This document shows positions 1 to 64,000 of a stretch of DNA of 64,000 bases, one piece after another; position 1 is the first letter of the stretch, and the number at the start of each line of letters is the position of its first letter. The translations under genes were made by a program, and so were the position numbers. Source of the DNA: Macrostomum hystrix. Taxonomy: Eukaryota; Animalia; Platyhelminthes. The stretch lies in assembly GCA_950097015.1 (NCBI GenBank), contig CATNEN010000038.1, positions 25,606,001 through 25,670,000 on the forward strand, written 5' to 3'. The notes under the pieces were generated by a model. That model made no database searches. It was not told the DNA's origin and saw only the letters and a list, made by a program, of their open reading frames with translations.

Positions 1-100
1 GACTCCGGCTGGCAGGTCACATCATCCGCGCCGAGTCCTGCGCTGCCCAAAGCCGGTGCAGGAGGTGCTGCTGCTCACACTGCAGGCACCCACTCCGGTG
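1..100 (+). mobile_element. 3' fragment of a non-LTR retrotransposon ORF2 C-terminus (RTE-like)
   Basis: Reads LRLAGHIIRAES...PVQEVLLLTLQAP across a frameshift. The R(L/W)AGH motif is typical of LINE RT C-termini. Homologous to 47731-47930. Confidence 0.6.
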
Positions 101-864
101 TTTTCTTACAGCCGTTAAATTAAATCAATAGGAATGAAGACAATTGTAGTTCCTGCTTTGAAAGCTTGATAATTTATTTGAGATACCAGTAAATGTAAAA
201 TTAAAATGTAAAAAAGAGCATAACAATGAACTTGGTAATCGAATAAAACTAGCAGCCAAGTAGAAGTAGTAAAACTTATCCGAAATATATATGCTCGCCA
301 ATTATAATATTGGTATTCAATACTTCTGTATTTTTTAATGGCTAAAAAAAGTGCGACAAGAGCTTTTTCTAAACTAAATGTTCATGGAAACTGATATGAA
401 GTATCATAGGACAGTGCGGGCCAGTATAACCAGTCGGAAATATTTGTTTAAGTGCAGGATGAGAACCTTGCAGTTATCAAATGTGCCACGTACCACGTAG
501 TTATTTAAAACGCTAGTTAGAAAATAAGATTGAGTGAATATGATAGTAATGCAAAGCAAAGGATAATATCGATTCGGATGATAATTAGATTGATTTGGTT
601 ATAACGATGTGTTATGTTATTCCGCTTGAAAAGTTAGTTTCAAATCTGTGTAGTATGTTAGCAGATAAACAAAAGAGAATGAATTCTGAAAATTTTGTCG
701 AAGCGTTAAAAATATTGACAGTTTTGGTTAGTCAGGTAGTACGAGAAGTAGTAAGGCTGCAAATTAAACGAAAACTGGAAGTCGACATCGAAAGTAAAAA
801 ACTAGGAAATTCAAAGTAGTCTGCCACAAACCGCAAGTGTTATGCTCTGTGGGTAGCTGACAGC

Positions 865-3108
865 TCAGATGTACATCATCAGCTTGAGAAAGTTGTCCTG
901 CTTCATAGCCTCCTTGGTCTTGATCATGGCTTCGTAGGTTGTAAAGGCGGTCCTCATTCGCACCGCCAGCAGGATGAAGTCCTCGAAGCACACGCTGCCC
1001 TTTACAGGGTCGGTATAGCGCATAGCAACCGTTTCAAACACCTTGTTGCAGAGATTGTATCCGGCTGCCTTCAGGGCGTCGCGCAGCTCAAAGGAGTCAA
1101 AAGAACCGTTGCAGTCTGCGTCCTTCTCTTTGAAAATGGTCTTCAGGAGGCGGATCTGGTTCCACAGCATCTTAAATTCGTCAAACTCCATGTAGCCAGA
1201 CATGTTCAGATCCATAAGGGCGAGCATGCTGCGACAGGCTTCAGCGCTGAAGCCGGTGAAATCTTTCACCTCGCGACCGAACGACCGGTTGAGAATCTGC
1301 TGCAGCTGGAAGGCGTGAATGCGACCTGCCCCGCCAGAGAAACCATGAAAAGCCTGGCGCAGAGGCTCCTCGTTCTCCGCGGTGCTGACAGGCGCTGTGA
1401 TTGCCGACCTCACCTCCTCCATCTTGTTCTCCGTGTCCAGCACGCTAGACAGGTTGGGCTTCTCTGAGAAGATGCGCAGTATGAACCTAGCCTCTTCATT
1501 CGGATTGAACGTCGATGGTATGATCGCGTAGTGTCCCGGGGGCAGTTTGTGCCGACCGCTGACTTCTCTCTGGTTGACGAAAGCAGACTTGTCTGTCTGA
1601 CGATTGTAACGGAAGAATTTCTGATCCAATGGACCGTCACTCTGCTCCCGTAGCTGATAAATGGCGTAACCAATAGTAAAGTACTCGCCACCGACTGTTA
1701 GTTTTCGCACATCCTTCTGCATCAGGCCGACAATTATAGTGCCAAGGTTCTCGTCGTCCGAATCGTCTGGGTCAACAATCTCTACGCGGAACTGCTGGTT
1801 CGTGTGAAAGCTGTCGATAAAGTTTCTGCAGCCGCCGGCGCTCACGTTTCGCTTCCACTCGCCCTTCTCCAGGCACATTTCCCAACGGCGTTTCTTGGCA
1901 GCTGCGCCAGTTAAGCTGCTGGACATGGACTCTGGACTGAGATGGCAGATCTCTAGCTTAGTGAACTCTTGCACAAAGTCCATGTAGGCCATCCAGAACT
2001 CCCCGTCGTCACCTGCGTCCATTTGTAGTCGCGCCTTCTCATCCGCACTGACATCGTTCCACTTGGAACTGCGATCGCTCCAGTCGCCCTTCCACTCGCA
2101 CTCGTTGCCCCACGGGTTGCGAACTCGCACCAGAGCCTCTTCCTGGCCGTTTTTCAGCTTGCAGTTGCGCACATCGGTCACTGAATAGGCGTGCCCGGTG
2201 ATCAAACCGTTGTCCAGATGGCCCTCAATCTGTTCGCTCTCGATACTGCAGCCCATCAGAGACTCGCTCTTGTTAGCCTGGAACATAACGTTGAACAGGT
2301 CGGCTGGCGCCTTGTTCAAATCGAAGTTCTCACATAAACCACCGGTGAAATCCTCCATAGCTTCTGACTGGCTTCCGCCAGCGAGAGCCTCATAGCTGCC
2401 GTTGACCTTAGCATAGGCCTTCTCAAGTAGAGCCGACCAGAACTCATTGCGGTCCTGGCTGCGCATAAAGCACAAACGACCTGACTTTGTGGGAAGCCTG
2501 TCATCGATTACCACCTCCTTCCAGCGGCCAAAGTGCCAGAACCGGAAGCGGAACATGCCGCAGTAGCCGGAACCGAAGTCCTGATCATGTGGCACTACCC
2601 GCTCAAACAGTGTCCGATGCATCGAAAGAGAAGCAATTGAAGCCAGAAGCCAGCAGTCACCAAGTTCGCCCTGCTTAACGTCGAACCGGCTAACGCCATC
2701 GCTAATGAACATCGGCGACTGGCAGATTTCCTTTGGACGCTTCCACACGTACTTATCATTAGGCCGGTTAGGAAACAAGCTGCGACCATTAGCTGGGAAA
2801 TCTGGATCTTCGTACAACTCTTTAGCTTGCACGTGCTTCCTTCTTAGCTCTTCAAAGTTGATCTTGGTTACGATAGCGCTCTGCTGGCTGTTAGCGGAGG
2901 CGACTAACGCACGAGGCGACTTGTTGGAGGACCCAGATGAAGGAGTTACCGAAACGGCCGGCTTCGACGTCGCGTGTTGCCGAGCCTGCGACTGAGCCTG
3001 CAGCTGTTGCTGCGGCCGCTCCTGCTGAGCTGCTGGTTTCTGGGTGGCCGCTGCCTTGGAATCACCTTCCGTGTTTAGGTACTCGCGCACAATTTGAACA
3101 CGCGACAT
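865..3108 (-). CDS. Classical calpain (CysPc, C2-like and penta-EF domains), single exon, 747 aa
   Basis: Catalytic triad motifs QGELGDCWLLAS, GHAYSVT and RNPWG. Domain III GGCRN...IIPSTF. EF hands DLNMSGYMEFDEF and DADCNGSFDSFEL. Confidence 0.97.
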   Translation of the reverse strand: MSRVQIVREYLNTEGDSKAAATQKPAAQQERPQQQLQAQSQARQHATSKPAVSVTPSSGSSNKSPRALVASANSQQSAIVTKINFEELRRKHVQAKELYEDPDFPANGRSLFPNRPNDKYVWKRPKEICQSPMFISDGVSRFDVKQGELGDCWLLASIASLSMHRTLFERVVPHDQDFGSGYCGMFRFRFWHFGRWKEVVIDDRLPTKSGRLCFMRSQDRNEFWSALLEKAYAKVNGSYEALAGGSQSEAMEDFTGGLCENFDLNKAPADLFNVMFQANKSESLMGCSIESEQIEGHLDNGLITGHAYSVTDVRNCKLKNGQEEALVRVRNPWGNECEWKGDWSDRSSKWNDVSADEKARLQMDAGDDGEFWMAYMDFVQEFTKLEICHLSPESMSSSLTGAAAKKRRWEMCLEKGEWKRNVSAGGCRNFIDSFHTNQQFRVEIVDPDDSDDENLGTIIVGLMQKDVRKLTVGGEYFTIGYAIYQLREQSDGPLDQKFFRYNRQTDKSAFVNQREVSGRHKLPPGHYAIIPSTFNPNEEARFILRIFSEKPNLSSVLDTENKMEEVRSAITAPVSTAENEEPLRQAFHGFSGGAGRIHAFQLQQILNRSFGREVKDFTGFSAEACRSMLALMDLNMSGYMEFDEFKMLWNQIRLLKTIFKEKDADCNGSFDSFELRDALKAAGYNLCNKVFETVAMRYTDPVKGSVCFEDFILLAVRMRTAFTTYEAMIKTKEAMKQDNFLKLMMYI

Positions 3109-3832
3109 TTCTTATCCTTCGTTACCTTTCGAGCAAGTGTATCAGATTCGGAGTGGGCTCCCTCGAGTCCACCCCTCAGTTTCTATCAAATTTATAGCCC
3201 GTGAGCCATGCCAAATTTCAAATGGGCTAAACGAATGCCATAACGCTATTGAGAAAATACTCCAGGGCGCAGCATGAAAAGCTTCGCAGCCCATTGTTCT
3301 GGACTGTCTTTTGCTTCGACCCTCAACGTCTGTCCCAATAAAATACTCGTATAAGCGCCTAACACTATCTTGCAGTCACAAAACAATGTACATTTCGCGA
3401 CTGTGGGTCGCGTTTACTCTCGTTTTGTTAATGCTTAATTGTCTATTGTTTGGCAATGGCATCAAGTGGTAATAAAGGCATCTATGTGCCGCGGCTTGCA
3501 GCTGCATGTATTTAATCAGAACAAATGCATCTTTTAAATTAAAAAATTACCTCTGCTATCAACCTGGATGGAAAAGTTGCTTTTATCGTTAAAAAATATT
3601 TTAACTAGACGCTTCAATTAACTTAAAACCTTATAGACTACTTAGTAATAATTTATTCAGATTCCTGATGGAAAGTTAAATTAAAAACGATGTTAAGACA
3701 TTAACTCTCATTGAATGTTAAGGTTATTTTATTTTAGTATTTAGTATAATATTCCGAAACACCAATTAAAGTCCCAACTGCAGCGGAAAAAGCGCATACA
3801 TTTTTGCCGAGATTGCTTGCAACTCAAGGTTT

Positions 3833-6800
3833 CTAGGCAAATTGCCGCTTCTTGTCACCGTAGATCGAGCCAGAAGGGTAAGAGCCAAAGTTTTCAGCTG
3901 TGTAGGATCCATAGCTAGTTGGAAACGATCCGTAGCTATCGTAGCCGAAAGAACCAAAGCTTTCAGAAGGATATGATCCATAGCTATCGTAGCCGAACGA
4001 ACCAAAGCTTTCAGAAGTAAAAGATCCGTTGTCGAAGCTTCCCTTAAAGTAGCCCGGGAACGAGGAGCCATAGTTCCTCTTCTTGAACGAACTGCCGGCA
4101 TCAAAGTAGGAAGGGTTGCCGCTGCTGTAGTACGACGGAAGGCTGTCAAAGCCGCTGCTGTAGTACGACGGAAGGCTGTCGAAGCTGCTGCTGTAGTACG
4201 ACGGACGGCTGTCGAAACTGCTGCTGTAGTAAGATGGAAGGCTGTCGAAACTGCTGCTGTAGTTCGACGGACGGCTGTCGAAACTACTGCTGTAGTACGA
4301 CGGACGGCTGTAAAAACTGCTGCTGTAGTACGACGGACGGCTGTAGAAACTGCTGCTGTAGTACGACGGAAGGCTGCTCTTGAAGTAGCTACTCGGGAAC
4401 GAGGAGCCATAGTTCCTCTTCTTGAACGAACTGCCGGCATCAAAGTAGGAAGGGTTGCCGCTGCTGTAGTACGACGGAAGGCTGTCAAAGCCGCTGCTGT
4501 AGTACGACGGAAGGCTGTCGAAGCTGCTGCTGTAGTACGACGGACGGCTGTCTAAACTGCTGCTGTAGTACGATGGACGGCTGTCGAAACTGCTGCTGTA
4601 GTTCGACGGAAGGCTGCTCTTGAAGTAGCTACTCGGGAACGAGGAGCCATAGTTCCTCTTCTTGAACGAACTGCCGGAATCAAAGTAGGAAGGGTTGCCG
4701 CTGCTGTAGTACGACGGAAGGCTGTCAAAGCCGCTGCTGTAGTACGACGGAAGGCTGTCAAAGCCGCTGCTGTAGTACGACGGACGGCTGTCAAAGCCGC
4801 TGCTGTAGTACGACGGACGGCTGTCGAAGCTGCTGCTGTAGTACGACGGACGGCTGTCAAAGCCGCTGCTGTAGTACGACGGACGGCTGTCGAAACTGCT
4901 GCTGTAGTACGACGGACGGCTGTCGAAACTGCTGCTGTAGTACGACGGACGGCTGTCGAAACTGCTGCTGTAGTACGACGGACGGCTGTCGAAACTGCTG
5001 CTGTAGTACGACGGAAGGCTGCTCTTGAAGTAGCTACTCGGGAACGAGGAGCCATAGTTCCTCTTCTTGAACGAACTGCCGGCATCAAAGTAGGAACGGT
5101 TGCCGCTGCTGTAGTACGACGGAAGGCTGTCAAAGCCGCTGCTGTAGTACGACGGAAGGCTGTCGAAGCTGCTACTGTAGTACGACGGACGGCTGTCGAA
5201 ACTGCTGCTGTAGTACGATGGACGGCTGTCGAAACTGCTGCTGTAGTTCGACGGAAGGCTGCTCTTGAAGTAGCTACTCGGGAACGAGGAGCCATAGTTC
5301 CTCTTCTTGAACGAACTGCCGGCATCAAAGTAGGAAGGGTTGCCGCTGCTGTAGTACGACGGAAGGCTGTCAAAGCCGCTGCTGTAGTACGACGGAAGGC
5401 TGTCAAAGCCGCTGCTGTAGTACGACGGACGGCTGTCGAAGCTGCTGCTGTAGTACGACGGACTGCTGTCGAAGCTGCTGCTGTAGTACGACGGACGGCT
5501 GTCGAAACTGCTGCTGTAGTACGACGGAAGGCTGCTCTTGAAGTAGCTACTCGGGAACGAGGAGCCATAGTTCCTCTTCTTGAACGAACTGCCGGCATCA
5601 AAGTAGGAAGGGTTGCCGCTGCTGTAGTACGAGGGAAGGCTGTCAAAGCCGCTGCTGTAGTACGACGGAAGGCTGTCGAAGCTGCTACTGTAGTACGACG
5701 GACGGCTGTCGAAACTGCTGCTGTAGTACGATGGACGGCTGTCGAAACTGCTGCTGTAGTTCGACGGAAGGCTGCTCTTGAAGTAGCTACTCGGGAACGA
5801 GGAGCCATAGTTCCTCTTCTTGAACGAACTGCCGGCATCAAAGTAGGAAGGGTTGCCGCTGCTGTAGTACGACGGAAGGCTGTCAAAGCCGCTGCTGTAG
5901 TACGACGGAAGGCTGTCAAAGCCGCTGCTGTAGTACGACGGACGGCTGTCGAAGCTGCTGCTGTAGTACGACGGACTGCTGTCGAAGCTGCTGCTGTAGT
6001 ACGACGGACGGCTGTCGAAACTGCTGCTGTAGTACGACGGACGGCTGCTCTTGAAGTAGCTACTCGGGAACGAGGAGCCATAGTTCCTCTTCTTGAACGA
6101 ACTGCCGGAATCAAAGTAGGAAGGGTTGCCGCTGCTGTAGTACGACGGAAGGCTGTCGAAACTGCTGCTGTAGTACGACGGACGGCTGTCGAAACTGCTG
6201 CTGTAGTACGACGGACGGCTGTCGAAACTGCTGCTGTAGTACGACGGAAGGCTGCTCTTGAAGTAGCTACTCGGGAACGAGGAGCCATAGTTCCTCTTCT
6301 TGAACGAACTGCCGGCATCAAAGTAGGAAGGGTTGCCGCTGCTGTAGTACGACGGAAGGCTGTCAAAGCCGCTGCTGTAGTACGACGGAAGGCTGTCAAA
6401 GCCGCTGCTGTAGTACGACGGAAGGCTGTCGAAGCTGCTGCTGTAGTACGACGGACTGCTGTCGAAGCTGCTGCTGTAGTACGACGGACGGCTGTCGAAA
6501 CTGCTGCTGTAGTACGACGGACGGCTGCTCTTGAAGTAGCTACTCGGGAACGAGGAGCCATAGTTCCTCTTCTTGAACGAACTGCCGGCATCAAAGTAGG
6601 AAGGGTTGCCGCTGCTGTAGTACGACGGAAGGCTGTCAAAGCCGCTGCTGTAGTACGACGGAAGGCTGTCAAAGCCGCTGCTGTAGTACGACGGACGGCT
6701 GTCGAAGCTGCTGCTGTAGTACGACGGACTGCTGTCGAAGCTGCTGCTGTAGTACGACGGACGGCTGTCGAAACTGCTGCTGTAGTACGACGGAAGGCTG

Positions 6801-7219
6801 CTCTTGAAGTAGCTACTCGGGAACGAGGAGCCATAGTTCCTCTTCTTGAACGAACTGCCGGAATCAAAGTAGGAAGGGTTGCCGCTGCTGTAGTACGACG
6901 GAAGGCTGTCGAAACTGCTGCTGTAGTACGACGGACGGCTGTCGAAACTGCTGCTGTAGTACGGGTAGCCCTTGCTGGAGCTGCTCTGGTAGGATGGATA
7001 GCTAGTTGCGGAGTTGTAGCCCCCACCGAGCGAAGAAGACCCGGGCGCATAGCGCCTAGCAATTAGTGGTTTCTATAATAAAATAATTTGATTGAAGTCT
7101 GTTTTTTTTAAGGTGAGACAAGTGAGAAATATCTTAAAGGCACATGTTTTCAGTCTTACCGCATCGGCGATGGCCGAAACCAGAAGCAACAGGACTGTTA
7201 TTAGGCAATGAATGCGCAT
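3833..7219 (-). CDS. Secreted Ser/Tyr-rich repeat polyprotein, join(7219..7160,7072..3833), about 1099 aa
   Basis: Exon 1 is the signal peptide MRIHCLITVLLLLVSAIADA, followed by a GTAAG donor, an 87-nt intron and a TATTATAG acceptor in phase 0. Exon 2 is 3240 nt and open: KPLIARRYAPG...(SSSFDSRPSYY)n...FKKRNYGSSFP...DKKRQFA*. TATAAA at 7321-7326 and AATAAA near 3730. Confidence 0.88.
4060..6965. repeat. Coding 33-bp tandem unit within higher-order modules of 108+33n bp
   Basis: Unit gctgctgtagtacgacgga(c/a)ggctgtcgaaact. Spacing between the 11 KKR-encoding blocks is 207, 240, 273, 339 or 405 bp. Confidence 0.95.
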
Positions 7220-7881
7220 GTTGCTTCAGTTCAGATTTGTTTCAAATGGCTTCGATTAGGCAAGTAACGCTGAATAACCAGCAGTTTGTTAATTGTCTGA
7301 TTGATTTGGTTTGCTTCAATTTTATATCCTCAGCCTGTGATTGCACAGCTGCGTGAGGCGCCATTCTAAAATGGATTTTTTGCTGAAGTTGCTTCTCCAT
7401 TCAATTATTTCAATTAGCACCTTGAGAAATAAAATGCATAGCTCCAATTGAGGTGCGCTTAATCAGCAGCAAATCAGCTCTTCGACTAATTGATTTCGCA
7501 GCAAGTGTCATTTAGAGTTTGTTTGCTAAGCAATCATCAAGTACACGCGCCTGCTTCTGTAAGCAACTTTTTCCAAGGCATTTTTATTGAATTTTCCACA
7601 AAACCACAGAACAAAGTTTGGGACACCTGTCATGAAGCAAATAAGGCTATTATTTGCACTTGAAAAACTTCTGTTTTGGGAAGTATTGTTAGCTACTAAT
7701 ATTTAATTTATTATTCGCTCCATTCCCAGCTGTATTTGTTGTACGAAGCAATGAATTTAGCCTTCATTTGGATAGATTAAAAGGACATGATGTCTGTCTA
7801 TAAGTGAAAAAAACCTTTGAACTATGATTGCGGCTGTGTTTACATGTTTTTTATCATGTCTCAAGCTAATGTCTCACTCAA

Positions 7882-8155
7882 ATCACCTACAGTTTCATGA
7901 GGCTCTCATCTGTCGGAGGTCAGTCTTATCACCTACAGTTTCATGAGGCTCTCATCTGTCGGAGGTCAGTCTTATCACCTACAGTTTCATGAGGCTCTCA
8001 TCTGTGGGAGGTCAGTCTTATCACCTACAGTTTCATGAGGCTCTCATCTGTGGGAGGTCAGTCTTATCACCTACAGTTTCATGAGGCTCTCATCTGTCGG
8101 AGGTCAGTCTTATCACCTACAGTTTCATGAGGCTCTCACCTCTCACCTGTCGGAG
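7882..8155. repeat. 46-bp tandem repeat, about 6 copies
   Basis: Unit atcacctacagtttcatgaggctctcatctgtcggaggtcagtctt. Confidence 0.95.
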
Positions 8156-8437
8156 GTGTGATAAAAGGAGGACTTAAGGGGTGATAAACAAGTCCATAAC
8201 AAATAATGACCAGGTGCCAATTCAGGTGCTATTTACAGAAGTCCTCGATTTAACATTGCAATCGGCAAATTTATCCCCGAGAAAATTGTGGAACAATAAA
8301 TGTTTGTTTAAAGACAGAGTGCGTATTCTCAGAAACTCATTTGCAATGCTTAACACTAAAGTCGCAACTGAAGCATTCAAAACGCATTATATTTTCCATG
8401 TATATATACAAATAATATTAGGTATTCGATCGAACTA

Positions 8438-8858
8438 CCCTGTAAAAAATTCGGCTGCTTCTTCGGCGGGTTTTTTGTGCAAAATAGGAGTGGAATCTAC
8501 CAAAATCCCCCCTATCTCACAAGAGTTAAAGAAACCACACAGGAAGCAGCCGATGTAACCGTAAATTGTGCGGAAACCGCCGAAGAATCACCCGAACCAG
8601 TGGCCTATGGGACAACCAGAGAATTCTTTACGGGCGATTCCCTCGGCGGTTTCTGAGCATGGAATATTCCAAACTGGAGGATTCTTTGGGTGATTCCATT
8701 TCGCCACCAAGTAGCACCGAGAAAACGCCCAGTTGGGTAGATTCTAAGCATGGAATCATCCGATTGGTATGTTTCCAGCGTTCGGCTGTTTCTTTTTCTG
8801 GAAACACCGCAGATTCCAACTGGAATCACCCAAAGAAACATCCCTATTTTTTAGCGGG
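8438..8858. mobile_element. Putative non-autonomous DNA transposon (MITE)
   Basis: Imperfect terminal inverted repeats CCCTGTAAAAAAT / ATTTTTTAGCGGG, flanked by TA on both sides. The interior is more GC-rich than the flanks. Confidence 0.45.
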
Positions 8859-9112
8859 TAATCACTAAAGCAATAATTACATAAGCTAGGGTAAGCAATT
8901 GAACTGTTCAATTCTAATTAGCATTGGTAGGCAAAAACATATTAGTAATTTCTACAAATCAAGGCGCAAGATCTAAAGGGCAGGCACATTGAAAGACACT
9001 CACTATTGTAACTTAAGTCTAATTTTCAGATTGAAAAAAGTAATAAGCATTTCTAAAATTAAGAAAGCGGCAGACAAGTAACCGTATTGGATGAGTTTCT
9101 TCTTGGCTAACA

Positions 9113-10015
9113 AATTGGTTGGTTGAACCTCCCATTGGTTAACGAGTTGATTGGTTGAACCTCCCATTGGTTAACGAGTTGATTGGTTGAACCTCCCATT
9201 GGTTAACGAGTTGATTGGTTGAACCTCCCATTGGTTAACGAGTTGATTGGTTGAACCTCCCATTGGTTAACGAGTTGATTGGTTGAACCTCCCATTGGTT
9301 AACGAGTTGATTGGTTGAACCTCCCATTGGTTAACGAGTTGATTGGTTGAACCTCCCATTGGTTAACGAGTTGATTGGTTGAACCTCCCATTGGTTAACG
9401 AGTTGATTGGTTGAACCTCCCATTGGTTAACGAGTTGATTGGTTGAACCTCCCATTGGTTAACGAGTTGATTGGTTGAACCTCCCATTGGTTAACGAGTT
9501 GATTGATTGAAACTCCCAATGGTTAACGAGTTGATTGGTTGAACGTCCCATTAGTTAACGATTTGATTGGTTCAACATCCCATTGGTTAAAGATTTGATT
9601 GGTTGAACCTCCCATTGGTTAAAGATTTGATTGGTTGAACCTCCCATTGGTTAAAGATTTGATTGGTTCAACCTCCCATTAGTTAACGAGTTGATTGGTT
9701 CAACCTCCCATTGGTTAAAGATTTGATTGGTTGAACCGCCCATTGGTTAACGAGTTGATCGGTTTAACCTCCCATTGGTTAAAGATTTGATTGGTTGAAT
9801 CTCCCATTGGTTAAAGATTTGATTGGTTCAACCTCCCATCAGTTAACGAGTTGATTGGTTCAACCTCCCATTGGTTAAAGATTTGATTGGTTGAACCTCC
9901 CATTGGTTAACGAGTTGATCGGTTTAACCTCCCATTGGTTAAAGATTTGATTGGTTGAATCTCCCATTGGTTAACGATTTGGTTAACAATTTAATTGGTT
10001 GAATCTCCTAATTGG
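9113..10015. repeat. 32-bp minisatellite, about 28 copies
   Basis: Unit ttggttgaacctcccattggttaacgagttga. Homogeneous on the left, degenerate on the right. Confidence 0.95.
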
Positions 10016-10431
10016 CTAAAGGGAATTACCAGATGGCTTTAAAGCAGGTAATTCACAGCCAACGGCGTATATATAATAATTATTATTATTACTATTATAT
10101 CACTTTAGAAAGGTTCAGAAAATCGATTCAAATTGGCTTAAATTCACTTTTATTATATACGAATATGGCAATAGTTTTATTACTGGTTACTGTCGCATAA
10201 CTAAGGAGGAGTAAAATCTCAGAAAATTAATTTTTTCAAGAACCTACATAAGGATGAGAATAGTTGTATTACGATTTTTTCCTAAAATAATATGTCAGTG
10301 GTCATCCCTGAAAAACAAACTACTTTGTATAAAAACAACCACGCGACAAAGCCATGAAAAATAAGTTTGGCAATAGTTCTTGAAAATTAACCATGGAAAA
10401 ACTAATACAATTTAGTAAGAGCAATTTAGCA

Positions 10432-11094
10432 TTAAGCATCGGCCATAATCTCCAACAGGAATAATATTATCCGTCCAATCTGCACAAACAACTGATAGAG
10501 AAATGACCCGGCAGTTTCTGAGTCGTTCTCAGTTCGACTGTGAGACTGTCCAGACTGGTACTTGCTGTCAAACTTATCGGAACTGCTCAACTTGGCCTGC
10601 ATGTCCAGCTCATCTCTTATCCTACTGTAGTCGTCCAATAAGGCGTCGTGTCTATACAATTCCAGCGCAAAGCTGGTATTTTCGCAGCACTGCGGAGAGG
10701 CGTAAATCATTGCCGATATGGGGGCAAGAACATCGTCAGGGACAAACACCAGGTCCAATGATAAGTTTTCACTTTTCAGCTCGTATTCCTTCAGACTGGG
10801 ATCTTTGCCAAAGCCGGACACGTATAGATCCGCGTCTCCTTGCAGAGAGTGCAGCACTAGCAACAATGGCGGCTTCTGATCAAATCTCACTAGACTGAAC
10901 TGGCCGCTATCAAGGTGCCCAGTGTATCGCTTCACTAATCGACCAGTAGATAGAAGATATTGGACAAAGCCCTCTGTCATAATGTGGGTAGTTGCTACGC
11001 GATCAACTCCGCAAGTTAGTAGACTGAGAATCAGGGCTGGCAATAGTAAGGCTAGTAGTGAAGACATTGGTTGGCGAGCTGTGAGGCGAGACAT
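10432..11094 (-). CDS. C6orf120: UPF0669 / C6orf120-like protein, 220 aa
   Basis: N-terminal signal-like hydrophobic stretch, LHSLQGDADLYVS...P...YELKS motif, and a C-terminal hydrophobic tail (ILFLLEIM). Confidence 0.8.
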   Translation of the reverse strand: MSRLTARQPMSSLLALLLPALILSLLTCGVDRVATTHIMTEGFVQYLLSTGRLVKRYTGHLDSGQFSLVRFDQKPPLLLVLHSLQGDADLYVSGFGKDPSLKEYELKSENLSLDLVFVPDDVLAPISAMIYASPQCCENTSFALELYRHDALLDDYSRIRDELDMQAKLSSSDKFDSKYQSGQSHSRTENDSETAGSFLYQLFVQIGRIILFLLEIMADA

Positions 11095-11429
11095 GTCATA
11101 AATTTATTTAGCACCTTGGCTTGAAGCCACCTCGTTAAATTTCACCGTCAGGTATTAAATTAGTTTCGTCAGTTGGATATTGTCCAAGTTTGTACTTCTC
11201 GGCACTGCGGGACAGAGGAAATGCTTCTTTGTAGTGGCAGTAATTTTTTAAATTTACAATTAGAAACGATGACAAACATTTTTTAATACCTAATGACTAG
11301 ACGTGGCTTCTTATCCGCAAAAACATACCTAGTCAAATCGACAAAGAACGTATTAAGCAACGTATTAACGAAACAACTTCTCACAAGTACTCTCTCCCTA
11401 GCACTGATATTTGCTTGCATCCTGTGCAA

Positions 11430-11845
11430 CTAGCTGTCAAAGCACTGCTTTTTTAACTCATTCACAGAATCTTCCGGTGAAGAGAAGACCTGGTCCTCAA
11501 GAATCTGTATGCACTTTGGGAATAGAAATGAGTCGCATGGTGGCGGGACTGGACTGTACGATGTGTGAGTCATCAGTTGGACACCACCATCGGCTAGAAA
11601 CTCGAGGGTCTTTGAGCCGTCGTGTGAGCAATGGCATGGTCGTGGTGCAGAAACACCCTGCGCATTCGGCACCTCTGGCTGACATTAGAAAAAACTTAGG
11701 GCATGCAGACCGCAAAGACAATACAGGTACATTACATTTAAAGACTACACCCATCACTTTCTTATTGTCAGGCAGTTTACACTCTTTCTGTACCATGGGG
11801 TTTCCTTCTAAAGTCAAACCAAATGTGGCCTGGTGTGTTTGAAAC
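11430..11845 (-). mobile_element. Decayed mariner transposase relic
   Basis: Frameshifted motifs KKVMGVVF, FLHHDHAIAHT (like LHHDNAPAH) and HTSYSPVPPPCDSFLFPK (like HPPYSPDLAPCDFFLFPK). Confidence 0.75.
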
Positions 11846-12045
11846 ACATTTTATATGTGCTACTGATTTTATTGAGACAAAAAAATAACAAAGACAAACA
11901 CGTGCCTTACATTTAGCTCAAATGCTAAATAGCTGCTATTACCTCATTTAAATTCAACAGGTGAAAAGCTGAATTCAGTCTAACAAAAATAAATAACCAA
12001 GCAAACAGCTAGATATAGTCTTTACTCGCAGATCATTGTCCAACT

Positions 12046-12276
12046 CTAAGCAATTTCATTAGCCGCTTTGATCTCAGAGTCAATGATATGAGCCAATGCG
12101 AATGAGCCGAGAAAGAATGCAGCACCCTTAACCATGGACCATTTCCACTGCTCAGTGTACCAGCTGAGCGCTGACTTCAGCCACGGATGCTTCGGCGGCT
12201 TCGGCGGCTGGCCGGGCGCTCCCTGCTGGGCGACCCGTGCCGCGGACATTGTCGAGGGAACTGGTGGTCGAAACAT
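12046..12276 (-). CDS. Small single-pass membrane protein, TOM6-like, 76 aa from the ATG at 12276
   Basis: GC-rich compact ORF with a Pro-rich N-terminus, WLKSALSWYTEQWKWSMVKG, and a C-terminal TM segment (AAFFLGSFALAHII) patterned like TOMM6. TTTCAG acceptor about 30 nt upstream. Confidence 0.6.
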   Translation of the reverse strand: MFRPPVPSTMSAARVAQQGAPGQPPKPPKHPWLKSALSWYTEQWKWSMVKGAAFFLGSFALAHIIDSEIKAANEIA

Positions 12277-12310
12277 CACGATAATTGGCGAGCTAGTTGA
12301 CTTGCTGAAA

Positions 12311-12675
12311 GGGGTTCGGTGGCAGAGCGGTTATCGCGTTTGCCTCTCGCACCACGGTCAATTCTATTCTAATTCCACGGCGAGGCCACATTTATTTGGG
12401 GCGCAGCCGCAGAAAGAAGGCTTGGGGCTTCTCGTGCAATTTACGCCCTTGAGGGCCAACCTCCAAGGCACAGTGAAATGTACACTGCCTGACGATGAGA
12501 AAGTCAGGGCAGATGTACACACCTGTGTAAGCGTATGCCTGCGTTCAGTATCTGTGTGCGTGTGTGCTCAGGAGTCAGCGAAATGGTCAGAATTGCCTCC
12601 TCGCTGGCTGCGGGTCTAGTGTCACCAAATGATGTGCCATTGCCCGCAGCCCTCCTGCAATTATTATTGTTATTA
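12311..12675 (+). mobile_element. Full-length tRNA-derived SINE (window family A)
   Basis: A-box TGGCAGAGCGG, a conserved body shared with about 9 other copies, a ccctcctgcaa(TTA)n tail, and a degenerate TSD (gacttgctgaaa / ggcttgatgaaa). Confidence 0.85.
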
Positions 12676-13344
12676 GGCTTGATGAAACCAAAGGTGCAAC
12701 ATGGTGTCTATCATTGAGTGTTCTCTTGTTACCTGCTATCTACACCTGGTGTCTATCAGTGTTCTATTACTGTTAACCTGGTGTCAAAGTGTTAAAATAA
12801 ATTATAGAAAAGACGCAAGACTAAAATATTTAACAATGTGCATACATAATTCACAGCCATCGATTTCACTCGTGTCTTAGCAGCGTCTTAAAAATCAATA
12901 AATCATGAGTAGTATAGAGAGAACATGTTAAATATAACGAATAAATATAACGAACAATGACACAGTTTCATTAAAAGTTTCGTTTTTAACTCATGCAAAT
13001 TGTAATCAACATTAATAAATACATTTTATAAAGACTGTTAAGAATATAAATGTCAATATAATACAGCCAAAGCTACTTATTTTAAGAAGGAAAATATAAA
13101 AAACGGACGGAAAATGTTAATTTTTACTCTATTCAAATAACAAAATTAACTAAACAGACGACAAAGAAAAAAAATTGAAGACTGATCGCTTCATAGTGTT
13201 CAAGGAATGGATAGTAATTTAGAAGAACTTCTAAAAAGACAAGAACATATTTTCCCCAAGAAAATTGTTGTAGAAATGCGTTTTTAAATAAGCAAAAACT
13301 AAGGAATGTGTTTAATTTCAAACATAGAAAGCAGGCGCCAACGA

Positions 13345-13830
13345 AGGGGTTGGTTGGCGGCACGATCAAAGGAAAGATAAGGTGGATTGTGGAAGGATGT
13401 GGTTGGTTGGCGGCACGATCAAAGGAAAGATAATGTGGATTGTGGAAGGATGGTGTTGGTTGGCGGCACGATCAAAGGAAGGATAGGGTGGATTGTGGAA
13501 GGATGGGGTTGGTTGGCGGCACGATCAAAGGAAAGATAAGGTGGATTGTGGAAGGATGGGGTTGGTTGGCGGCACGATCAAAGGAAAGATAGGGTGGATT
13601 GTGAAAGGATGGGGTTGGTTGGCGGCACGATCAAAGGAAGGATAGGGTGGATTGTGGAAGGATGGGGTTGGTTGGCGGCACGATCAAAAGACTGATAATA
13701 TGGATTGTGAAAGGGTCGGCACGATCAAAGAACTGATGAGGTGGACGGAGGGGGTTGGTTGGCCGCACGATCAAATAACTGATGATGTGGATGGAGGGGG
13801 TTGGTTAGCGGCACAATCAAAGCAAAAACC
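13345..13830. repeat. 53-bp G-rich tandem repeat downstream of ENKD1
   Basis: Unit ggggttggttggcggcacgatcaaaggaaagataaggtggattgtggaaggat. About 7 good copies plus degenerate ones. Confidence 0.9.
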
Positions 13831-13900
13831 AATGGGCAGGACGAATTACTAAGAAGTGTACCGCAACTACGAGTAAAACCTGCCTTATGAAACAATGTCA

Positions 13901-15400
13901 TCACTGATCAAGCCGGACGAACACTTTCGGCCTAGAGAACACTCGAACAGCTTCGTCTAACTCGGCTAGCTGACGCTCCAGTTCGTTTCGACGCTGACGG
14001 GCGCGCAAAGTGTCGGCGGTAATTGGCAGCCGATTGACTTCGCTGAGCAGCTGTGCCTGGGCATCTCGCAGCAATCCCAGAGTCTTCTGCCGCTCCGCCT
14101 CGTCCAGGCGTCTGTGACCCTGCGGCTGCTCCGGATCCGGCTGAGAAGCCAGCTCAGCGGCTCGAGCCTCGGACCACATCTGTCTACGCTTCAGCAGATA
14201 GTCGGGCAGCTCGCCGCGACGATAACTATCCGGCGGCGCAGCCGAAGACAATTGCGAATTGGCGCCACCGAGGCGACTGCGCGACGAAGCGGACGCCGAT
14301 GTTGGTCGACCCGCGGCGTTGGCGTTGGCGCGCACGAAGTCGATGTTGCTGCTAACCGGCGGCGTAGGCGGAGGTCGCGGCGGCCTTCCAGCTTTGTGCA
14401 CCTGCGGCGACGCATTGGCTGGCTAGTACTAATTAAAGTGGCCCTCAAGAAGGAAACAGTCTCAAAAGAGCGAACAGGTAATTTTGTGTCTTATGGTCTA
14501 AGATTCGAACAAAAAGACAAGAAACGGATGATGACAAACGGGTCAAAAGGTCATGAAAGAAACGGATCTGAATGACAAGAAAGAAACGGAACTGAAGGAC
14601 AAGAAAGAAGAACAAAAAAGACAAAAATAAAGAAAGACAACTCATGCTAGTCACACATTCATGCCTCACCGTGAGCTTGTGCTCAGGCGCTGTTCTTGGA
14701 AACGCGGGCACGGAATGATCGTCCAGCAGTGGATCGGGTCCGGTCTTCTCGTGGGCTCTCAGATAAGCTCCGGAATTCGGTCTCGAACCGGTGGCACTAT
14801 CCGGCCTATATCGATAGCGCTCCGGCACGTCAGTGTACACCCGCGGCGCCACGTGTGAGAACTTGGCTTCCCGCTGTTCTCGACTAGAATCGGCAGCCAG
14901 AGTCGGCGTGTCGGCGCCGCTAGAAGAGCCGCGGCGACTGCGAGCGTGGGCGCTATTTGAACGCAGTCGGCGAATGTTCTCGCGAACATAGTCGCGAGAC
15001 CCGTCTGAGACTGCGGGCGGAGGACTGCCTGAAGGGATTTCAGAACAGGCGAAAAGATGATTTTTCTGGTATCCGCGATCTGTCAAACAGATAACGATGT
15101 CAAACAGATGATATGCCAAATAGATGATGGGAAAGGCAGTTAGCGCGATTGATATAGAAATAGCAGACTGTCTCTAGAAACAATTACTTAGCATTGATAT
15201 TCAACGCTAGCTAGCTTACCTGCCCTACCCCAAGGCAGCGCAGAGGCGGTAGCAGCGGCTGCAGCGGCATCGGCAGCAGCAGCAATTCTGCGAATGCGAG
15301 CACTTCTGGCCTGATTATCCAGATCCTCATTAGCCTGGTAGAGAGCATGCGATGGTATGGGCCCAGATATGCCCGAGGAAACCCAACCGGATGTGGTCAT
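13901..15400 (-). CDS. ENKD1: Enkurin domain-containing protein 1, join(15400..15220,15028..14670,14401..13901), 346 aa
   Basis: N-terminal ISGPIP and RDYVRENIRRLR. Enkurin domain GELPDYLLKRR...PQGHRRLDEAERQKTL...VFSRPKVFV. GT-AG introns with consistent phases 1 and 0. Confidence 0.88.
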
Positions 15401-17146
15401 TGTTTGATTTCTAGCTGATGAATTAAGGCTGAAATAGTTAAATATTGAAATTTTGAAAGAATTCACAAATGTATAATAAAAGAAAGATTTTTATAAACTC
15501 TGTGTTAATATATTGAAATTGCTAGATTATAAACACTTAGTTACATTTAATAGCACTGACTAAAGTTCATTGTGGAAATTCACTAGATGCAAACTGTTTT
15601 CAGAGCAATTAAGAGCTGAAATTATAATAATGTATTATAGAAACTAAATATTTCTTCTTGCATTTTTGTTTATTGTATACTTGTAGCCATGTTTGACAAA
15701 ACAAATCTATCCTAATCAATACAACCCATGAATATATTAGTTTTTTAGCTGGAATGTCTAATGCATTGTGTGATGTCTGCACTTTAGGATGTCTATGGCC
15801 GCTCTAGTTGTAGATTTTGACTTTTGGACTGTGAAGCAATCCCCTTTTTGCCCCAAAGTGAAAGCTAGTGTATACCCACTAAGCAGCTGCAGTATATTTC
15901 TTCACAGTTAGGCTTTGAGCCTGTGTTTACTCTTACAATACTAATAAACATGCTCTGATAGACAACTTTGACAATCACATTATAATCATGTAAACTAGCC
16001 AACCTTAACAATGAAATGAACTTTATAATACATAATAGTTTTATAGTTGTAGGCCTTTATAATTTGATATTTGAACTTAAACTGAATCCAACCAGTCTAC
16101 ATATCAGCAAACTAAAGTCAAAATAGATACTAGGCCCCTATATACAAGACACTAATGGATATTAGGCCTATATTAGCATTTTGTAACTTTTATAATATGA
16201 AAATTAGCTGAATATCAGTTAGAATTAAAATTACCTAGCTTTCTAGCTAAGTAATATTGATTAATAACTCATAAGACTTTTATATTTTACTTGGACTGAA
16301 GGAATTTATAGCTAAATACTAGGCCTAGTTACCTACCATTTTTTAATCTATGGACTAGAAGTTAAATGCAACTTAGCAACCATTGTTTCATGAAAGCCTT
16401 GTCTGACTAAAAATTACTGGTATCAAGTCTAAAAAATATTATTATGTATTTTTCTTTATTATATATTTTAATTTTAAAATTCTAGCTAGGTACCAACATA
16501 AATATATACTGGCCTAACCTAATGCTAAACACTAATGTCTAGAGAATCAAGCTAAGGCCTAGGCCCTAATTCTACAATAATAAACTGGATAAGCTAGCTA
16601 GGCCCCATAGTATGGATCATTTAGTATATTCTGGTATGCATCAGTGTTGCCTGCCAAATTTGATATACATGGCTCACAAGCATGCAGTGCAGTGCATAAG
16701 TGCACTAGCTTCATATTAAGTTGACATTCGTCAGCCTAATATGACTTAAAAAATTTCAACCCATAACAATGCGAGTATCTAATTAGGAAAACTATGACCA
16801 AAGTTTGCAACAGAAGTTTCTAACTGTTTCTTTCCCAGAATCTGTGTTTTATGTATTGAGTTCAGCTTCGTGAAGTAGGGCCCACATATCGCTGAAAAGT
16901 TTTTCTATGAAGTCACCTGCCCATTATTCCTATTTAAATTAGCACACTTCCCGAAAATACTCGTAAATAAGCAAATTTTTTGATAAATAACACGTGCAAT
17001 CTCTTACTTGTACAAATATCAGTCAAGACATACATATTTTCTGCCAATTGTTTTATTTATTTTGATAAAAAATATAATTTAATAAAAATAAAATATAAAA
17101 TAAAAATGAAAGTAAACAAAACAAGTCAATAATTTTATTCAGTTGG

Positions 17147-17505
17147 CTGAGGGCAATGTCATGGCAAAAAGGGCATTTACGACACCAGACCTTCCGCCAG
17201 CGAGTTGAGCATTCTGCCCATTCCGTTGAATCCTGAGCACAGACGTACACAGATACCGCACGAAAGCAATATACGCTCCGCTCACTCAGGTGTGTACATC
17301 TGCCCCGGTACACTCATCTCACTCTCGTGAGGTGAGTGTACACTCACCTCACGTCCTCACCGTGCTTAAAATATTGACATTCAATGGAGTTAGTACGACA
17401 AGCTTTTAAGCCTTCTCTCCGTGGCTGCGTCGACATCGAATGTGGCCTCGCCCCGGAATCGAGCTCAGGCTTCTCGGTGCGAGAGACAGACGCGTTAACC
17501 GCTCA
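17147..17505 (-). mobile_element. SINE family A copy, interrupted and degenerate
   Basis: Reverse-complement matches to the head (gagctcgattcc B-box) and the 3' body. The centre is replaced by a palindromic insert. Confidence 0.7.
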
Positions 17506-17911
17506 CAAAGCTATAATTTACAAAAATTTAAAATTGAAAAATAGTAGCTTGATTGAAGATCATTTTTTCGAAAAAAATTTCAAACGTTTTTTTGCGTACT
17601 ATAGTTCATTTCTCAGTGTATTTCTTACAGAAATCTGGCAACAGGAATCAGAACCATAACTTTATCGTGAAATCAGAACTCGATGCGACGTAGAGAAATG
17701 TTGTCAAATTATAAACTGTCAAATGCAATGGCAAGCACTTAAAAAAACGTTAAGACGCGAAAATTTGAAACATTTTCATGCCTCTGCGCTTACGAGAAAT
17801 AGTTAAAGCATACTTGAAAAACTTTTTTTTATAAAATGCCTGACAGGTTTTATACTTTTTCTTGATAGCTTAATTTATTCGAGTACTGTAAATAGAATCA
17901 AAAGCTAGTAT

Positions 17912-20900
17912 TTAGTCACATTTAACCGACAACACTTGCACCACGGCATCCACCATTGATTCGTGCAGGCTGCATGCCTCATCGCAAGGCTCCAGTTTAA
18001 CTAGCCAATTGCTATTCAGACGATTCCAAAGCGTAGATTTTTTGGCTAGCAACGGCTTAGCAACCGACTCTTTTTCCTGGTCGCAATCTTTCAATTGAGG
18101 ATGGGTGAGCAGTGCCGAGTCAGCGAGTTGATAGTCGCCCCAATACCTGACAAAGGTGCACTGCTGAACATGCCGCTGTATATCGGCAAGCAGAAGCTCA
18201 TTGGCTGCTCGGTCCATCACGGACAAGCAGTCACTAGCCGCATCCCAGTGCCTATGATCCCACTGGAACTGCGGATAGTCCAGAGCTGCCGCCGACAGCG
18301 TGAATGCCGCCGCAGCTGCTGTCACCTCCGCATCGCCGAATCGCGCAGGGGAACACTTGGCTTGGCCTGGCAAACGTCGGACAATGTCTTCGACAAGGCT
18401 CAGAGCTTCTGGCGAGTCGGGGCAGAGTTGGGCGAAGTTCCACCGAGCTCGAATGGTCTGGAAATGTTAAATTATGGATCATTTAAAACTTCGCAGAAGA
18501 AACGAAAATAACTTTCAGGAATACTTTAGGTTTTAAAAACACAATGGGATATTTTGAAACTTTATGGAATATTTTGAAAACTCAATGGGATATTATGAAA
18601 ACTCAATGGGATATTATGAAAACTCAATGGGATATTTTGAAAACTAAATGGGATATTTTGAAAACTAAATGGGATATTTCGAAAACTCAATGGGATATTT
18701 CGAAAACTCAATGGAATATTTTAAAAAGTCAATGGGATATTTTGAAAACTCAACGGAATATTTTGAAAACTTATTGGGATATTTTGAAAAACTCGATGGG
18801 ATATTTTGAAAACTCAATGGGATATTTAACTCAATGTGATATTTTAAAAACTTAATGAGATATTTTGAAAACTCAATGGGATATTTTGGAAACTCAATGG
18901 GATATTTTGGAAACTCAATGGGATATTTTGGAAACTCAATGGGATATTTTGAAAACTCAATGGGATATTTTGAAAGCCGCACAGTAATATCGCACTAACC
19001 TTATCATACATGCGTCGGCGATCGAAGGCGTCAATGAGATTGCGCTCAGTCGCACACTCATCGAAGCTATCAGCATCCGGTTCTGAATCTGGGTCGCGCG
19101 CCTCATTCTTAACCAGCGAATCACACGCATTTGTCAGTTCTTTGGCTAGCAACCGATGCGCGTTCGGGTTGCCGGGAAATTTACTAGCATACTCCGTTAG
19201 CAAATGTTCCAGGCGTCTGAAACTGTGCTCTCGGCTAGACTCGGAGGCTGGCAAGTGACTACCATGGTAGCATCTTCTAGTGCTTGAAATCTTAGCAAAG
19301 CCTTGGACAAAGATATCGTAAATATCCGCTTCAGCATTGCAGGCTGTTGAATATTCGCCACTACTACTGCAAGTAGTCCAACTGGAAATGATATCAGGCA
19401 GATTGCTCAGATATTCTTCTGCTCTATTCAGGTGATAATCATCTTCAAATTGTCGACTGGCTATTTGAGATTGGCACAATGGATCGTCCGAGCTTTCCGT
19501 TGAATCGCGCTTTCTCTTTCTCTGCCTACTAGCGCCCATTGTTTGCTGCCAAGCGGCTAGCTGAGCCAAGCCAAGGTAGAGCTGACTCAAACGGCTACAG
19601 CGCAGAGACTCAGGTGACGCGGCCACACCCTGACGGCTGGGGTCGCGCACAGTGAATAGAGAAAACAGACTGTCCCATCGATGCTGGCTGGCGAAGTACA
19701 GTTGTACCTGACCAGTGGTTAGGCGAGTAACATTATTTTGAACCTGAGTCTATACTCAACCTGAGTCTATACTGAACATGAGTCTATACTGAACCTGAGT
19801 TTATAGTCAACCTGAGTCTATACTGAACCTGAGTCTATAGTCAACCTGAGTCTATACTGAACCTGAGTCTATACTGAACCTGAGTCTATACTGAACCTGA
19901 GTCTATACTGAACCTGAGTCTATACTGAACCTGAGTCTATACTGAACCTGAGTCTATACTGAACCTGAGTCTATACTGAACCTGAGTCTATAGTCAACCT
20001 GAGTCTATACTGAACCTGAGTCTATACTGAACCTGAGTCTATACTGAACCTGAGTCTATACTGAACCTGAGTCTATACTGAACCTGAGTCTATACTGAAC
20101 CTGAGTCTATACTGAACCTGAGTCTATACTCAACCTGAGTCTATAATGAACCTGAGTCTATACTCAACCTGAGTCTATACTCAACCTGAGTCTATAATGA
20201 ACCTGAGTCTATACTCAATCTGAGTCTATACTCAACCTGAGTCTATACTGAACCTGAGTCTATACTGAACCTGAGTCTATACTCAACCTGAGTCTATACT
20301 CAACCTGAGTCTATACTCAACCTGAGTTTATGAAATTCTGCTGAAATGGCATCTGGAGATCAGGGAATCTGCTTAAATGGTACCCGAGGATCTAGGAATC
20401 TTCCTAAATTGCACCTGGGGATCAGGGAATCTTCCTAAATGGTACCTGAGGATCTAGGAATCTTCCTAAATTGCACCTGGGGATCAGGGAATCTTCCTAA
20501 ATGGCACCTGAAGATCTTGGATTTCAATCCTATGGCCCTCACCTGCAGCAGCATATTCTGCTTGTCTGGCACTGTTAGGCGGCGCAAAGCGGCAATGAAC
20601 TGGTTGAGTAGTTGGTGCTCTGAATGTCTGGCTAGCAAATGCAGAGAGCAGCGCCACAGGATGGCAGGACAGGGCTTGCCGTGCATTATGTACCGCAGCA
20701 GCAACTTAGTAGCTCGACTGTACCTGCCTCTGTGCAGGTCGTCCACAATGCCCAGGACTAGCACGGCTGCGTGAGAGCACCTGAGGATGCGGGCGGGAAG
20801 ACTGTATATTAGAATTATGCGATATTGTGTGTTGGATTAACCAAATGGGATATTGTGTGTTGGATTAAACAAATGGGATATTGTGTGTTGGATTAACCAA

Positions 20901-21740
20901 ATGGGATATTGTGTGTTGGATTAACCAAATGGGATATTGTGTGTTGGATTAACCAAATGGGATATTGTGTGTTGGATTAACTAAATGGGATATTGTGTGT
21001 TGGATTAACTAAATGGGATATTGTGTGTTGGATTAACCAAATGAGATATTGTGTGTAGGATTAACCAAATGGGATATTGTGTGTTGGATTAACCAAATGA
21101 GATATTGTGTGTAGGATTAACCAAATGGGATATTGTGTGTTGGATTAACTAAATGGGATATTGTGTGTTGGATTAACCAAATGAGATATTGTGTTTTGGA
21201 TTAACTAAATGGTATATTGTGTGTTGGATTAACCAAATGAGATATTGTGTGTTGGATTAACTAAATGGTATATTGTGTGTTGGATTAACTTAGTGGGATA
21301 TTGTGTGTAGGATTAAGATAGTGGGATATTGTGTGTAGGATTAACGTAGTGGGATATTGTGTGTAGGAATAACATAGTGGGATATTGTGTGTAGGATTAA
21401 CGTAGTTGGATATTGCTTGTAGGATTAAACCAGTAGCATATTATGCGTAGGATATAGTCTTTGTGCAGTTGCCAACCTGGGCAGGAACCGCATATCTCCG
21501 GTGACATTGAGTCGAGCATAGTTGGAGCCGCCAAGCATCGGGTTGAGCATCTCGGATTTGCCGCATTCGCTGATGCCGCCAGAGCTAGCTAGCAGCAATG
21601 CCGCCGCAACCCTGCGAAGCCGACGAAGCCGAACCTCCCTGATCGACTCGTCATCCGCTACGGCGTCAACCTCGTCGGCACTGCCAGTGCCAGTCAACAG
21701 AAAGCGAGACCAAAGCCTCTCCTTCTGTTCTTCGAGTGAC
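17912..21740 (-). CDS. TAF1A: TAF1A (TAFI48, SL1/TIF-IB subunit)-like; exons ~21740..21477, 20780..20543, 19707..19000, 18457..17912; start codon unresolved
   Basis: LTEYASKFPGNPNAH resembles vertebrate LTNYAYDEKFPSNPNAH; also YDIFVQGF and ALDYP...W. GT-AG junctions keep frame (phases 2, 0, 0). Confidence 0.72.
18540..18975. repeat. 21-bp minisatellite in TAF1A intron 3
   Basis: Unit tcaatgggatattttgaaaac. Confidence 0.95.
19740..20330. repeat. 17-bp minisatellite in TAF1A intron 2, followed by a ~31-bp repeat at 20335-20520
   Basis: Unit gaacctgagtctatact. Second unit approximately atcagggaatcttcctaaatggcacctgagg. Confidence 0.95.
20820..21428. repeat. 28-bp minisatellite in TAF1A intron 1
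   Basis: Unit gggatattgtgtgttggattaaccaaat. Confidence 0.95.
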
Positions 21741-22104
21741 TTAAATTGATTTTTATAACACGGAATATAAATTCAGGGCCCTGATTTGCTCATTTATAAC
21801 TTCGCTAGTTTTATTAGGGTTATTGTTATCATTCGGTAACATCATTCGGTTATTGCTTTAATAATTTCTTGAATATTTGTAAAAGTTTGCTGTTAAAAGA
21901 AGCGAAAAACAAATAGGCTTGCTAGATTAATAAGGAAGATATTTTTTCTTAAAAAGATTTATTAACTTAAAAACACTTCCGCAGAGCAAACTTTATAAAA
22001 AACTAGAAAATTACAACGAATGTACATTGAGATTAAAGAGATCCAGTATTGGATCTAAGGGAGAATGCATTGGAGATAAATACTCAAAGTTAACTTGCAG
22101 TGAA

Positions 22105-22545
22105 GAGTACATTTAGGGGTAGAGAGGTCTAGGGTTGGCTTGAAATTAGTGTATATTTAGGGGTAGAGAGATCTAGGGTTGCATGGCTTGTAACTAGTGT
22201 ACATTAGGGGTAGAGAGATTTAGGGTTGCATGGCTTGTAACTAGTGTACATTTGGGGTAGAGAGATCTAGGGTTGCATGGCTTGTAGCTAGTGTACATAA
22301 GGGGTAGAGAGATTTAGGGTTGCATGGCTTGTAACTAGTGTACATTTGGGGTAGAGAGATCTAGGGTTGCATGGCTTGTAACTAGTGTACATTAGGGGTA
22401 GAGAGATCTAGGGTTGCATGGCTTGTAACTAGTGTACATTTGGGGTAGAGAGATCTAGGGTTGCATGGCTTGTAACTAGTGTACATTTGGGGTAGAGAGA
22501 TTTAGGGTTGCATGGCTTGTAACTAGTGTACATTTGGGGTAGAGA
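22105..22545. repeat. 47-bp intergenic minisatellite
   Basis: Unit tttggggtagagagatctagggttgcatggcttgtaactagtgtaca. Confidence 0.95.
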
Positions 22546-22680
22546 ATATAGTTAATGTACAGCGATTTCACATCAAGCTATTCGGTCAAAAGGAAAAAAT
22601 TGTTTTCGCGGCAAGAAGCATTCTTTTTAATTGCTAAATAAACATGTATATTGTACACAAATTTTGTACACACTCCTCAA

Positions 22681-24072
22681 TTAATCTGTTCCCTCCATCA
22701 TCTGTTGAATGACATGCCTTAGCACCACTTTGTAGTCTCGACTGTACTGTACTGTCGAAACTTTACGACGCTTTCTAGAAGCTCGCTGCGCCGTCACCGA
22801 AGTGGAACCAAGAGAATCAGCTCCTTTATTAGACAACGACAAGCTAGACATCCTGGCTTCTTTCCGAATTCGCTTCAATCTTTTACGAACCTGACGCTCA
22901 GTAGCTGCGATGGCTTCTTCAGCATCCGTGGTCGAAGACGCTTCGATTGGCGGTAAGGACGAAGCTTGCTGGGGCATTGTTGGCTGCACTTCGGTCTTTC
23001 CTGCCAGTGTCAAGCCGGCCTCAGTCCAGCCCAACTGTTCTAGAGCTGAATGAAACAGAGATTCGCATTCTTTCACTAATTTAGACAACTCAATCGCTTC
23101 AGGTGTGGCGTGCTCAAGCAGTGATTGCTGGGATGCATGCTGCTTCGGCTGCTGCTCCTGGAAGATTTGTTTCAGTAGCAACGAGAAATTAACAATTGCC
23201 GACAAATGCTTAAGCTAAAATATAAAATGGCAGCTGCGATTCTGACTGCTAACCCTGCTGCGATTCTGACTGCTAACCCTGCTGCGATTCTGACTGCTAA
23301 CCCTGCTGCGATTCTGACTGCTAACCCTGCTGCGATTCTGACTGCAAACCCTGCTGCGATTCTGACTGCTAACCCTGCTGCGATTCTGACTGCTAACCCT
23401 GCTGCGATTCTGACTGCTAACCCTGCTGCGATTCTGACTGCAAACACTGCTACGATTCTGACTGCTACCCCTGCTGCGATTCTGACTGCTAACCCTGCTG
23501 CAATTCTGACTGACTGCTAACCCTGCTGCGTTTCTGACTGCTAACCCTGCTGCGATTCTGACTGTCAACCCTGCTGCGAGGATGACTGCTAAAACCCCGC
23601 TGCGATTCTGACTGCTAACCCTCCTGCGATTTTGAAGATATAAACATCTGATTTAAAAAAAATGAATTTTTTTTCAGTAGTCTCCATTTTTTCATTCTAA
23701 GAATTGATGTTAGTAAAAACTGCCAAAAAGGCACAATAGAAAACTATTTTACTGGTATGTACTTTTAACTGTCGCACAAAAAATTCCAGACGACACTACT
23801 ACTAGTAAGTAGCTCGTACCTTAAAAGCTCAAAGAGCAACTGGACAGATAAAAAACTTTTGGACGGAATGTGAAGCAAGAAAAAACGTTACAAAATCATT
23901 GAAATTTCAAAGAACAATGCGCTGCACCATTGCTTACTTCGAAGTACTTTTGTGGAACAGCAATACAAACAGATGCAACAAACTCGGGTAGAAAAAAGTT
24001 AACATTTTAGAAAATTTAACTTTTTAAGCAAGGCAAAAATGCTTTTAAACTAACTGCCAGTTCCGATTCCAT
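22681..24072 (-). CDS. SNRNP48 (U11-48K)-like protein; probable join(24072..24055,23157..22681), about 164 aa
   Basis: ELSKLVKECESLFHSALEQLGW and RKRRK...DYKVVLRHVIQQMME resemble the N-terminal helix (ending LGW) and C-terminal KRRR...YTEVIRDVI..HME of SNRNP48. Exon 1 (MESELA, GTTAGT donor) is tentative. Confidence 0.55.
23230..23632. repeat. 24-bp intronic minisatellite
   Basis: Unit ctgctgcgattctgactgctaacc. Confidence 0.95.
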
Positions 24073-24429
24073 TGAAGCGTAAATTAAAATGATTACTACA
24101 TTTTTCTATTGTTTGTTTTAGGTTGGAAAAACAAAAATATGGCAAACAGCGATTTGTTTTTTATTTAGAAAATCGGTTAAACCGAGGTTACACTTGAGAA
24201 TGAAAATGAAGATAAAGATTTTCAAGGAATTCGGGTTAATTTGGCTGAGCTATTTAGAAAGTAGGTAAAAACAGAAGTCTGGGTTATTATTTATAAAATA
24301 ATATTCAATAATTGAGACGGTTTGGGATCACAGATTTGAAAGTTGGGATTTTAGACCATTTGGAGACTTTAAGGAGCTTGGAATGTCAGTTAGGGATTTC
24401 ATGTAGTTTTGGGCGATAAGACAGGCTAG

Positions 24430-24925
24430 GATTTCCCACAGTTCAGCATTTCTCACAGTTTGGGATTTCTCACAGTTTGGGATTTCTCACAGTTTAGGAT
24501 ATCTTACAGTTTGGGATTTCTCACAGTTTGGGATTTCTTACAGTTTGGGATTTCTCACAGTTTAGGATTTCTCACAGTTTAGGATTTTAACAGTTTGGGA
24601 TTTGTCACAGTTTGGGATTTCTCACAGTTTAGGATTTTAACAGTTTGGGATTTCTCACAGTTTGGGATTTCTCACAGTTTGGGATTTTAACAGTTTGGGA
24701 TTTCTAACAGTTTGGGATTTCTCACAGTTTGGGATTTTTCACAGTTTGGGATTTCTCACAGTTTGGGATTTTAACAGTTTGGAATTTCTAACAGTTTGGG
24801 ATTTCTCACAGTTTGGGATTTTTCACAGTTTGGGATTTCTAACAGTTTGGGATTTCTAACAGTTTGGGATTTCTAACAGTTTGGGATTTCTAACAGTTTG
24901 GGATTTTTCACAGTTTGGGATTTCC
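24430..24925. repeat. 16-17-bp minisatellite just 3' of DNAAF4
   Basis: Unit tttgggatttctcacag. Confidence 0.95.
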
Positions 24926-24957
24926 CAATACAGCAAAATCAGTAGCATCAGTCACAA

Positions 24958-27900
24958 CTAGTCGTCAATATCGTCAAGACCGTTGCGCCCGTTGTCACCA
25001 TTCGCAGCCGCAGCCGCAGCCGCCTCAGTACGCCGCAGATCTTCGGCAATCTCAGCTCTGTCAGGCGCCAGTCTGGCAGCTTCGCGCAATTCAACAACAG
25101 CCTCGGCGTGGGCGTCCAGGCCACAGAGGGCGGCTGCCCTGCGGCAGTGAGCCCTGACGCGGGCCAGCCTGTTCTGCTCCACCGGCGGCTGAAGCAGTTC
25201 CAAAGCCTTGGACGCATCTTCCAGTGCTTTGAAACAATTGCCGAGGCGCAGGTGACAAGCGGCCCTATTGGAATAGAGCGAATGCAATTCACTTTTCAAC
25301 GCGATTGCGTGCGAATAGGCGTTGATGGCGGCCAGATAGTTGCCAGATGCGAACAGCCGATTGCCTTTGTCCCGCAGCCAGACGGGATCGCGCTCCTTAT
25401 CCGACAGGTCTGCGGCCTGACCGGTTTCCGACAGTTCGGCGGACGCAGCGTCAGCTAAGCGACGTCGCTCGGCTTGCTTGCTGAGCCACTGGACCGAGAA
25501 TTTTCGGGAGCGTTTTTTGCGAATAATACAAAATAATATTATAATAATTGCAGGAGGGCTGCGGGCAATGGCACATCATTTGGTGACTGTAGACCCGCAG
25601 CCAGCGAGGAGGCAATTCTTCCCATTCCGCTGGCTCCTGAGCACACACGCACACAGATACTGCACGCGGGCACACTTCACCCAAATTGCACAACACGCCC
25701 CAAGCTTTGCCTCCGCGGCTGCGCCCCAAATTCATGTGGCCTCGACGCGGAATCGAGCTCAGGGACCTTGGTGCCAAAGATGAACGACCACTCAGCCACG
25801 AGTGCTGACCTCCTAAAACCACTGCGATCGTGTACACTGCCAGACGATGAGAAAGTCCAAGCGGATGCGACAGTTATCATAACAATAATTATGAAATCGC
25901 CAGGCCACCGACCTCCTCTTCCAGAGCCTTCTGCGACTCGCGCTCGGGCGTTGGAAACACCCGGGCAGTGAAGCTGACACCGATCCGGCCCGGCTGCCGA
26001 ACACCTAGCACCGACTCAACTGGCTGACGCTTCACCTGGGTTCGATTCTCTTTAGAGCCAGAGTCTTCCTCGGCTAAGAAAATCTCCTCGCACTGCGGCT
26101 TAGCTGGGACAATTTCCAACGACTCGTCCGTAACCGCAGCGGCTTGGAGTTCCTCGCGAAACACGCGCCTAGCGTCCTGACGCAGCCGTTCCTGTTTGAG
26201 TCGAAATTCTTCCAGTTCGCGCATCGCGGCGTCCCTTTCAGCCTGCTTGGCCGATTCGATTCGGGCCCTATCGGCCTCCTCCAGTCTCATCTGTTCGCGC
26301 AGGCTCAGCTGTTCGTTGGCTCGATGGCCGGCCCGAGCGGCCGATTCGGCAGCCCGCAGGCGCTCGGCTAGGCGAGTCATGGCCCTCTGACGGATGTCGC
26401 GAGTGACGCTCTTGTCGTCTGCAGTTGAATGGATTTAAAAAGTTCTACTAATGTGGAACCCACCAAGCCTTCTCTCAGCATCTGCGCCCCATTTGAATTT
26501 GAACTTGCCGCGGAATCGAGCTCAGGGACCTTGGTGCGAGAGGCAAATGCGTCAGACCGCTCTGCCACTCACCCCCTGACTGTTTCACCTACTGACTGCT
26601 CTACTTTAGTTTAAAACATTTTGTTTATATTCGTTTTATTGGAAAACTGAAAAAATCTCTACATTTCAGTCGTAGCCTGTGCGTTGTGTTATAAGTAGGG
26701 AATTAAAGAATAACTTTCTGCGAAGAAACCTGGAGGATAAAACTTCCCTCTTGCTTTTTAACATACAAAACCCACAGTATGGCAAAATTGGAAAAAAGAC
26801 CGAAGAATAACAAAAAATTACCAGCTTGGTCAATCATGAGATGAGTCCAGGCAGTTGACTGTAATTTAGTGACAGTGACCTGCATGACGCCACTGTCAGC
26901 TACGCAAGCAGATTCATCCTCTGAGACTGGCTGATAAAAGAAACACTCGAATATATAAGGCGGAAACGAGACCTGTGAAAATTCAATGGTTATTAGCAGA
27001 CTGGGTTAGCAAAACAGAAGCTAAAAGTTTAAAATATATAACAAGTAAATATTCATAAATTTCCTGTGCTACAAAATACCTAAAAGTTATTTACATTTTT
27101 TGTTTATTTGTTATTTAACATTAAATCAGACAAGAACTAAAAATTTAATATTTTATTTTCACATTTTTCAATGCATAACAAAGGATTCAAAAGATATTGT
27201 GTAAAAATTGTCTTCGTTTTTTATACTAGGAAGTAAAAAAGAAATTCTTCAATTTATTTGAAAGATTTTATTGCATGAAAAAGGAAAATTTACAGTGCTT
27301 TTAATTTCCTATTCAATTTTTTTTCAGAAATTTGTAGAAAATTATTAGGTAACAGAAATACAAATTGTTAGCCTATGGTCATATGAGAAAAATTAATGTT
27401 AAAAAAGTAATAATTGTTATGATATTGATAACTAGTAATGAGTAATATAGGCCCTATGCTTAATACTGATTAAGTGATAAAACAAATAGTTTAAGTTAAC
27501 TAAAAATCTTTTACCACTTTTGATTTAAAATAATAACATTTAAATACCCATAAAGACATTTCAAAGTTGCATATATTTGAAGGGGAGATCAAATTTGGGA
27601 AATCTAGTATCCATTGCACTTTGTAAAGCTTGAATTGGTAGTCATATGTCTAGCAATTGGCATCGCAAAAATCCAAAATAGAAGTTAATGAGCTAAGTCT
27701 GGATATTCTCAGCCTTGCAGCTATAGTCAATTGCTTGAAAAAACATAGGCCATACTCAAGAAAGCCAACGATGTGATTATGTCAATGACTATAATATAAG
27801 ATTCTTATATGATATCACTGATATAGCATGATATATTAGCACAATTTTAAAATTAAAGGTCAACACTAGGGTAATGTATCATCAACCAAACAAGAATGTG

Positions 27901-29288
27901 TATTTTTTTAACTTCAAACCTAAGCTACAGATTTTCTATTTAAGATATCATGATAAATCAAAAGCCAAGTTATAGAAAACAGTTACATCTTTCTAAAAAG
28001 TATCTGCTTTTGCTATTTTGTCAAATAGAAAAAAAGTTATTCCTGCTTTTTATCTAAAACCGAACAATGATTTTCATGTATCTTCAAACCAAACAGAGAA
28101 TTTGATGTTTGCTTTTACAATTTGAGTGAGTGGTTTAATCTTATTTTAAGGAGTGAACTATCATGAATTATGTCATCTGAAAGCATTTTTCATGCTCTAT
28201 AAATAACTACATTTATGGTCATTTAATTGGCAAGCAACCATATACAATCTTCATCTAAAGTACATACTGAAAAAATGTAGTTAAAAAGTATGCTTTTGCA
28301 ATAAAAATTTCTACTGAAACATCAATATCTTTCTTTCCTCTTAATGCTTCATTGCACATCATGCCTCAGCTTGTAGATAATTTCTTCAACTTTCAAATTA
28401 GTTGTTCTGTGAAACACAATAGCTTGTTTCATCTTGCACAAGACCAAGAAAGGAGTCAAAATTCTTGTTCAGTTTTGAAGATACACTGTTCGGTTGATGA
28501 TACATTACCCTACTTCATAGCAATTAAATCTCAAAACTAAATGCAACATTGCCCCATACAGAAGATCATACATGCGCAACACCCGGCCGACCTGGCCGAA
28601 CTGGCTGGGTGAAATGAGGGCCAAGCAAGGTAAGTCGCAAAAACCAATCGACCAAGTGCAAAAAAATCAAAGGGGGGACCAAGGGACAAAAAAGGAAGGG
28701 GTGAAGAAAAGGAAAAAGGGGAGAGAAAAAGAGAGCAAATGAGAGCAAACTAAGTTGTAAATAGAGCAATGAAATGAACTAAGTCGCAAATAAGAGCAAA
28801 CTAAGTCGCAAATAGAGCAAAAACTAAGTTGCACGGCCGGCTAAGATTTGGGAGGTTGCGCATGTATGCAGAAGATAAATATAAATAGGAATAGGTAGGC
28901 CTAGCTAGTTATGACCAGTTTAGAGTAAAAAAACTAACTTTTTGTGCAAAACCTAGATGTTTGTCTACCTTGGACTTGACAGATGAAATATACCTACAAT
29001 GTGAGAAACTATAGAACTAAAAAACTATCAATTAGAGTTGTTACTATCTTATAACACTTAACTAAAGATGGTAAAATGAATACACAATCTAATATGTAAT
29101 TTTTCGATATATAAATACCTATCACAATATCCACTTAGATATGCTAAGTTTATAATTTTACTTACTTTTAAATATTCGGATGTAAGCACAACATCAACCT
29201 TAGATGGTGGAATTCCTTTTAGTGGAATTGAGACAACGACTTTTTGTTGACTATCACTCCATTTATAGTCCTTGATAAAGATAGGCAT
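24958..29288 (-). CDS. DNAAF4: Dynein axonemal assembly factor 4 (DYX1C1), join(29288..29166,26972..26822,26418..25913,25488..24958), 436 aa
   Basis: CS/p23 domain MPIFIKDYKW...YLK|VSFPPYIFE, the signature FTARVFPTPERESQ...EEEWL.KQAE, and TPRs WLRDKGNRLF and LYSNRAACHL. Intron phases are consistent. Confidence 0.93.
25535..25870 (-). mobile_element. SINE family A copy filling DNAAF4 intron 3, rearranged
   Basis: Head, body and TTA tail lie on the minus strand at 25535-25800. The central hairpin segment is missing internally but appears at 25830-25868 on the plus strand. Confidence 0.8.
26455..26578 (-). mobile_element. SINE family A tRNA-like head
   Basis: Reverse complement ggggtgagtggcagagcggt...gagctcgattcc with A and B boxes. 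Confidence 0.8.
28567..28868. mobile_element. hAT-type MITE (302 bp) in DNAAF4 intron 1
   Basis: Perfect 14-bp TIR CATACATGCGCAAC and a perfect 8-bp TSD CAGAAGAT (28559-28566 and 28869-28876). Confidence 0.92.
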
Positions 29289-29444
29289 AATTGTTACAAT
29301 TGGGTCTTTATAAGTAAGAAAAGAACATAAATAAAAAACTTATCTAAATTATTAGGCTATTTTTTAGTTCAGGCATGATACAAGAAAGTTGTTTTATTGT
29401 GATATTACTGCATGCATTAAATGAGATAAATCTATGCCACACGG

Positions 29445-29458
29445 GTTGCCACGACACG
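29445..29458. promoter_or_regulatory. Candidate RFX X-box upstream of DNAAF4
   Basis: GTTGCCACGACAC has one perfect half-site and lies in a CpG-rich patch about 160 nt upstream of the ATG. Confidence 0.45.
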
Positions 29459-30607
29459 ATCACTACACTAAACCCGACGGTCGTCGGTCGACGGTATGCG
29501 AACCATAGAGTTTGAATGCGCGCCATGTAAACAATGTAAGCACATAACATATTAACGAAATAAGGCCTAAAAAGAAACATTATTCGATTAATGCTTAATT
29601 TTATAACTAAATATTGAAACAGCGTACAAGGTAAACTTTAAGAGAAAAAACGACTAGACACAATTTTATTTTGCATACCGTCAATTCCTTCAGTATTTCC
29701 TTTGGAATATTAGTTCGTTTCGACTTTTTGTAAAAAGCTAGTTTTTAAGCAAATGTCAGTCTCTCTTTCTTTTTCTTCTAGACTTTGATAAAAGTGTTGT
29801 GCAAGCATCTTTTGAGATATTTACTTTTGTTTCTATATTGTGTTAGCGAGAAAAGTGTACGCAGAGTTCATGCAATATCGGTGCAAGGCTACTAGGAATA
29901 AGATCTATAGTATGAGTAGGTCTACTCCAGTGGTTCTTGTATCGGTGTTAAAGCATAGCGTACGTAGAGCGAGCCTTTTCAATCAATATCTATTTTTATA
30001 ACACTTTAATTAATAAAAAGGTGAGAAGTTTACAGCTAGCCGGTACGTGTGCCAGCCAAGTCGAACCACCCCGCGAACTCTACACTGATGGCCAATCAAT
30101 TAAATTGCGACCCGACTTCGCTGGTTTTCTACCCCGGCGAGTAGACCAAATCTAAGCCTGTAGACAGTGGCCGCAGGTCTAATGCTCATTCCACGCAGGC
30201 TTATAATTAAGCTGCCAGCCTGACAGTCACTGTGTAAATTCTAAAAGATCCCCCCCGCTCGAAAGCCTCTACGGCCTGATTCGACTCTGCACTCTCAGTG
30301 AGAAGCAAGAGACGCGCTGGGCCCAGCCTGTTTGTCCCACGCGTTCTCGAATACAAACTACTTATCAAGTTAGATACCATGCACTCGTCGTTCCGCGTCT
30401 TCAGAGTGCGCCGCTGGTCATGTGTGCAGGTTCAGATAGCCGGTTGTCAAAGTAAGTAAGTGCTCTCTTCGGTCGGATCAGACTCCGCCGTCTGGCAGGA
30501 TGCTAACCCATAATAGTATCTGTCGGATCGAAGACAGCAGGGCCTCTTCCACTGAGTAGGGTGTGGGTTTGGCCAGTTTTTTCAAGCTATCATATCCAAT
30601 CCTTTCA

Positions 30608-30980
30608 GGGGGTCGGTGTCAGAGCGGTTATCGCGCTTGCCTCTCGCACCGAGGTCCCTAAGTTCGATTCCACGGCGAGGCCACATTTATTTGGGGCGCA
30701 GCCGCAGAGAGAAGGCTTGAGGACTTGTCGTGCAATTTACGCCCTTGAGGGCCAACCTCCAAGGCACAGTGAGAGTATACACTGTCTGACGATGAGAAAG
30801 TCAGGCAGATGTACACACCTTTGTGAGCGTATGCCTGCGTACAGTATCTGTGTGTGTGCAGTGCTCAGGAGTCAGCGAAATGGGTCGAATTGCCTCCTCG
30901 CTGGCTACGGGAGTAGCTTATACTGTCGCTGAATTTTAATTGTGCCATTTCCCACAGCCCTCCTGCAAATATTATTAGTA
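30608..30980 (+). mobile_element. Full-length SINE family A
   Basis: A-box-like gtgtcagagcgg, B-box GTTCGATTCC, body colinear with 12311-12675, and an ATT tail. Confidence 0.85.
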
Positions 30981-31138
30981 TGCGTATGCTGAACAGCTCG
31001 ATATAAACATTTTCATGGTTGAAATCCGATAGATTCGATACATTAGATTTTGTAACTACTTTGTAGTAGAAAATTTTTCTTGTTGCGAGTAGATTTTGGC
31101 AATAAAATAATGTAAAATACTCTAATCAAAAGCAGTTT

Positions 31139-33208
31139 TTAGTCATCGCGACGCTGAAAAATCAAGTTGTGCGGTCCGGGCGAGTGTACCACTCCGCCGC
31201 CAAAGCGCCTGATCTCTTCTAGTCGACTTCGCTCGCTCTCCGGAATGCTGATGCGAAAGGCCTGCATCAGGGACACGGCAAACAGGAACAGCTCCATCCG
31301 CGCCAGGCTCTCTCCGAGGCAAGAGCGCTTGCCGATGGAGAATGGAATAACTTGCTCAGATGGACGAAACTTTCCCGCAGCATCCATGAATCTGTCCGGA
31401 TTGAAGGCATTCGGCTCGGGAAAGCTTGTGGCATCGAAGTGTACAGCTTGGAGATTAGCTATCACCACCGTGTCCTGAAGATGGAAAGTGGGTTTGAGAG
31501 TTTAACTGAGAACATGTTATAAAAAAATTGTATGTGCTAAAATATTTACACAAGGGTCGCCACCACCACTGGGGGCACTTCCAAGGGCGGCCGCTAAACA
31601 CACACGCACATATACCGTACGCCAAACTCACACAGGGTGTGACATCTGCCCTGAATTTATCATCGTCAGGCGGTGTGCACTCACCCTGTGCCTCGATGGA
31701 GGTTAGCCGTCATTGGGCAGGAATTGAAGGACAAGCCTACAGGAGCTAAGCCTTCTCAGCGCGGCTGCGTCCCAAATGAATGTGCATGGCCTCACCACGT
31801 ATTCGAGCTCAGAGAGTTAATACGGTGCCCTTAAATGACACGCTCACCTTTGGAATGAAGTAGCCGAGCAGCTCCGCGTCAGCCGTGGTCCTGTGCGGCA
31901 CACCGGTGGGCACCAGGGTGTAGTAGCGCTGCGCCTCCAGCAGGAAGGCCTCGATAAGTGGCAGGTTTGGTCGGTCTGCCATCGCAGGCGGCCGGTCGCC
32001 CAGATGGTCCCGAATGTAGGCAGCCAAGCGTTCCTGCAGCTCCGGATTAAGGGCCAGGTGAAGAGCTATCCAGCGCAGACTGTTGGCCGTGGTATCCGTG
32101 CCAGCAACGAAAAGATCGGCTATGCTCACCTGAGAGGTAATTTGATGAGTAGATCATTTTGATTTTTTTGTGCACAATACACAAAGTGGATCGACTGGCG
32201 GAGCGGTTACACACTCCGGGGTCTGCCGAAACGGCACAATCGAATCTCTTAAGTATCTTATTGTACTGAATTGTCGCCTATTGTGGGTAGCATGAACAAC
32301 ATCTAAACAGCAACCTGCAGATTCTTGTCGCTGAGGTGCGCCTTCGCCTCTGCCGGTGCGTCAGCTAGCCGTTGCCGCTCAGCCAGGAAGGCTTCTATGA
32401 AGTCGCGAGGCTCGTCTGCCGTATTGTAGCCAGCCTGCTTGGCGTCGATCTGGCTCTGGCAGAAACTGAACACGGACTCAAAGAGACCGATCATCTTCTT
32501 GGGAAATGGCAAGTTCAGCACGCGCTCCGGTGACAGCAGTCGTTGAACTGCCATCGCAATCGTTAAGCTTGGCTTTCTAGAATCCATCGAACCCTGCGTG
32601 ATCTTGTTGATAAGGTTCAGCTTCTCCTCGAAGGTTGGATCTTCATCGGCAACTCGGCTGCCAAACACCAGACTGCAGATGACGTTAGACACGGCCTTGT
32701 TGAATGGCACCGACGTTGACGTCGGTTGTCCATTGGCCGACTCCAGTGTCGTCACCAGCTCCTGCGCCTCGCGGGTGATTGTCTCCTCCGAGCCGGACTT
32801 GCCGAATCCGAAATCGCGCAACGCGTGCAGACTGAAGCGCCTCAATTCCTTCCACTTCGGCCCGTCCCCAGCTAGGAAGCCGCTGTTGTCCATGACCTTA
32901 GTCGTGAACAGGTTCACCTGCCGACCGGAGAAGTCGCCTGACTGCGCCAGAAACGCCTGCCTGACCGCTTCGTAGCTGTTCAGGACGCAGATTCGTCTAC
33001 CATCCAACACGAAGGTGCAAATTTGGCCGTACATTTGCGGAGTCTTGAGAATCCAACGCCGCATGGGGAATTCCATCCACAATGTGCTGCCGAAAATCGG
33101 AATCGACGGCGGACCCGGGGGCAGCTTAGCGGACGCTCGGAGCTTCGTCAATAGTAGGTAGCCCAACAGAGCCGCCACAACTGCTATGGCTATGCTCAGC
33201 AGGTCCAT
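31139..33208 (-). CDS. Cytochrome P450, CYP2 clan, join(33208..32315,32129..31848,31474..31139), 503 aa
   Basis: N-terminal anchor plus LPPGP, WKELR, I-helix AGTDTT, EAQR, PDRF and the heme motif FSIGKRSCLG. Both introns are phase 0. Confidence 0.96.
31550..31812 (-). mobile_element. Degenerate SINE family A in CYP intron 2
   Basis: Reverse-complement matches to gagctcgaat, tttgggacgcagccgc and ctgacgatga...cagggcagatg. Confidence 0.65.
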
Positions 33209-33831
33209 TATTTAGTTCGAGCGTTAGCCAAGAGTCCAAAAGTTGAGATTTGAATAAAAGCTTTAGGCAGCTTTTTCACTGCCTTTTAAATTGACATTGG
33301 CCTTATCAGGGAGTTCAAGGTTCAATTAAAAGTAGCGGGTCACAAACTTTTTGTATTGCCTGATTAAATAATTCAATAGAAAATAAACACATGTAACCTT
33401 TATTTCTGCTTTCAATTCAATGTCGAAATGTTAAGGTCTGAAGCCCCTTAGTATTTTGTGTGACATCAACTAGTCTATACGTGTTATGTGTTATAGTTAT
33501 ACGTGTATCTTACGATTCGGCTCCAAATTTTATTTTTATCAAGAGCTTAAAATACGTAAAATTTAGGCGTTGCAACTTGGTTTGTTACCATAATTTGATT
33601 TAATTTACTTTGTTTACATAATTCTTGGTTGTTTGGTTGAAGGCTTATTATGAACTATGAAGTGCTCCCATAAAAAACTATGCGATTCATCAAAATTATA
33701 TCGCAGTGCTTCATCATTCAGGGAGACACGGGAGACATGAGACGGCGGATATTGAAACCGGATACTGTACTTTATCGGAATAAGCGACGCGCCGGATTTG
33801 GGAGCTTCGAGGGCCGCATCTGGCCCGGGCG

Positions 33832-35290
33832 GTGTCTCATCTCTCCCGTGTCTCATCTCTCCACAGTGTCTCATCTCTTCCGTGTCTCATCTCTCCCGTG
33901 TCTCATCTCTCCCATGTCTCATCTCTCCCGTGTCTCATCTCTCCCATGCCTCATCTCTCCCGTGTCTCATCTCTCCTGCGTTTCATCTATACCATGTCTC
34001 ATCTCTCCCGTGTCTCATCTCTCTTGTGTCTCATATCTCTTATATCTCATCTCTCCCATGTCTCATCTCTCCCGTGTCTCATCTCTCCCATTTCTCATCT
34101 CTCCCATGTCCGATCTTTTCCGTGTCTCATCTCTCCCGTGTCTCATCTCTCCCATGTCTCATCTCTCCCATGTCTCATCTCTCCCATGTCTCATCTCTCC
34201 CATGTCTCATCTCTCCCATGTCTCATCTCTCCCGTGTCTCATCTCTCCCGTGTCTCATCTCTCCACAGTGTCTCATCTCTCCCGTGTCTCATCTCTCCCA
34301 TGTCTCATCTCTCCCGTGTCTCATCTCTCCCATGCCTCATCTCTCCCGTGTCTCATCTCTCCTGCGTTTCATCTATACCATGTCTCATCTCTCCCGTGTC
34401 TCATCTCTCTTGTGTCTCATATCTCTTATATCTCATCTCTCCCATGTCTCATCTCTCCACAGTGTCTCATCTCTTCCGTGTCTCATCTCTCCCATGTCTC
34501 ATCTCTCCCGTGTCTCATCTCTCCCGTGTCTCATCTCTCCCGTGTCTCATCTCTCCCGTGTCTCATCTTTCCCGTGTCTCATCTCTCCCATGTCTCATCT
34601 CTCTTGTGTCTCATCTCTCCCGTGTCTCATCTCTCCCATGTCTCATCTCTCCCGTGTCTCATCTCTCCCATGCCTCATCTCTCCCGTGTCTCATCTCTCC
34701 TGCGTTTCATCTATACCATGTCTCATCTCTCCCGTGTCTCATCTCTCTTGTGTCTCATATCTCTTATATCTCATCTCTCCCATGTCTCATCTATCCCGTG
34801 TCTCATCTCTCCCATTTCTCATCTCTCCCATGTCCGATCTTTTCCGTGTCTCATCTCTCCCGTGTCTCATCTCTCCCATGTCTCATCTCTCCCATGTCTC
34901 ATCTCTCCCATGTCTCATCTCTCCCATGTCTCATCTCTCCCATGTCTCATCTCTCCCATGTCTCATCTCTCCCGTGTCTCATCTCTCCCGTGTCTCATCT
35001 CTCCACAGTGTCTCATCTCTCCCGTGTCTCATCTCTCCCATGTCTCATCTCTCCCGTGTCTCATCTCTCCCATGCCTCATCTCTCCCGTGTCTCATCTCT
35101 CCTGCGTTTCATCTATACCATGTCTCATCTCTCCCGTGTCTCATCTCTCCCGTGTCTCATCTCTCTTGTGTCTCATATCTCTTATATTTCATCTCTCCCA
35201 TGTCTCATCTCTCCCGTGTCTCATTTCTCCCGTGTCTCATCTCTCCCATGTCTCATCTCTCCCGTGTCTCATCTCTCCCGTGTCTCATAT
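33832..35290. repeat. 16-bp pyrimidine-rich satellite with higher-order structure
   Basis: Unit tgtctcatctctccc(a/g). The variant block cctgcgtttcatctatacc recurs near 33975, 34361, 34699 and 35101. Confidence 0.95.
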
Positions 35291-36039
35291 TTCTACAGTC
35301 AGTGCGGCCTACTGTCATCTTTTTGGTTCTCTCTTTGGCCCGCAAGCTAATAATTTTGCCGACCCCTGTGCTATAGAGATATTGCCATAGTACGAGTACT
35401 TCTAAATATAATTTCTGACATAACTCACATTGCACTTTAAAGCATAGAATGCCCAAGGACTTTGCAAACCAAAAACCTATATTATTTGTAAGTCATTTGC
35501 TTCCGCGAGTGCGAGAGTACTTGAAATCACATTGCGAGGCACTGATTTAAGGCTTGGAAACACGCAGCTCAGTCGAATATGTAAAGCTGCAACAGCTGTG
35601 ACCCGCGCGTCAACAACAGGTGTACACTGGCTTGGAATAAGTTCGTATTTAGAAATACAATCAATGCAACTAATACACAAATGCGTTGGTGTGGGAGTTT
35701 AGCTAGAGCTTAAGCTGCATTTTACTGTACTCATGCAGCTAGGTTTTCATTAGAAACCACTATTGCCTGGCAACAATAAAAAGCAACAATAGAGATTACC
35801 ACATATATGTATATTGTGCTAAAACGATTTTTAGAAAACAGCTTGCTAATTGACAAAAGTTTCCTTGTTTACCTTAGCTCCAAAGCTCTCTCTTGGAAGT
35901 CGACGTGCAAGACAAGTTTCTGTGAAAAAGAAAATGTTTATTATGCGCTTGGCTTGATACATAGTTTAACAAAGAGTAGCTTAGAAATCACAAATATCTT
36001 ATTATCTCATCTACAACATCTGCTTAGTACATCAACGTA

Positions 36040-36757
36040 GAATCTTCAGATGTGCATCTACCACATCTACTAATGTACATCTACTACATCCACTAATGTA
36101 CATCTAATACATCTACTAATGTACATCTACTACATCCATTAATGTACATCTACTACATTCACTAATGTACATCTACTACATTCACTAATGTACATCTACT
36201 ACATCCATTAATGTACATCTACTACATTCACTAATGTACATCTACTACATTCACTAATGTACATCTACTACATTCACTAATGTACATCTACTACATTCAC
36301 TAACGTACATCTACTACATCCATTAATGTACATCTACTACATCTACTAATGTACATCTAATACATCCACTAATGTACATCTACTACATCTACTAATGTAC
36401 ATCCACTACATCTACTAATGTACATCTACTACATCTACTAATGTACATCTACTTCATCCACTAATGTACATCTACTACATCCACTAATGTGCATCTACTA
36501 CATCCACTAATGTACATCTACTACATCCATTTATGTGCATCTACTACATCCACTAATGTACATCTACTACATCTACTAATGTACATCTACTTCATCCACT
36601 AATGTACATCTACTACATCCACTAATGTGCATCTACTACATCCACTAATGTACATCTACTACATCCATTTATGTGCATCTACTACATCCACTAATGTACA
36701 TCTACTACATCCACTAATGTACATCTACTACATCTACTGATGTACATTTACTACATG
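36040..36757. repeat. 23-bp minisatellite
   Basis: Unit tacatctactacatccactaatg. Confidence 0.95.
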
Positions 36758-36975
36758 TGGATATGCAGGACATATACATATTGCACGTCTAACAAACAAA
36801 ATATATTTACGAATGCATAGAAAATGACAGTATGCACTATTTTAGTATTTTTGCTCTAAAAAATCAATAGAAATTTTGAGTATTGCTTATAATTTCTTTT
36901 TTTAATCCTAACTTTATCAAACTTTCACATAGTCTTTTTTCATTGTTTCAGCTATATTCCGTTTTCTATGAGATC

Positions 36976-39900
36976 ATGTTTGAGTGGTCAGTATTTTAAT
37001 CGATATTATGAGCTGGCTGATATAATCTAAGAATATTTATTTCAATGGAAAGTCATTCGAGCAAATATCAGTAAATTATTTTTCCGTTAAACTTTTCTTT
37101 TGGAGAAATAATAAACTTTATTTCACTGGACGACACCCACGCGTGAGCCGTGTCGCTACACCATGCCAGACATTTTTTAATCCATACATGATGGCAGCGA
37201 CTCCTAAGGGCACAGCAGGACAGGGACATCAGGTGCGGACCACTTGCGCTCCCTCTCTTCCCCTTAAATGGAATCGATTGATTGGCAAATCGCGAACACC
37301 CCCCGCCCAATACAAAGCCAATTTTGCCCGTCTAAAAAACACCATTTAATCCCATATGCTGGCAAGATCCCACTGCCCTGCTAAACAGCTTTCGATTTGA
37401 AAGACAAAATACGATAATCATTTGATCCAATATAATGTCGTAAGTGAAATAAATTATTCAGTTTTTTGTTTTAATAAGCAGTCGGTACATTGTTTGTGTC
37501 AACACATCCAATTTTCAGGGACGAAAAACAGCAACTTTACGACAAGGATGATGGCAAACCCTTGCCTGATAAGAAATATACGGAGGACAATGTATCTAAT
37601 GATGAGTAAGTACATTCTGTCTTTTGTAGACAGTTATTTTGCAACTTCATGTCATAATCTACTTAATATACTTGACATCCACACCTAATCTACCTCCACA
37701 TCAATATCTGATCTACCTCCACACCAATATCTGATCTACCTCCACATCAATATCTGATCTACCTCCACATCAATATCTGATCTACATCCACATCAATATC
37801 TGATCTACCTCCACACCAATATCTGATCTACCTCCACACCAATATCTGATCTACCTCCACATCAATATCTGATCTACCTCCACATCAATATCTGATCAAC
37901 CTCCACATCAATATCTGATCTACATCCACATCAATATCTGATCTACATCCACATCAATATCTGATCTACCTCCGCATCAATATCTGATCTACATCCACAT
38001 CAATATCTGATCTACATCCACATCAATATCTGATCTACCTCCGCATCAATATCTGATCTACATCCACATCAATATCTGATCAACCTCCACATCAATATCT
38101 GATCTACCTCCACATCAATATCTGATCAACCTCCACATCAATATCTGATCAACCTCCACATCAATATCTGATCTACCTCCACATCAATATCTGATCTACA
38201 TCCACATCAATATCTGATCAACCTCCACATCAATATCTGATCTACCTCCACATCAATATCTGATCAACCTCCACATCAATATCTGATCTACCTCCACATC
38301 AATATCTGATCAACCTCCACATCAATATCTGATCTACATCCACATCAATATCTGATCAACCTCCACATCAATATCTGATCTACCTCCACATCAATATCTG
38401 ATCTAACTCCACATCAATATCTGATCTACCTCCACATCAATACGTAATCTACCTCCACATCAACACCTGATCTACCTCCACATCAACACCTAATCTACCA
38501 CCACATCAACACCTAATCTACCACCACATCAACACCTAATCTACCTCCACATCAACACCTAATCTACCTTCACATCAACACATGATCTACCACCACATCA
38601 ACACCTAATCTACCTCCACATCAACACCTAATCTACCTCCACATCAACACATGATCTACCTCCACATCAACACCTGATCTACCTCCACATCAACACCTGA
38701 TCTACCTCCACATCAACACCTGATCTACCTCCACATCAACACCTGATCTACCTCCTACTCGTGTCTACAATCTACAGCTCTAAAATCGACGAGATGAGTA
38801 ATTTACCCCCTTCTCGGCATCATTTCCAATTTTTTCCACAACTCTAAAAACTTTCAGCTCGTTGGCAAAATCAGACCCAGATGATAGCGGTGAATGCAAA
38901 AGCTACAATGGACCTGAGCCACTGTCCAAATGCAAAATATTGCTTCTTAATTTGTCCTTCCTCGGTTTAAACCTGATGTTCCTCGTGCTGTCTGTCGAAG
39001 GTAAATCTTTTAACCTTTGGAATTGTCTGATTCTCAAACGTCAAATCCAAAAACCTGAATCCCAAACTCCGAATCCCAAACTCCAAACCTCAAACTCAGA
39101 ATCCCAAACTCCGAATCCCAAACTCCAAATCCCAAACTCAGAATCCCAAACACTGAATCTCAAACTCAGAATCCCAAACTCCGAATCCCAAACTCCGAAT
39201 CTCAAACTCCGAATCTCAAACTCCGAATCCCAAACTCCGAATCCCAAACTTCAAATCTCAAACTCCGAATCCCAAACTCCGAATCTCAAACTCCGAATCT
39301 CAAACTCCGAATCCCAAACACTGAATCTCAAACTCCGAATTCCAAACTCCGAATCCCAAACTTCAAATGACAAACTCCGAATCCCAAACTCCAAATCCCA
39401 AACTTCAAATGACAAACTCCGAATCCCAAACTCCAAATCCCAAACTTCAAATGACAAACTCCGACTCCCAAACTCCGACTCCCAAACTCCGAATCCCAAA
39501 CTCCGAATCTCAAACTCCGAATCCCAAACTCCGACTCCCAAACTCCGAATCCCAAACTCCGAATCTCAAACTCCGAATTCCAAACTCAGAATCCCAAACT
39601 CCGACTCCCAAACTCCGAATCCCAAACTCCGAATCTCAAACTCCGAATCCCAAACTCCGAATCCCAAACTCAGAATCCCAAACTCCGAATCCCAAACTCC
39701 GGGAAACCCGAACTTTAAATCCCGAATTCCAAATCCAAAACTCCGAATCCCAAACTCAAAATCTAGAACTAAAAGTGCACGCTAACTGAATCGAATTGCA
39801 GTTGTGCCAGCTCAGGTGGAAGCCATGGTTGGCTCAGGCAGCAAAGGCTCAGTTCTTGGCGGCATGGTCGCAGGCGGGGCGGTGCTGACCTTCTTGTCCG

Positions 39901-42727
39901 GGCCTCTCATCGGCATGCAGAGCGACCGACTGGTGTCCCGTTTTGGTCGCCGTAGGCCCGTTATGGTCGTGTCGACGCTGTGTCTTTGGTTAGTCTGCAA
40001 TCGGGGGGATGAGTGGCGGGGCGGTCTTCCACGTCTGCCTCTCGCACCATGGTCCCTGAGCTCGATTCCGCGGCGAGGCCACATTTATTTGTGTGGCAGT
40101 TGTCAAGTCAGAGCAGATGTACACACACCGCCTGTGTTTTTAATGAAACATAAAAAGTGTTTCATTCTGAAAAAATACCTTGTAAAATCAATATAAGTGC
40201 AAGTGTTGTGTTAGACAGAAATTAGTTTGTTTTCTTTCATTAATTTGGCTTTGGTTACCGTTTCAGCTTGGGCCTTCTTGGAATGGGTTTCAGCGCTCCA
40301 AAAGTGCTCTTGTGAGTTCAACAGAATTTTTCTGAAATCATTTTATCCACAGGTTTTATCAACTTTCATTTTCTTTGCAGCAAAACTCGCGACGCACTCA
40401 AGAATGGAACCTTGAGCACTAATAGCGAAGGTGTTGTGAGTACAGATTTGTGGAAATGAAAGCGTTTTTTTTGCCTAACACATTCGCCATTTTTTAACAG
40501 CTTGAGCATTCCATCTAACAGGTCGAGCATTCCATCTAACAGGTTAAGCATTCCATCTAACAGGTTGAGCATTCCATCTAACAGGTTGAGCATTCCATCT
40601 AACAGGTCGAGCATTCTGTCTAACAGGTTGAGCATTCTGTCTAACAGGTTGAGCATTCTGTCTAACAGGTTGAGCATTCTGTCTAACAGGTTGAGCATTC
40701 CATCTAACAGGTTGAGCATTCTGTCTAACAGGTTGAGCATTCCATCTAACAGGTCGAGCATTCTGTCTAACAGGTTGATCATTCTGTCTAACAGGTTGAG
40801 CATTCTGTCTAACAGGTTGAGCATTCTGTCTAACAGGTTGAGCATTCTGTCTAACAGGTTGAGCATTCTGTCTAACAGGTTGAGCATTCTGTCTAATATG
40901 TTGAGCATTCTGTCTAACAGGTTGAGCATTCTGTCTAACAGGTCGAGCATTCTGTCTAATAAGTGGAAAACTCTGTGTAACAGGTTGAAAACCTGTCTAG
41001 CAGGTTGAACATCTGTCTAACAGGTTTATCACTTGAACTAACAGGTTGAAAACATGTCTAACAAACTGAACGCTCTGTCTAACACGTGTTTACAAAAAAT
41101 TTTTATGTCCATGAATTTCGACAGTCCACTGTAAATCTATATTTCAAGGGCTTGATAAGCTTGACATATGGTTGTTTCAGTGCAATCTGGACCTAGTCTC
41201 CATCCGATGCAAGCCCTATTATGAGACCGTGAACGGCAGTGCGCATCGCAGTCCTTACCTGGGCGCATTTCACACCAAGAAGGTTGTGCTAGCAGCGAAG
41301 GACACGAACCTGGCTGTGGACGATGAATTCCTATCTGGCAGTCTTGGTTGGTGATTGACAATACTTTGATTGATCACTACTGTAAGTAGAGCTTTGCGGC
41401 ACTAAAAATGATGCGCCCGCAATTACCAATTCGCAGCTCTCTTCATTCCGTTCTACTTTGTTGTGACAGTATCCTACGTGTGTACTATCACTCCATACAA
41501 TGCGCTCATTGCGGATAAGGCACATCCGTCTCAGAGAGGTTTGATGGCCATTTATTGAAAATTGGCTTTTGAAAGTTTAGGATTTTCATATTATCATTGA
41601 CCATGTAACGTCGCTATAATAGGCTTGGAACAAGCCATTCCTGACTAGCACATGTACACTGCTATGTACATTGTCGCAGCTTTCCGTCCCCAATCCCGAC
41701 TAGCACATGTACACTGCTATGTACATTGTCGCAGCTTTCCGTCCCCAATCCCGACTAGCACATGTACACTGCTATGTACATTGTCGCAGCTTTCCGTCCC
41801 CAATCCCGACTAGCACATCTACACTGCTACGTACATTTTCGCACCTTTCGTGCGTTAGCTTGGTCAGCTCTTTTTGCTAAAAAGGTCCACAATTGTCAGA
41901 CTTGCATTACTAGCCGACTTAAAAAAATCGGTCACTACCTAATGTAGCCTGTTGATAATTTTCTTTACACCAAACACCAAATACTAGGCCTCAGTTCTGG
42001 AGTAATGGGCGGGATGATTCTGCTTGGCAACATATCCGGAGCTGCTGTCGGACTATTTCTGACGGTAGGTGACAATCCTGTTATGAGCTCAGTAAACAAA
42101 TATAAATATATATTTTGTTTAAACTCACTCAGACACTAGGTGTTCTGGGAATCTACGGTGTCGTTATCTGCATCCTGATTCCATGCATCGCTATCACAGT
42201 GTTCTCAATTGACGAGCCGGCTACTACCGAGAAACACGAACCAATGAGTGGGTAAAGTTGAATATTTACGAGTACAATACGCAAGACAAAATTTATAGTT
42301 TACATAATTTTCATTTAACTGTTTTTTTATTTAGAGTGCAAGGATTTAATCCTTGGCTTCTGGTCACCATTGAAAGGTAAGTTTATTTATTTTCGTTAGT
42401 TTTGTTTTAATAGTACTAAAGAAACGTTAATAATAAAAAGTTGATTAATTCGTTCAACCGTTTTTTCAGAGCACGACTTTCGCTGGGTCTTCATCACCAG
42501 ATTCTTAATGCAGCAGGGCTTGTCAACCACAGTTGGGTAAGCAGAAGCCTAGCTGGTATATTTTCTGTGCAGAAAAAACTTCTCTTAACAAAATATAAAA
42601 AAAATATTTAACAGATTCCTTGAATACTGGCTCGGCGATATGGTCAACCTGCCGCACTGCTGGAATCCCGCCAAGGGCGTCTCACTGCTGCTCATCCCAT
42701 TGCTCTGCACAGCCGCGCTGTCGTACG

Positions 42728-42776
<49 letters not shown>

Positions 42777-43684
42777 GCCTGTCTGCTAAAATCGGTCACT
42801 GGCTATAGTTTGTTATGCCTCCCCTGTCTTTTCGTCAAACAGTTGTTCAACATTGGCCCTCTCTGCAACCCGCAGTTCGGTGGTCTGTGGCCTGCTTTCT
42901 GACAAGATCGGCAAGCGGAAGCCGCTGGTGCTGGCTGCTTCTATCTGCATGGGCGCCTGCTCAGCCGTGCTGGCGGGTCTCAGGGGCCAGCGGGCATTCT
43001 ACGCTGCTACGGCCGTTGCCACAGTGTTTGGCCTCTCATTTGGTGGCTATCAGGCGGTTGACTTTGCCCTGCTGATGGATGTGCTGCCAGGAGAGGAGGA
43101 CAAGTCGAGGGATATCGCCGTGTGGCAGCAGGTGGCGATAATCTTTGCATAAATGTTGAGAATAATTAAGGTGACAAGGGGTAACTTTCGCATCAGCAGC
43201 AAGCAAGGGGGAAATTCAACGATTCCTTAACCTTCGAGCCAAAAAACAATTCACAGATACGAGTACACTCTCACTGTGCTATCACTGTCCTAAAGATCCA
43301 CGGACTGGACAGCCGTACGCAGCCTTCAGACGCACCGCGCAATAACTGCGGCTGTGCATTAGGAGACTTTTTTAGTGAAAATTGCAACGTTTAAATCATG
43401 TAGTGCTCTCCAAACTTATCTTCTTACGTCGCTTTAAAGAAAAATTACCACGCATTTACACAAAGGATATGATTTGGCCATAGACAAAAACGCCTTCCAA
43501 AATGTTTCGTCAGGCGCTGGTGCTGCCGCAAGCTCTGGCTGTGCCAATCGGCGGTGTGATTCTGGACGTGTTCGAGCGCGTGAACTGTCGGGTTGGCCTT
43601 GGTTACATCATCCTGTTCGCCGTCACAGCGCTCTACTTTATACTCAGCGGTGTCTTTGTTACCAGAATACGACGGGCAAAGTGA
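36976..43684 (+). CDS. Major facilitator superfamily transporter (SUC/SLC45-like), 14 exons: 36976-36986, 37519-37605, 38858-39000, 39802-39988, 40267-40311, 40381-40435, 41181-41346, 41437-41538, 41988-42064, 42133-42247, 42335-42376, 42470-42536, 42615-42722, 42876-43131, plus terminal exon 43514-43684
   Basis: MFS motifs GMQSDRLVSRFGRRRP, PYNALIADKAHPSQRG, HDFRWVFITRFL, GLLSDKIGKRKP and AVDFALLMDVLP. All GT-AG junctions keep frame. The first two exons are tentative. Confidence 0.88.
37680..38757. repeat. 23-bp intronic minisatellite
   Basis: Unit atctacctccacatcaatatctg. Confidence 0.95.
39045..39770. repeat. 14-bp intronic minisatellite (7-bp subunits)
   Basis: Unit aatcccaaactccg. Confidence 0.95.
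40003..40130 (+). mobile_element. Partial SINE family A
   Basis: gcctctcgcaccatggtccctgagctcgattccgcggcgaggccacatttattt. Confidence 0.75.
40495..41090. repeat. 21-bp intronic minisatellite
   Basis: Unit aacaggttgagcattctgtct. Confidence 0.95.
41643..41840. repeat. 55-bp tandem repeat, about 3.5 copies
   Basis: Unit gactagcacatgtacactgctatgtacattgtcgcagctttccgtccccaatccc. Confidence 0.9.
42727..42786. repeat. (CTGT)n microsatellite
   Basis: Seen directly, next to a splice donor. Confidence 0.95.
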
Positions 43685-44440
43685 CGCCTAAAAGTTGTCT
43701 TTTTTGCCGATTAAAAGCTAAGCGACATATTTATCTATCCCCTGGTAAAAAAGAAGAAAAACAAACAAACAACAGACATGTCGCGGTGTACGTTAAGCTA
43801 GGACCGAGTATACTTTAGGTCGCGTGCCTTAATAAATTGTTTCAGTTGGCTGCTGTAACTTTAATATGGTATTCATTTAATTTTGAGACTTTAAAATCAT
43901 CAATATGCAATAATTCTGTACTTGTTTTGCAGAACGCTAAAATAATCAATAATAATTCAATAAATATAAATACATTAATAAAAATAAATATAAACTCGTA
44001 GTTGACAGACTGTTGCTTATCTGTCTCTCCGAATAGCTGTCCGGGCAAAAAAGGTAAAATAATTCAGGAATTCAGAAAATATTGTTCCTTACAAATGCAT
44101 GGCGTACTCAAATAGTTGATGGAGACCACGGGAATTCTTTTTTAACATTGTAGCCATTTTCTGGTTATCGAAGGAGAGGTGCAACCAAAACTTAGTATGC
44201 TGCAAAGTGATCGAATGTCTGCTAGAATTAAATTGCAGTAGATGATTCTATTGAAGGTTTTAGATGTACGACGTATATTTTAATCTAGGACTATAGAAAA
44301 GTATCTTTGTCAGCTTCAAAACGATAAAAGACATCAGAAAAGAAAAAAATAAAAAGTTTGAAAACTCTTTCCGTTTTGCGAGACCTTTGCGCCGACATGA
44401 AACAGTGTCTGTCGTGACAACTTCCTGACGTTGTGAAAGC

Positions 44441-45420
44441 TCATGGTACCAATGAGAAGGAATCTCGAATCTCATTCTCAGACATGGAGCTGCTGCTGAT
44501 CGCAATGGCTCTCACGGTGCCCCTGAATATGTGCCCATCATTGTTTCGCTTGCCAAACTTAGCGCAGTACTTTGGCAACAGGCTGAAGTCAATCGAGTTC
44601 GACACAAAGACCACATTCGAAGGCAAGAAGCTGTCATTCACGAACACCCCCTATGAGTTCATCGTGAAATTCAACGTGAATGCGATGTTGACCCAATCGG
44701 ACGAGTTTAAGCCAAAGAGGGTGTTTGTGCTGTACGTCTTAGAAAGTTCGGTTGCGTGAGACTTAAAAAGGGCGTAGAACTTTAAAGCAGCATCGTGCTC
44801 CCAAATGTGGTGATAGAAAGGTCCGGTAGCGAAGTTGGCGCAGTCCAGAAACTCAAGAAGTGGCTGCACCTGAGGCGTTCTCTTCATCCGCAGCAGCACG
44901 GTGACGCCGGAGCCGAACGCGATGTCGCTCTTGTTCAGCGCCAGGTACGAGCTGCTCCCATCGAACGCGGCGCCGTCCTCTGTCCACTGGACGCCGATCG
45001 GATAGAAGCGGTTCGTCTCTTCGTCAGCCTGGCACAGCACATTCTCCAATCTGGTCATGTCGTCTCCGAGCCACACGTTTGTGAGCTTCGAGCTGAGCTT
45101 GCTCGGATAGCTGATGGGGAATCGGATGAGCACTCGGCAGTCGCTGCTCAGGCCGGAGAGAAGCTGGCGACACACGGACTGGTAGCGGAAGAGATCGCAC
45201 TGGAGAGAGGCCGCTCTGAACTGGGCAACCAGAATTCCAGACTGGAACGCATCAGAGGCCAGCATTGAGCAGTGCTGCTCAGTGAATGCTCTGTTGCTGT
45301 GGACTGGGGTGGCATTGGTCAAGCACTGCACCTGCATCTGAGTCCAGGTGTCTCCGGACCTGCACAGGCAGACAGTCAGCGAGCTCAGCACTGTAGTCAG
45401 TGCTTTCACGAAGATAACAG
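44441..45420 (-). pseudogene. LamG/ConA-like secreted family member with one in-frame TAG (44651-44653)
   Basis: Colinear with 52624..53607. The ORF continues in frame past the TAG to the homologous end FRGTVRAIAISSSSMSENEIRD. Confidence 0.7.
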
Positions 45421-46584
45421 CTAAAGTGGATGATGAAAGTGTGTGATTTTGTAGTTTATTGCGTGATTGTTGACTCGCGCATTCAAGTGGAACGTTTTTA
45501 TACTCACCAAATTTCATTCTCGTGAAGCTTCTCACCAGCTTTTTCTCTGATTTCTAATAAATAGAAGGCGTTTTTCCAGTTTTTTAATAGCTAAAAACGT
45601 ATTCGTCGATTGTCGCATGCAGGCATGCAGTTAGATTTTTCTGCGCAATATTTATACTAGTCGGCCTTGTTGTCATTGGTTCTCGGCGCTTTACCAGAAA
45701 AACAAACGGAGATTTATCTAGCCATCTGCAATGCATCTGCTTATTATTCTGGTACAATGCTATAATGCTTCAGTTTTTTTTTATTTTAATACAATCAGCA
45801 AGTAACTAACATATAAAATGACGAATTTTGCTAATAAAATACCGCCTTTGTAATACTCGGTTATCTGACATTAAATTAAGAGTGTGAACTACTAACGAGC
45901 ACAATGAGCTCTTGAAGTAGATCAAGATTGGATTTGAATCAGAAATTCGTGAATGGCACAATTTTACATTTGAGTACAGGTAAAAGTACGAATAAAAGTA
46001 TTTGAACATTTTCGAGCCTATTACGCAACATACGAATTACGTTGTTGTATGTAATATGTAATATATATAACTCGTATTACGAACCCCAAAATGATACGAG
46101 CGCTAGCAAATCATTTTTTTGACTTTTGAGCTTGCAAGGTGAAAATATTCCTGGCCTACCTTAAGTGTCAAACTGTAGTAAAATAACGTCAGATAAGCTT
46201 TTCCTTTCATTTTTTTTAATTTTCTATTAAGGTGTAAGATTGGCAAGTGTTCTCATGAGTATGTCATTTCAAAAGCAGCTCTTAAGTCAATATGGGCTCT
46301 CAACAAAGAAAAAGCTCCATTGTTGTCTGAAGAAAATTGAAGAACCATTGAACGAACGCATTTGTCAAGAACAAAAATATCAATTTTAGGCAACTTGAGT
46401 CACTTAGAATCTTCTCTGACGAGTATGTTGGCGTGTTATGACTGCAGACGTGACTTCCGTGGGTACAAGTGTTTCGTACAGGGGCCTTCTTTGTCGAACA
46501 AACTATTGACTTTAGCCGTCACACTTCAGATTCATTAACTGAGACACTTTCCGAATGAGAATTGAAGGTGTGTTTACGATAATA

Positions 46585-46690
46585 ATATTTTCTGCAGGAG
46601 GGTTCCAGACGTTTATGCCATGATTTCTTAACGGGCAAACTTGCAGCCTCTTAAGGCGATTCAGTCCATTCCGCTGACTCCTGAACAGAC
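46585..46690 (-). mobile_element. SINE family A 3' remnant
   Basis: Reverse complement of ccctcctgcag and caggagtcagcggaatgg. Confidence 0.5.
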
Positions 46691-47219
46691 AAGCTTCAGG
46701 CCAGCTTCAAGATCGTAAGGCTGCGCCAGTCTGTATAGAAATTTGAACAAACTCTAGAATTGAGGCAGAAGCAGCTAAATTTATTTTGCAAGAAAAAATG
46801 AGAAGGAGAAAGATAATATGCAACATCTGAACTACTAATAACGATAATTGAGAAAAGATATAAAAATAAAAGAAAAAAAACTTTTTAATGGTGAGATTCT
46901 ATGGAGCCGAAGCTTATAGTGCTAAATCCTACAAGTAGTTCTCAGTCCTCTATTTCTACTTACACGAGTAGTATAACTTTTACAACGAATAACAATCGCT
47001 ATTACTAGTTTAAGCAAGTGATTAAAACGGACATACTATGACAAAATTAAATTAACGTCGGCATAAAAAATTTAGAAAAAAGACCATGTTAGACAGAAAA
47101 GCAAATTAAATCATCTTTCGATTGTGTCCGCTGACTGAAGTGTCCGCTGACTGACGTGTCCGCTGACTGACAGAAACTTCCAAACCTAAATTGCTTAACC
47201 CCACGAAAGGTGTGTCAGA

Positions 47220-47482
47220 TGGCAGTCGCTGCTCACACCGGAAAGAAGCTGGCGACACACGGACTGGTAGCGGATCGAGAGCGCACTGGAGAGAGGCCGC
47301 TCTGAACTGGGCAATCAGAATGGCATGCAGAAATGTGTTGGACGCCAGCATCGAGCAGTGCTGGTAGCTGACTGCAGACACGTTGTGAAAGGCTGCAGAC
47401 TCCGGTATATGCACTGCACCTGCGTCTGAGCCCAGGTGTCTCCGGACCTGCACAGGCAGACAGTCAGCGAGCTCAGCAGCTG
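47220..47482 (-). pseudogene. Frameshifted 5' fragment of the LamG-like family
   Basis: Nucleotide match to the SSLTVCLCRSGDTW...HCSMLAS...AQFRAASLQC coding region. Confidence 0.75.
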
Positions 47483-47730
47483 CACTGCGGTCAGAAGATG
47501 AAAAATGAAAACAAGGATTGCTGTGAGTAGTCTGAATCCGAATATGCCTCATGTCGTTTAAGATGTGTAACCGAGGTCTTACCGTATTTCATGAATTTGC
47601 AGTTTGAGAGTTATTTTTCTGAAATTGTTCTTGAATCCGAAGCCCTTTACGCTTAGCTTTGCCTTGAAAGTATTTCCTTGAATCCTTTATAAAAAAGTTT
47701 TTTGTGTGAACACCTTTATAAAATGTGTTA

Positions 47731-47930
47731 CTGCCTACTGCCGCCAGCCCGCCCAGGACGTCCTTCTGCTCACCCTGCAGGGCCCGTTCAGGCGCGGCCA
47801 GGCTCGGACCCGCCGCTACGTCGACTGCCTGCTGAGCGACGCCAGGGCGCCCGACACTGCCTCCGGCGCGGACCATGTTCGCGCGCTGGCTCTGCGGCGC
47901 ATCATTTGACGCCGCCCCCCTAACGTTTGG
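47731..47930 (+). mobile_element. 5'-truncated non-LTR retrotransposon 3' end
   Basis: YCRQPAQDVLLLTLQGPFRRGQARTRRYVDCLL...RRII*, a GC-rich island homologous to 1-100. Confidence 0.65.
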
Positions 47931-48804
47931 GGCTTGCGTATTTTGTTGTTGTGTTGTTTATAAAATGGTTTTCATTTTCTATTGGCTCATTTTGCTGCAA
48001 TGTGTGCGCGAAATTTGCTTGTTAACTGTAAAGCGTCAGATTTTTAGCAAATCGAAAAAAACTATTTGAGAAATTGGCAGACCTTAATCAACTTTCCGGA
48101 CGACTCGCGTACACTGGAAAAATTGGCTGAAAATAGATTTTATAGGATCAGATGATCGATGATGAAACAGATGCACAAGGTCTAGTTCACGAACGTCCTA
48201 ATCTTTGGGCACTTTCGTCGAAGGCGAAGCTGCAACGTACGCCCGACCCGGCCTACCGGACGATGGGATAAGCTTTAAAAAATTCAAAGCTTCTAAAAAG
48301 CGCTCATATTTACTCTCCCGCTGAATCGTGTCTCAAGATTCTGAATGAGTACGAAGGGACCACTCTACTCACGTGAGGCACAGGTCCAAAGTCTTCTTGA
48401 GCCTTTCAGTGTAGCCAAGGACAGCTGAAGCGAAGCTGAGATCCACTGTTTCGCTGTGACCTAAATTTTCGGTGAAGCCGTCGCATCTTAATATCGTTCT
48501 TAGATTTCAGAAGCTTCTTATGTCATCGCGGACGCGTAATTTTGCGTTCGGTGAAACTTTGGTAAGTCACTACGGCTTCTTAAATTTTGCCCTAAATCTA
48601 AGATAGATCGGACTTGTCGTAGTCTCGCCTTAGCAATGTAAAAGACACGGGTATCGTGAAAAATTTTGCTCGGCCATTGTATATTTAGAGGTTATACTTC
48701 ATCACATGGATTACTTATTACTCGTAGAGCAGAGAATTAATGTACTCCTATTGTAAAGGTCTCATTATTTTGTCATAAGCTAGAAAAGAAAGAAATCCTG
48801 CCAA

Positions 48805-49900
48805 TCACAGTGGCAGCAGCTGCATGATTCGCTGTCTTTCTGCTAGACCAGCAGCGGTGTCTTGAGCTGGTGGGGCTGCATTTTCTTCAGTCACTTCCTT
48901 GACCAGCGGCTGAGGCTCATGTGGGAGTGGAACAGCTCTCGTCACTGCAAAATTGTGTAGAACGCAGCATGCAACAATAATGCTGCCCACTTTGTTAGGA
49001 TTAAACTGCACAGCTCCTCCGCTGTGATCAAGGCACCAAAATCTCGCTTTCAAAACGCCGAACGCCCTTTCGATTGTCACGCGTATTCTGCTCAGTCGCC
49101 GGTTGAAATTTTGCTCCGAATTTGTTTGTGGGTCCTTAAACGGTGTCATCAGAAATGACCGGCATCTCCAACGAAGAAGCCTGCGACAGTCCCCTCAGCG
49201 AGGAAGTCTTTTAGCGCAGACTGTTGAAAAATGAAGGAGTCGTGGCTACTGCCGGGCCAGCGTGCGACGACGTTCGTAAATGCGAGACTGGCACTACACA
49301 CTGCCTGAACATTGATCGAGTGGAAACCCTTTCTGTTGATGAAAAATTCCACCATCGTTGATTGGGCGCCGGATGGGGTGTGCATACAGTCGATGGCTCC
49401 GAGAACCTGTGGCACTCCGGAAATGTAAAAAAAGGACGTGCTGAAGCTGCTGCCGCATGCTTGGAAATGAAATAGAAAACAGATGCCAAATATCCTGAAG
49501 CAGCTTGCAAACATCGGCCAAACTCTTAAGGCTGTTACTCTTAAGCCATGAAGTTCCTAATCGTATTCGAGGCCGACAAGCAGGTTGTCGAAGCTGAGGA
49601 GAGCGACTTAGTTGAATGTGAGTTGAAAAGTCTGACAGTACCCGAGTTGTCACTGTTAAGAGACAGTGAAGAGAGGTGGCGCTGCACGGCCCAATATGCA
49701 GACAGTGTCTACGCAGCTGAAGTCCTCCAGGTAAGATGGAATGCACATTTTTGCATTACGATATATGCCATTGTAGAAATGTTTCTAAAATGTCTCTAAA
49801 ATATATTTTCTAAAATTGACCACTCTAGGTATACCTGATGGCACTCTAGAGACTTCCAGCCTACGCTTTGTCCGCAAGCTGAAATAATTCGGCAATTGAA
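48805..49900 (-). mobile_element. PIF/Harbinger transposase pseudogene
   Basis: GAIDCMH, NRKGFHSINVQAVC, RWPGSSHDSFIF, GDAG, (L)MTPF and IERAFGVLKARFWCL, with frameshifts and deletions. Confidence 0.9.
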
Positions 49901-50999
49901 ACCGAGGGTGCTCTGCGCTGAAGCTACGCGGCGGGCGTTACGCAATTTTTAGTGTGCTGTAAGTTATATTTTTGCTTTTTAAAAGTCACGTTATTCATTT
50001 TTAGTTACAATTTGTTTTGTCTGTCCACTCTCTCTTGTTCTCCAGGTCTCTCTCTCACGCACACACATCTACCTATCTCAGTACAATCAATAACCCCAGT
50101 CGATTGTCAATCAATATTATCGATAATCAATCACTAACAAAGATTATCCACCAAAATTGGATTATCTAATTTCAATCACTATTATCGATAATAGATCACT
50201 GTCATCCAATGCCAGGAACCCCAACCTTTTCCTGACTTACTTATCCAACTTATCCGACCTAACAGGACATATCCACTGGTTCTGCGTGCGACACTGACGA
50301 CTTTTTCGGATGTTCGGAGGAGCCTGTAAAATCTCAAGCGCAGGCATGGTCGACTGGCGGAGGTGGCATGACAGGGACAACTGGCGCAGGTGGCATCACG
50401 GACGACTGGCGCAGGTGGCATGGCAGGGACGACTGGCGGAGGTGGCACAACTAGGACGACTGACTGGCGCGCAGGTAGCTTGACAGGGACGATTGGCAGA
50501 GCTGGCATGACAGGGCCAAAATGCGGACTAATTTTCGTGCTTTGTATTTACTTAAAAATGTATACCGTACTATCTTTGCATGATGACACTCTAAAACATT
50601 GCAATATAAATGATGTCTGTACTTCCGTTACTCTTCTTTTCAATCATGGCTTTTTACTTTCTGAATGCGCTTTTTAACATCTGTCTTATGCATATTCGCT
50701 TTGAACTTGATAATAAATTTGTACCTTTAGCTGCTTCAGAAGTATTTAATGAGACTAGAAGAGACATAGTCGTAAACCATTTATAGCGGTGACCAATAGA
50801 AAATTAACATGAGCATGTTGAATATTATTTATTTAAAGTGACTGCCGCTTTATATATACGGCATGCTTACAACAAAATGAAACATACGTATGAAAAGTAC
50901 ATGGTCAGGAGGAAGGGGGCAGCGTGGCGAGCGGAGCCGCTGGGGCAGGAGCGGAGCTGCTGGGCAGGAGCGGACCTGCTGCTAGGCTTTTTATGGCGC

Positions 51000-51675
51000 T
51001 AAAAAATACAGCACAGCCTACTAACAGTGGACAATCCAATGTTGACATTAAACGAGATGAAGGCGAAACTGCACACGACGCATGCTGTCGATATTGGTCT
51101 CAGTACCATCTCACGCTACTTGGATGCACAATTGATCACGCTGAAGAAAATGTGCAAAGATGCGGACGTCACGGTGTCTCGTAACACACCAGAAAACATC
51201 CAACGCAGAAGGGAGTTTGCCACCTGGTTTCTAAATCACGACCAAGGAACCGAGATTTACTTTCCTGGACGAGTCAGGGTTCCACGTCTTGACCCGACGA
51301 TCACAAAGGCGAAGCCGCAGAGGTACAAGCGTACGACGGCCCGTTCATGCACAGAGAAGAGCGACGGTCTCCGTGCTTTTGGTGATCTGTTCTGCACGTG
51401 GAGTCGTTTTTTCCGACTTTCTGGACGGAACCCTGAATGTCCAGACGTTCCAGCAGTTCGTGGTGCGAATTTGCGAAGCAATTGAACCGAATTTGCAACA
51501 GGGACAGCAATGCGTTGTCATCATGGATGGGACCAGGGCTCATGGCAATGCACAGGTTCCACAACAGCTGGCCAATCGTATTCAACTGCGAACTCTGCCA
51601 CCGTACTGTTCATTTCTTAACGCCGTGGAGCAGGCACACAGTTGTCTCAAGGCATTGCTAAAACGCCGCAGCTGA
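51000..51675 (+). mobile_element. IS630/Tc1-like DDE transposase relic, frameshift near 51262
   Basis: HTH region (STISRYL), YF/LDESGF, VIMDG..AH and LPPYCSFLNAVEQ. Confidence 0.85.
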
Positions 51676-52623
51676 CTTGCTGGCAAAAAAATTTAGTGAT
51701 CGACTAAGCAGTTTCTTGGGGAAAAGCCTGAAATAAACTGACAAAACTCAAAAAATACACTGCAGTACTATTAGTAGTTGATTAGCTGAGTACAAAAATA
51801 CGAGTACAGCTAGAATGTGCACGACAAAGAATAGACAAGACTACAGAAATATTTCGTAGTTTTTTCGCTTGTGTATCATTAAAAAAAATTGTTGATGGGT
51901 GTTTGACCATTGTAAAGGTAAGTAAAAGTAATTGTAAAATTAATTGTAAAAGTTACTCCAATCAATGTCAGCCAGATAGTATTCTTGTACTGCAAACGCG
52001 TTTTAGTCGCCCAGACGTTTGCCAAACGGACGCTCGGATCTCGCTGGATCAATTAACATTGAAGGACAGTCAATGTCAGTCAGTTTTGATGTCTCAAAGA
52101 AATATGGGGTCACTGGTGTCACTAACGCTTGCAAAATCGAAATTTTTACTCATTTCTCGAGCCGAAAGCGATTTTTTCCTTTTTTTATTCTCACATTTTC
52201 AGGTCAGTTTTCAGTGTGAACGAGCCTTGAATCATAGTGACATAATGAGATTCAATAGATGAAACTTTGTCAATAGCTAAATGAGTTGCTGACATACAAA
52301 AATCTGCATCGCAAATCAACCGAAATGTTCAGATTTCAGATTTCAGATCAAATTCCTCTCTAAAACGAATGGTAGTCAGGGCCAAGCGGACTGTACGTCA
52401 GGGCTTAAAACCTAGGACTCACGACTTGAAGGCGTAGTGGTTCGACATTTTTAAAGAAATGGGATGTCAATCGCTTTAATCAGCAGGAACCATAGTTTCT
52501 CGGCATAATAACATAATTGTATACTAAACTATAGATTTTATTTAGAGATAAAACAAAAAACTTAACTCTAAGTGTACTAAATATAATTTATCGACGATAC
52601 CACTACTTATATTGAGAAGGCTT

Positions 52624-53595
52624 TCACACAACCAAGGCGAAGAAGTCCCGTATCTCACTCTCGGGCATGGAGCTGTTGCTGATAGCAATGGCCCTGACAG
52701 TTCCCTTAAACATTCGAGCGTCGCCAAGTCGTTTGGCGAATCGGAAGCAGAGCTGAGGCATCAGGCTGTAGTCAGAATAGTTTGAAAGCTGCAGACTACC
52801 AGATGACAAGAACGAGTTTCCAACGAATATTCCAAACACGTCAGCAGATGGCGAGGACGTGAAGCCAATGTTCACCCACTCGCTGGCATTCTGTGTCAGA
52901 GGCGCCGTTTTCGTCAGATATATCCTCGGGACTGCACTAGCATGCGTTTTAACGACTAGGTAAAGCTTAGAAACTGAATTGTACTCCCAGAAGTGATCTC
53001 CATGAGGTCCTGTTAGAAGTTTTGAGCAATCAAAAGACTCCAGAAGTGCCTGCACCTGAGGCGTTCTCTTCATCCGCAGCAGCACGGTGACGCCGGAGCC
53101 GAACGCGATGTCGCTCTTGTTCAGTGCCAAGTACGAGCTGCTCCCATCGAACGCGGCGCCGTCCTCTGTCCACTGGACGCCGATCGGATAGAAGCGGTTC
53201 GTCTCTTCGTCAGCCTGGCACAGCACATTCTCCAATCTGGTCATGTCGTCTCCAAGCCACACGTTTGTGAGCTTCGAGCTGAGCTTGCTCGGATAGCTGA
53301 TGGGGAATCGGATGAGCACTCGGCAGTCGCTGCTCACACCGGAGAGAAGCTGGCGACACACGGACTGGTAGCGGAAGAGATCGCACTGGAGAGAGGCCGC
53401 TCTGAACTGGGCAACCAGAATGCCAGACGGGAATGCATCAGAGGCCAGCATTGAGCAGTGCCGCTCAGTGAATGCTCTGTTGCTGTGGACTGGGGTGGCA
53501 TTGGTCAAGCACTGCACCTGCATCTGAGTCCAGGTGTCTCCGGACCGGCACAGGCAGACAGTCAGCGAGCTCAGCAGCTGCATCAGTGCTGCCAT
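52624..53595 (-). CDS. Secreted protein with a Cys-rich (PAN/apple-like) N-terminus and a LamG/concanavalin A-like C-terminal domain, about 323 aa
   Basis: Hydrophobic leader MAALMQLLSSLTVCLC, AFDGSSSYL, WVNIGFT and FKGTVRAIAISNSSMPESEI (LamG_3/pentraxin-like ending). The ORF is intact. Domain calls are by motif only. Confidence 0.7.
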   Translation of the reverse strand: MAALMQLLSSLTVCLCRSGDTWTQMQVQCLTNATPVHSNRAFTERHCSMLASDAFPSGILVAQFRAASLQCDLFRYQSVCRQLLSGVSSDCRVLIRFPISYPSKLSSKLTNVWLGDDMTRLENVLCQADEETNRFYPIGVQWTEDGAAFDGSSSYLALNKSDIAFGSGVTVLLRMKRTPQVQALLESFDCSKLLTGPHGDHFWEYNSVSKLYLVVKTHASAVPRIYLTKTAPLTQNASEWVNIGFTSSPSADVFGIFVGNSFLSSGSLQLSNYSDYSLMPQLCFRFAKRLGDARMFKGTVRAIAISNSSMPESEIRDFFALVV

Positions 53596-53844
53596 AAACG
53601 CTATCACTGAAAATAACAGCCGAAAAATAACTTGAAGGTCATTTCTAATAAGATAAATAGTAATGACTTTATAAGTGGCAAGCTGTCTTTGTCTTTTGTA
53701 TCTATTTTTACTTTACGGTTGCTATATATTTCTATGTATATAGACAAACGTATAAACTTCGGTTATTTTAGCATCGAATGAGTTGGATTGCAAATTTAGT
53801 TTTTCATTGCTTACCCACTTTCATGCTGAAAAGATTGGTTCTTG

Positions 53845-54695
53845 TGTTTTTTTAACTATTTGAAACAGGAGAAGGTTAAGCTTCTGACGCTTTTTGTTTT
53901 CTCTTCTCCCTTGAAGTGATGAGAGGATGCCATGGTAACATCATATGCTGGGCCTTTATTTATCTTCAGCCTCTCTCCTTATGCAAACGGCTTACAATTG
54001 GTTGGGAGTTGGGAGAAGCACTGCCATTGTTTTTTAGTGGGAACGCGCCTAAAGAATAGTTTGTATTGCTTTTGCGTGGTATGATAATATAGAGACTGTT
54101 AAAAAATAGTGGGATCTCTCGGTATGAGATGGGGTGAAGGATTGGATTGGGCGTAGGTTTTGGCCTGGACATGTTTGGGGTCCGGGGTGCTGTCGTGTAG
54201 GTGTGTGTGGGCAGAGATGGGGTTACCCATATCAACCGGGGCTCAAAATACGGTATATGGCGGTGGAGGGAACTACTTTTCTGCTAACTGTAACTCTACT
54301 TTGGCGATGATCCACTCACGAAGAAAATAAATTCAAGGAAGGCTTGCACCTTTGACACAAGCTTGATCCTGAGAAGTACTGTAAAGGCAATACTGAAATT
54401 GATGTCGCTGCATTTCATTGTCAAATTCGAGTCGACACCATCGAAGACAGCGCCGTTCTCCGAAGATTGGACACCCTTCAGATAGATAAAGTTGATAGTT
54501 TCGTCATTCTGACAAAGCAGGCTTTTAAATTTCGTCTCGTCTCCGACCCCTACTATCGTAAAATTCTAGCGATGATGCCGAGTATTTTCTGGGGAATCGG
54601 GTGAGCACTCAGCACGCTGCTCACACCGGAGAGGCTGTAGCGGAAGATGCTCCATTGCTGAAGGTTTGGCCTGACCAGGAGACCCAGTCTCTCCT
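53845..54695. repeat. Duplicated segment, copy 1
   Basis: Near-identical to 63150-64000 (offset about 9305). Confidence 0.93.
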
Positions 54696-54792
54696 TGTTC
54701 GATGCTTCAACAGTGCACTGAATGTCGCTGCTTGTCTGCATTTTGTTCAGAGCAGTGGTGTCAGGTTCAGATAATTGCACCTGAATTTGCGT
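54300..54792 (-). pseudogene. Diverged LamG-like family relic
   Basis: QIQVQL...VGDETKFKSLLCQNDE...GVQSSENGAVFDG...TVLLRIK...VQAFLE with frameshifts and stops. Confidence 0.75.
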
Positions 54793-55324
54793 TGCTAGCT
54801 AGTGTTCTATGGTCATAAAACAATTTCATATCGCAGTCTTATATTTCTATCCGGATATAGTAATGAATTATTAATTGACGCTTATAAAGTTACAGAGTAT
54901 TGTCAGCCAGATAGTCATCTATTTCCGTTTTTAGACCATAAAGGTAAAACTGAAAAGCTAGCAGATGAAAGCGAAGCAGCTTATTTTTTTATACGAGCTA
55001 GTTTTATTGTTGTATGCATAGTCAAATCTCAGTCTTATATATTCACCTAGTATTATTCATTATGCTCGAACTATTAATTTCACAGGCCTCGTATTATCGA
55101 TCATCGGTTTCATCCGTAAAAACTACGGATCTCAAACAAAATTCACGACAAAAATGCGACAATTTATAACTGAGGAGCGTCTAAATTAGAATTGAAGTTA
55201 ATTGTGGCCTCTTTGGCGTTTGTATTGTTTTATCCCGCGCAGTTTCACACTGCAAAGCATGTTATTATTTTTTAAAATAAATAAATAAATTAAAAAACGT
55301 TGCATTTAATAAACTCACAAAGCT

Positions 55325-55530
55325 TCTGTCCGGTTTCAAAGACTTCAAAGACTTGACCGCCACAAGTGCAGTCAAAGTCCGATGCCTGAACATGGATGCC
55401 ATATTTGTTGCCGCAGTGGCACCAGCTGCCGGCCTGTACGGCTCGTACATTGGCATATCTGTATTGCCTGTTCTTGCAAATCCTAAAACAATCTTTAACA
55501 GTGTTACCACCCTGTTCAAAGCTCGATGTT
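55325..55530 (-). pseudogene. Orphan WSC-domain-like exon or relic
   Basis: NTVKDCFRICKNRQYRYA...VQAGSWCHCGNKYG...C.CGG..FEVF fits WSC cysteine spacing. Confidence 0.55.
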
Positions 55531-56539
55531 CGATTTAGACAAAATTTCATCGATGAATTATAGGTTAGATCACTGAAGAAGGAAAATAAATCGATTGCTT
55601 ACTTATTCATGACAAATTCGCTAAGTTTTTAGCTCCTATTCGTCTATTCTACAATAAATTTTTATTAAAACTTGTAATGATTTTATTTTTAGAAAATGCC
55701 CTGGCAACAAAATAACAATACTTTTGCATTCATTACCCACATCTATTAACTACCTCTTATTTTGTATTTTTTGTAATATTTTGCTCGACATGTGTAGCTT
55801 AGCTTCATACATATATTTATTGGCTATATGTGTTGTTGGGGATTAAATTCGTACTTCAAAGCATACTACTCTGACCTATAGTTATATATGCTGGAAAACT
55901 AACTAAATAACTGGTGTTGGTGAGTGTCGTGTGCCAGATCCGGCCTAGAGTACTGAAATTGGAAGTCCTATAGACACAGTCTGCAGTTCGCTCAGAGCGC
56001 ACACTATAACTGTGCTCCGATCAGTTTGCGTTGTAATCAATCAAAATAAGCTGAGCTTTTCGAAACGGCTTCATTGTATACTTTCATCTGGCATCGTCTG
56101 CCTTAAAACTTTCCACGCAGTTTTAAACCTGCCCGTCATCTTTATCCAATTAAAGCTACTAAAATACGAGTACAATTTGTCCTGGTGACTGTTTTTGCAA
56201 TACAAAGCTGACTTGTTGAGTATGGTCTCAACTCAACTCAACTCAAGAAATTCCTATAAATTATTAGTTGACTCCTGGAAAATGAGAGACCATTGTTAGC
56301 TAGATAACCCATCCATGTCAGCTTTTTAGCCGATGAAGCATTTTTATAGCCATAAAATACTGCTAGGCATAAGCGACTGTGGATAAATTTATTTTTGCAT
56401 TTTATTTTTTTGCCTGGCCTTCCAGTAGGCAGTTTGCGTTGAAAAATCATCGGCAATAAATAAAAAAAAGCGTTAACCGTTACCATCTCTAGAAGAATTT
56501 TTCTGATTCAAAGTCAAAGTTCACCAACCCGTTGCCATG

Positions 56540-56660
56540 CATTCTGGGTCAAATCCCGCTGCTTGTCAGCAGTTTGTACAGAGCCGTGGTGTCAGAGAAA
56601 ATTTTATTTGCATTTGAGTCCAGGTGTCTCCTAGTCCGCGATGTCAAAAGGCCAGCAGGC
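56540..56660 (-). pseudogene. Short N-terminal relic of the LamG-like family
   Basis: ggagacacctggactcaaatgcaa (GDTWTQMQ) followed by DTTALYKLLTSSGI. Confidence 0.55.
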
Positions 56661-56739
56661 TCTAAAGGTGCGTTTCTTGTCCATATGGCGTTTCTTGTCC
56701 AAACAGTTACATAATCATAGGGACGGCCCCCCACACAGT

Positions 56740-57211
56740 CGGATGACCAACGCCCCGCACTATCGGATAGACTAAAAACACCGATGGGTGCGTTGGTGCA
56801 GCAGAAGGGGCGGGATTCGAAATGACCATGTTTGAACTCGAGCAGAATGAACTCGTCCCCAATGGGTTGCGCAACCTTGATTCTGATGTTGGGTCAATCA
56901 GCTTTGTCAGCCAGGTCTCGTACGCATTGTTCGAACACATGACATGTCGGGTATAAGCCGATGGCTCAACCAAACAGAGTTACCGAGCTAAGGAAATGAT
57001 TAGGCAAACCATTCTTTTACATTCACGAGTGGATAAATATTTTGGCGACAAAGCTGAGGCCCGGATTCTCCTCAACTTGTTCGAGCTTAGCGCCTTCTTG
57101 CTGGTAGATGTGATCGATGTAGGCAGCCTTTTCATACTCTGAAAAGGACTCGGACTCGGCATTGACTTTCGGAAATACGTCGACATAGTCGGTAAACAGG
57201 CCGGTGCGATG
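56740..57211 (-). mobile_element. Relic of a protein-primed family B DNA polymerase (Polinton/Maverick type)
   Basis: GLFTDYVDVF.K...EKAAYIDHIYQQEGAKLEQVEENPGLSFVAKIFIHS* (motif B region KxxxNS), then ...TNAPIGVF. Contains stops and frameshifts. Confidence 0.65.
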
Positions 57212-57234
57212 CTAATTCCCAATAGGCCCGGGAG

Positions 57235-57310
57235 TGGGGGGTGAGTGGGTCAGCGGCTAATGTCGCTGCCTCACTTTCCAATGGTCGCTGGTTCGTTCCT
57301 CCCTTAAGGT
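57235..57310 (+). mobile_element. tRNA-like head of a second SINE-type repeat
   Basis: gtgggtcagcggctaatgtcgctgcctcac...ggttcgttcc, with A- and B-box-like motifs. Confidence 0.4.
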
Positions 57311-57939
57311 CACGATTATTTCGGGGCTTAGTTTGAAGTTTGCGAAGTAGTGACTTGCGGAAATGCACCTTATTATGTGCAGCCAAAGCTAGTTTAAAAT
57401 AGCTTAACCCCTGCCTTCTGCATGCCTGCTTGTTTGCGTTTGTGCGTTGGGCCGGGTTTGAGGTGTTGTATGGGGGGTGGGGCGGGTGTGCACCAGCAAT
57501 GCTTGCTCTGAGCGGTGAGGTTTCACCAGCCGTCTGCGCGCGTGGCTTGGTCCTCTCGTCCCAACCCTTCAGGCATCTAAGTCCTCCCCTGGTTTGGTCA
57601 GCTCTGCGCGTGTGCGCGCCTGGGGTGAGAGGCACTCTGGCTGGCCCTTCCCCGCTTGGCTTGCTGCTGTGTGTGAGGTGCCTGTGTCCAGGGGTCCAGA
57701 TGGCGCGATGGGCGAGTCCCGCCAAGTTCGCCGGCCTGCTGGGGGCATGCCGTTCCTGCGCTTGTGCGTCAAGTGCCCCAGGCCCCCCTACAATTAATTA
57801 AGTAAAAGGCCCGCGAGTGCACATGTACCAGTTGATAGCCGCATAGCCTAGTTCGAAGGCCTTGGCAAGCTCCAGTGTCGACCAGTTGCGGTTCAATTGC
57901 AGTTCAGCAAGACTCTAATGCAGTTTGGAAACAATCTAA

Positions 57940-58080
57940 AGGCCAGCATTGAGCAGTGCCGCTCAGTGAATGATCTGTTGCTGTGGACTGGAGAGGCATT
58001 GGTCAAGCATTGCACCTGCATCTGAGTCCAGGTGTCTCCGGACCTGCACAGGCAAACAGTCAGCGAGCTCAGCAGCAGCA
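57940..58080 (-). pseudogene. Recent 5' fragment of the LamG-like family
   Basis: LLSSLTVCLCRSGDTWTQMQVQCLTNASPVHSNRSFTERHCSMLA, then similarity ends abruptly. Confidence 0.8.
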
Positions 58081-58371
58081 ACGTCTGCCGAGAATCTGAC
58101 GAGAATCTTTCGAGAATTCTAATGCCACAATATTCGAATCACTAAGACTTAATTTTTTAACTCATCAATTAGTTTTTTATGAGAGAAATGTATATGACTT
58201 CTTCCTAGGGATAATTGGGTCCACGACAATGGACTCTAAAAGACTGCCAGGACATTTGAATGCCTCAAAAAAGACGAAAAAAGACTGCCACAAAAAAACT
58301 ACCACAAAAATACAAAAAGACTGCTTGACAAAAAGACTGCTGACAAAAAGACTGCTGACAATTGTTGTCCG

Positions 58372-58755
58372 CCCAAGGCGCAGTGAGATTGTACACTGCC
58401 TGACGATAAAAAAGTCAGGGCAGATGTACACACCTGTGTCAGTGTGTGGCTGCATACAGTATCTATGTATCTGACTAGTGTTCAGTGGTCAGCGAAATGG
58501 GCAGAATTGCCTCCTCTTTGGCTGCAGGTCTAGTGTCACCAAATGAAGTGCCATAGCCCACAGCCCTCCTGCAATGAGTATTTCTGAGCAGATATGCCTC
58601 TACAGTGGTATGCAATAAACCCGATTTCTCGATTCGCTTGACAAGTATTTAACCGTCTGCGCCCAAAATCAATGTTGCTTGACGCAGAATCGAGCTCAGG
58701 GACATTGGTGCAAAAGGCGAAAGCCGTTAACTACTCTGCCACTCAGCCCACCCCG
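58372..58755. mobile_element. SINE family A pieces: body on + (58372-58575), head on - (58650-58755)
   Basis: Direct similarity to 12311-12675. Confidence 0.75.
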
Positions 58756-59404
58756 TCAACCAAGAATTAGACGAAAATGTTTTCCGATGAGAAAACAGGA
58801 CTCCATTAAGCTAATTTAAGTCTTTCCGTAGTCTTGTTGCTTAAAACACAGAAAAGTAATCTGCATAATATTACAGGTTGAAAAAATACCTTCTGATCGC
58901 TTGAACATCAAAGTACATTTTTGGCTGAGACCGGTGAATTACTTAGACCAGCAGGGTGGGTACTGCGCCCTCTTTTATACTACTGCTGAATGAAACCAAG
59001 TAGTATATACCTCTGTTAAGTTGTGTAAAAATAAAAAAAGAAATATAAAAATATAAATAAATAATATAATATATTACAACAAAAAAAATTCTAATATTTT
59101 AATGTTCTATGTTCTAATAAAAAATTCAAATAATACAACATTTAACTTAGATGCTCCTTCTCGTAATGACGGTAAGGTCTTATGTTTCGCTATAATTCCC
59201 TTCAGCGGGTACGAAGTACGTAAGGATTATTCGTTTTATTTTTTACGGTAACCTGCTTAATCAGTTAATACATGAATAGTGTGCTAACACCAGAAATAAT
59301 GGATAAAGCAAGGTTGCTAAAGTTCTTTTTTTGCTTAAGCAAAACATCAAACTGAGGAATGTGTGACAATTTTCAAATGATACCGCAGTAATACAGAGGC
59401 AGTC

Positions 59405-59725
59405 TAATTATAATTCTAATTCTAATTCTAATTCTAATTCTAATTTTAAATCTAATTCTAATTCTAATTCTACAACTTGTAATTCTAATTCTAATTTTAA
59501 ATCTAATTCTAATTCTAATTCTACAACTTGTAATTCTAATTCTAATTCTAATTCTAATTCTAATTCTAATTCTAATTTTAAATCTAATTCTAATTATAAT
59601 TTTAAATCTAATTCTAATTCTAATTCTAGAACTTGTAATTCTAATTCTAATTCTAATTCTACAACTTTTAATTCTAATTCTAATTCTAATTCTAATTCTA
59701 CAACTTGTAATTATAATTCTAATTC
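59405..59725. repeat. (TTCTAA)n hexamer microsatellite
   Basis: Seen directly. Confidence 0.95.
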
Positions 59726-60213
59726 TGCCCTTTTAAGTTCAATGCTAATCGTCAGCGCGGAGGTATTCAATAAAATTCTTAAAGCCTTTGTCTTTTGGAA
59801 CTCTCTCAATTTAAGCTTTTTCACTTTAGCAAGCTTTCTTGCAAAATTCTGAATACATGACTTTACTTCTTTCACATGGATGCGTCTATTGTTAAAAAAA
59901 CTTAGTTAGTTAGAGGCAAGCAAAATCTATATTAAACAGTGAGTTGGCAAGTAAAGCCCAAGAACGGGGGACAGTGGCACGAGTCTTTACTACGATTCCT
60001 CATACTTTTGTGGTAGCTCAAAGAGCTTTACCCCATCATACAGCTACGCATGACATCCTTTTAACAATATGCATGGCTCGTGGGAGGGGGTGAGTGGAAC
60101 GGTGGTCTTAGGCGTTTGCCTATTTGGAGCTTGTGCTGAATTTTTAATTTACCTCGGTTTACCTCGGGCGCCTCTTACTCATAGAAGTTGAATACATCAT
60201 GGGTCCATGCTCC

Positions 60214-60404
60214 TGTGGACTAAGGCAGAGAGACTGCGACTTAGAGTTGACGAAGATTTACAGCGATTTATTTATTGACTCACGAGTTAAATAGCAATCA
60301 GTGCCAAGGTGTAAAAGTGAGAGAGAAAGGCATGCACGCGGTTGATGTACATTAGACACCCAGAGAAGTGAACGCATATGTACGATGCATTGCCACACAC
60401 TACA
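60214..60404 (-). repeat. Probable 3' LTR (about 191 bp) of the Gypsy element
   Basis: Starts TGTAG after a purine tract (GGGAGGA), contains AATAAA and ends CCACA. No second LTR is available to confirm it. Confidence 0.55.
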
Positions 60405-60546
60405 ATCCTCCCACGCAAAGAAAAGAGAAGACTCGAAGGAAATAAATAAATTCAAAAAGAAAAAAAACGCAGCAAGTGATTGGTGCAACTTAAGCAATAT
60501 TAAGACAGTCCATGAATGAGTTCAGCGCAGCCATTTAATCAAAAGT

Positions 60547-63134
60547 TCAACCCGGCACATATCGATCAACCGGCATCCGCCTCCGCACCGGGTAGCGCCT
60601 CTGGGGCAGCTCGTCCGCAGCGTCTCCGCCGCCGTGCAGCTCGTGCGCGAAGGGCGGCTGCTCGAAACGCTCGACGTCGGGTGCCGGCAGGAACAGCGGC
60701 CGAAGGCGGTTTACGTTCACTCTGCGCGTCTTGCCATTCTTGCCGATCTCGACCACCAGATTGCGCTGGGACAGCACCCGCCAGCCGGGGTCCCAGTACG
60801 GCGCCAGCTTGGAGCCCCTCAGCTCGATGCGCAGCAGCACCTCGTCGCCCTGGCCGAATCTGCGCAGCTGCCCGGCTGACCTGTTGTAGTCGCTCTGCTG
60901 CTCGCCAGCCGCCTGCACCAGGTGCTCCTCGACAAACTCTCGAATGCGCAGCAGGTCGGCCTCCAGCTTGTCTGCGTAGGTCCGCACGTCGTAGAACCGC
61001 CTGGGCTGCTGGCTGAGGACTGGCAGACAAGGGTCACGCCCGGTGAAGACCTTCAGCGGTGGCAGTCGCGTTGAGCAGTGCACTCGCGAGTTGTAGGACA
61101 GCAGGATCAGCGGCAGCTTGTCCTCCCACTCGCTCTCTCGCTCGGTGAAGCACCTGAGTAGTTGCAGCACGGACTTGTTTCCCGACTCGGCCAGTCCGTT
61201 TCCTTTCGGATTGTACGCTGTGGTTCTTGTCTTGGTGACTCCCAGACCGCGCAGAGTGTCTTGAAAGAGCTGGCTCTCGAAATTCGGGCCTTGGTCCGAG
61301 TGGATGACTCGAGGCAGTCCAGCCTGGGAGCAGATTGAAAGGAAGGCGCGAGCCGTAGTCTGGGCCGTCTGGTCTGGTAACGCCACAGCCGTCAGGTACT
61401 TGGAAAATTGGTCCTGAGCTACCAGCAGGTAATGGTTGCCGCGTGATGATGGTGCCACCTTGACGATGTCGATGGCCACCGAGTCCCATGGCGATCCGAT
61501 AGGCAGCTCTCCGAGTGGCGCCTTGGGCTGCGAGCCTGCCTTCTTCTCCTGGCAGACGGCGCAGCTCTGGCAGTGCTGCAGGACATCCTCAGCCATGCCC
61601 GGCCAGTAGGCAGTCAGCTTGAGCGTGCGGTAGCATTTCTCGGCCCCGAAGTGGCCTCCCAGACCTTCGTGAGCGTCTGCTAGGAACTGGTGTCGTAGAA
61701 ATGCCGGCACCACTGGAACTTCCCTCAGTCCGTCCAGGTCGTTGAACTTGCGGAAGAGAACTCCGTCATCATTCAGCTTCAGCTTCCTCCAGATTCTGCT
61801 CAGCTGCTGCAGCGGTCCTGACCGCCATCTTGGAGGCACGTCTGGCTCGTTGACGATCGCTTGAATCACCTGACTAAGCTCTGGATCTTGGCGCTGAGCA
61901 GTTTTGAGCTCTTCCGAGCCGATTTCTGCTGTCAGTTGAGTCGCTGCAATTTCCGGGGCGTGCAGCCTGGACAGCGCGTCGGCATCAGAATTCTCCACAC
62001 CTCTGCGGTACTTGACGGTGAAGTCGAACTCTTGGAGCAGCAGCCGCCAGCGACCCAGCCTACCATAGCTATCGATTCTCTGGGAATCGATGTAGGTGAG
62101 CGGGCAGTGATCCGTGTGCACCGTGAAATGCTTGCCAAGCAAGTAATGCCTGAAGACTTTGAAAGCGTGCAGGATGGCCAGACACTCCTTCTCTGTTGCC
62201 GAGTACTTTTTCTCCGCCGAGTTGAACGCCCTGCTCGAAAACTCGATCACTGCATCGCTTTGCTTCAGGATTGCACCGACCCCACTGCCGCTGGCATCCG
62301 TGAAGACAGCGAACTCCTTGGAAAAGTCCGGGTTCACCAGGATCGGAGGACTCATCAGGCAGATCTTGAGCTCGTCGAAGGCAGCTTGGCACTCTGCAGT
62401 CCACTCAAACGCCACGCCCTTGCCAGTCAGGTGGTGAAGTGGTGCAGCGATGGCAGCGAAGTTGGCGACATGGCGGCGGTACTGGTTGCACAGGCCGATA
62501 AACTGGCGGATCTCCTTGACTGACCTCGGCTCCTTCCACTGCTGAATCGCCTCCAGCTTCTCTTTGCTTGGCTGAGCTCCCTCCTTTGAATAGCGCATGC
62601 CGAGGAAAGTCACTTCAGGCACCGCGATCTTGCACTTGGAGCCTCTCAGTGTCAGTCCGGCTGCTCGGACACGCTGAAGTGCCTCTCGCAGTTGCAGCAG
62701 ATGCTCCTTCCTGGTCTTTGAGAAGCACAGGCTGTCATCGAAAAACGTGAAGACGAAGTCACAGCCATTGAAAACTTTGGACATAAGCATGCAGAACGTG
62801 CTGGGGCCACCTGACAGGCCTTGAGGCATTCTCTTAAATTGGTATAGCGGCATCCCTGGTCCAGGGCTAAAGGCCGTCTTCTGTCTGTCTTCTTCAGCCA
62901 GAGGGATCTGGAAGTAACCTCCATTGAGATCCAGCACTGAGAACACCGTGCTGCCCGCTATTCGATCTCGTGCCTCCTCCATTAGCGGAATTCCTTGCGC
63001 CGACCGAATCGTCTTCTTGTTGAGCTCTCTGTAGTCGATGGTCAGCCGCAGACTGCCGTCCTTCTTGGTCACGTACACCGGTGGAGCCACGTACGGACTC
63101 TCGCTCAGTTCGATCACGTCGTTCTCCAGCAGCT
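60547..63134 (-). mobile_element. Ty3/Gypsy LTR retrotransposon pol (RT, RNase H, integrase), 5'-truncated but open
   Basis: RT motifs IDYRELN, LDLNGGY, MPQGL and FFDD; RNase H TDAS, EKE and TDH; integrase HHCC plus D-D-E (IDI, SDQG, AES). Domain order is that of Gypsy. Confidence 0.96.
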
Positions 63135-63149
63135 TTTTTTTTGTGTTTG

Positions 63150-64000
63150 TGTTTTTTTAACTATTTGAAACAGGAGAAGGTTAAGCTTCTGACGCTTTTT
63201 GTTTTCTCTTCTCCCTTGAAGTGATGAGAGGATGCCATGGTAACATCATATGCTGGGCCTTTATTTATCTTCAGCCTCTCTCCTTATGCAAACGGCTTAC
63301 AATTGGTTGGGAGTTGGGAGAAGCACTGCCATTGTTTTTTAGTGGGAACGCGCCTAAAGAATAGTTTGTATTGCTTTTGCGTGGTATGATAATATAGAGA
63401 CTGTTAAAAAATAGTGGGATCTCTCGGTATGAGATGGGGTGAAGGATTGGATTGGGCGTAGGTTTTGGCCTGGACATATTTGGGGTCCGGGGTGCTGTCG
63501 TGTAGGTGTGTGTGGGCAGAGATGGGGTCACCCATATCAACCGGGGCTCAAAATACGGTATATGGCGGTGGAGGGTACTACTTTTCTGCAAACTGTAACT
63601 CTACTTCGGCGATGATCCACTCACGAAGAAAATAAATTCAAGGAAGGCTTGCACCTTTGACACAAGCTTGATCCTGAGAAGTACTGTAAAGGCAATACTG
63701 AAATTGATGTCGCTGCATTTCATTGTCAAATTCGAGTCGACACCATCGAAGACAGCGCCGTTCTCCGAAGATTGGACACCCTTCAGATAGATAAAGTTGA
63801 TAGTTTCGTCATTCTGACAAAGCAGGATTTAAATTTCGTCTCGTCTCCGACCCCTACTATCGTAAAATTCTAGCGATGATGCCGAGTATTTTCTGGGGAA
63901 TCGGGTGAGCACTCAGCACGCTGCTCACACCGGAGAGGCTGTATGCGGAAGATGCTGCATTGCTGAAGGTTTGGCCTGACCAGGAGACCCAGTCTCTCCT
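63150..64000. repeat. Duplicated segment, copy 2 (includes the LamG-family relic from about 63605)
   Basis: Near-identical to 53845-54695 and runs off the end of the window. Confidence 0.93.

What the first reader, a model, noticed from the sequence alone, without database searches (positions are those of the whole stretch)
3833..7219. Hidden secreted Ser/Tyr-rich polyprotein, apparently cut at KKR sites into about 12 repeat peptides
Seen: the RRTTAA frame in the ORF track is wrong. Another minus-strand frame is open for 3240 nt, has no Met, and splices in phase to a 20-aa signal-peptide exon. The layout is signal peptide, KPLIARR, modules of (SSS/GFDS[R/L]PSYY)n + GNPSYFD[A/S]GSSF, 11 internal FKKR|NYGSSFPSSYFKSS junctions, a GSFGYDSY tail and a terminal DKKR|QFA. 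Many differences between units are synonymous in this frame (ccg/cca/ccc, agc/agt, ttc/ttt). The change that creates a TAG in the track frame is missense here. Established: KR/KKR sites are prohormone-convertase/furin-type targets; Tyr-rich secreted proteins are DOPA- or dityrosine-crosslinked in flatworm eggshells and marine glues; [S/G]Y[S/G] low-complexity sequences self-assemble. Inference: this is a prohormone-like precursor that releases 69-135-aa building blocks for a glue, cement, eggshell, rhabdite or seminal secretion.
Basis: partly seen in the sequence, partly recalled or inferred. Interest (0 to 1): 0.88.

Follow-up and report, generated by a model that had tools for sequence, protein, structure and literature searches.

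The report
Flatworm secreted Ser/Tyr-rich repeat polyprotein
What looks like a 33-base minisatellite in the flatworm Macrostomum hystrix is the main exon of a real, spliced, expressed gene with no known relatives, encoding a secreted, unstructured serine/tyrosine-rich protein of 12 modules separated by Lys-Lys-Arg sites; it is probably cut into pieces that serve as an extracellular building material, but neither the cutting nor the tissue has been shown.

Summary
On the minus strand, a 20-codon ATG/signal-peptide exon (7219-7160) joins in phase, across an 87-nt GT..AG intron, to a 3240-nt stop-free exon (7072-3833). RNA contigs from two independent studies carry exactly this junction, and none covers the intron or the upstream DNA.

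The 1079-aa product is 38% Ser and 16% Tyr. It lacks Cys, His, Met, Val and Trp, and AlphaFold2 predicts it to be disordered (pLDDT 31). It consists of 12 modules of 69-135 aa, each ending in KKR, followed by a final QFA. Besides one N-terminal RR, these KKR are its only multibasic sites.

The genome is the published M. hystrix assembly. The gene is single-copy there and has no detectable homologue in any database searched.

Cleavage at KKR and a structural role (glue, eggshell, cement or mucus) remain inference. They are plausible: the terminal KKR lies outside the repeats, removing KKR turns a slightly basic precursor into acidic peptides, and the genome encodes convertases and tyrosinases. 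An uncleaved 120-kDa matrix protein is a serious rival.

The tissue of expression is unknown. The scan had listed this same stretch once before (s1-854585), with no follow-up.

The parts
7320..7326 (-). TATAAAA, a possible TATA box about 50 nt upstream of the furthest RNA contig end
   Evidence: Read from the sequence. RNA contigs reach 7272 and none lies at 7300-7800. Promoter function is inferred.
7220..7272 (-). 5' UTR (the minimum seen in RNA); it contains no upstream ATG
   Evidence: The X5 contig reaches 7272 and the X6 contig reaches 7250. There is no ATG in 7272-7220. A at -3 gives a good start context.
7160..7219 (-). Exon 1 coding part: the 20-aa signal peptide MRIHCLITVLLLLVSAIADA. 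It has a basic n-region, a hydrophobic core, and Ala at -3 and -1, and it ends exactly at the exon boundary.
   Evidence: The signal-peptide call is made by rule from the sequence; no SignalP was available.
7073..7159 (-). Intron, 87 nt, GT..AG, phase 0
   Evidence: Joint 7072/7160 ('skips 87', CT..AC on the + strand). It is seen in an X6 contig (217 nt, 0 mismatches, depth 125) and in an X5 contig from a sediment metatranscriptome (151 nt). Intron bin 7096-7129 has depth 0 in all four runs.
3833..7072 (-). Exon 2: 1079 codons plus TAG (3835-3833), the whole mature protein
   Evidence: RNA contigs cover 6790-7072.
7052..7072 (-). KPLIARR: a 7-aa N-terminal stretch ending in the only RR site, a possible propeptide
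6839..7051 (-). Rest of module 0, after KPLIARR: a partly unique N-terminal part (YAPGSSSLGGGYNSATSYPSYQSSSSKGYPYY), then 2 repeat units, GNPSYFDSGSSF and KKR
4076..6838 (-). Modules 1-10 (91, 91, 69, 91, 80, 91, 80, 135, 80 and 113 aa). Each reads NYGSSFPSSYFKSS, then 3-9 copies of the 11-aa unit [L/R]PSYYSS[S/G]FDS, then GNPSYFD[A/S]GSSF and KKR. The KKR codons lie at 6847-6839 (this one closes module 0), 6574-6566, 6301-6293, 6094-6086, 5821-5813, 5581-5573, 5308-5300, 5068-5060, 4663-4655, 4423-4415 and 4084-4076.
   Evidence: Modules of equal length differ by 0-3 nt. The two-module block 4+5 differs from 6+7 by 3 of 513 nt.
3845..4075 (-). Module 11 (the tail): NYGSSFPGYFKGSFDNG..., two copies of (S/P)ESFGSFGYDSYGS, then ...SIYGD and KKR (3853-3845, AAG AAG CGG)
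   Evidence: KKR arises in only 194 of 200,000 shuffles of the tail. The Arg codon here (CGG) differs from that of the linkers (AGG).
3836..3844 (-). C-terminal tripeptide QFA, after the last KKR
3652..3733 (-). 3' UTR stretch with two AATAAA signals (3733-3728 and 3657-3652)
   Evidence: Use of these signals is not verified by reads.

Best explanation
This is a real, transcribed, two-exon gene of Macrostomum hystrix with no detectable relatives.

Shown:
- Its mRNA is spliced at 7160/7072.
- The first AUG opens a reading frame for a classical signal peptide followed by a 1079-aa protein. That protein is Cys-free, predicted to be disordered, 38% Ser and 16% Tyr, and built from 11-aa PSYYSS[S/G]FDS[R/L] units.
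- The units are grouped into 12 modules. Every module ends in the tribasic site KKR.

Inferred:
- The protein enters the secretory pathway.
- In secretory granules a kexin/PC1-PC2-type convertase cuts after each KKR, and probably after the N-terminal RR. A carboxypeptidase then removes the basic residues.
- This would yield about 12 acidic peptides (pI 4.1-4.8, about 7.4-14.9 kDa) starting NYGSSFP... and ending ...GSSF, from a precursor with a net charge of about +12.
- The peptides, or the uncut protein if cleavage is partial, would act as extracellular material, not as signals. Candidates are a glue, egg cement or eggshell, mucus or another gland secretion.
- Cohesion would come from the dense Tyr/Phe/Pro content (pi-stacking, possibly DOPA or dityrosine made by the genome's tyrosinases). 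The Ser runs are possible sites of phosphorylation or O-glycosylation.

My estimates: gene and secreted repeat protein about 0.9; cleavage at KKR about 0.5-0.6; a structural rather than signalling role about 0.7; the specific tissue is unknown.
For: Gene model and frame.

Splice and RNA:
- The splice is seen in RNA contigs of two independent studies.
- One X6 contig has 0 mismatches across the junction; the X5 run is recorded as metatranscriptomic RNA-Seq.
- The intron and the 500 nt upstream are uncovered in all four runs.

Coding frame:
- GC3 and codon choice in this frame match the neighbouring calpain gene.
- All module length differences are multiples of 33 nt, whereas most other minisatellites nearby are out of frame.

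Protein properties:
- Composition, and the restriction of multibasic sites to module ends.
- AlphaFold2 gives pLDDT 31 and no secondary structure.

The terminal KKR:
- It lies in non-repeat sequence.
- It is improbable by chance (about 0.001).
- It uses a different Arg codon from the linkers.

Charge: the precursor has K+R = 81 against D+E = 69, and the trimmed modules have pI 4.1-4.8.

Machinery in the genome:
- At least 7 loci with the convertase P-domain and about 3 tyrosinase loci.
- The neighbouring 29-copy peptide gene, of which 23 exact WLSGAFRN copies were re-read here, uses KR sites. Multicopy precursors with dibasic sites therefore occur in this genome.

Organism: the assembly size and contig number are identical to the published M. 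hystrix assembly.
Against: - There is no peptide-level evidence of cleavage and no tissue or stage information.
- FKKR lacks the P4 Arg of furin-type sites, so a constitutively secreting gland cell might not cut it.
- The junctions are identical because the modules are very recent duplicates (0-3 nt apart). Their conservation therefore says nothing about selection.
- Lys occurs only in and next to the junctions, which would equally fit cross-linking or charge patches in an uncut protein.
- No orthologue was found, so no comparative test of the KKR sites was possible.
- Only the 5' 480 nt of the transcript were checked against RNA contigs; the tail and the stop codon were not.
- The signal peptide was judged by rule, not by a predictor.
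Confidence: 0.55

Rival explanations
1. This rival keeps the same gene and the same secreted protein, but holds that it is not cut. It would then be a single 120-kDa disordered matrix, glue or mucin-like protein. The Lys-rich junctions (FKKR...YFK) would be spaced cross-linking or charge patches (Lys-quinone or electrostatic), and the Ser runs would carry glycans or phosphate.
For: - All Lys residues sit in or next to the junctions. Quinone tanning of flatworm eggshell precursors involves tyrosinase acting on Tyr-rich proteins (PMC3499410; PMC5544531).
- FKKR has no Arg at P4, so furin-type enzymes of constitutive secretion may ignore it (read from the sequence, plus the established furin R-X-K/R-R consensus).
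- Junction identity is explained by recent duplication.
Against: - An exposed tribasic site in a fully disordered secretory protein is a good substrate for PC1/PC2/kexin-type enzymes, and the genome has several.
- A KKR three residues from the C-terminus, and an RR seven residues from the mature N-terminus, have no obvious cross-linking rationale but are typical trimming sites of precursors.
Confidence: 0.3
2. This rival sees a signalling-peptide (prohormone) precursor. The active product would be small, for example the 11-mer NYGSSFPSSYF lying between KKR and the next single Lys (10 copies). The Ser/Tyr repeats would be acidic spacers.
For: - KKR|NYGSSFPSSYF|K is invariant in 10 modules.
- A classical multicopy neuropeptide precursor with KR sites lies about 10 kb away on the same strand.
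- Acidic spacers are common in neuropeptide precursors (established knowledge).
Against: - There is no Gly before the basic sites for amidation.
- Monobasic Lys cleavage is uncommon.
- The 'spacers' make up about 85% of the protein. They are highly regular and vary in copy number, which is unlike known prohormones.
- The invariance of the 11-mer is explained by recent duplication.
- No similarity to any known peptide family was found.
Confidence: 0.08
3. This rival holds that the transcript is real but the repeat is not translated as proposed. It would be a transcribed minisatellite or non-coding RNA, or the assembly's repeat number or frame would be wrong.
For: - The genome is full of minisatellites that are open in several frames.
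- Two other frames of this array are open for 836 codons.
- The RNA contigs are fragmented inside the repeat.
Against: - The first AUG of the spliced RNA, in a good context, opens a canonical signal peptide that joins in phase to the only frame open from 7072 to 3833.
- GC3 is 0.79 in that frame only.
- All indels are multiples of 33 nt.
- The non-repeat N-terminal and tail parts are open in the same frame.
Confidence: 0.04

Closest known systems
Kex2-processed repeat proteins of fungi, especially Ustilago maydis Rep1 (repellents)
   Same: Both have a signal peptide followed by tandem near-identical units, each ending in a basic kexin-type site. In Rep1 the released peptides (about 37 aa) are structural: they coat the hyphal wall and form amyloid-like fibrils (PMC6339444).
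   Different: There is no sequence relation, and the organism is an animal, not a fungus. The units are 2-4 times longer, of variable length, and Ser/Tyr-rich rather than amphipathic. The site is KKR rather than KR. Cleavage is unproven here.
Neuropeptide or prohormone multicopy precursors (e.g. the WLSGAFRN x29 gene about 10 kb away in the same genome)
   Same: A signal peptide, repeated units bounded by di- or tribasic sites, a short C-terminal remnant after the last site, and a single large repeat exon that looks like a minisatellite.
   Different: The products would be 66-132 aa rather than 3-40 aa. There is no amidation Gly, the units are internally repetitive and vary in copy number, and the composition is that of a structural low-complexity protein.
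Trematode eggshell precursor proteins (Schistosoma p14, p19, p48; Fasciola vitelline proteins)
   Same: Secreted, Tyr-rich, repetitive flatworm proteins that tyrosinase cross-links. Tyr is 11-26% in p14, p19 and p48 (PMC3499410) and 16% here. The GYDSYGS tail recalls Gly/Tyr/Asp repeats, but that resemblance is from memory and was not tested.
   Different: Gly is only 6% here (against 10-44%), Ser is 38%, and there is no His. There is no sequence similarity in any search. The trematode proteins are not polyproteins with basic sites.
Acidic poly-Ser/Tyr cement proteins of sabellariid tubeworms (Pc-3, Sa-3a/b)
   Same: Secreted, acidic, very Ser-rich proteins with interspersed Tyr. In the tubeworm the Ser residues are phosphorylated and the proteins form a coacervate cement together with basic DOPA proteins (PMC12817120).
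   Different: There is no homology. Ser content is lower here and Tyr, Phe and Pro are higher. The regular 11-aa units and KKR module boundaries are absent from Pc-3. Phosphorylation is untested here.
Animal structural or carrier polyproteins (profilaggrin; nematode polyprotein allergens)
   Same: About 10-12 tandem units of 10-37 kDa are made as one precursor and released at linker sites (tetrabasic sites in the nematode proteins).
   Different: Profilaggrin is cytoplasmic and has an S100 head. The nematode units are folded helical lipid binders. Here the units are disordered and the protein is secreted.

Membership tests
Convertase-processed multicopy precursor (prohormone-like polyprotein) | N-terminal signal peptide | tested here: met
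   MRIHCLITVLLLLVSAIADA has a basic n-region, a 13-residue hydrophobic core and an A-x-A cleavage motif. This was judged by rule; no SignalP was available.
Convertase-processed multicopy precursor (prohormone-like polyprotein) | Repeated units each flanked by di- or tribasic sites | tested here: met
   There are 12 KKR sites, one at each module end, plus one RR, and no other multibasic sites.
Convertase-processed multicopy precursor (prohormone-like polyprotein) | Cleavage at those sites shown in vivo | not testable with these tools
   This needs peptidomics or a Western blot. Only the presence of convertase P-domain loci in the genome was shown.
Neuropeptide precursor in the strict sense | Short products (about 3-40 aa), often with a Gly amidation signal, and neuronal expression | tested here: not met
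   The trimmed modules are 66-132 aa and the residue before KKR is Phe or Asp, never Gly. The expression site is untested.
Furin-type substrate | R-X-[K/R]-R consensus (Arg at P4) | tested here: not met
   The sites read S-F-K-K-R and G-D-K-K-R, so P4 is Phe or Asp.
Trematode eggshell precursor families p14/p19/p48 | Sequence homology, or a Gly+Tyr-rich composition (Gly 10-44%) | tested here: not met
   No hits in any protein search. Gly is 6.2% and Ser 38%, against the values in PMC3499410.
Trematode eggshell precursor families p14/p19/p48 | Expression in vitellocytes or oocytes, and tyrosinase-dependent cross-linking | not testable with these tools
   Tyrosinase loci exist in the genome.
Mucins | Pro/Thr/Ser-rich tandem repeats flanked by Cys-rich domains (VWD, C8, CK or SEA) | tested here: not met
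   Thr is 0.4% and the mature protein has no Cys. There is no Pfam domain.
FUS-like [G/S]Y[G/S] low-complexity domains | Many [G/S]Y[G/S] triplets | tested here: not met
   There are only 3 such triplets. The dominant motif is PSYY, 59 times.

The most novel reading that the evidence does not exclude
A flatworm may make an extracellular biomaterial by the prohormone route. One transcript would give a slightly basic, soluble precursor that is packed into granules. Convertase cleavage and removal of 12 KKR triplets would switch it to about 12 acidic, Tyr/Phe-dense, disordered peptides of 7-15 kDa. These would condense or cross-link into glue, egg cement, eggshell or mucus. That would be an animal counterpart of the fungal Rep1 repellents, arisen de novo from a 33-nt minisatellite within the genus Macrostomum.
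Probability: 0.3. Interest if true: 0.75.

Novelty: new variant of a known kind. Interest (0 to 1): 0.52.

Why it matters
- **Annotation.** A stretch that any repeat masker or ORF caller would treat as satellite DNA, or read in the wrong frame, is an expressed gene with no known relatives. A second multicopy precursor lies about 10 kb away, so coding minisatellites may be a recurrent source of new secreted proteins in Macrostomum.
- **Biomaterials.** If the KKR sites are used, this would be a rare animal example of a structural material made by polyprotein processing with a built-in charge switch. That is of interest for bioadhesion and eggshell biology, for which Macrostomum is a model.
- **Gene birth.** The gene could serve as a tractable case of gene origin and rapid repeat turnover.
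- **If the protein is not cut.** It is then one more taxon-restricted, low-complexity secretory protein, which is useful for annotation but ordinary.

Tried and rejected
Homologue and similarity searches:
- Pfam on exon 2: no family.
- Word-indexed search of 5.8 billion proteins with exon 2, with the tail module and with the N-terminal module: nothing.
- Full phmmer against 1.84 billion representatives: 90 hits. All inspected ones are unrelated period-11 repeats aligned to residues about 680-800. I rejected them as composition and periodicity artefacts.
- Metagenome contig scan: 199 pattern matches, none confirmed.
- ESM Atlas: no usable hit.
- Own-genome six-frame search: only the locus itself. 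The 110 weaker matches are unrelated minisatellites, so there is no paralogue family.

Structure:
- AlphaFold2 on a single sequence gave no fold, so I ran no fold search.

Reads:
As the tool suggested, I laid only 6790-7800.

Literature:
- Searches for a described Macrostomum Tyr-rich, cement, eggshell or rhabdite protein found none like this.
Full report
**What is in the sequence**

I read window 3600-7500 on the minus strand. It shows:
- an ATG at 7219 with A at -3;
- 20 codons, MRIHCLITVLLLLVSAIADA;
- a GTAAG donor at 7159;
- a TTATTATAG acceptor ending at 7073;
- from 7072, a frame that runs 1079 codons without a stop or a Met to TAG at 3835-3833.

Splitting the translation after every KKR gives KPLIARR, then 12 modules of 78, 91, 91, 69, 91, 80, 91, 80, 135, 80, 113 and 77 aa, and a terminal QFA.

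Modules 1-10 share one plan: NYGSSFPSSYFKSS, then three to nine 11-aa units ([L/R]PSYYSS[S/G]FDS), then GNPSYFD[A/S]GSSF-KKR. The last module keeps NYGSSFP and then changes to a GSFGYDSYGS-type tail ending DKKR-QFA.

Tandem Repeats Finder reports the 33-nt period and higher-order periods of 240 and 273 nt, which equal 80 and 91 aa.

The mechanical ORF at 4552-7062 (the 'RRTTAA' frame) ends at a TAG (4554-4552). In the Ser/Tyr frame the same change is a Phe-to-Leu change.

**Is the frame more than chance?**

Openness alone is not evidence. Two other frames of the array are open for 836 codons, and this genome is full of minisatellites that are open in several frames. Four things single out the Ser/Tyr frame:
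- It is the only frame that joins in phase to an ATG/signal-peptide exon.
- It is the frame with coding-like codon bias. GC3 is 0.79, against 0.28 and 0.58 in the other frames, and the preferred codons (AGC, TAC, TTC, GAC, AAG, AAC, GGC) match those of the calpain gene next door, whose GC3 is 0.675.
- All module length differences are multiples of 33 nt. Most of the roughly 17 other arrays in the window have periods of 14, 16, 17, 23, 28, 31, 32, 46, 47, 53 or 55 nt.
- The non-repeat N-terminal part and the tail are open in it.

Of the 12 distinct single-base variants of the 33-nt unit, 6 are synonymous in this frame, against 4 and 2 in the other frames. Modules of equal length differ by only 0-3 nt.

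**Transcript evidence**

Nine public runs from three studies hold parts of the stretch.
- A 217-nt contig of run X6 (depth 125, no mismatch) covers 6948-7072 and continues at 7160-7250.
- A 151-nt contig of run X5, recorded as a sediment metatranscriptome, covers 7035-7072 and continues at 7160-7272.
- Both skip exactly the predicted 87 nt (CT..AC on the plus strand, which is GT..AG on the minus strand).
- No run has a contig in the intron centre or anywhere in 7300-7800, so these are RNA-derived data.
- The transcript starts between about 7272 and 7300, about 25-50 nt downstream of a TATAAAA at 7326-7320.
- There is no ATG in the known 5' UTR.
- Runs X1 and X3 hold only repeat and junction contigs.

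Two AATAAA signals follow the stop (3733 and 3657).

**Organism and context**

The window's genome has 220,453,370 bases in 42 contigs. That is exactly the published Macrostomum hystrix assembly (Table 1 of PMC10468722), in agreement with earlier notes of this scan.

Neighbours in the window:
- a calpain gene, 865-3108, minus strand;
- a UPF0669 gene, 10432-11094;
- a P450 exon, 32303-33208;
- a retrotransposon pol, 60547-63117.

About 10 kb beyond the window start, on the same strand, lies the multicopy WLSGAFRN precursor reported earlier. I re-read it: its copies are separated by plain KR. The two genes are unrelated in sequence.

**The protein**

- Composition: Ser 38%, Tyr 16%, Phe 9.7%, Pro 8.4%, Gly 6.2%, Asp 6.1%; no Cys, His, Met, Val or Trp.
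- Size: 120.5 kDa after the signal peptide.
- AlphaFold2 (single sequence) gives a mean pLDDT of 31 and no secondary structure. This is consistent with an intrinsically disordered low-complexity protein, although a single-sequence model is weak evidence.
- The only multibasic sites are RR at residues 6-7, eleven GSSFKKR|NYGSS sites and GDKKR|QFA.
- All other Lys residues are single and sit in YFKSS or YFKGS just after the junctions, apart from the N-terminal Lys of KPLIARR and one in SSSKGYP in module 0. Single Arg residues sit in DSRPSYY.
- The precursor has 81 basic and 69 acidic residues. After removal of KKR, modules 1-11 have pI 4.1-4.8 and masses of 7.4-14.9 kDa.

**Relatives**

None were found:
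- Pfam;
- three word-indexed searches, with the whole exon, the tail and the N-terminal module;
- a full phmmer scan of 1.84 billion representatives, whose hits are unrelated 11-residue repeats;
- a metagenome scan;
- the ESM Atlas.

In its own genome the gene is single-copy. The modules are almost identical at the nucleotide level, and a two-module block (91+80 aa) is duplicated with 3 differences in 513 nt. The array is therefore young and still turning over by unequal exchange.

**How it most likely works**

Shown: a spliced mRNA whose first AUG encodes a canonical signal peptide, followed by a disordered Ser/Tyr-rich protein with regularly spaced KKR sites.

Inferred: secretion; cleavage after KKR (and RR) by a PC1/PC2/kexin-type convertase; trimming by a carboxypeptidase; and use of the resulting acidic Tyr-rich peptides as extracellular material.

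For cleavage:
- The sites are tribasic and lie in disordered sequence.
- One KKR lies in the unique tail, three residues from the C-terminus. It is unlikely by chance (194 of 200,000 shuffles) and uses CGG where the linkers use AGG, so the amino acids are kept over a nucleotide difference.
- An RR lies seven residues from the mature N-terminus.
- The genome encodes at least seven convertase P-domain loci.

Against cleavage:
- P4 is Phe or Asp, not Arg, so furin-type enzymes are unlikely to act.
- The identity of the junctions is explained by recent duplication.
- Lys confined to the junctions would equally suit cross-linking in an uncut protein.

I put cleavage at 0.5-0.6.

A structural role is favoured by the size, composition and internal repetitiveness of the modules and by the lack of an amidation Gly. 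Tyrosinase genes exist in the genome. Flatworm eggshell precursors are Tyr-rich substrates of tyrosinase (PMC3499410; PMC5544531). However, this protein is Ser-rich and Gly-poor, unlike p14, p19 and p48. Which secretion it belongs to cannot be decided with these tools.

**Comparison with what is known**

- In function, the nearest analogue is the fungal Kex2-processed repeat protein Rep1, whose released peptides are structural (PMC6339444).
- In architecture it resembles multicopy prohormones.
- In chemistry it recalls trematode eggshell precursors and the acidic Ser/Tyr cement proteins of tubeworms (PMC12817120).
- It is a sequence member of none of these. It fails the defining features of strict neuropeptide precursors, furin substrates, mucins, FUS-like [G/S]Y[G/S] domains (only 3 such triplets against 59 PSYY) and p14/p48.

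I therefore class it as a new variant of a known kind: a secreted repeat polyprotein.

**Limits and compliance**

- I never joined the two exons for any search or fold. Exon 2 was always given by reference.
- No step had to be referred.
- The scan had already listed this same stretch once (s1-854585), with no follow-up.

Noticed in passing
window 7882-8138, 9103-9981, 13346-13714, 18531-18975, 19739-20331, 20817-21428, 22107-22545, 23233-23635, 24429-24924, 33832-35288, 36050-36756, 37688-38755, 39057-39757, 40495-41049: The window carries a dense series of unrelated minisatellites (periods 14-55 nt, 5-90 copies, 86-99% matches). Most periods are not divisible by 3. The block at 34-40 kb has a strong strand asymmetry (GC skew -0.42 to -0.55).
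   Followed up: partly
window 865-3108 (-): An intronless 747-aa classical calpain (Peptidase_C2, Calpain_III and EF-hands) lies immediately downstream of the repeat gene on the same strand. Only about 550 nt separate the repeat gene's second AATAAA (3657-3652) from the calpain ATG.
   Followed up: partly
window 60547-63117 (-): A long ORF with RT, RNase H and integrase domains: the pol of an LTR retrotransposon. I observed it only.
   Followed up: no
L013 (G000:C38:25594000-25600500), minus strand: I re-read the multicopy precursor reported earlier. It has 23 exact WLSGAFRN copies plus variants (WLSEAFRN, WLSGSFRN, WLSGVFRN, WLFGAFRN). Nearly all copies are separated by KR, and one KI looks like a lost site.
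   Followed up: partly
runs X1, X3 (organisms A, B) on window 6790-6960: Runs labelled as two other organisms hold near-identical repeat and junction contigs but nothing from 6994-7272. Either they are the same or a very close species with an unassembled 5' end, or a relative shares the repeats but not exon 1.
   Followed up: no
run X5 on window 7035-7272: A sediment metatranscriptome contains the spliced 5' end at 95-99% identity. M. hystrix or a close relative was therefore alive and expressing this gene in that natural sample.
   Followed up: no
window 10432-11094 (-) and 32303-33208 (-): A UPF0669 (C6orf120-like putative cytokine) ORF and a cytochrome P450 exon. They are ordinary neighbours with no obvious link to the repeat gene.
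   Followed up: no
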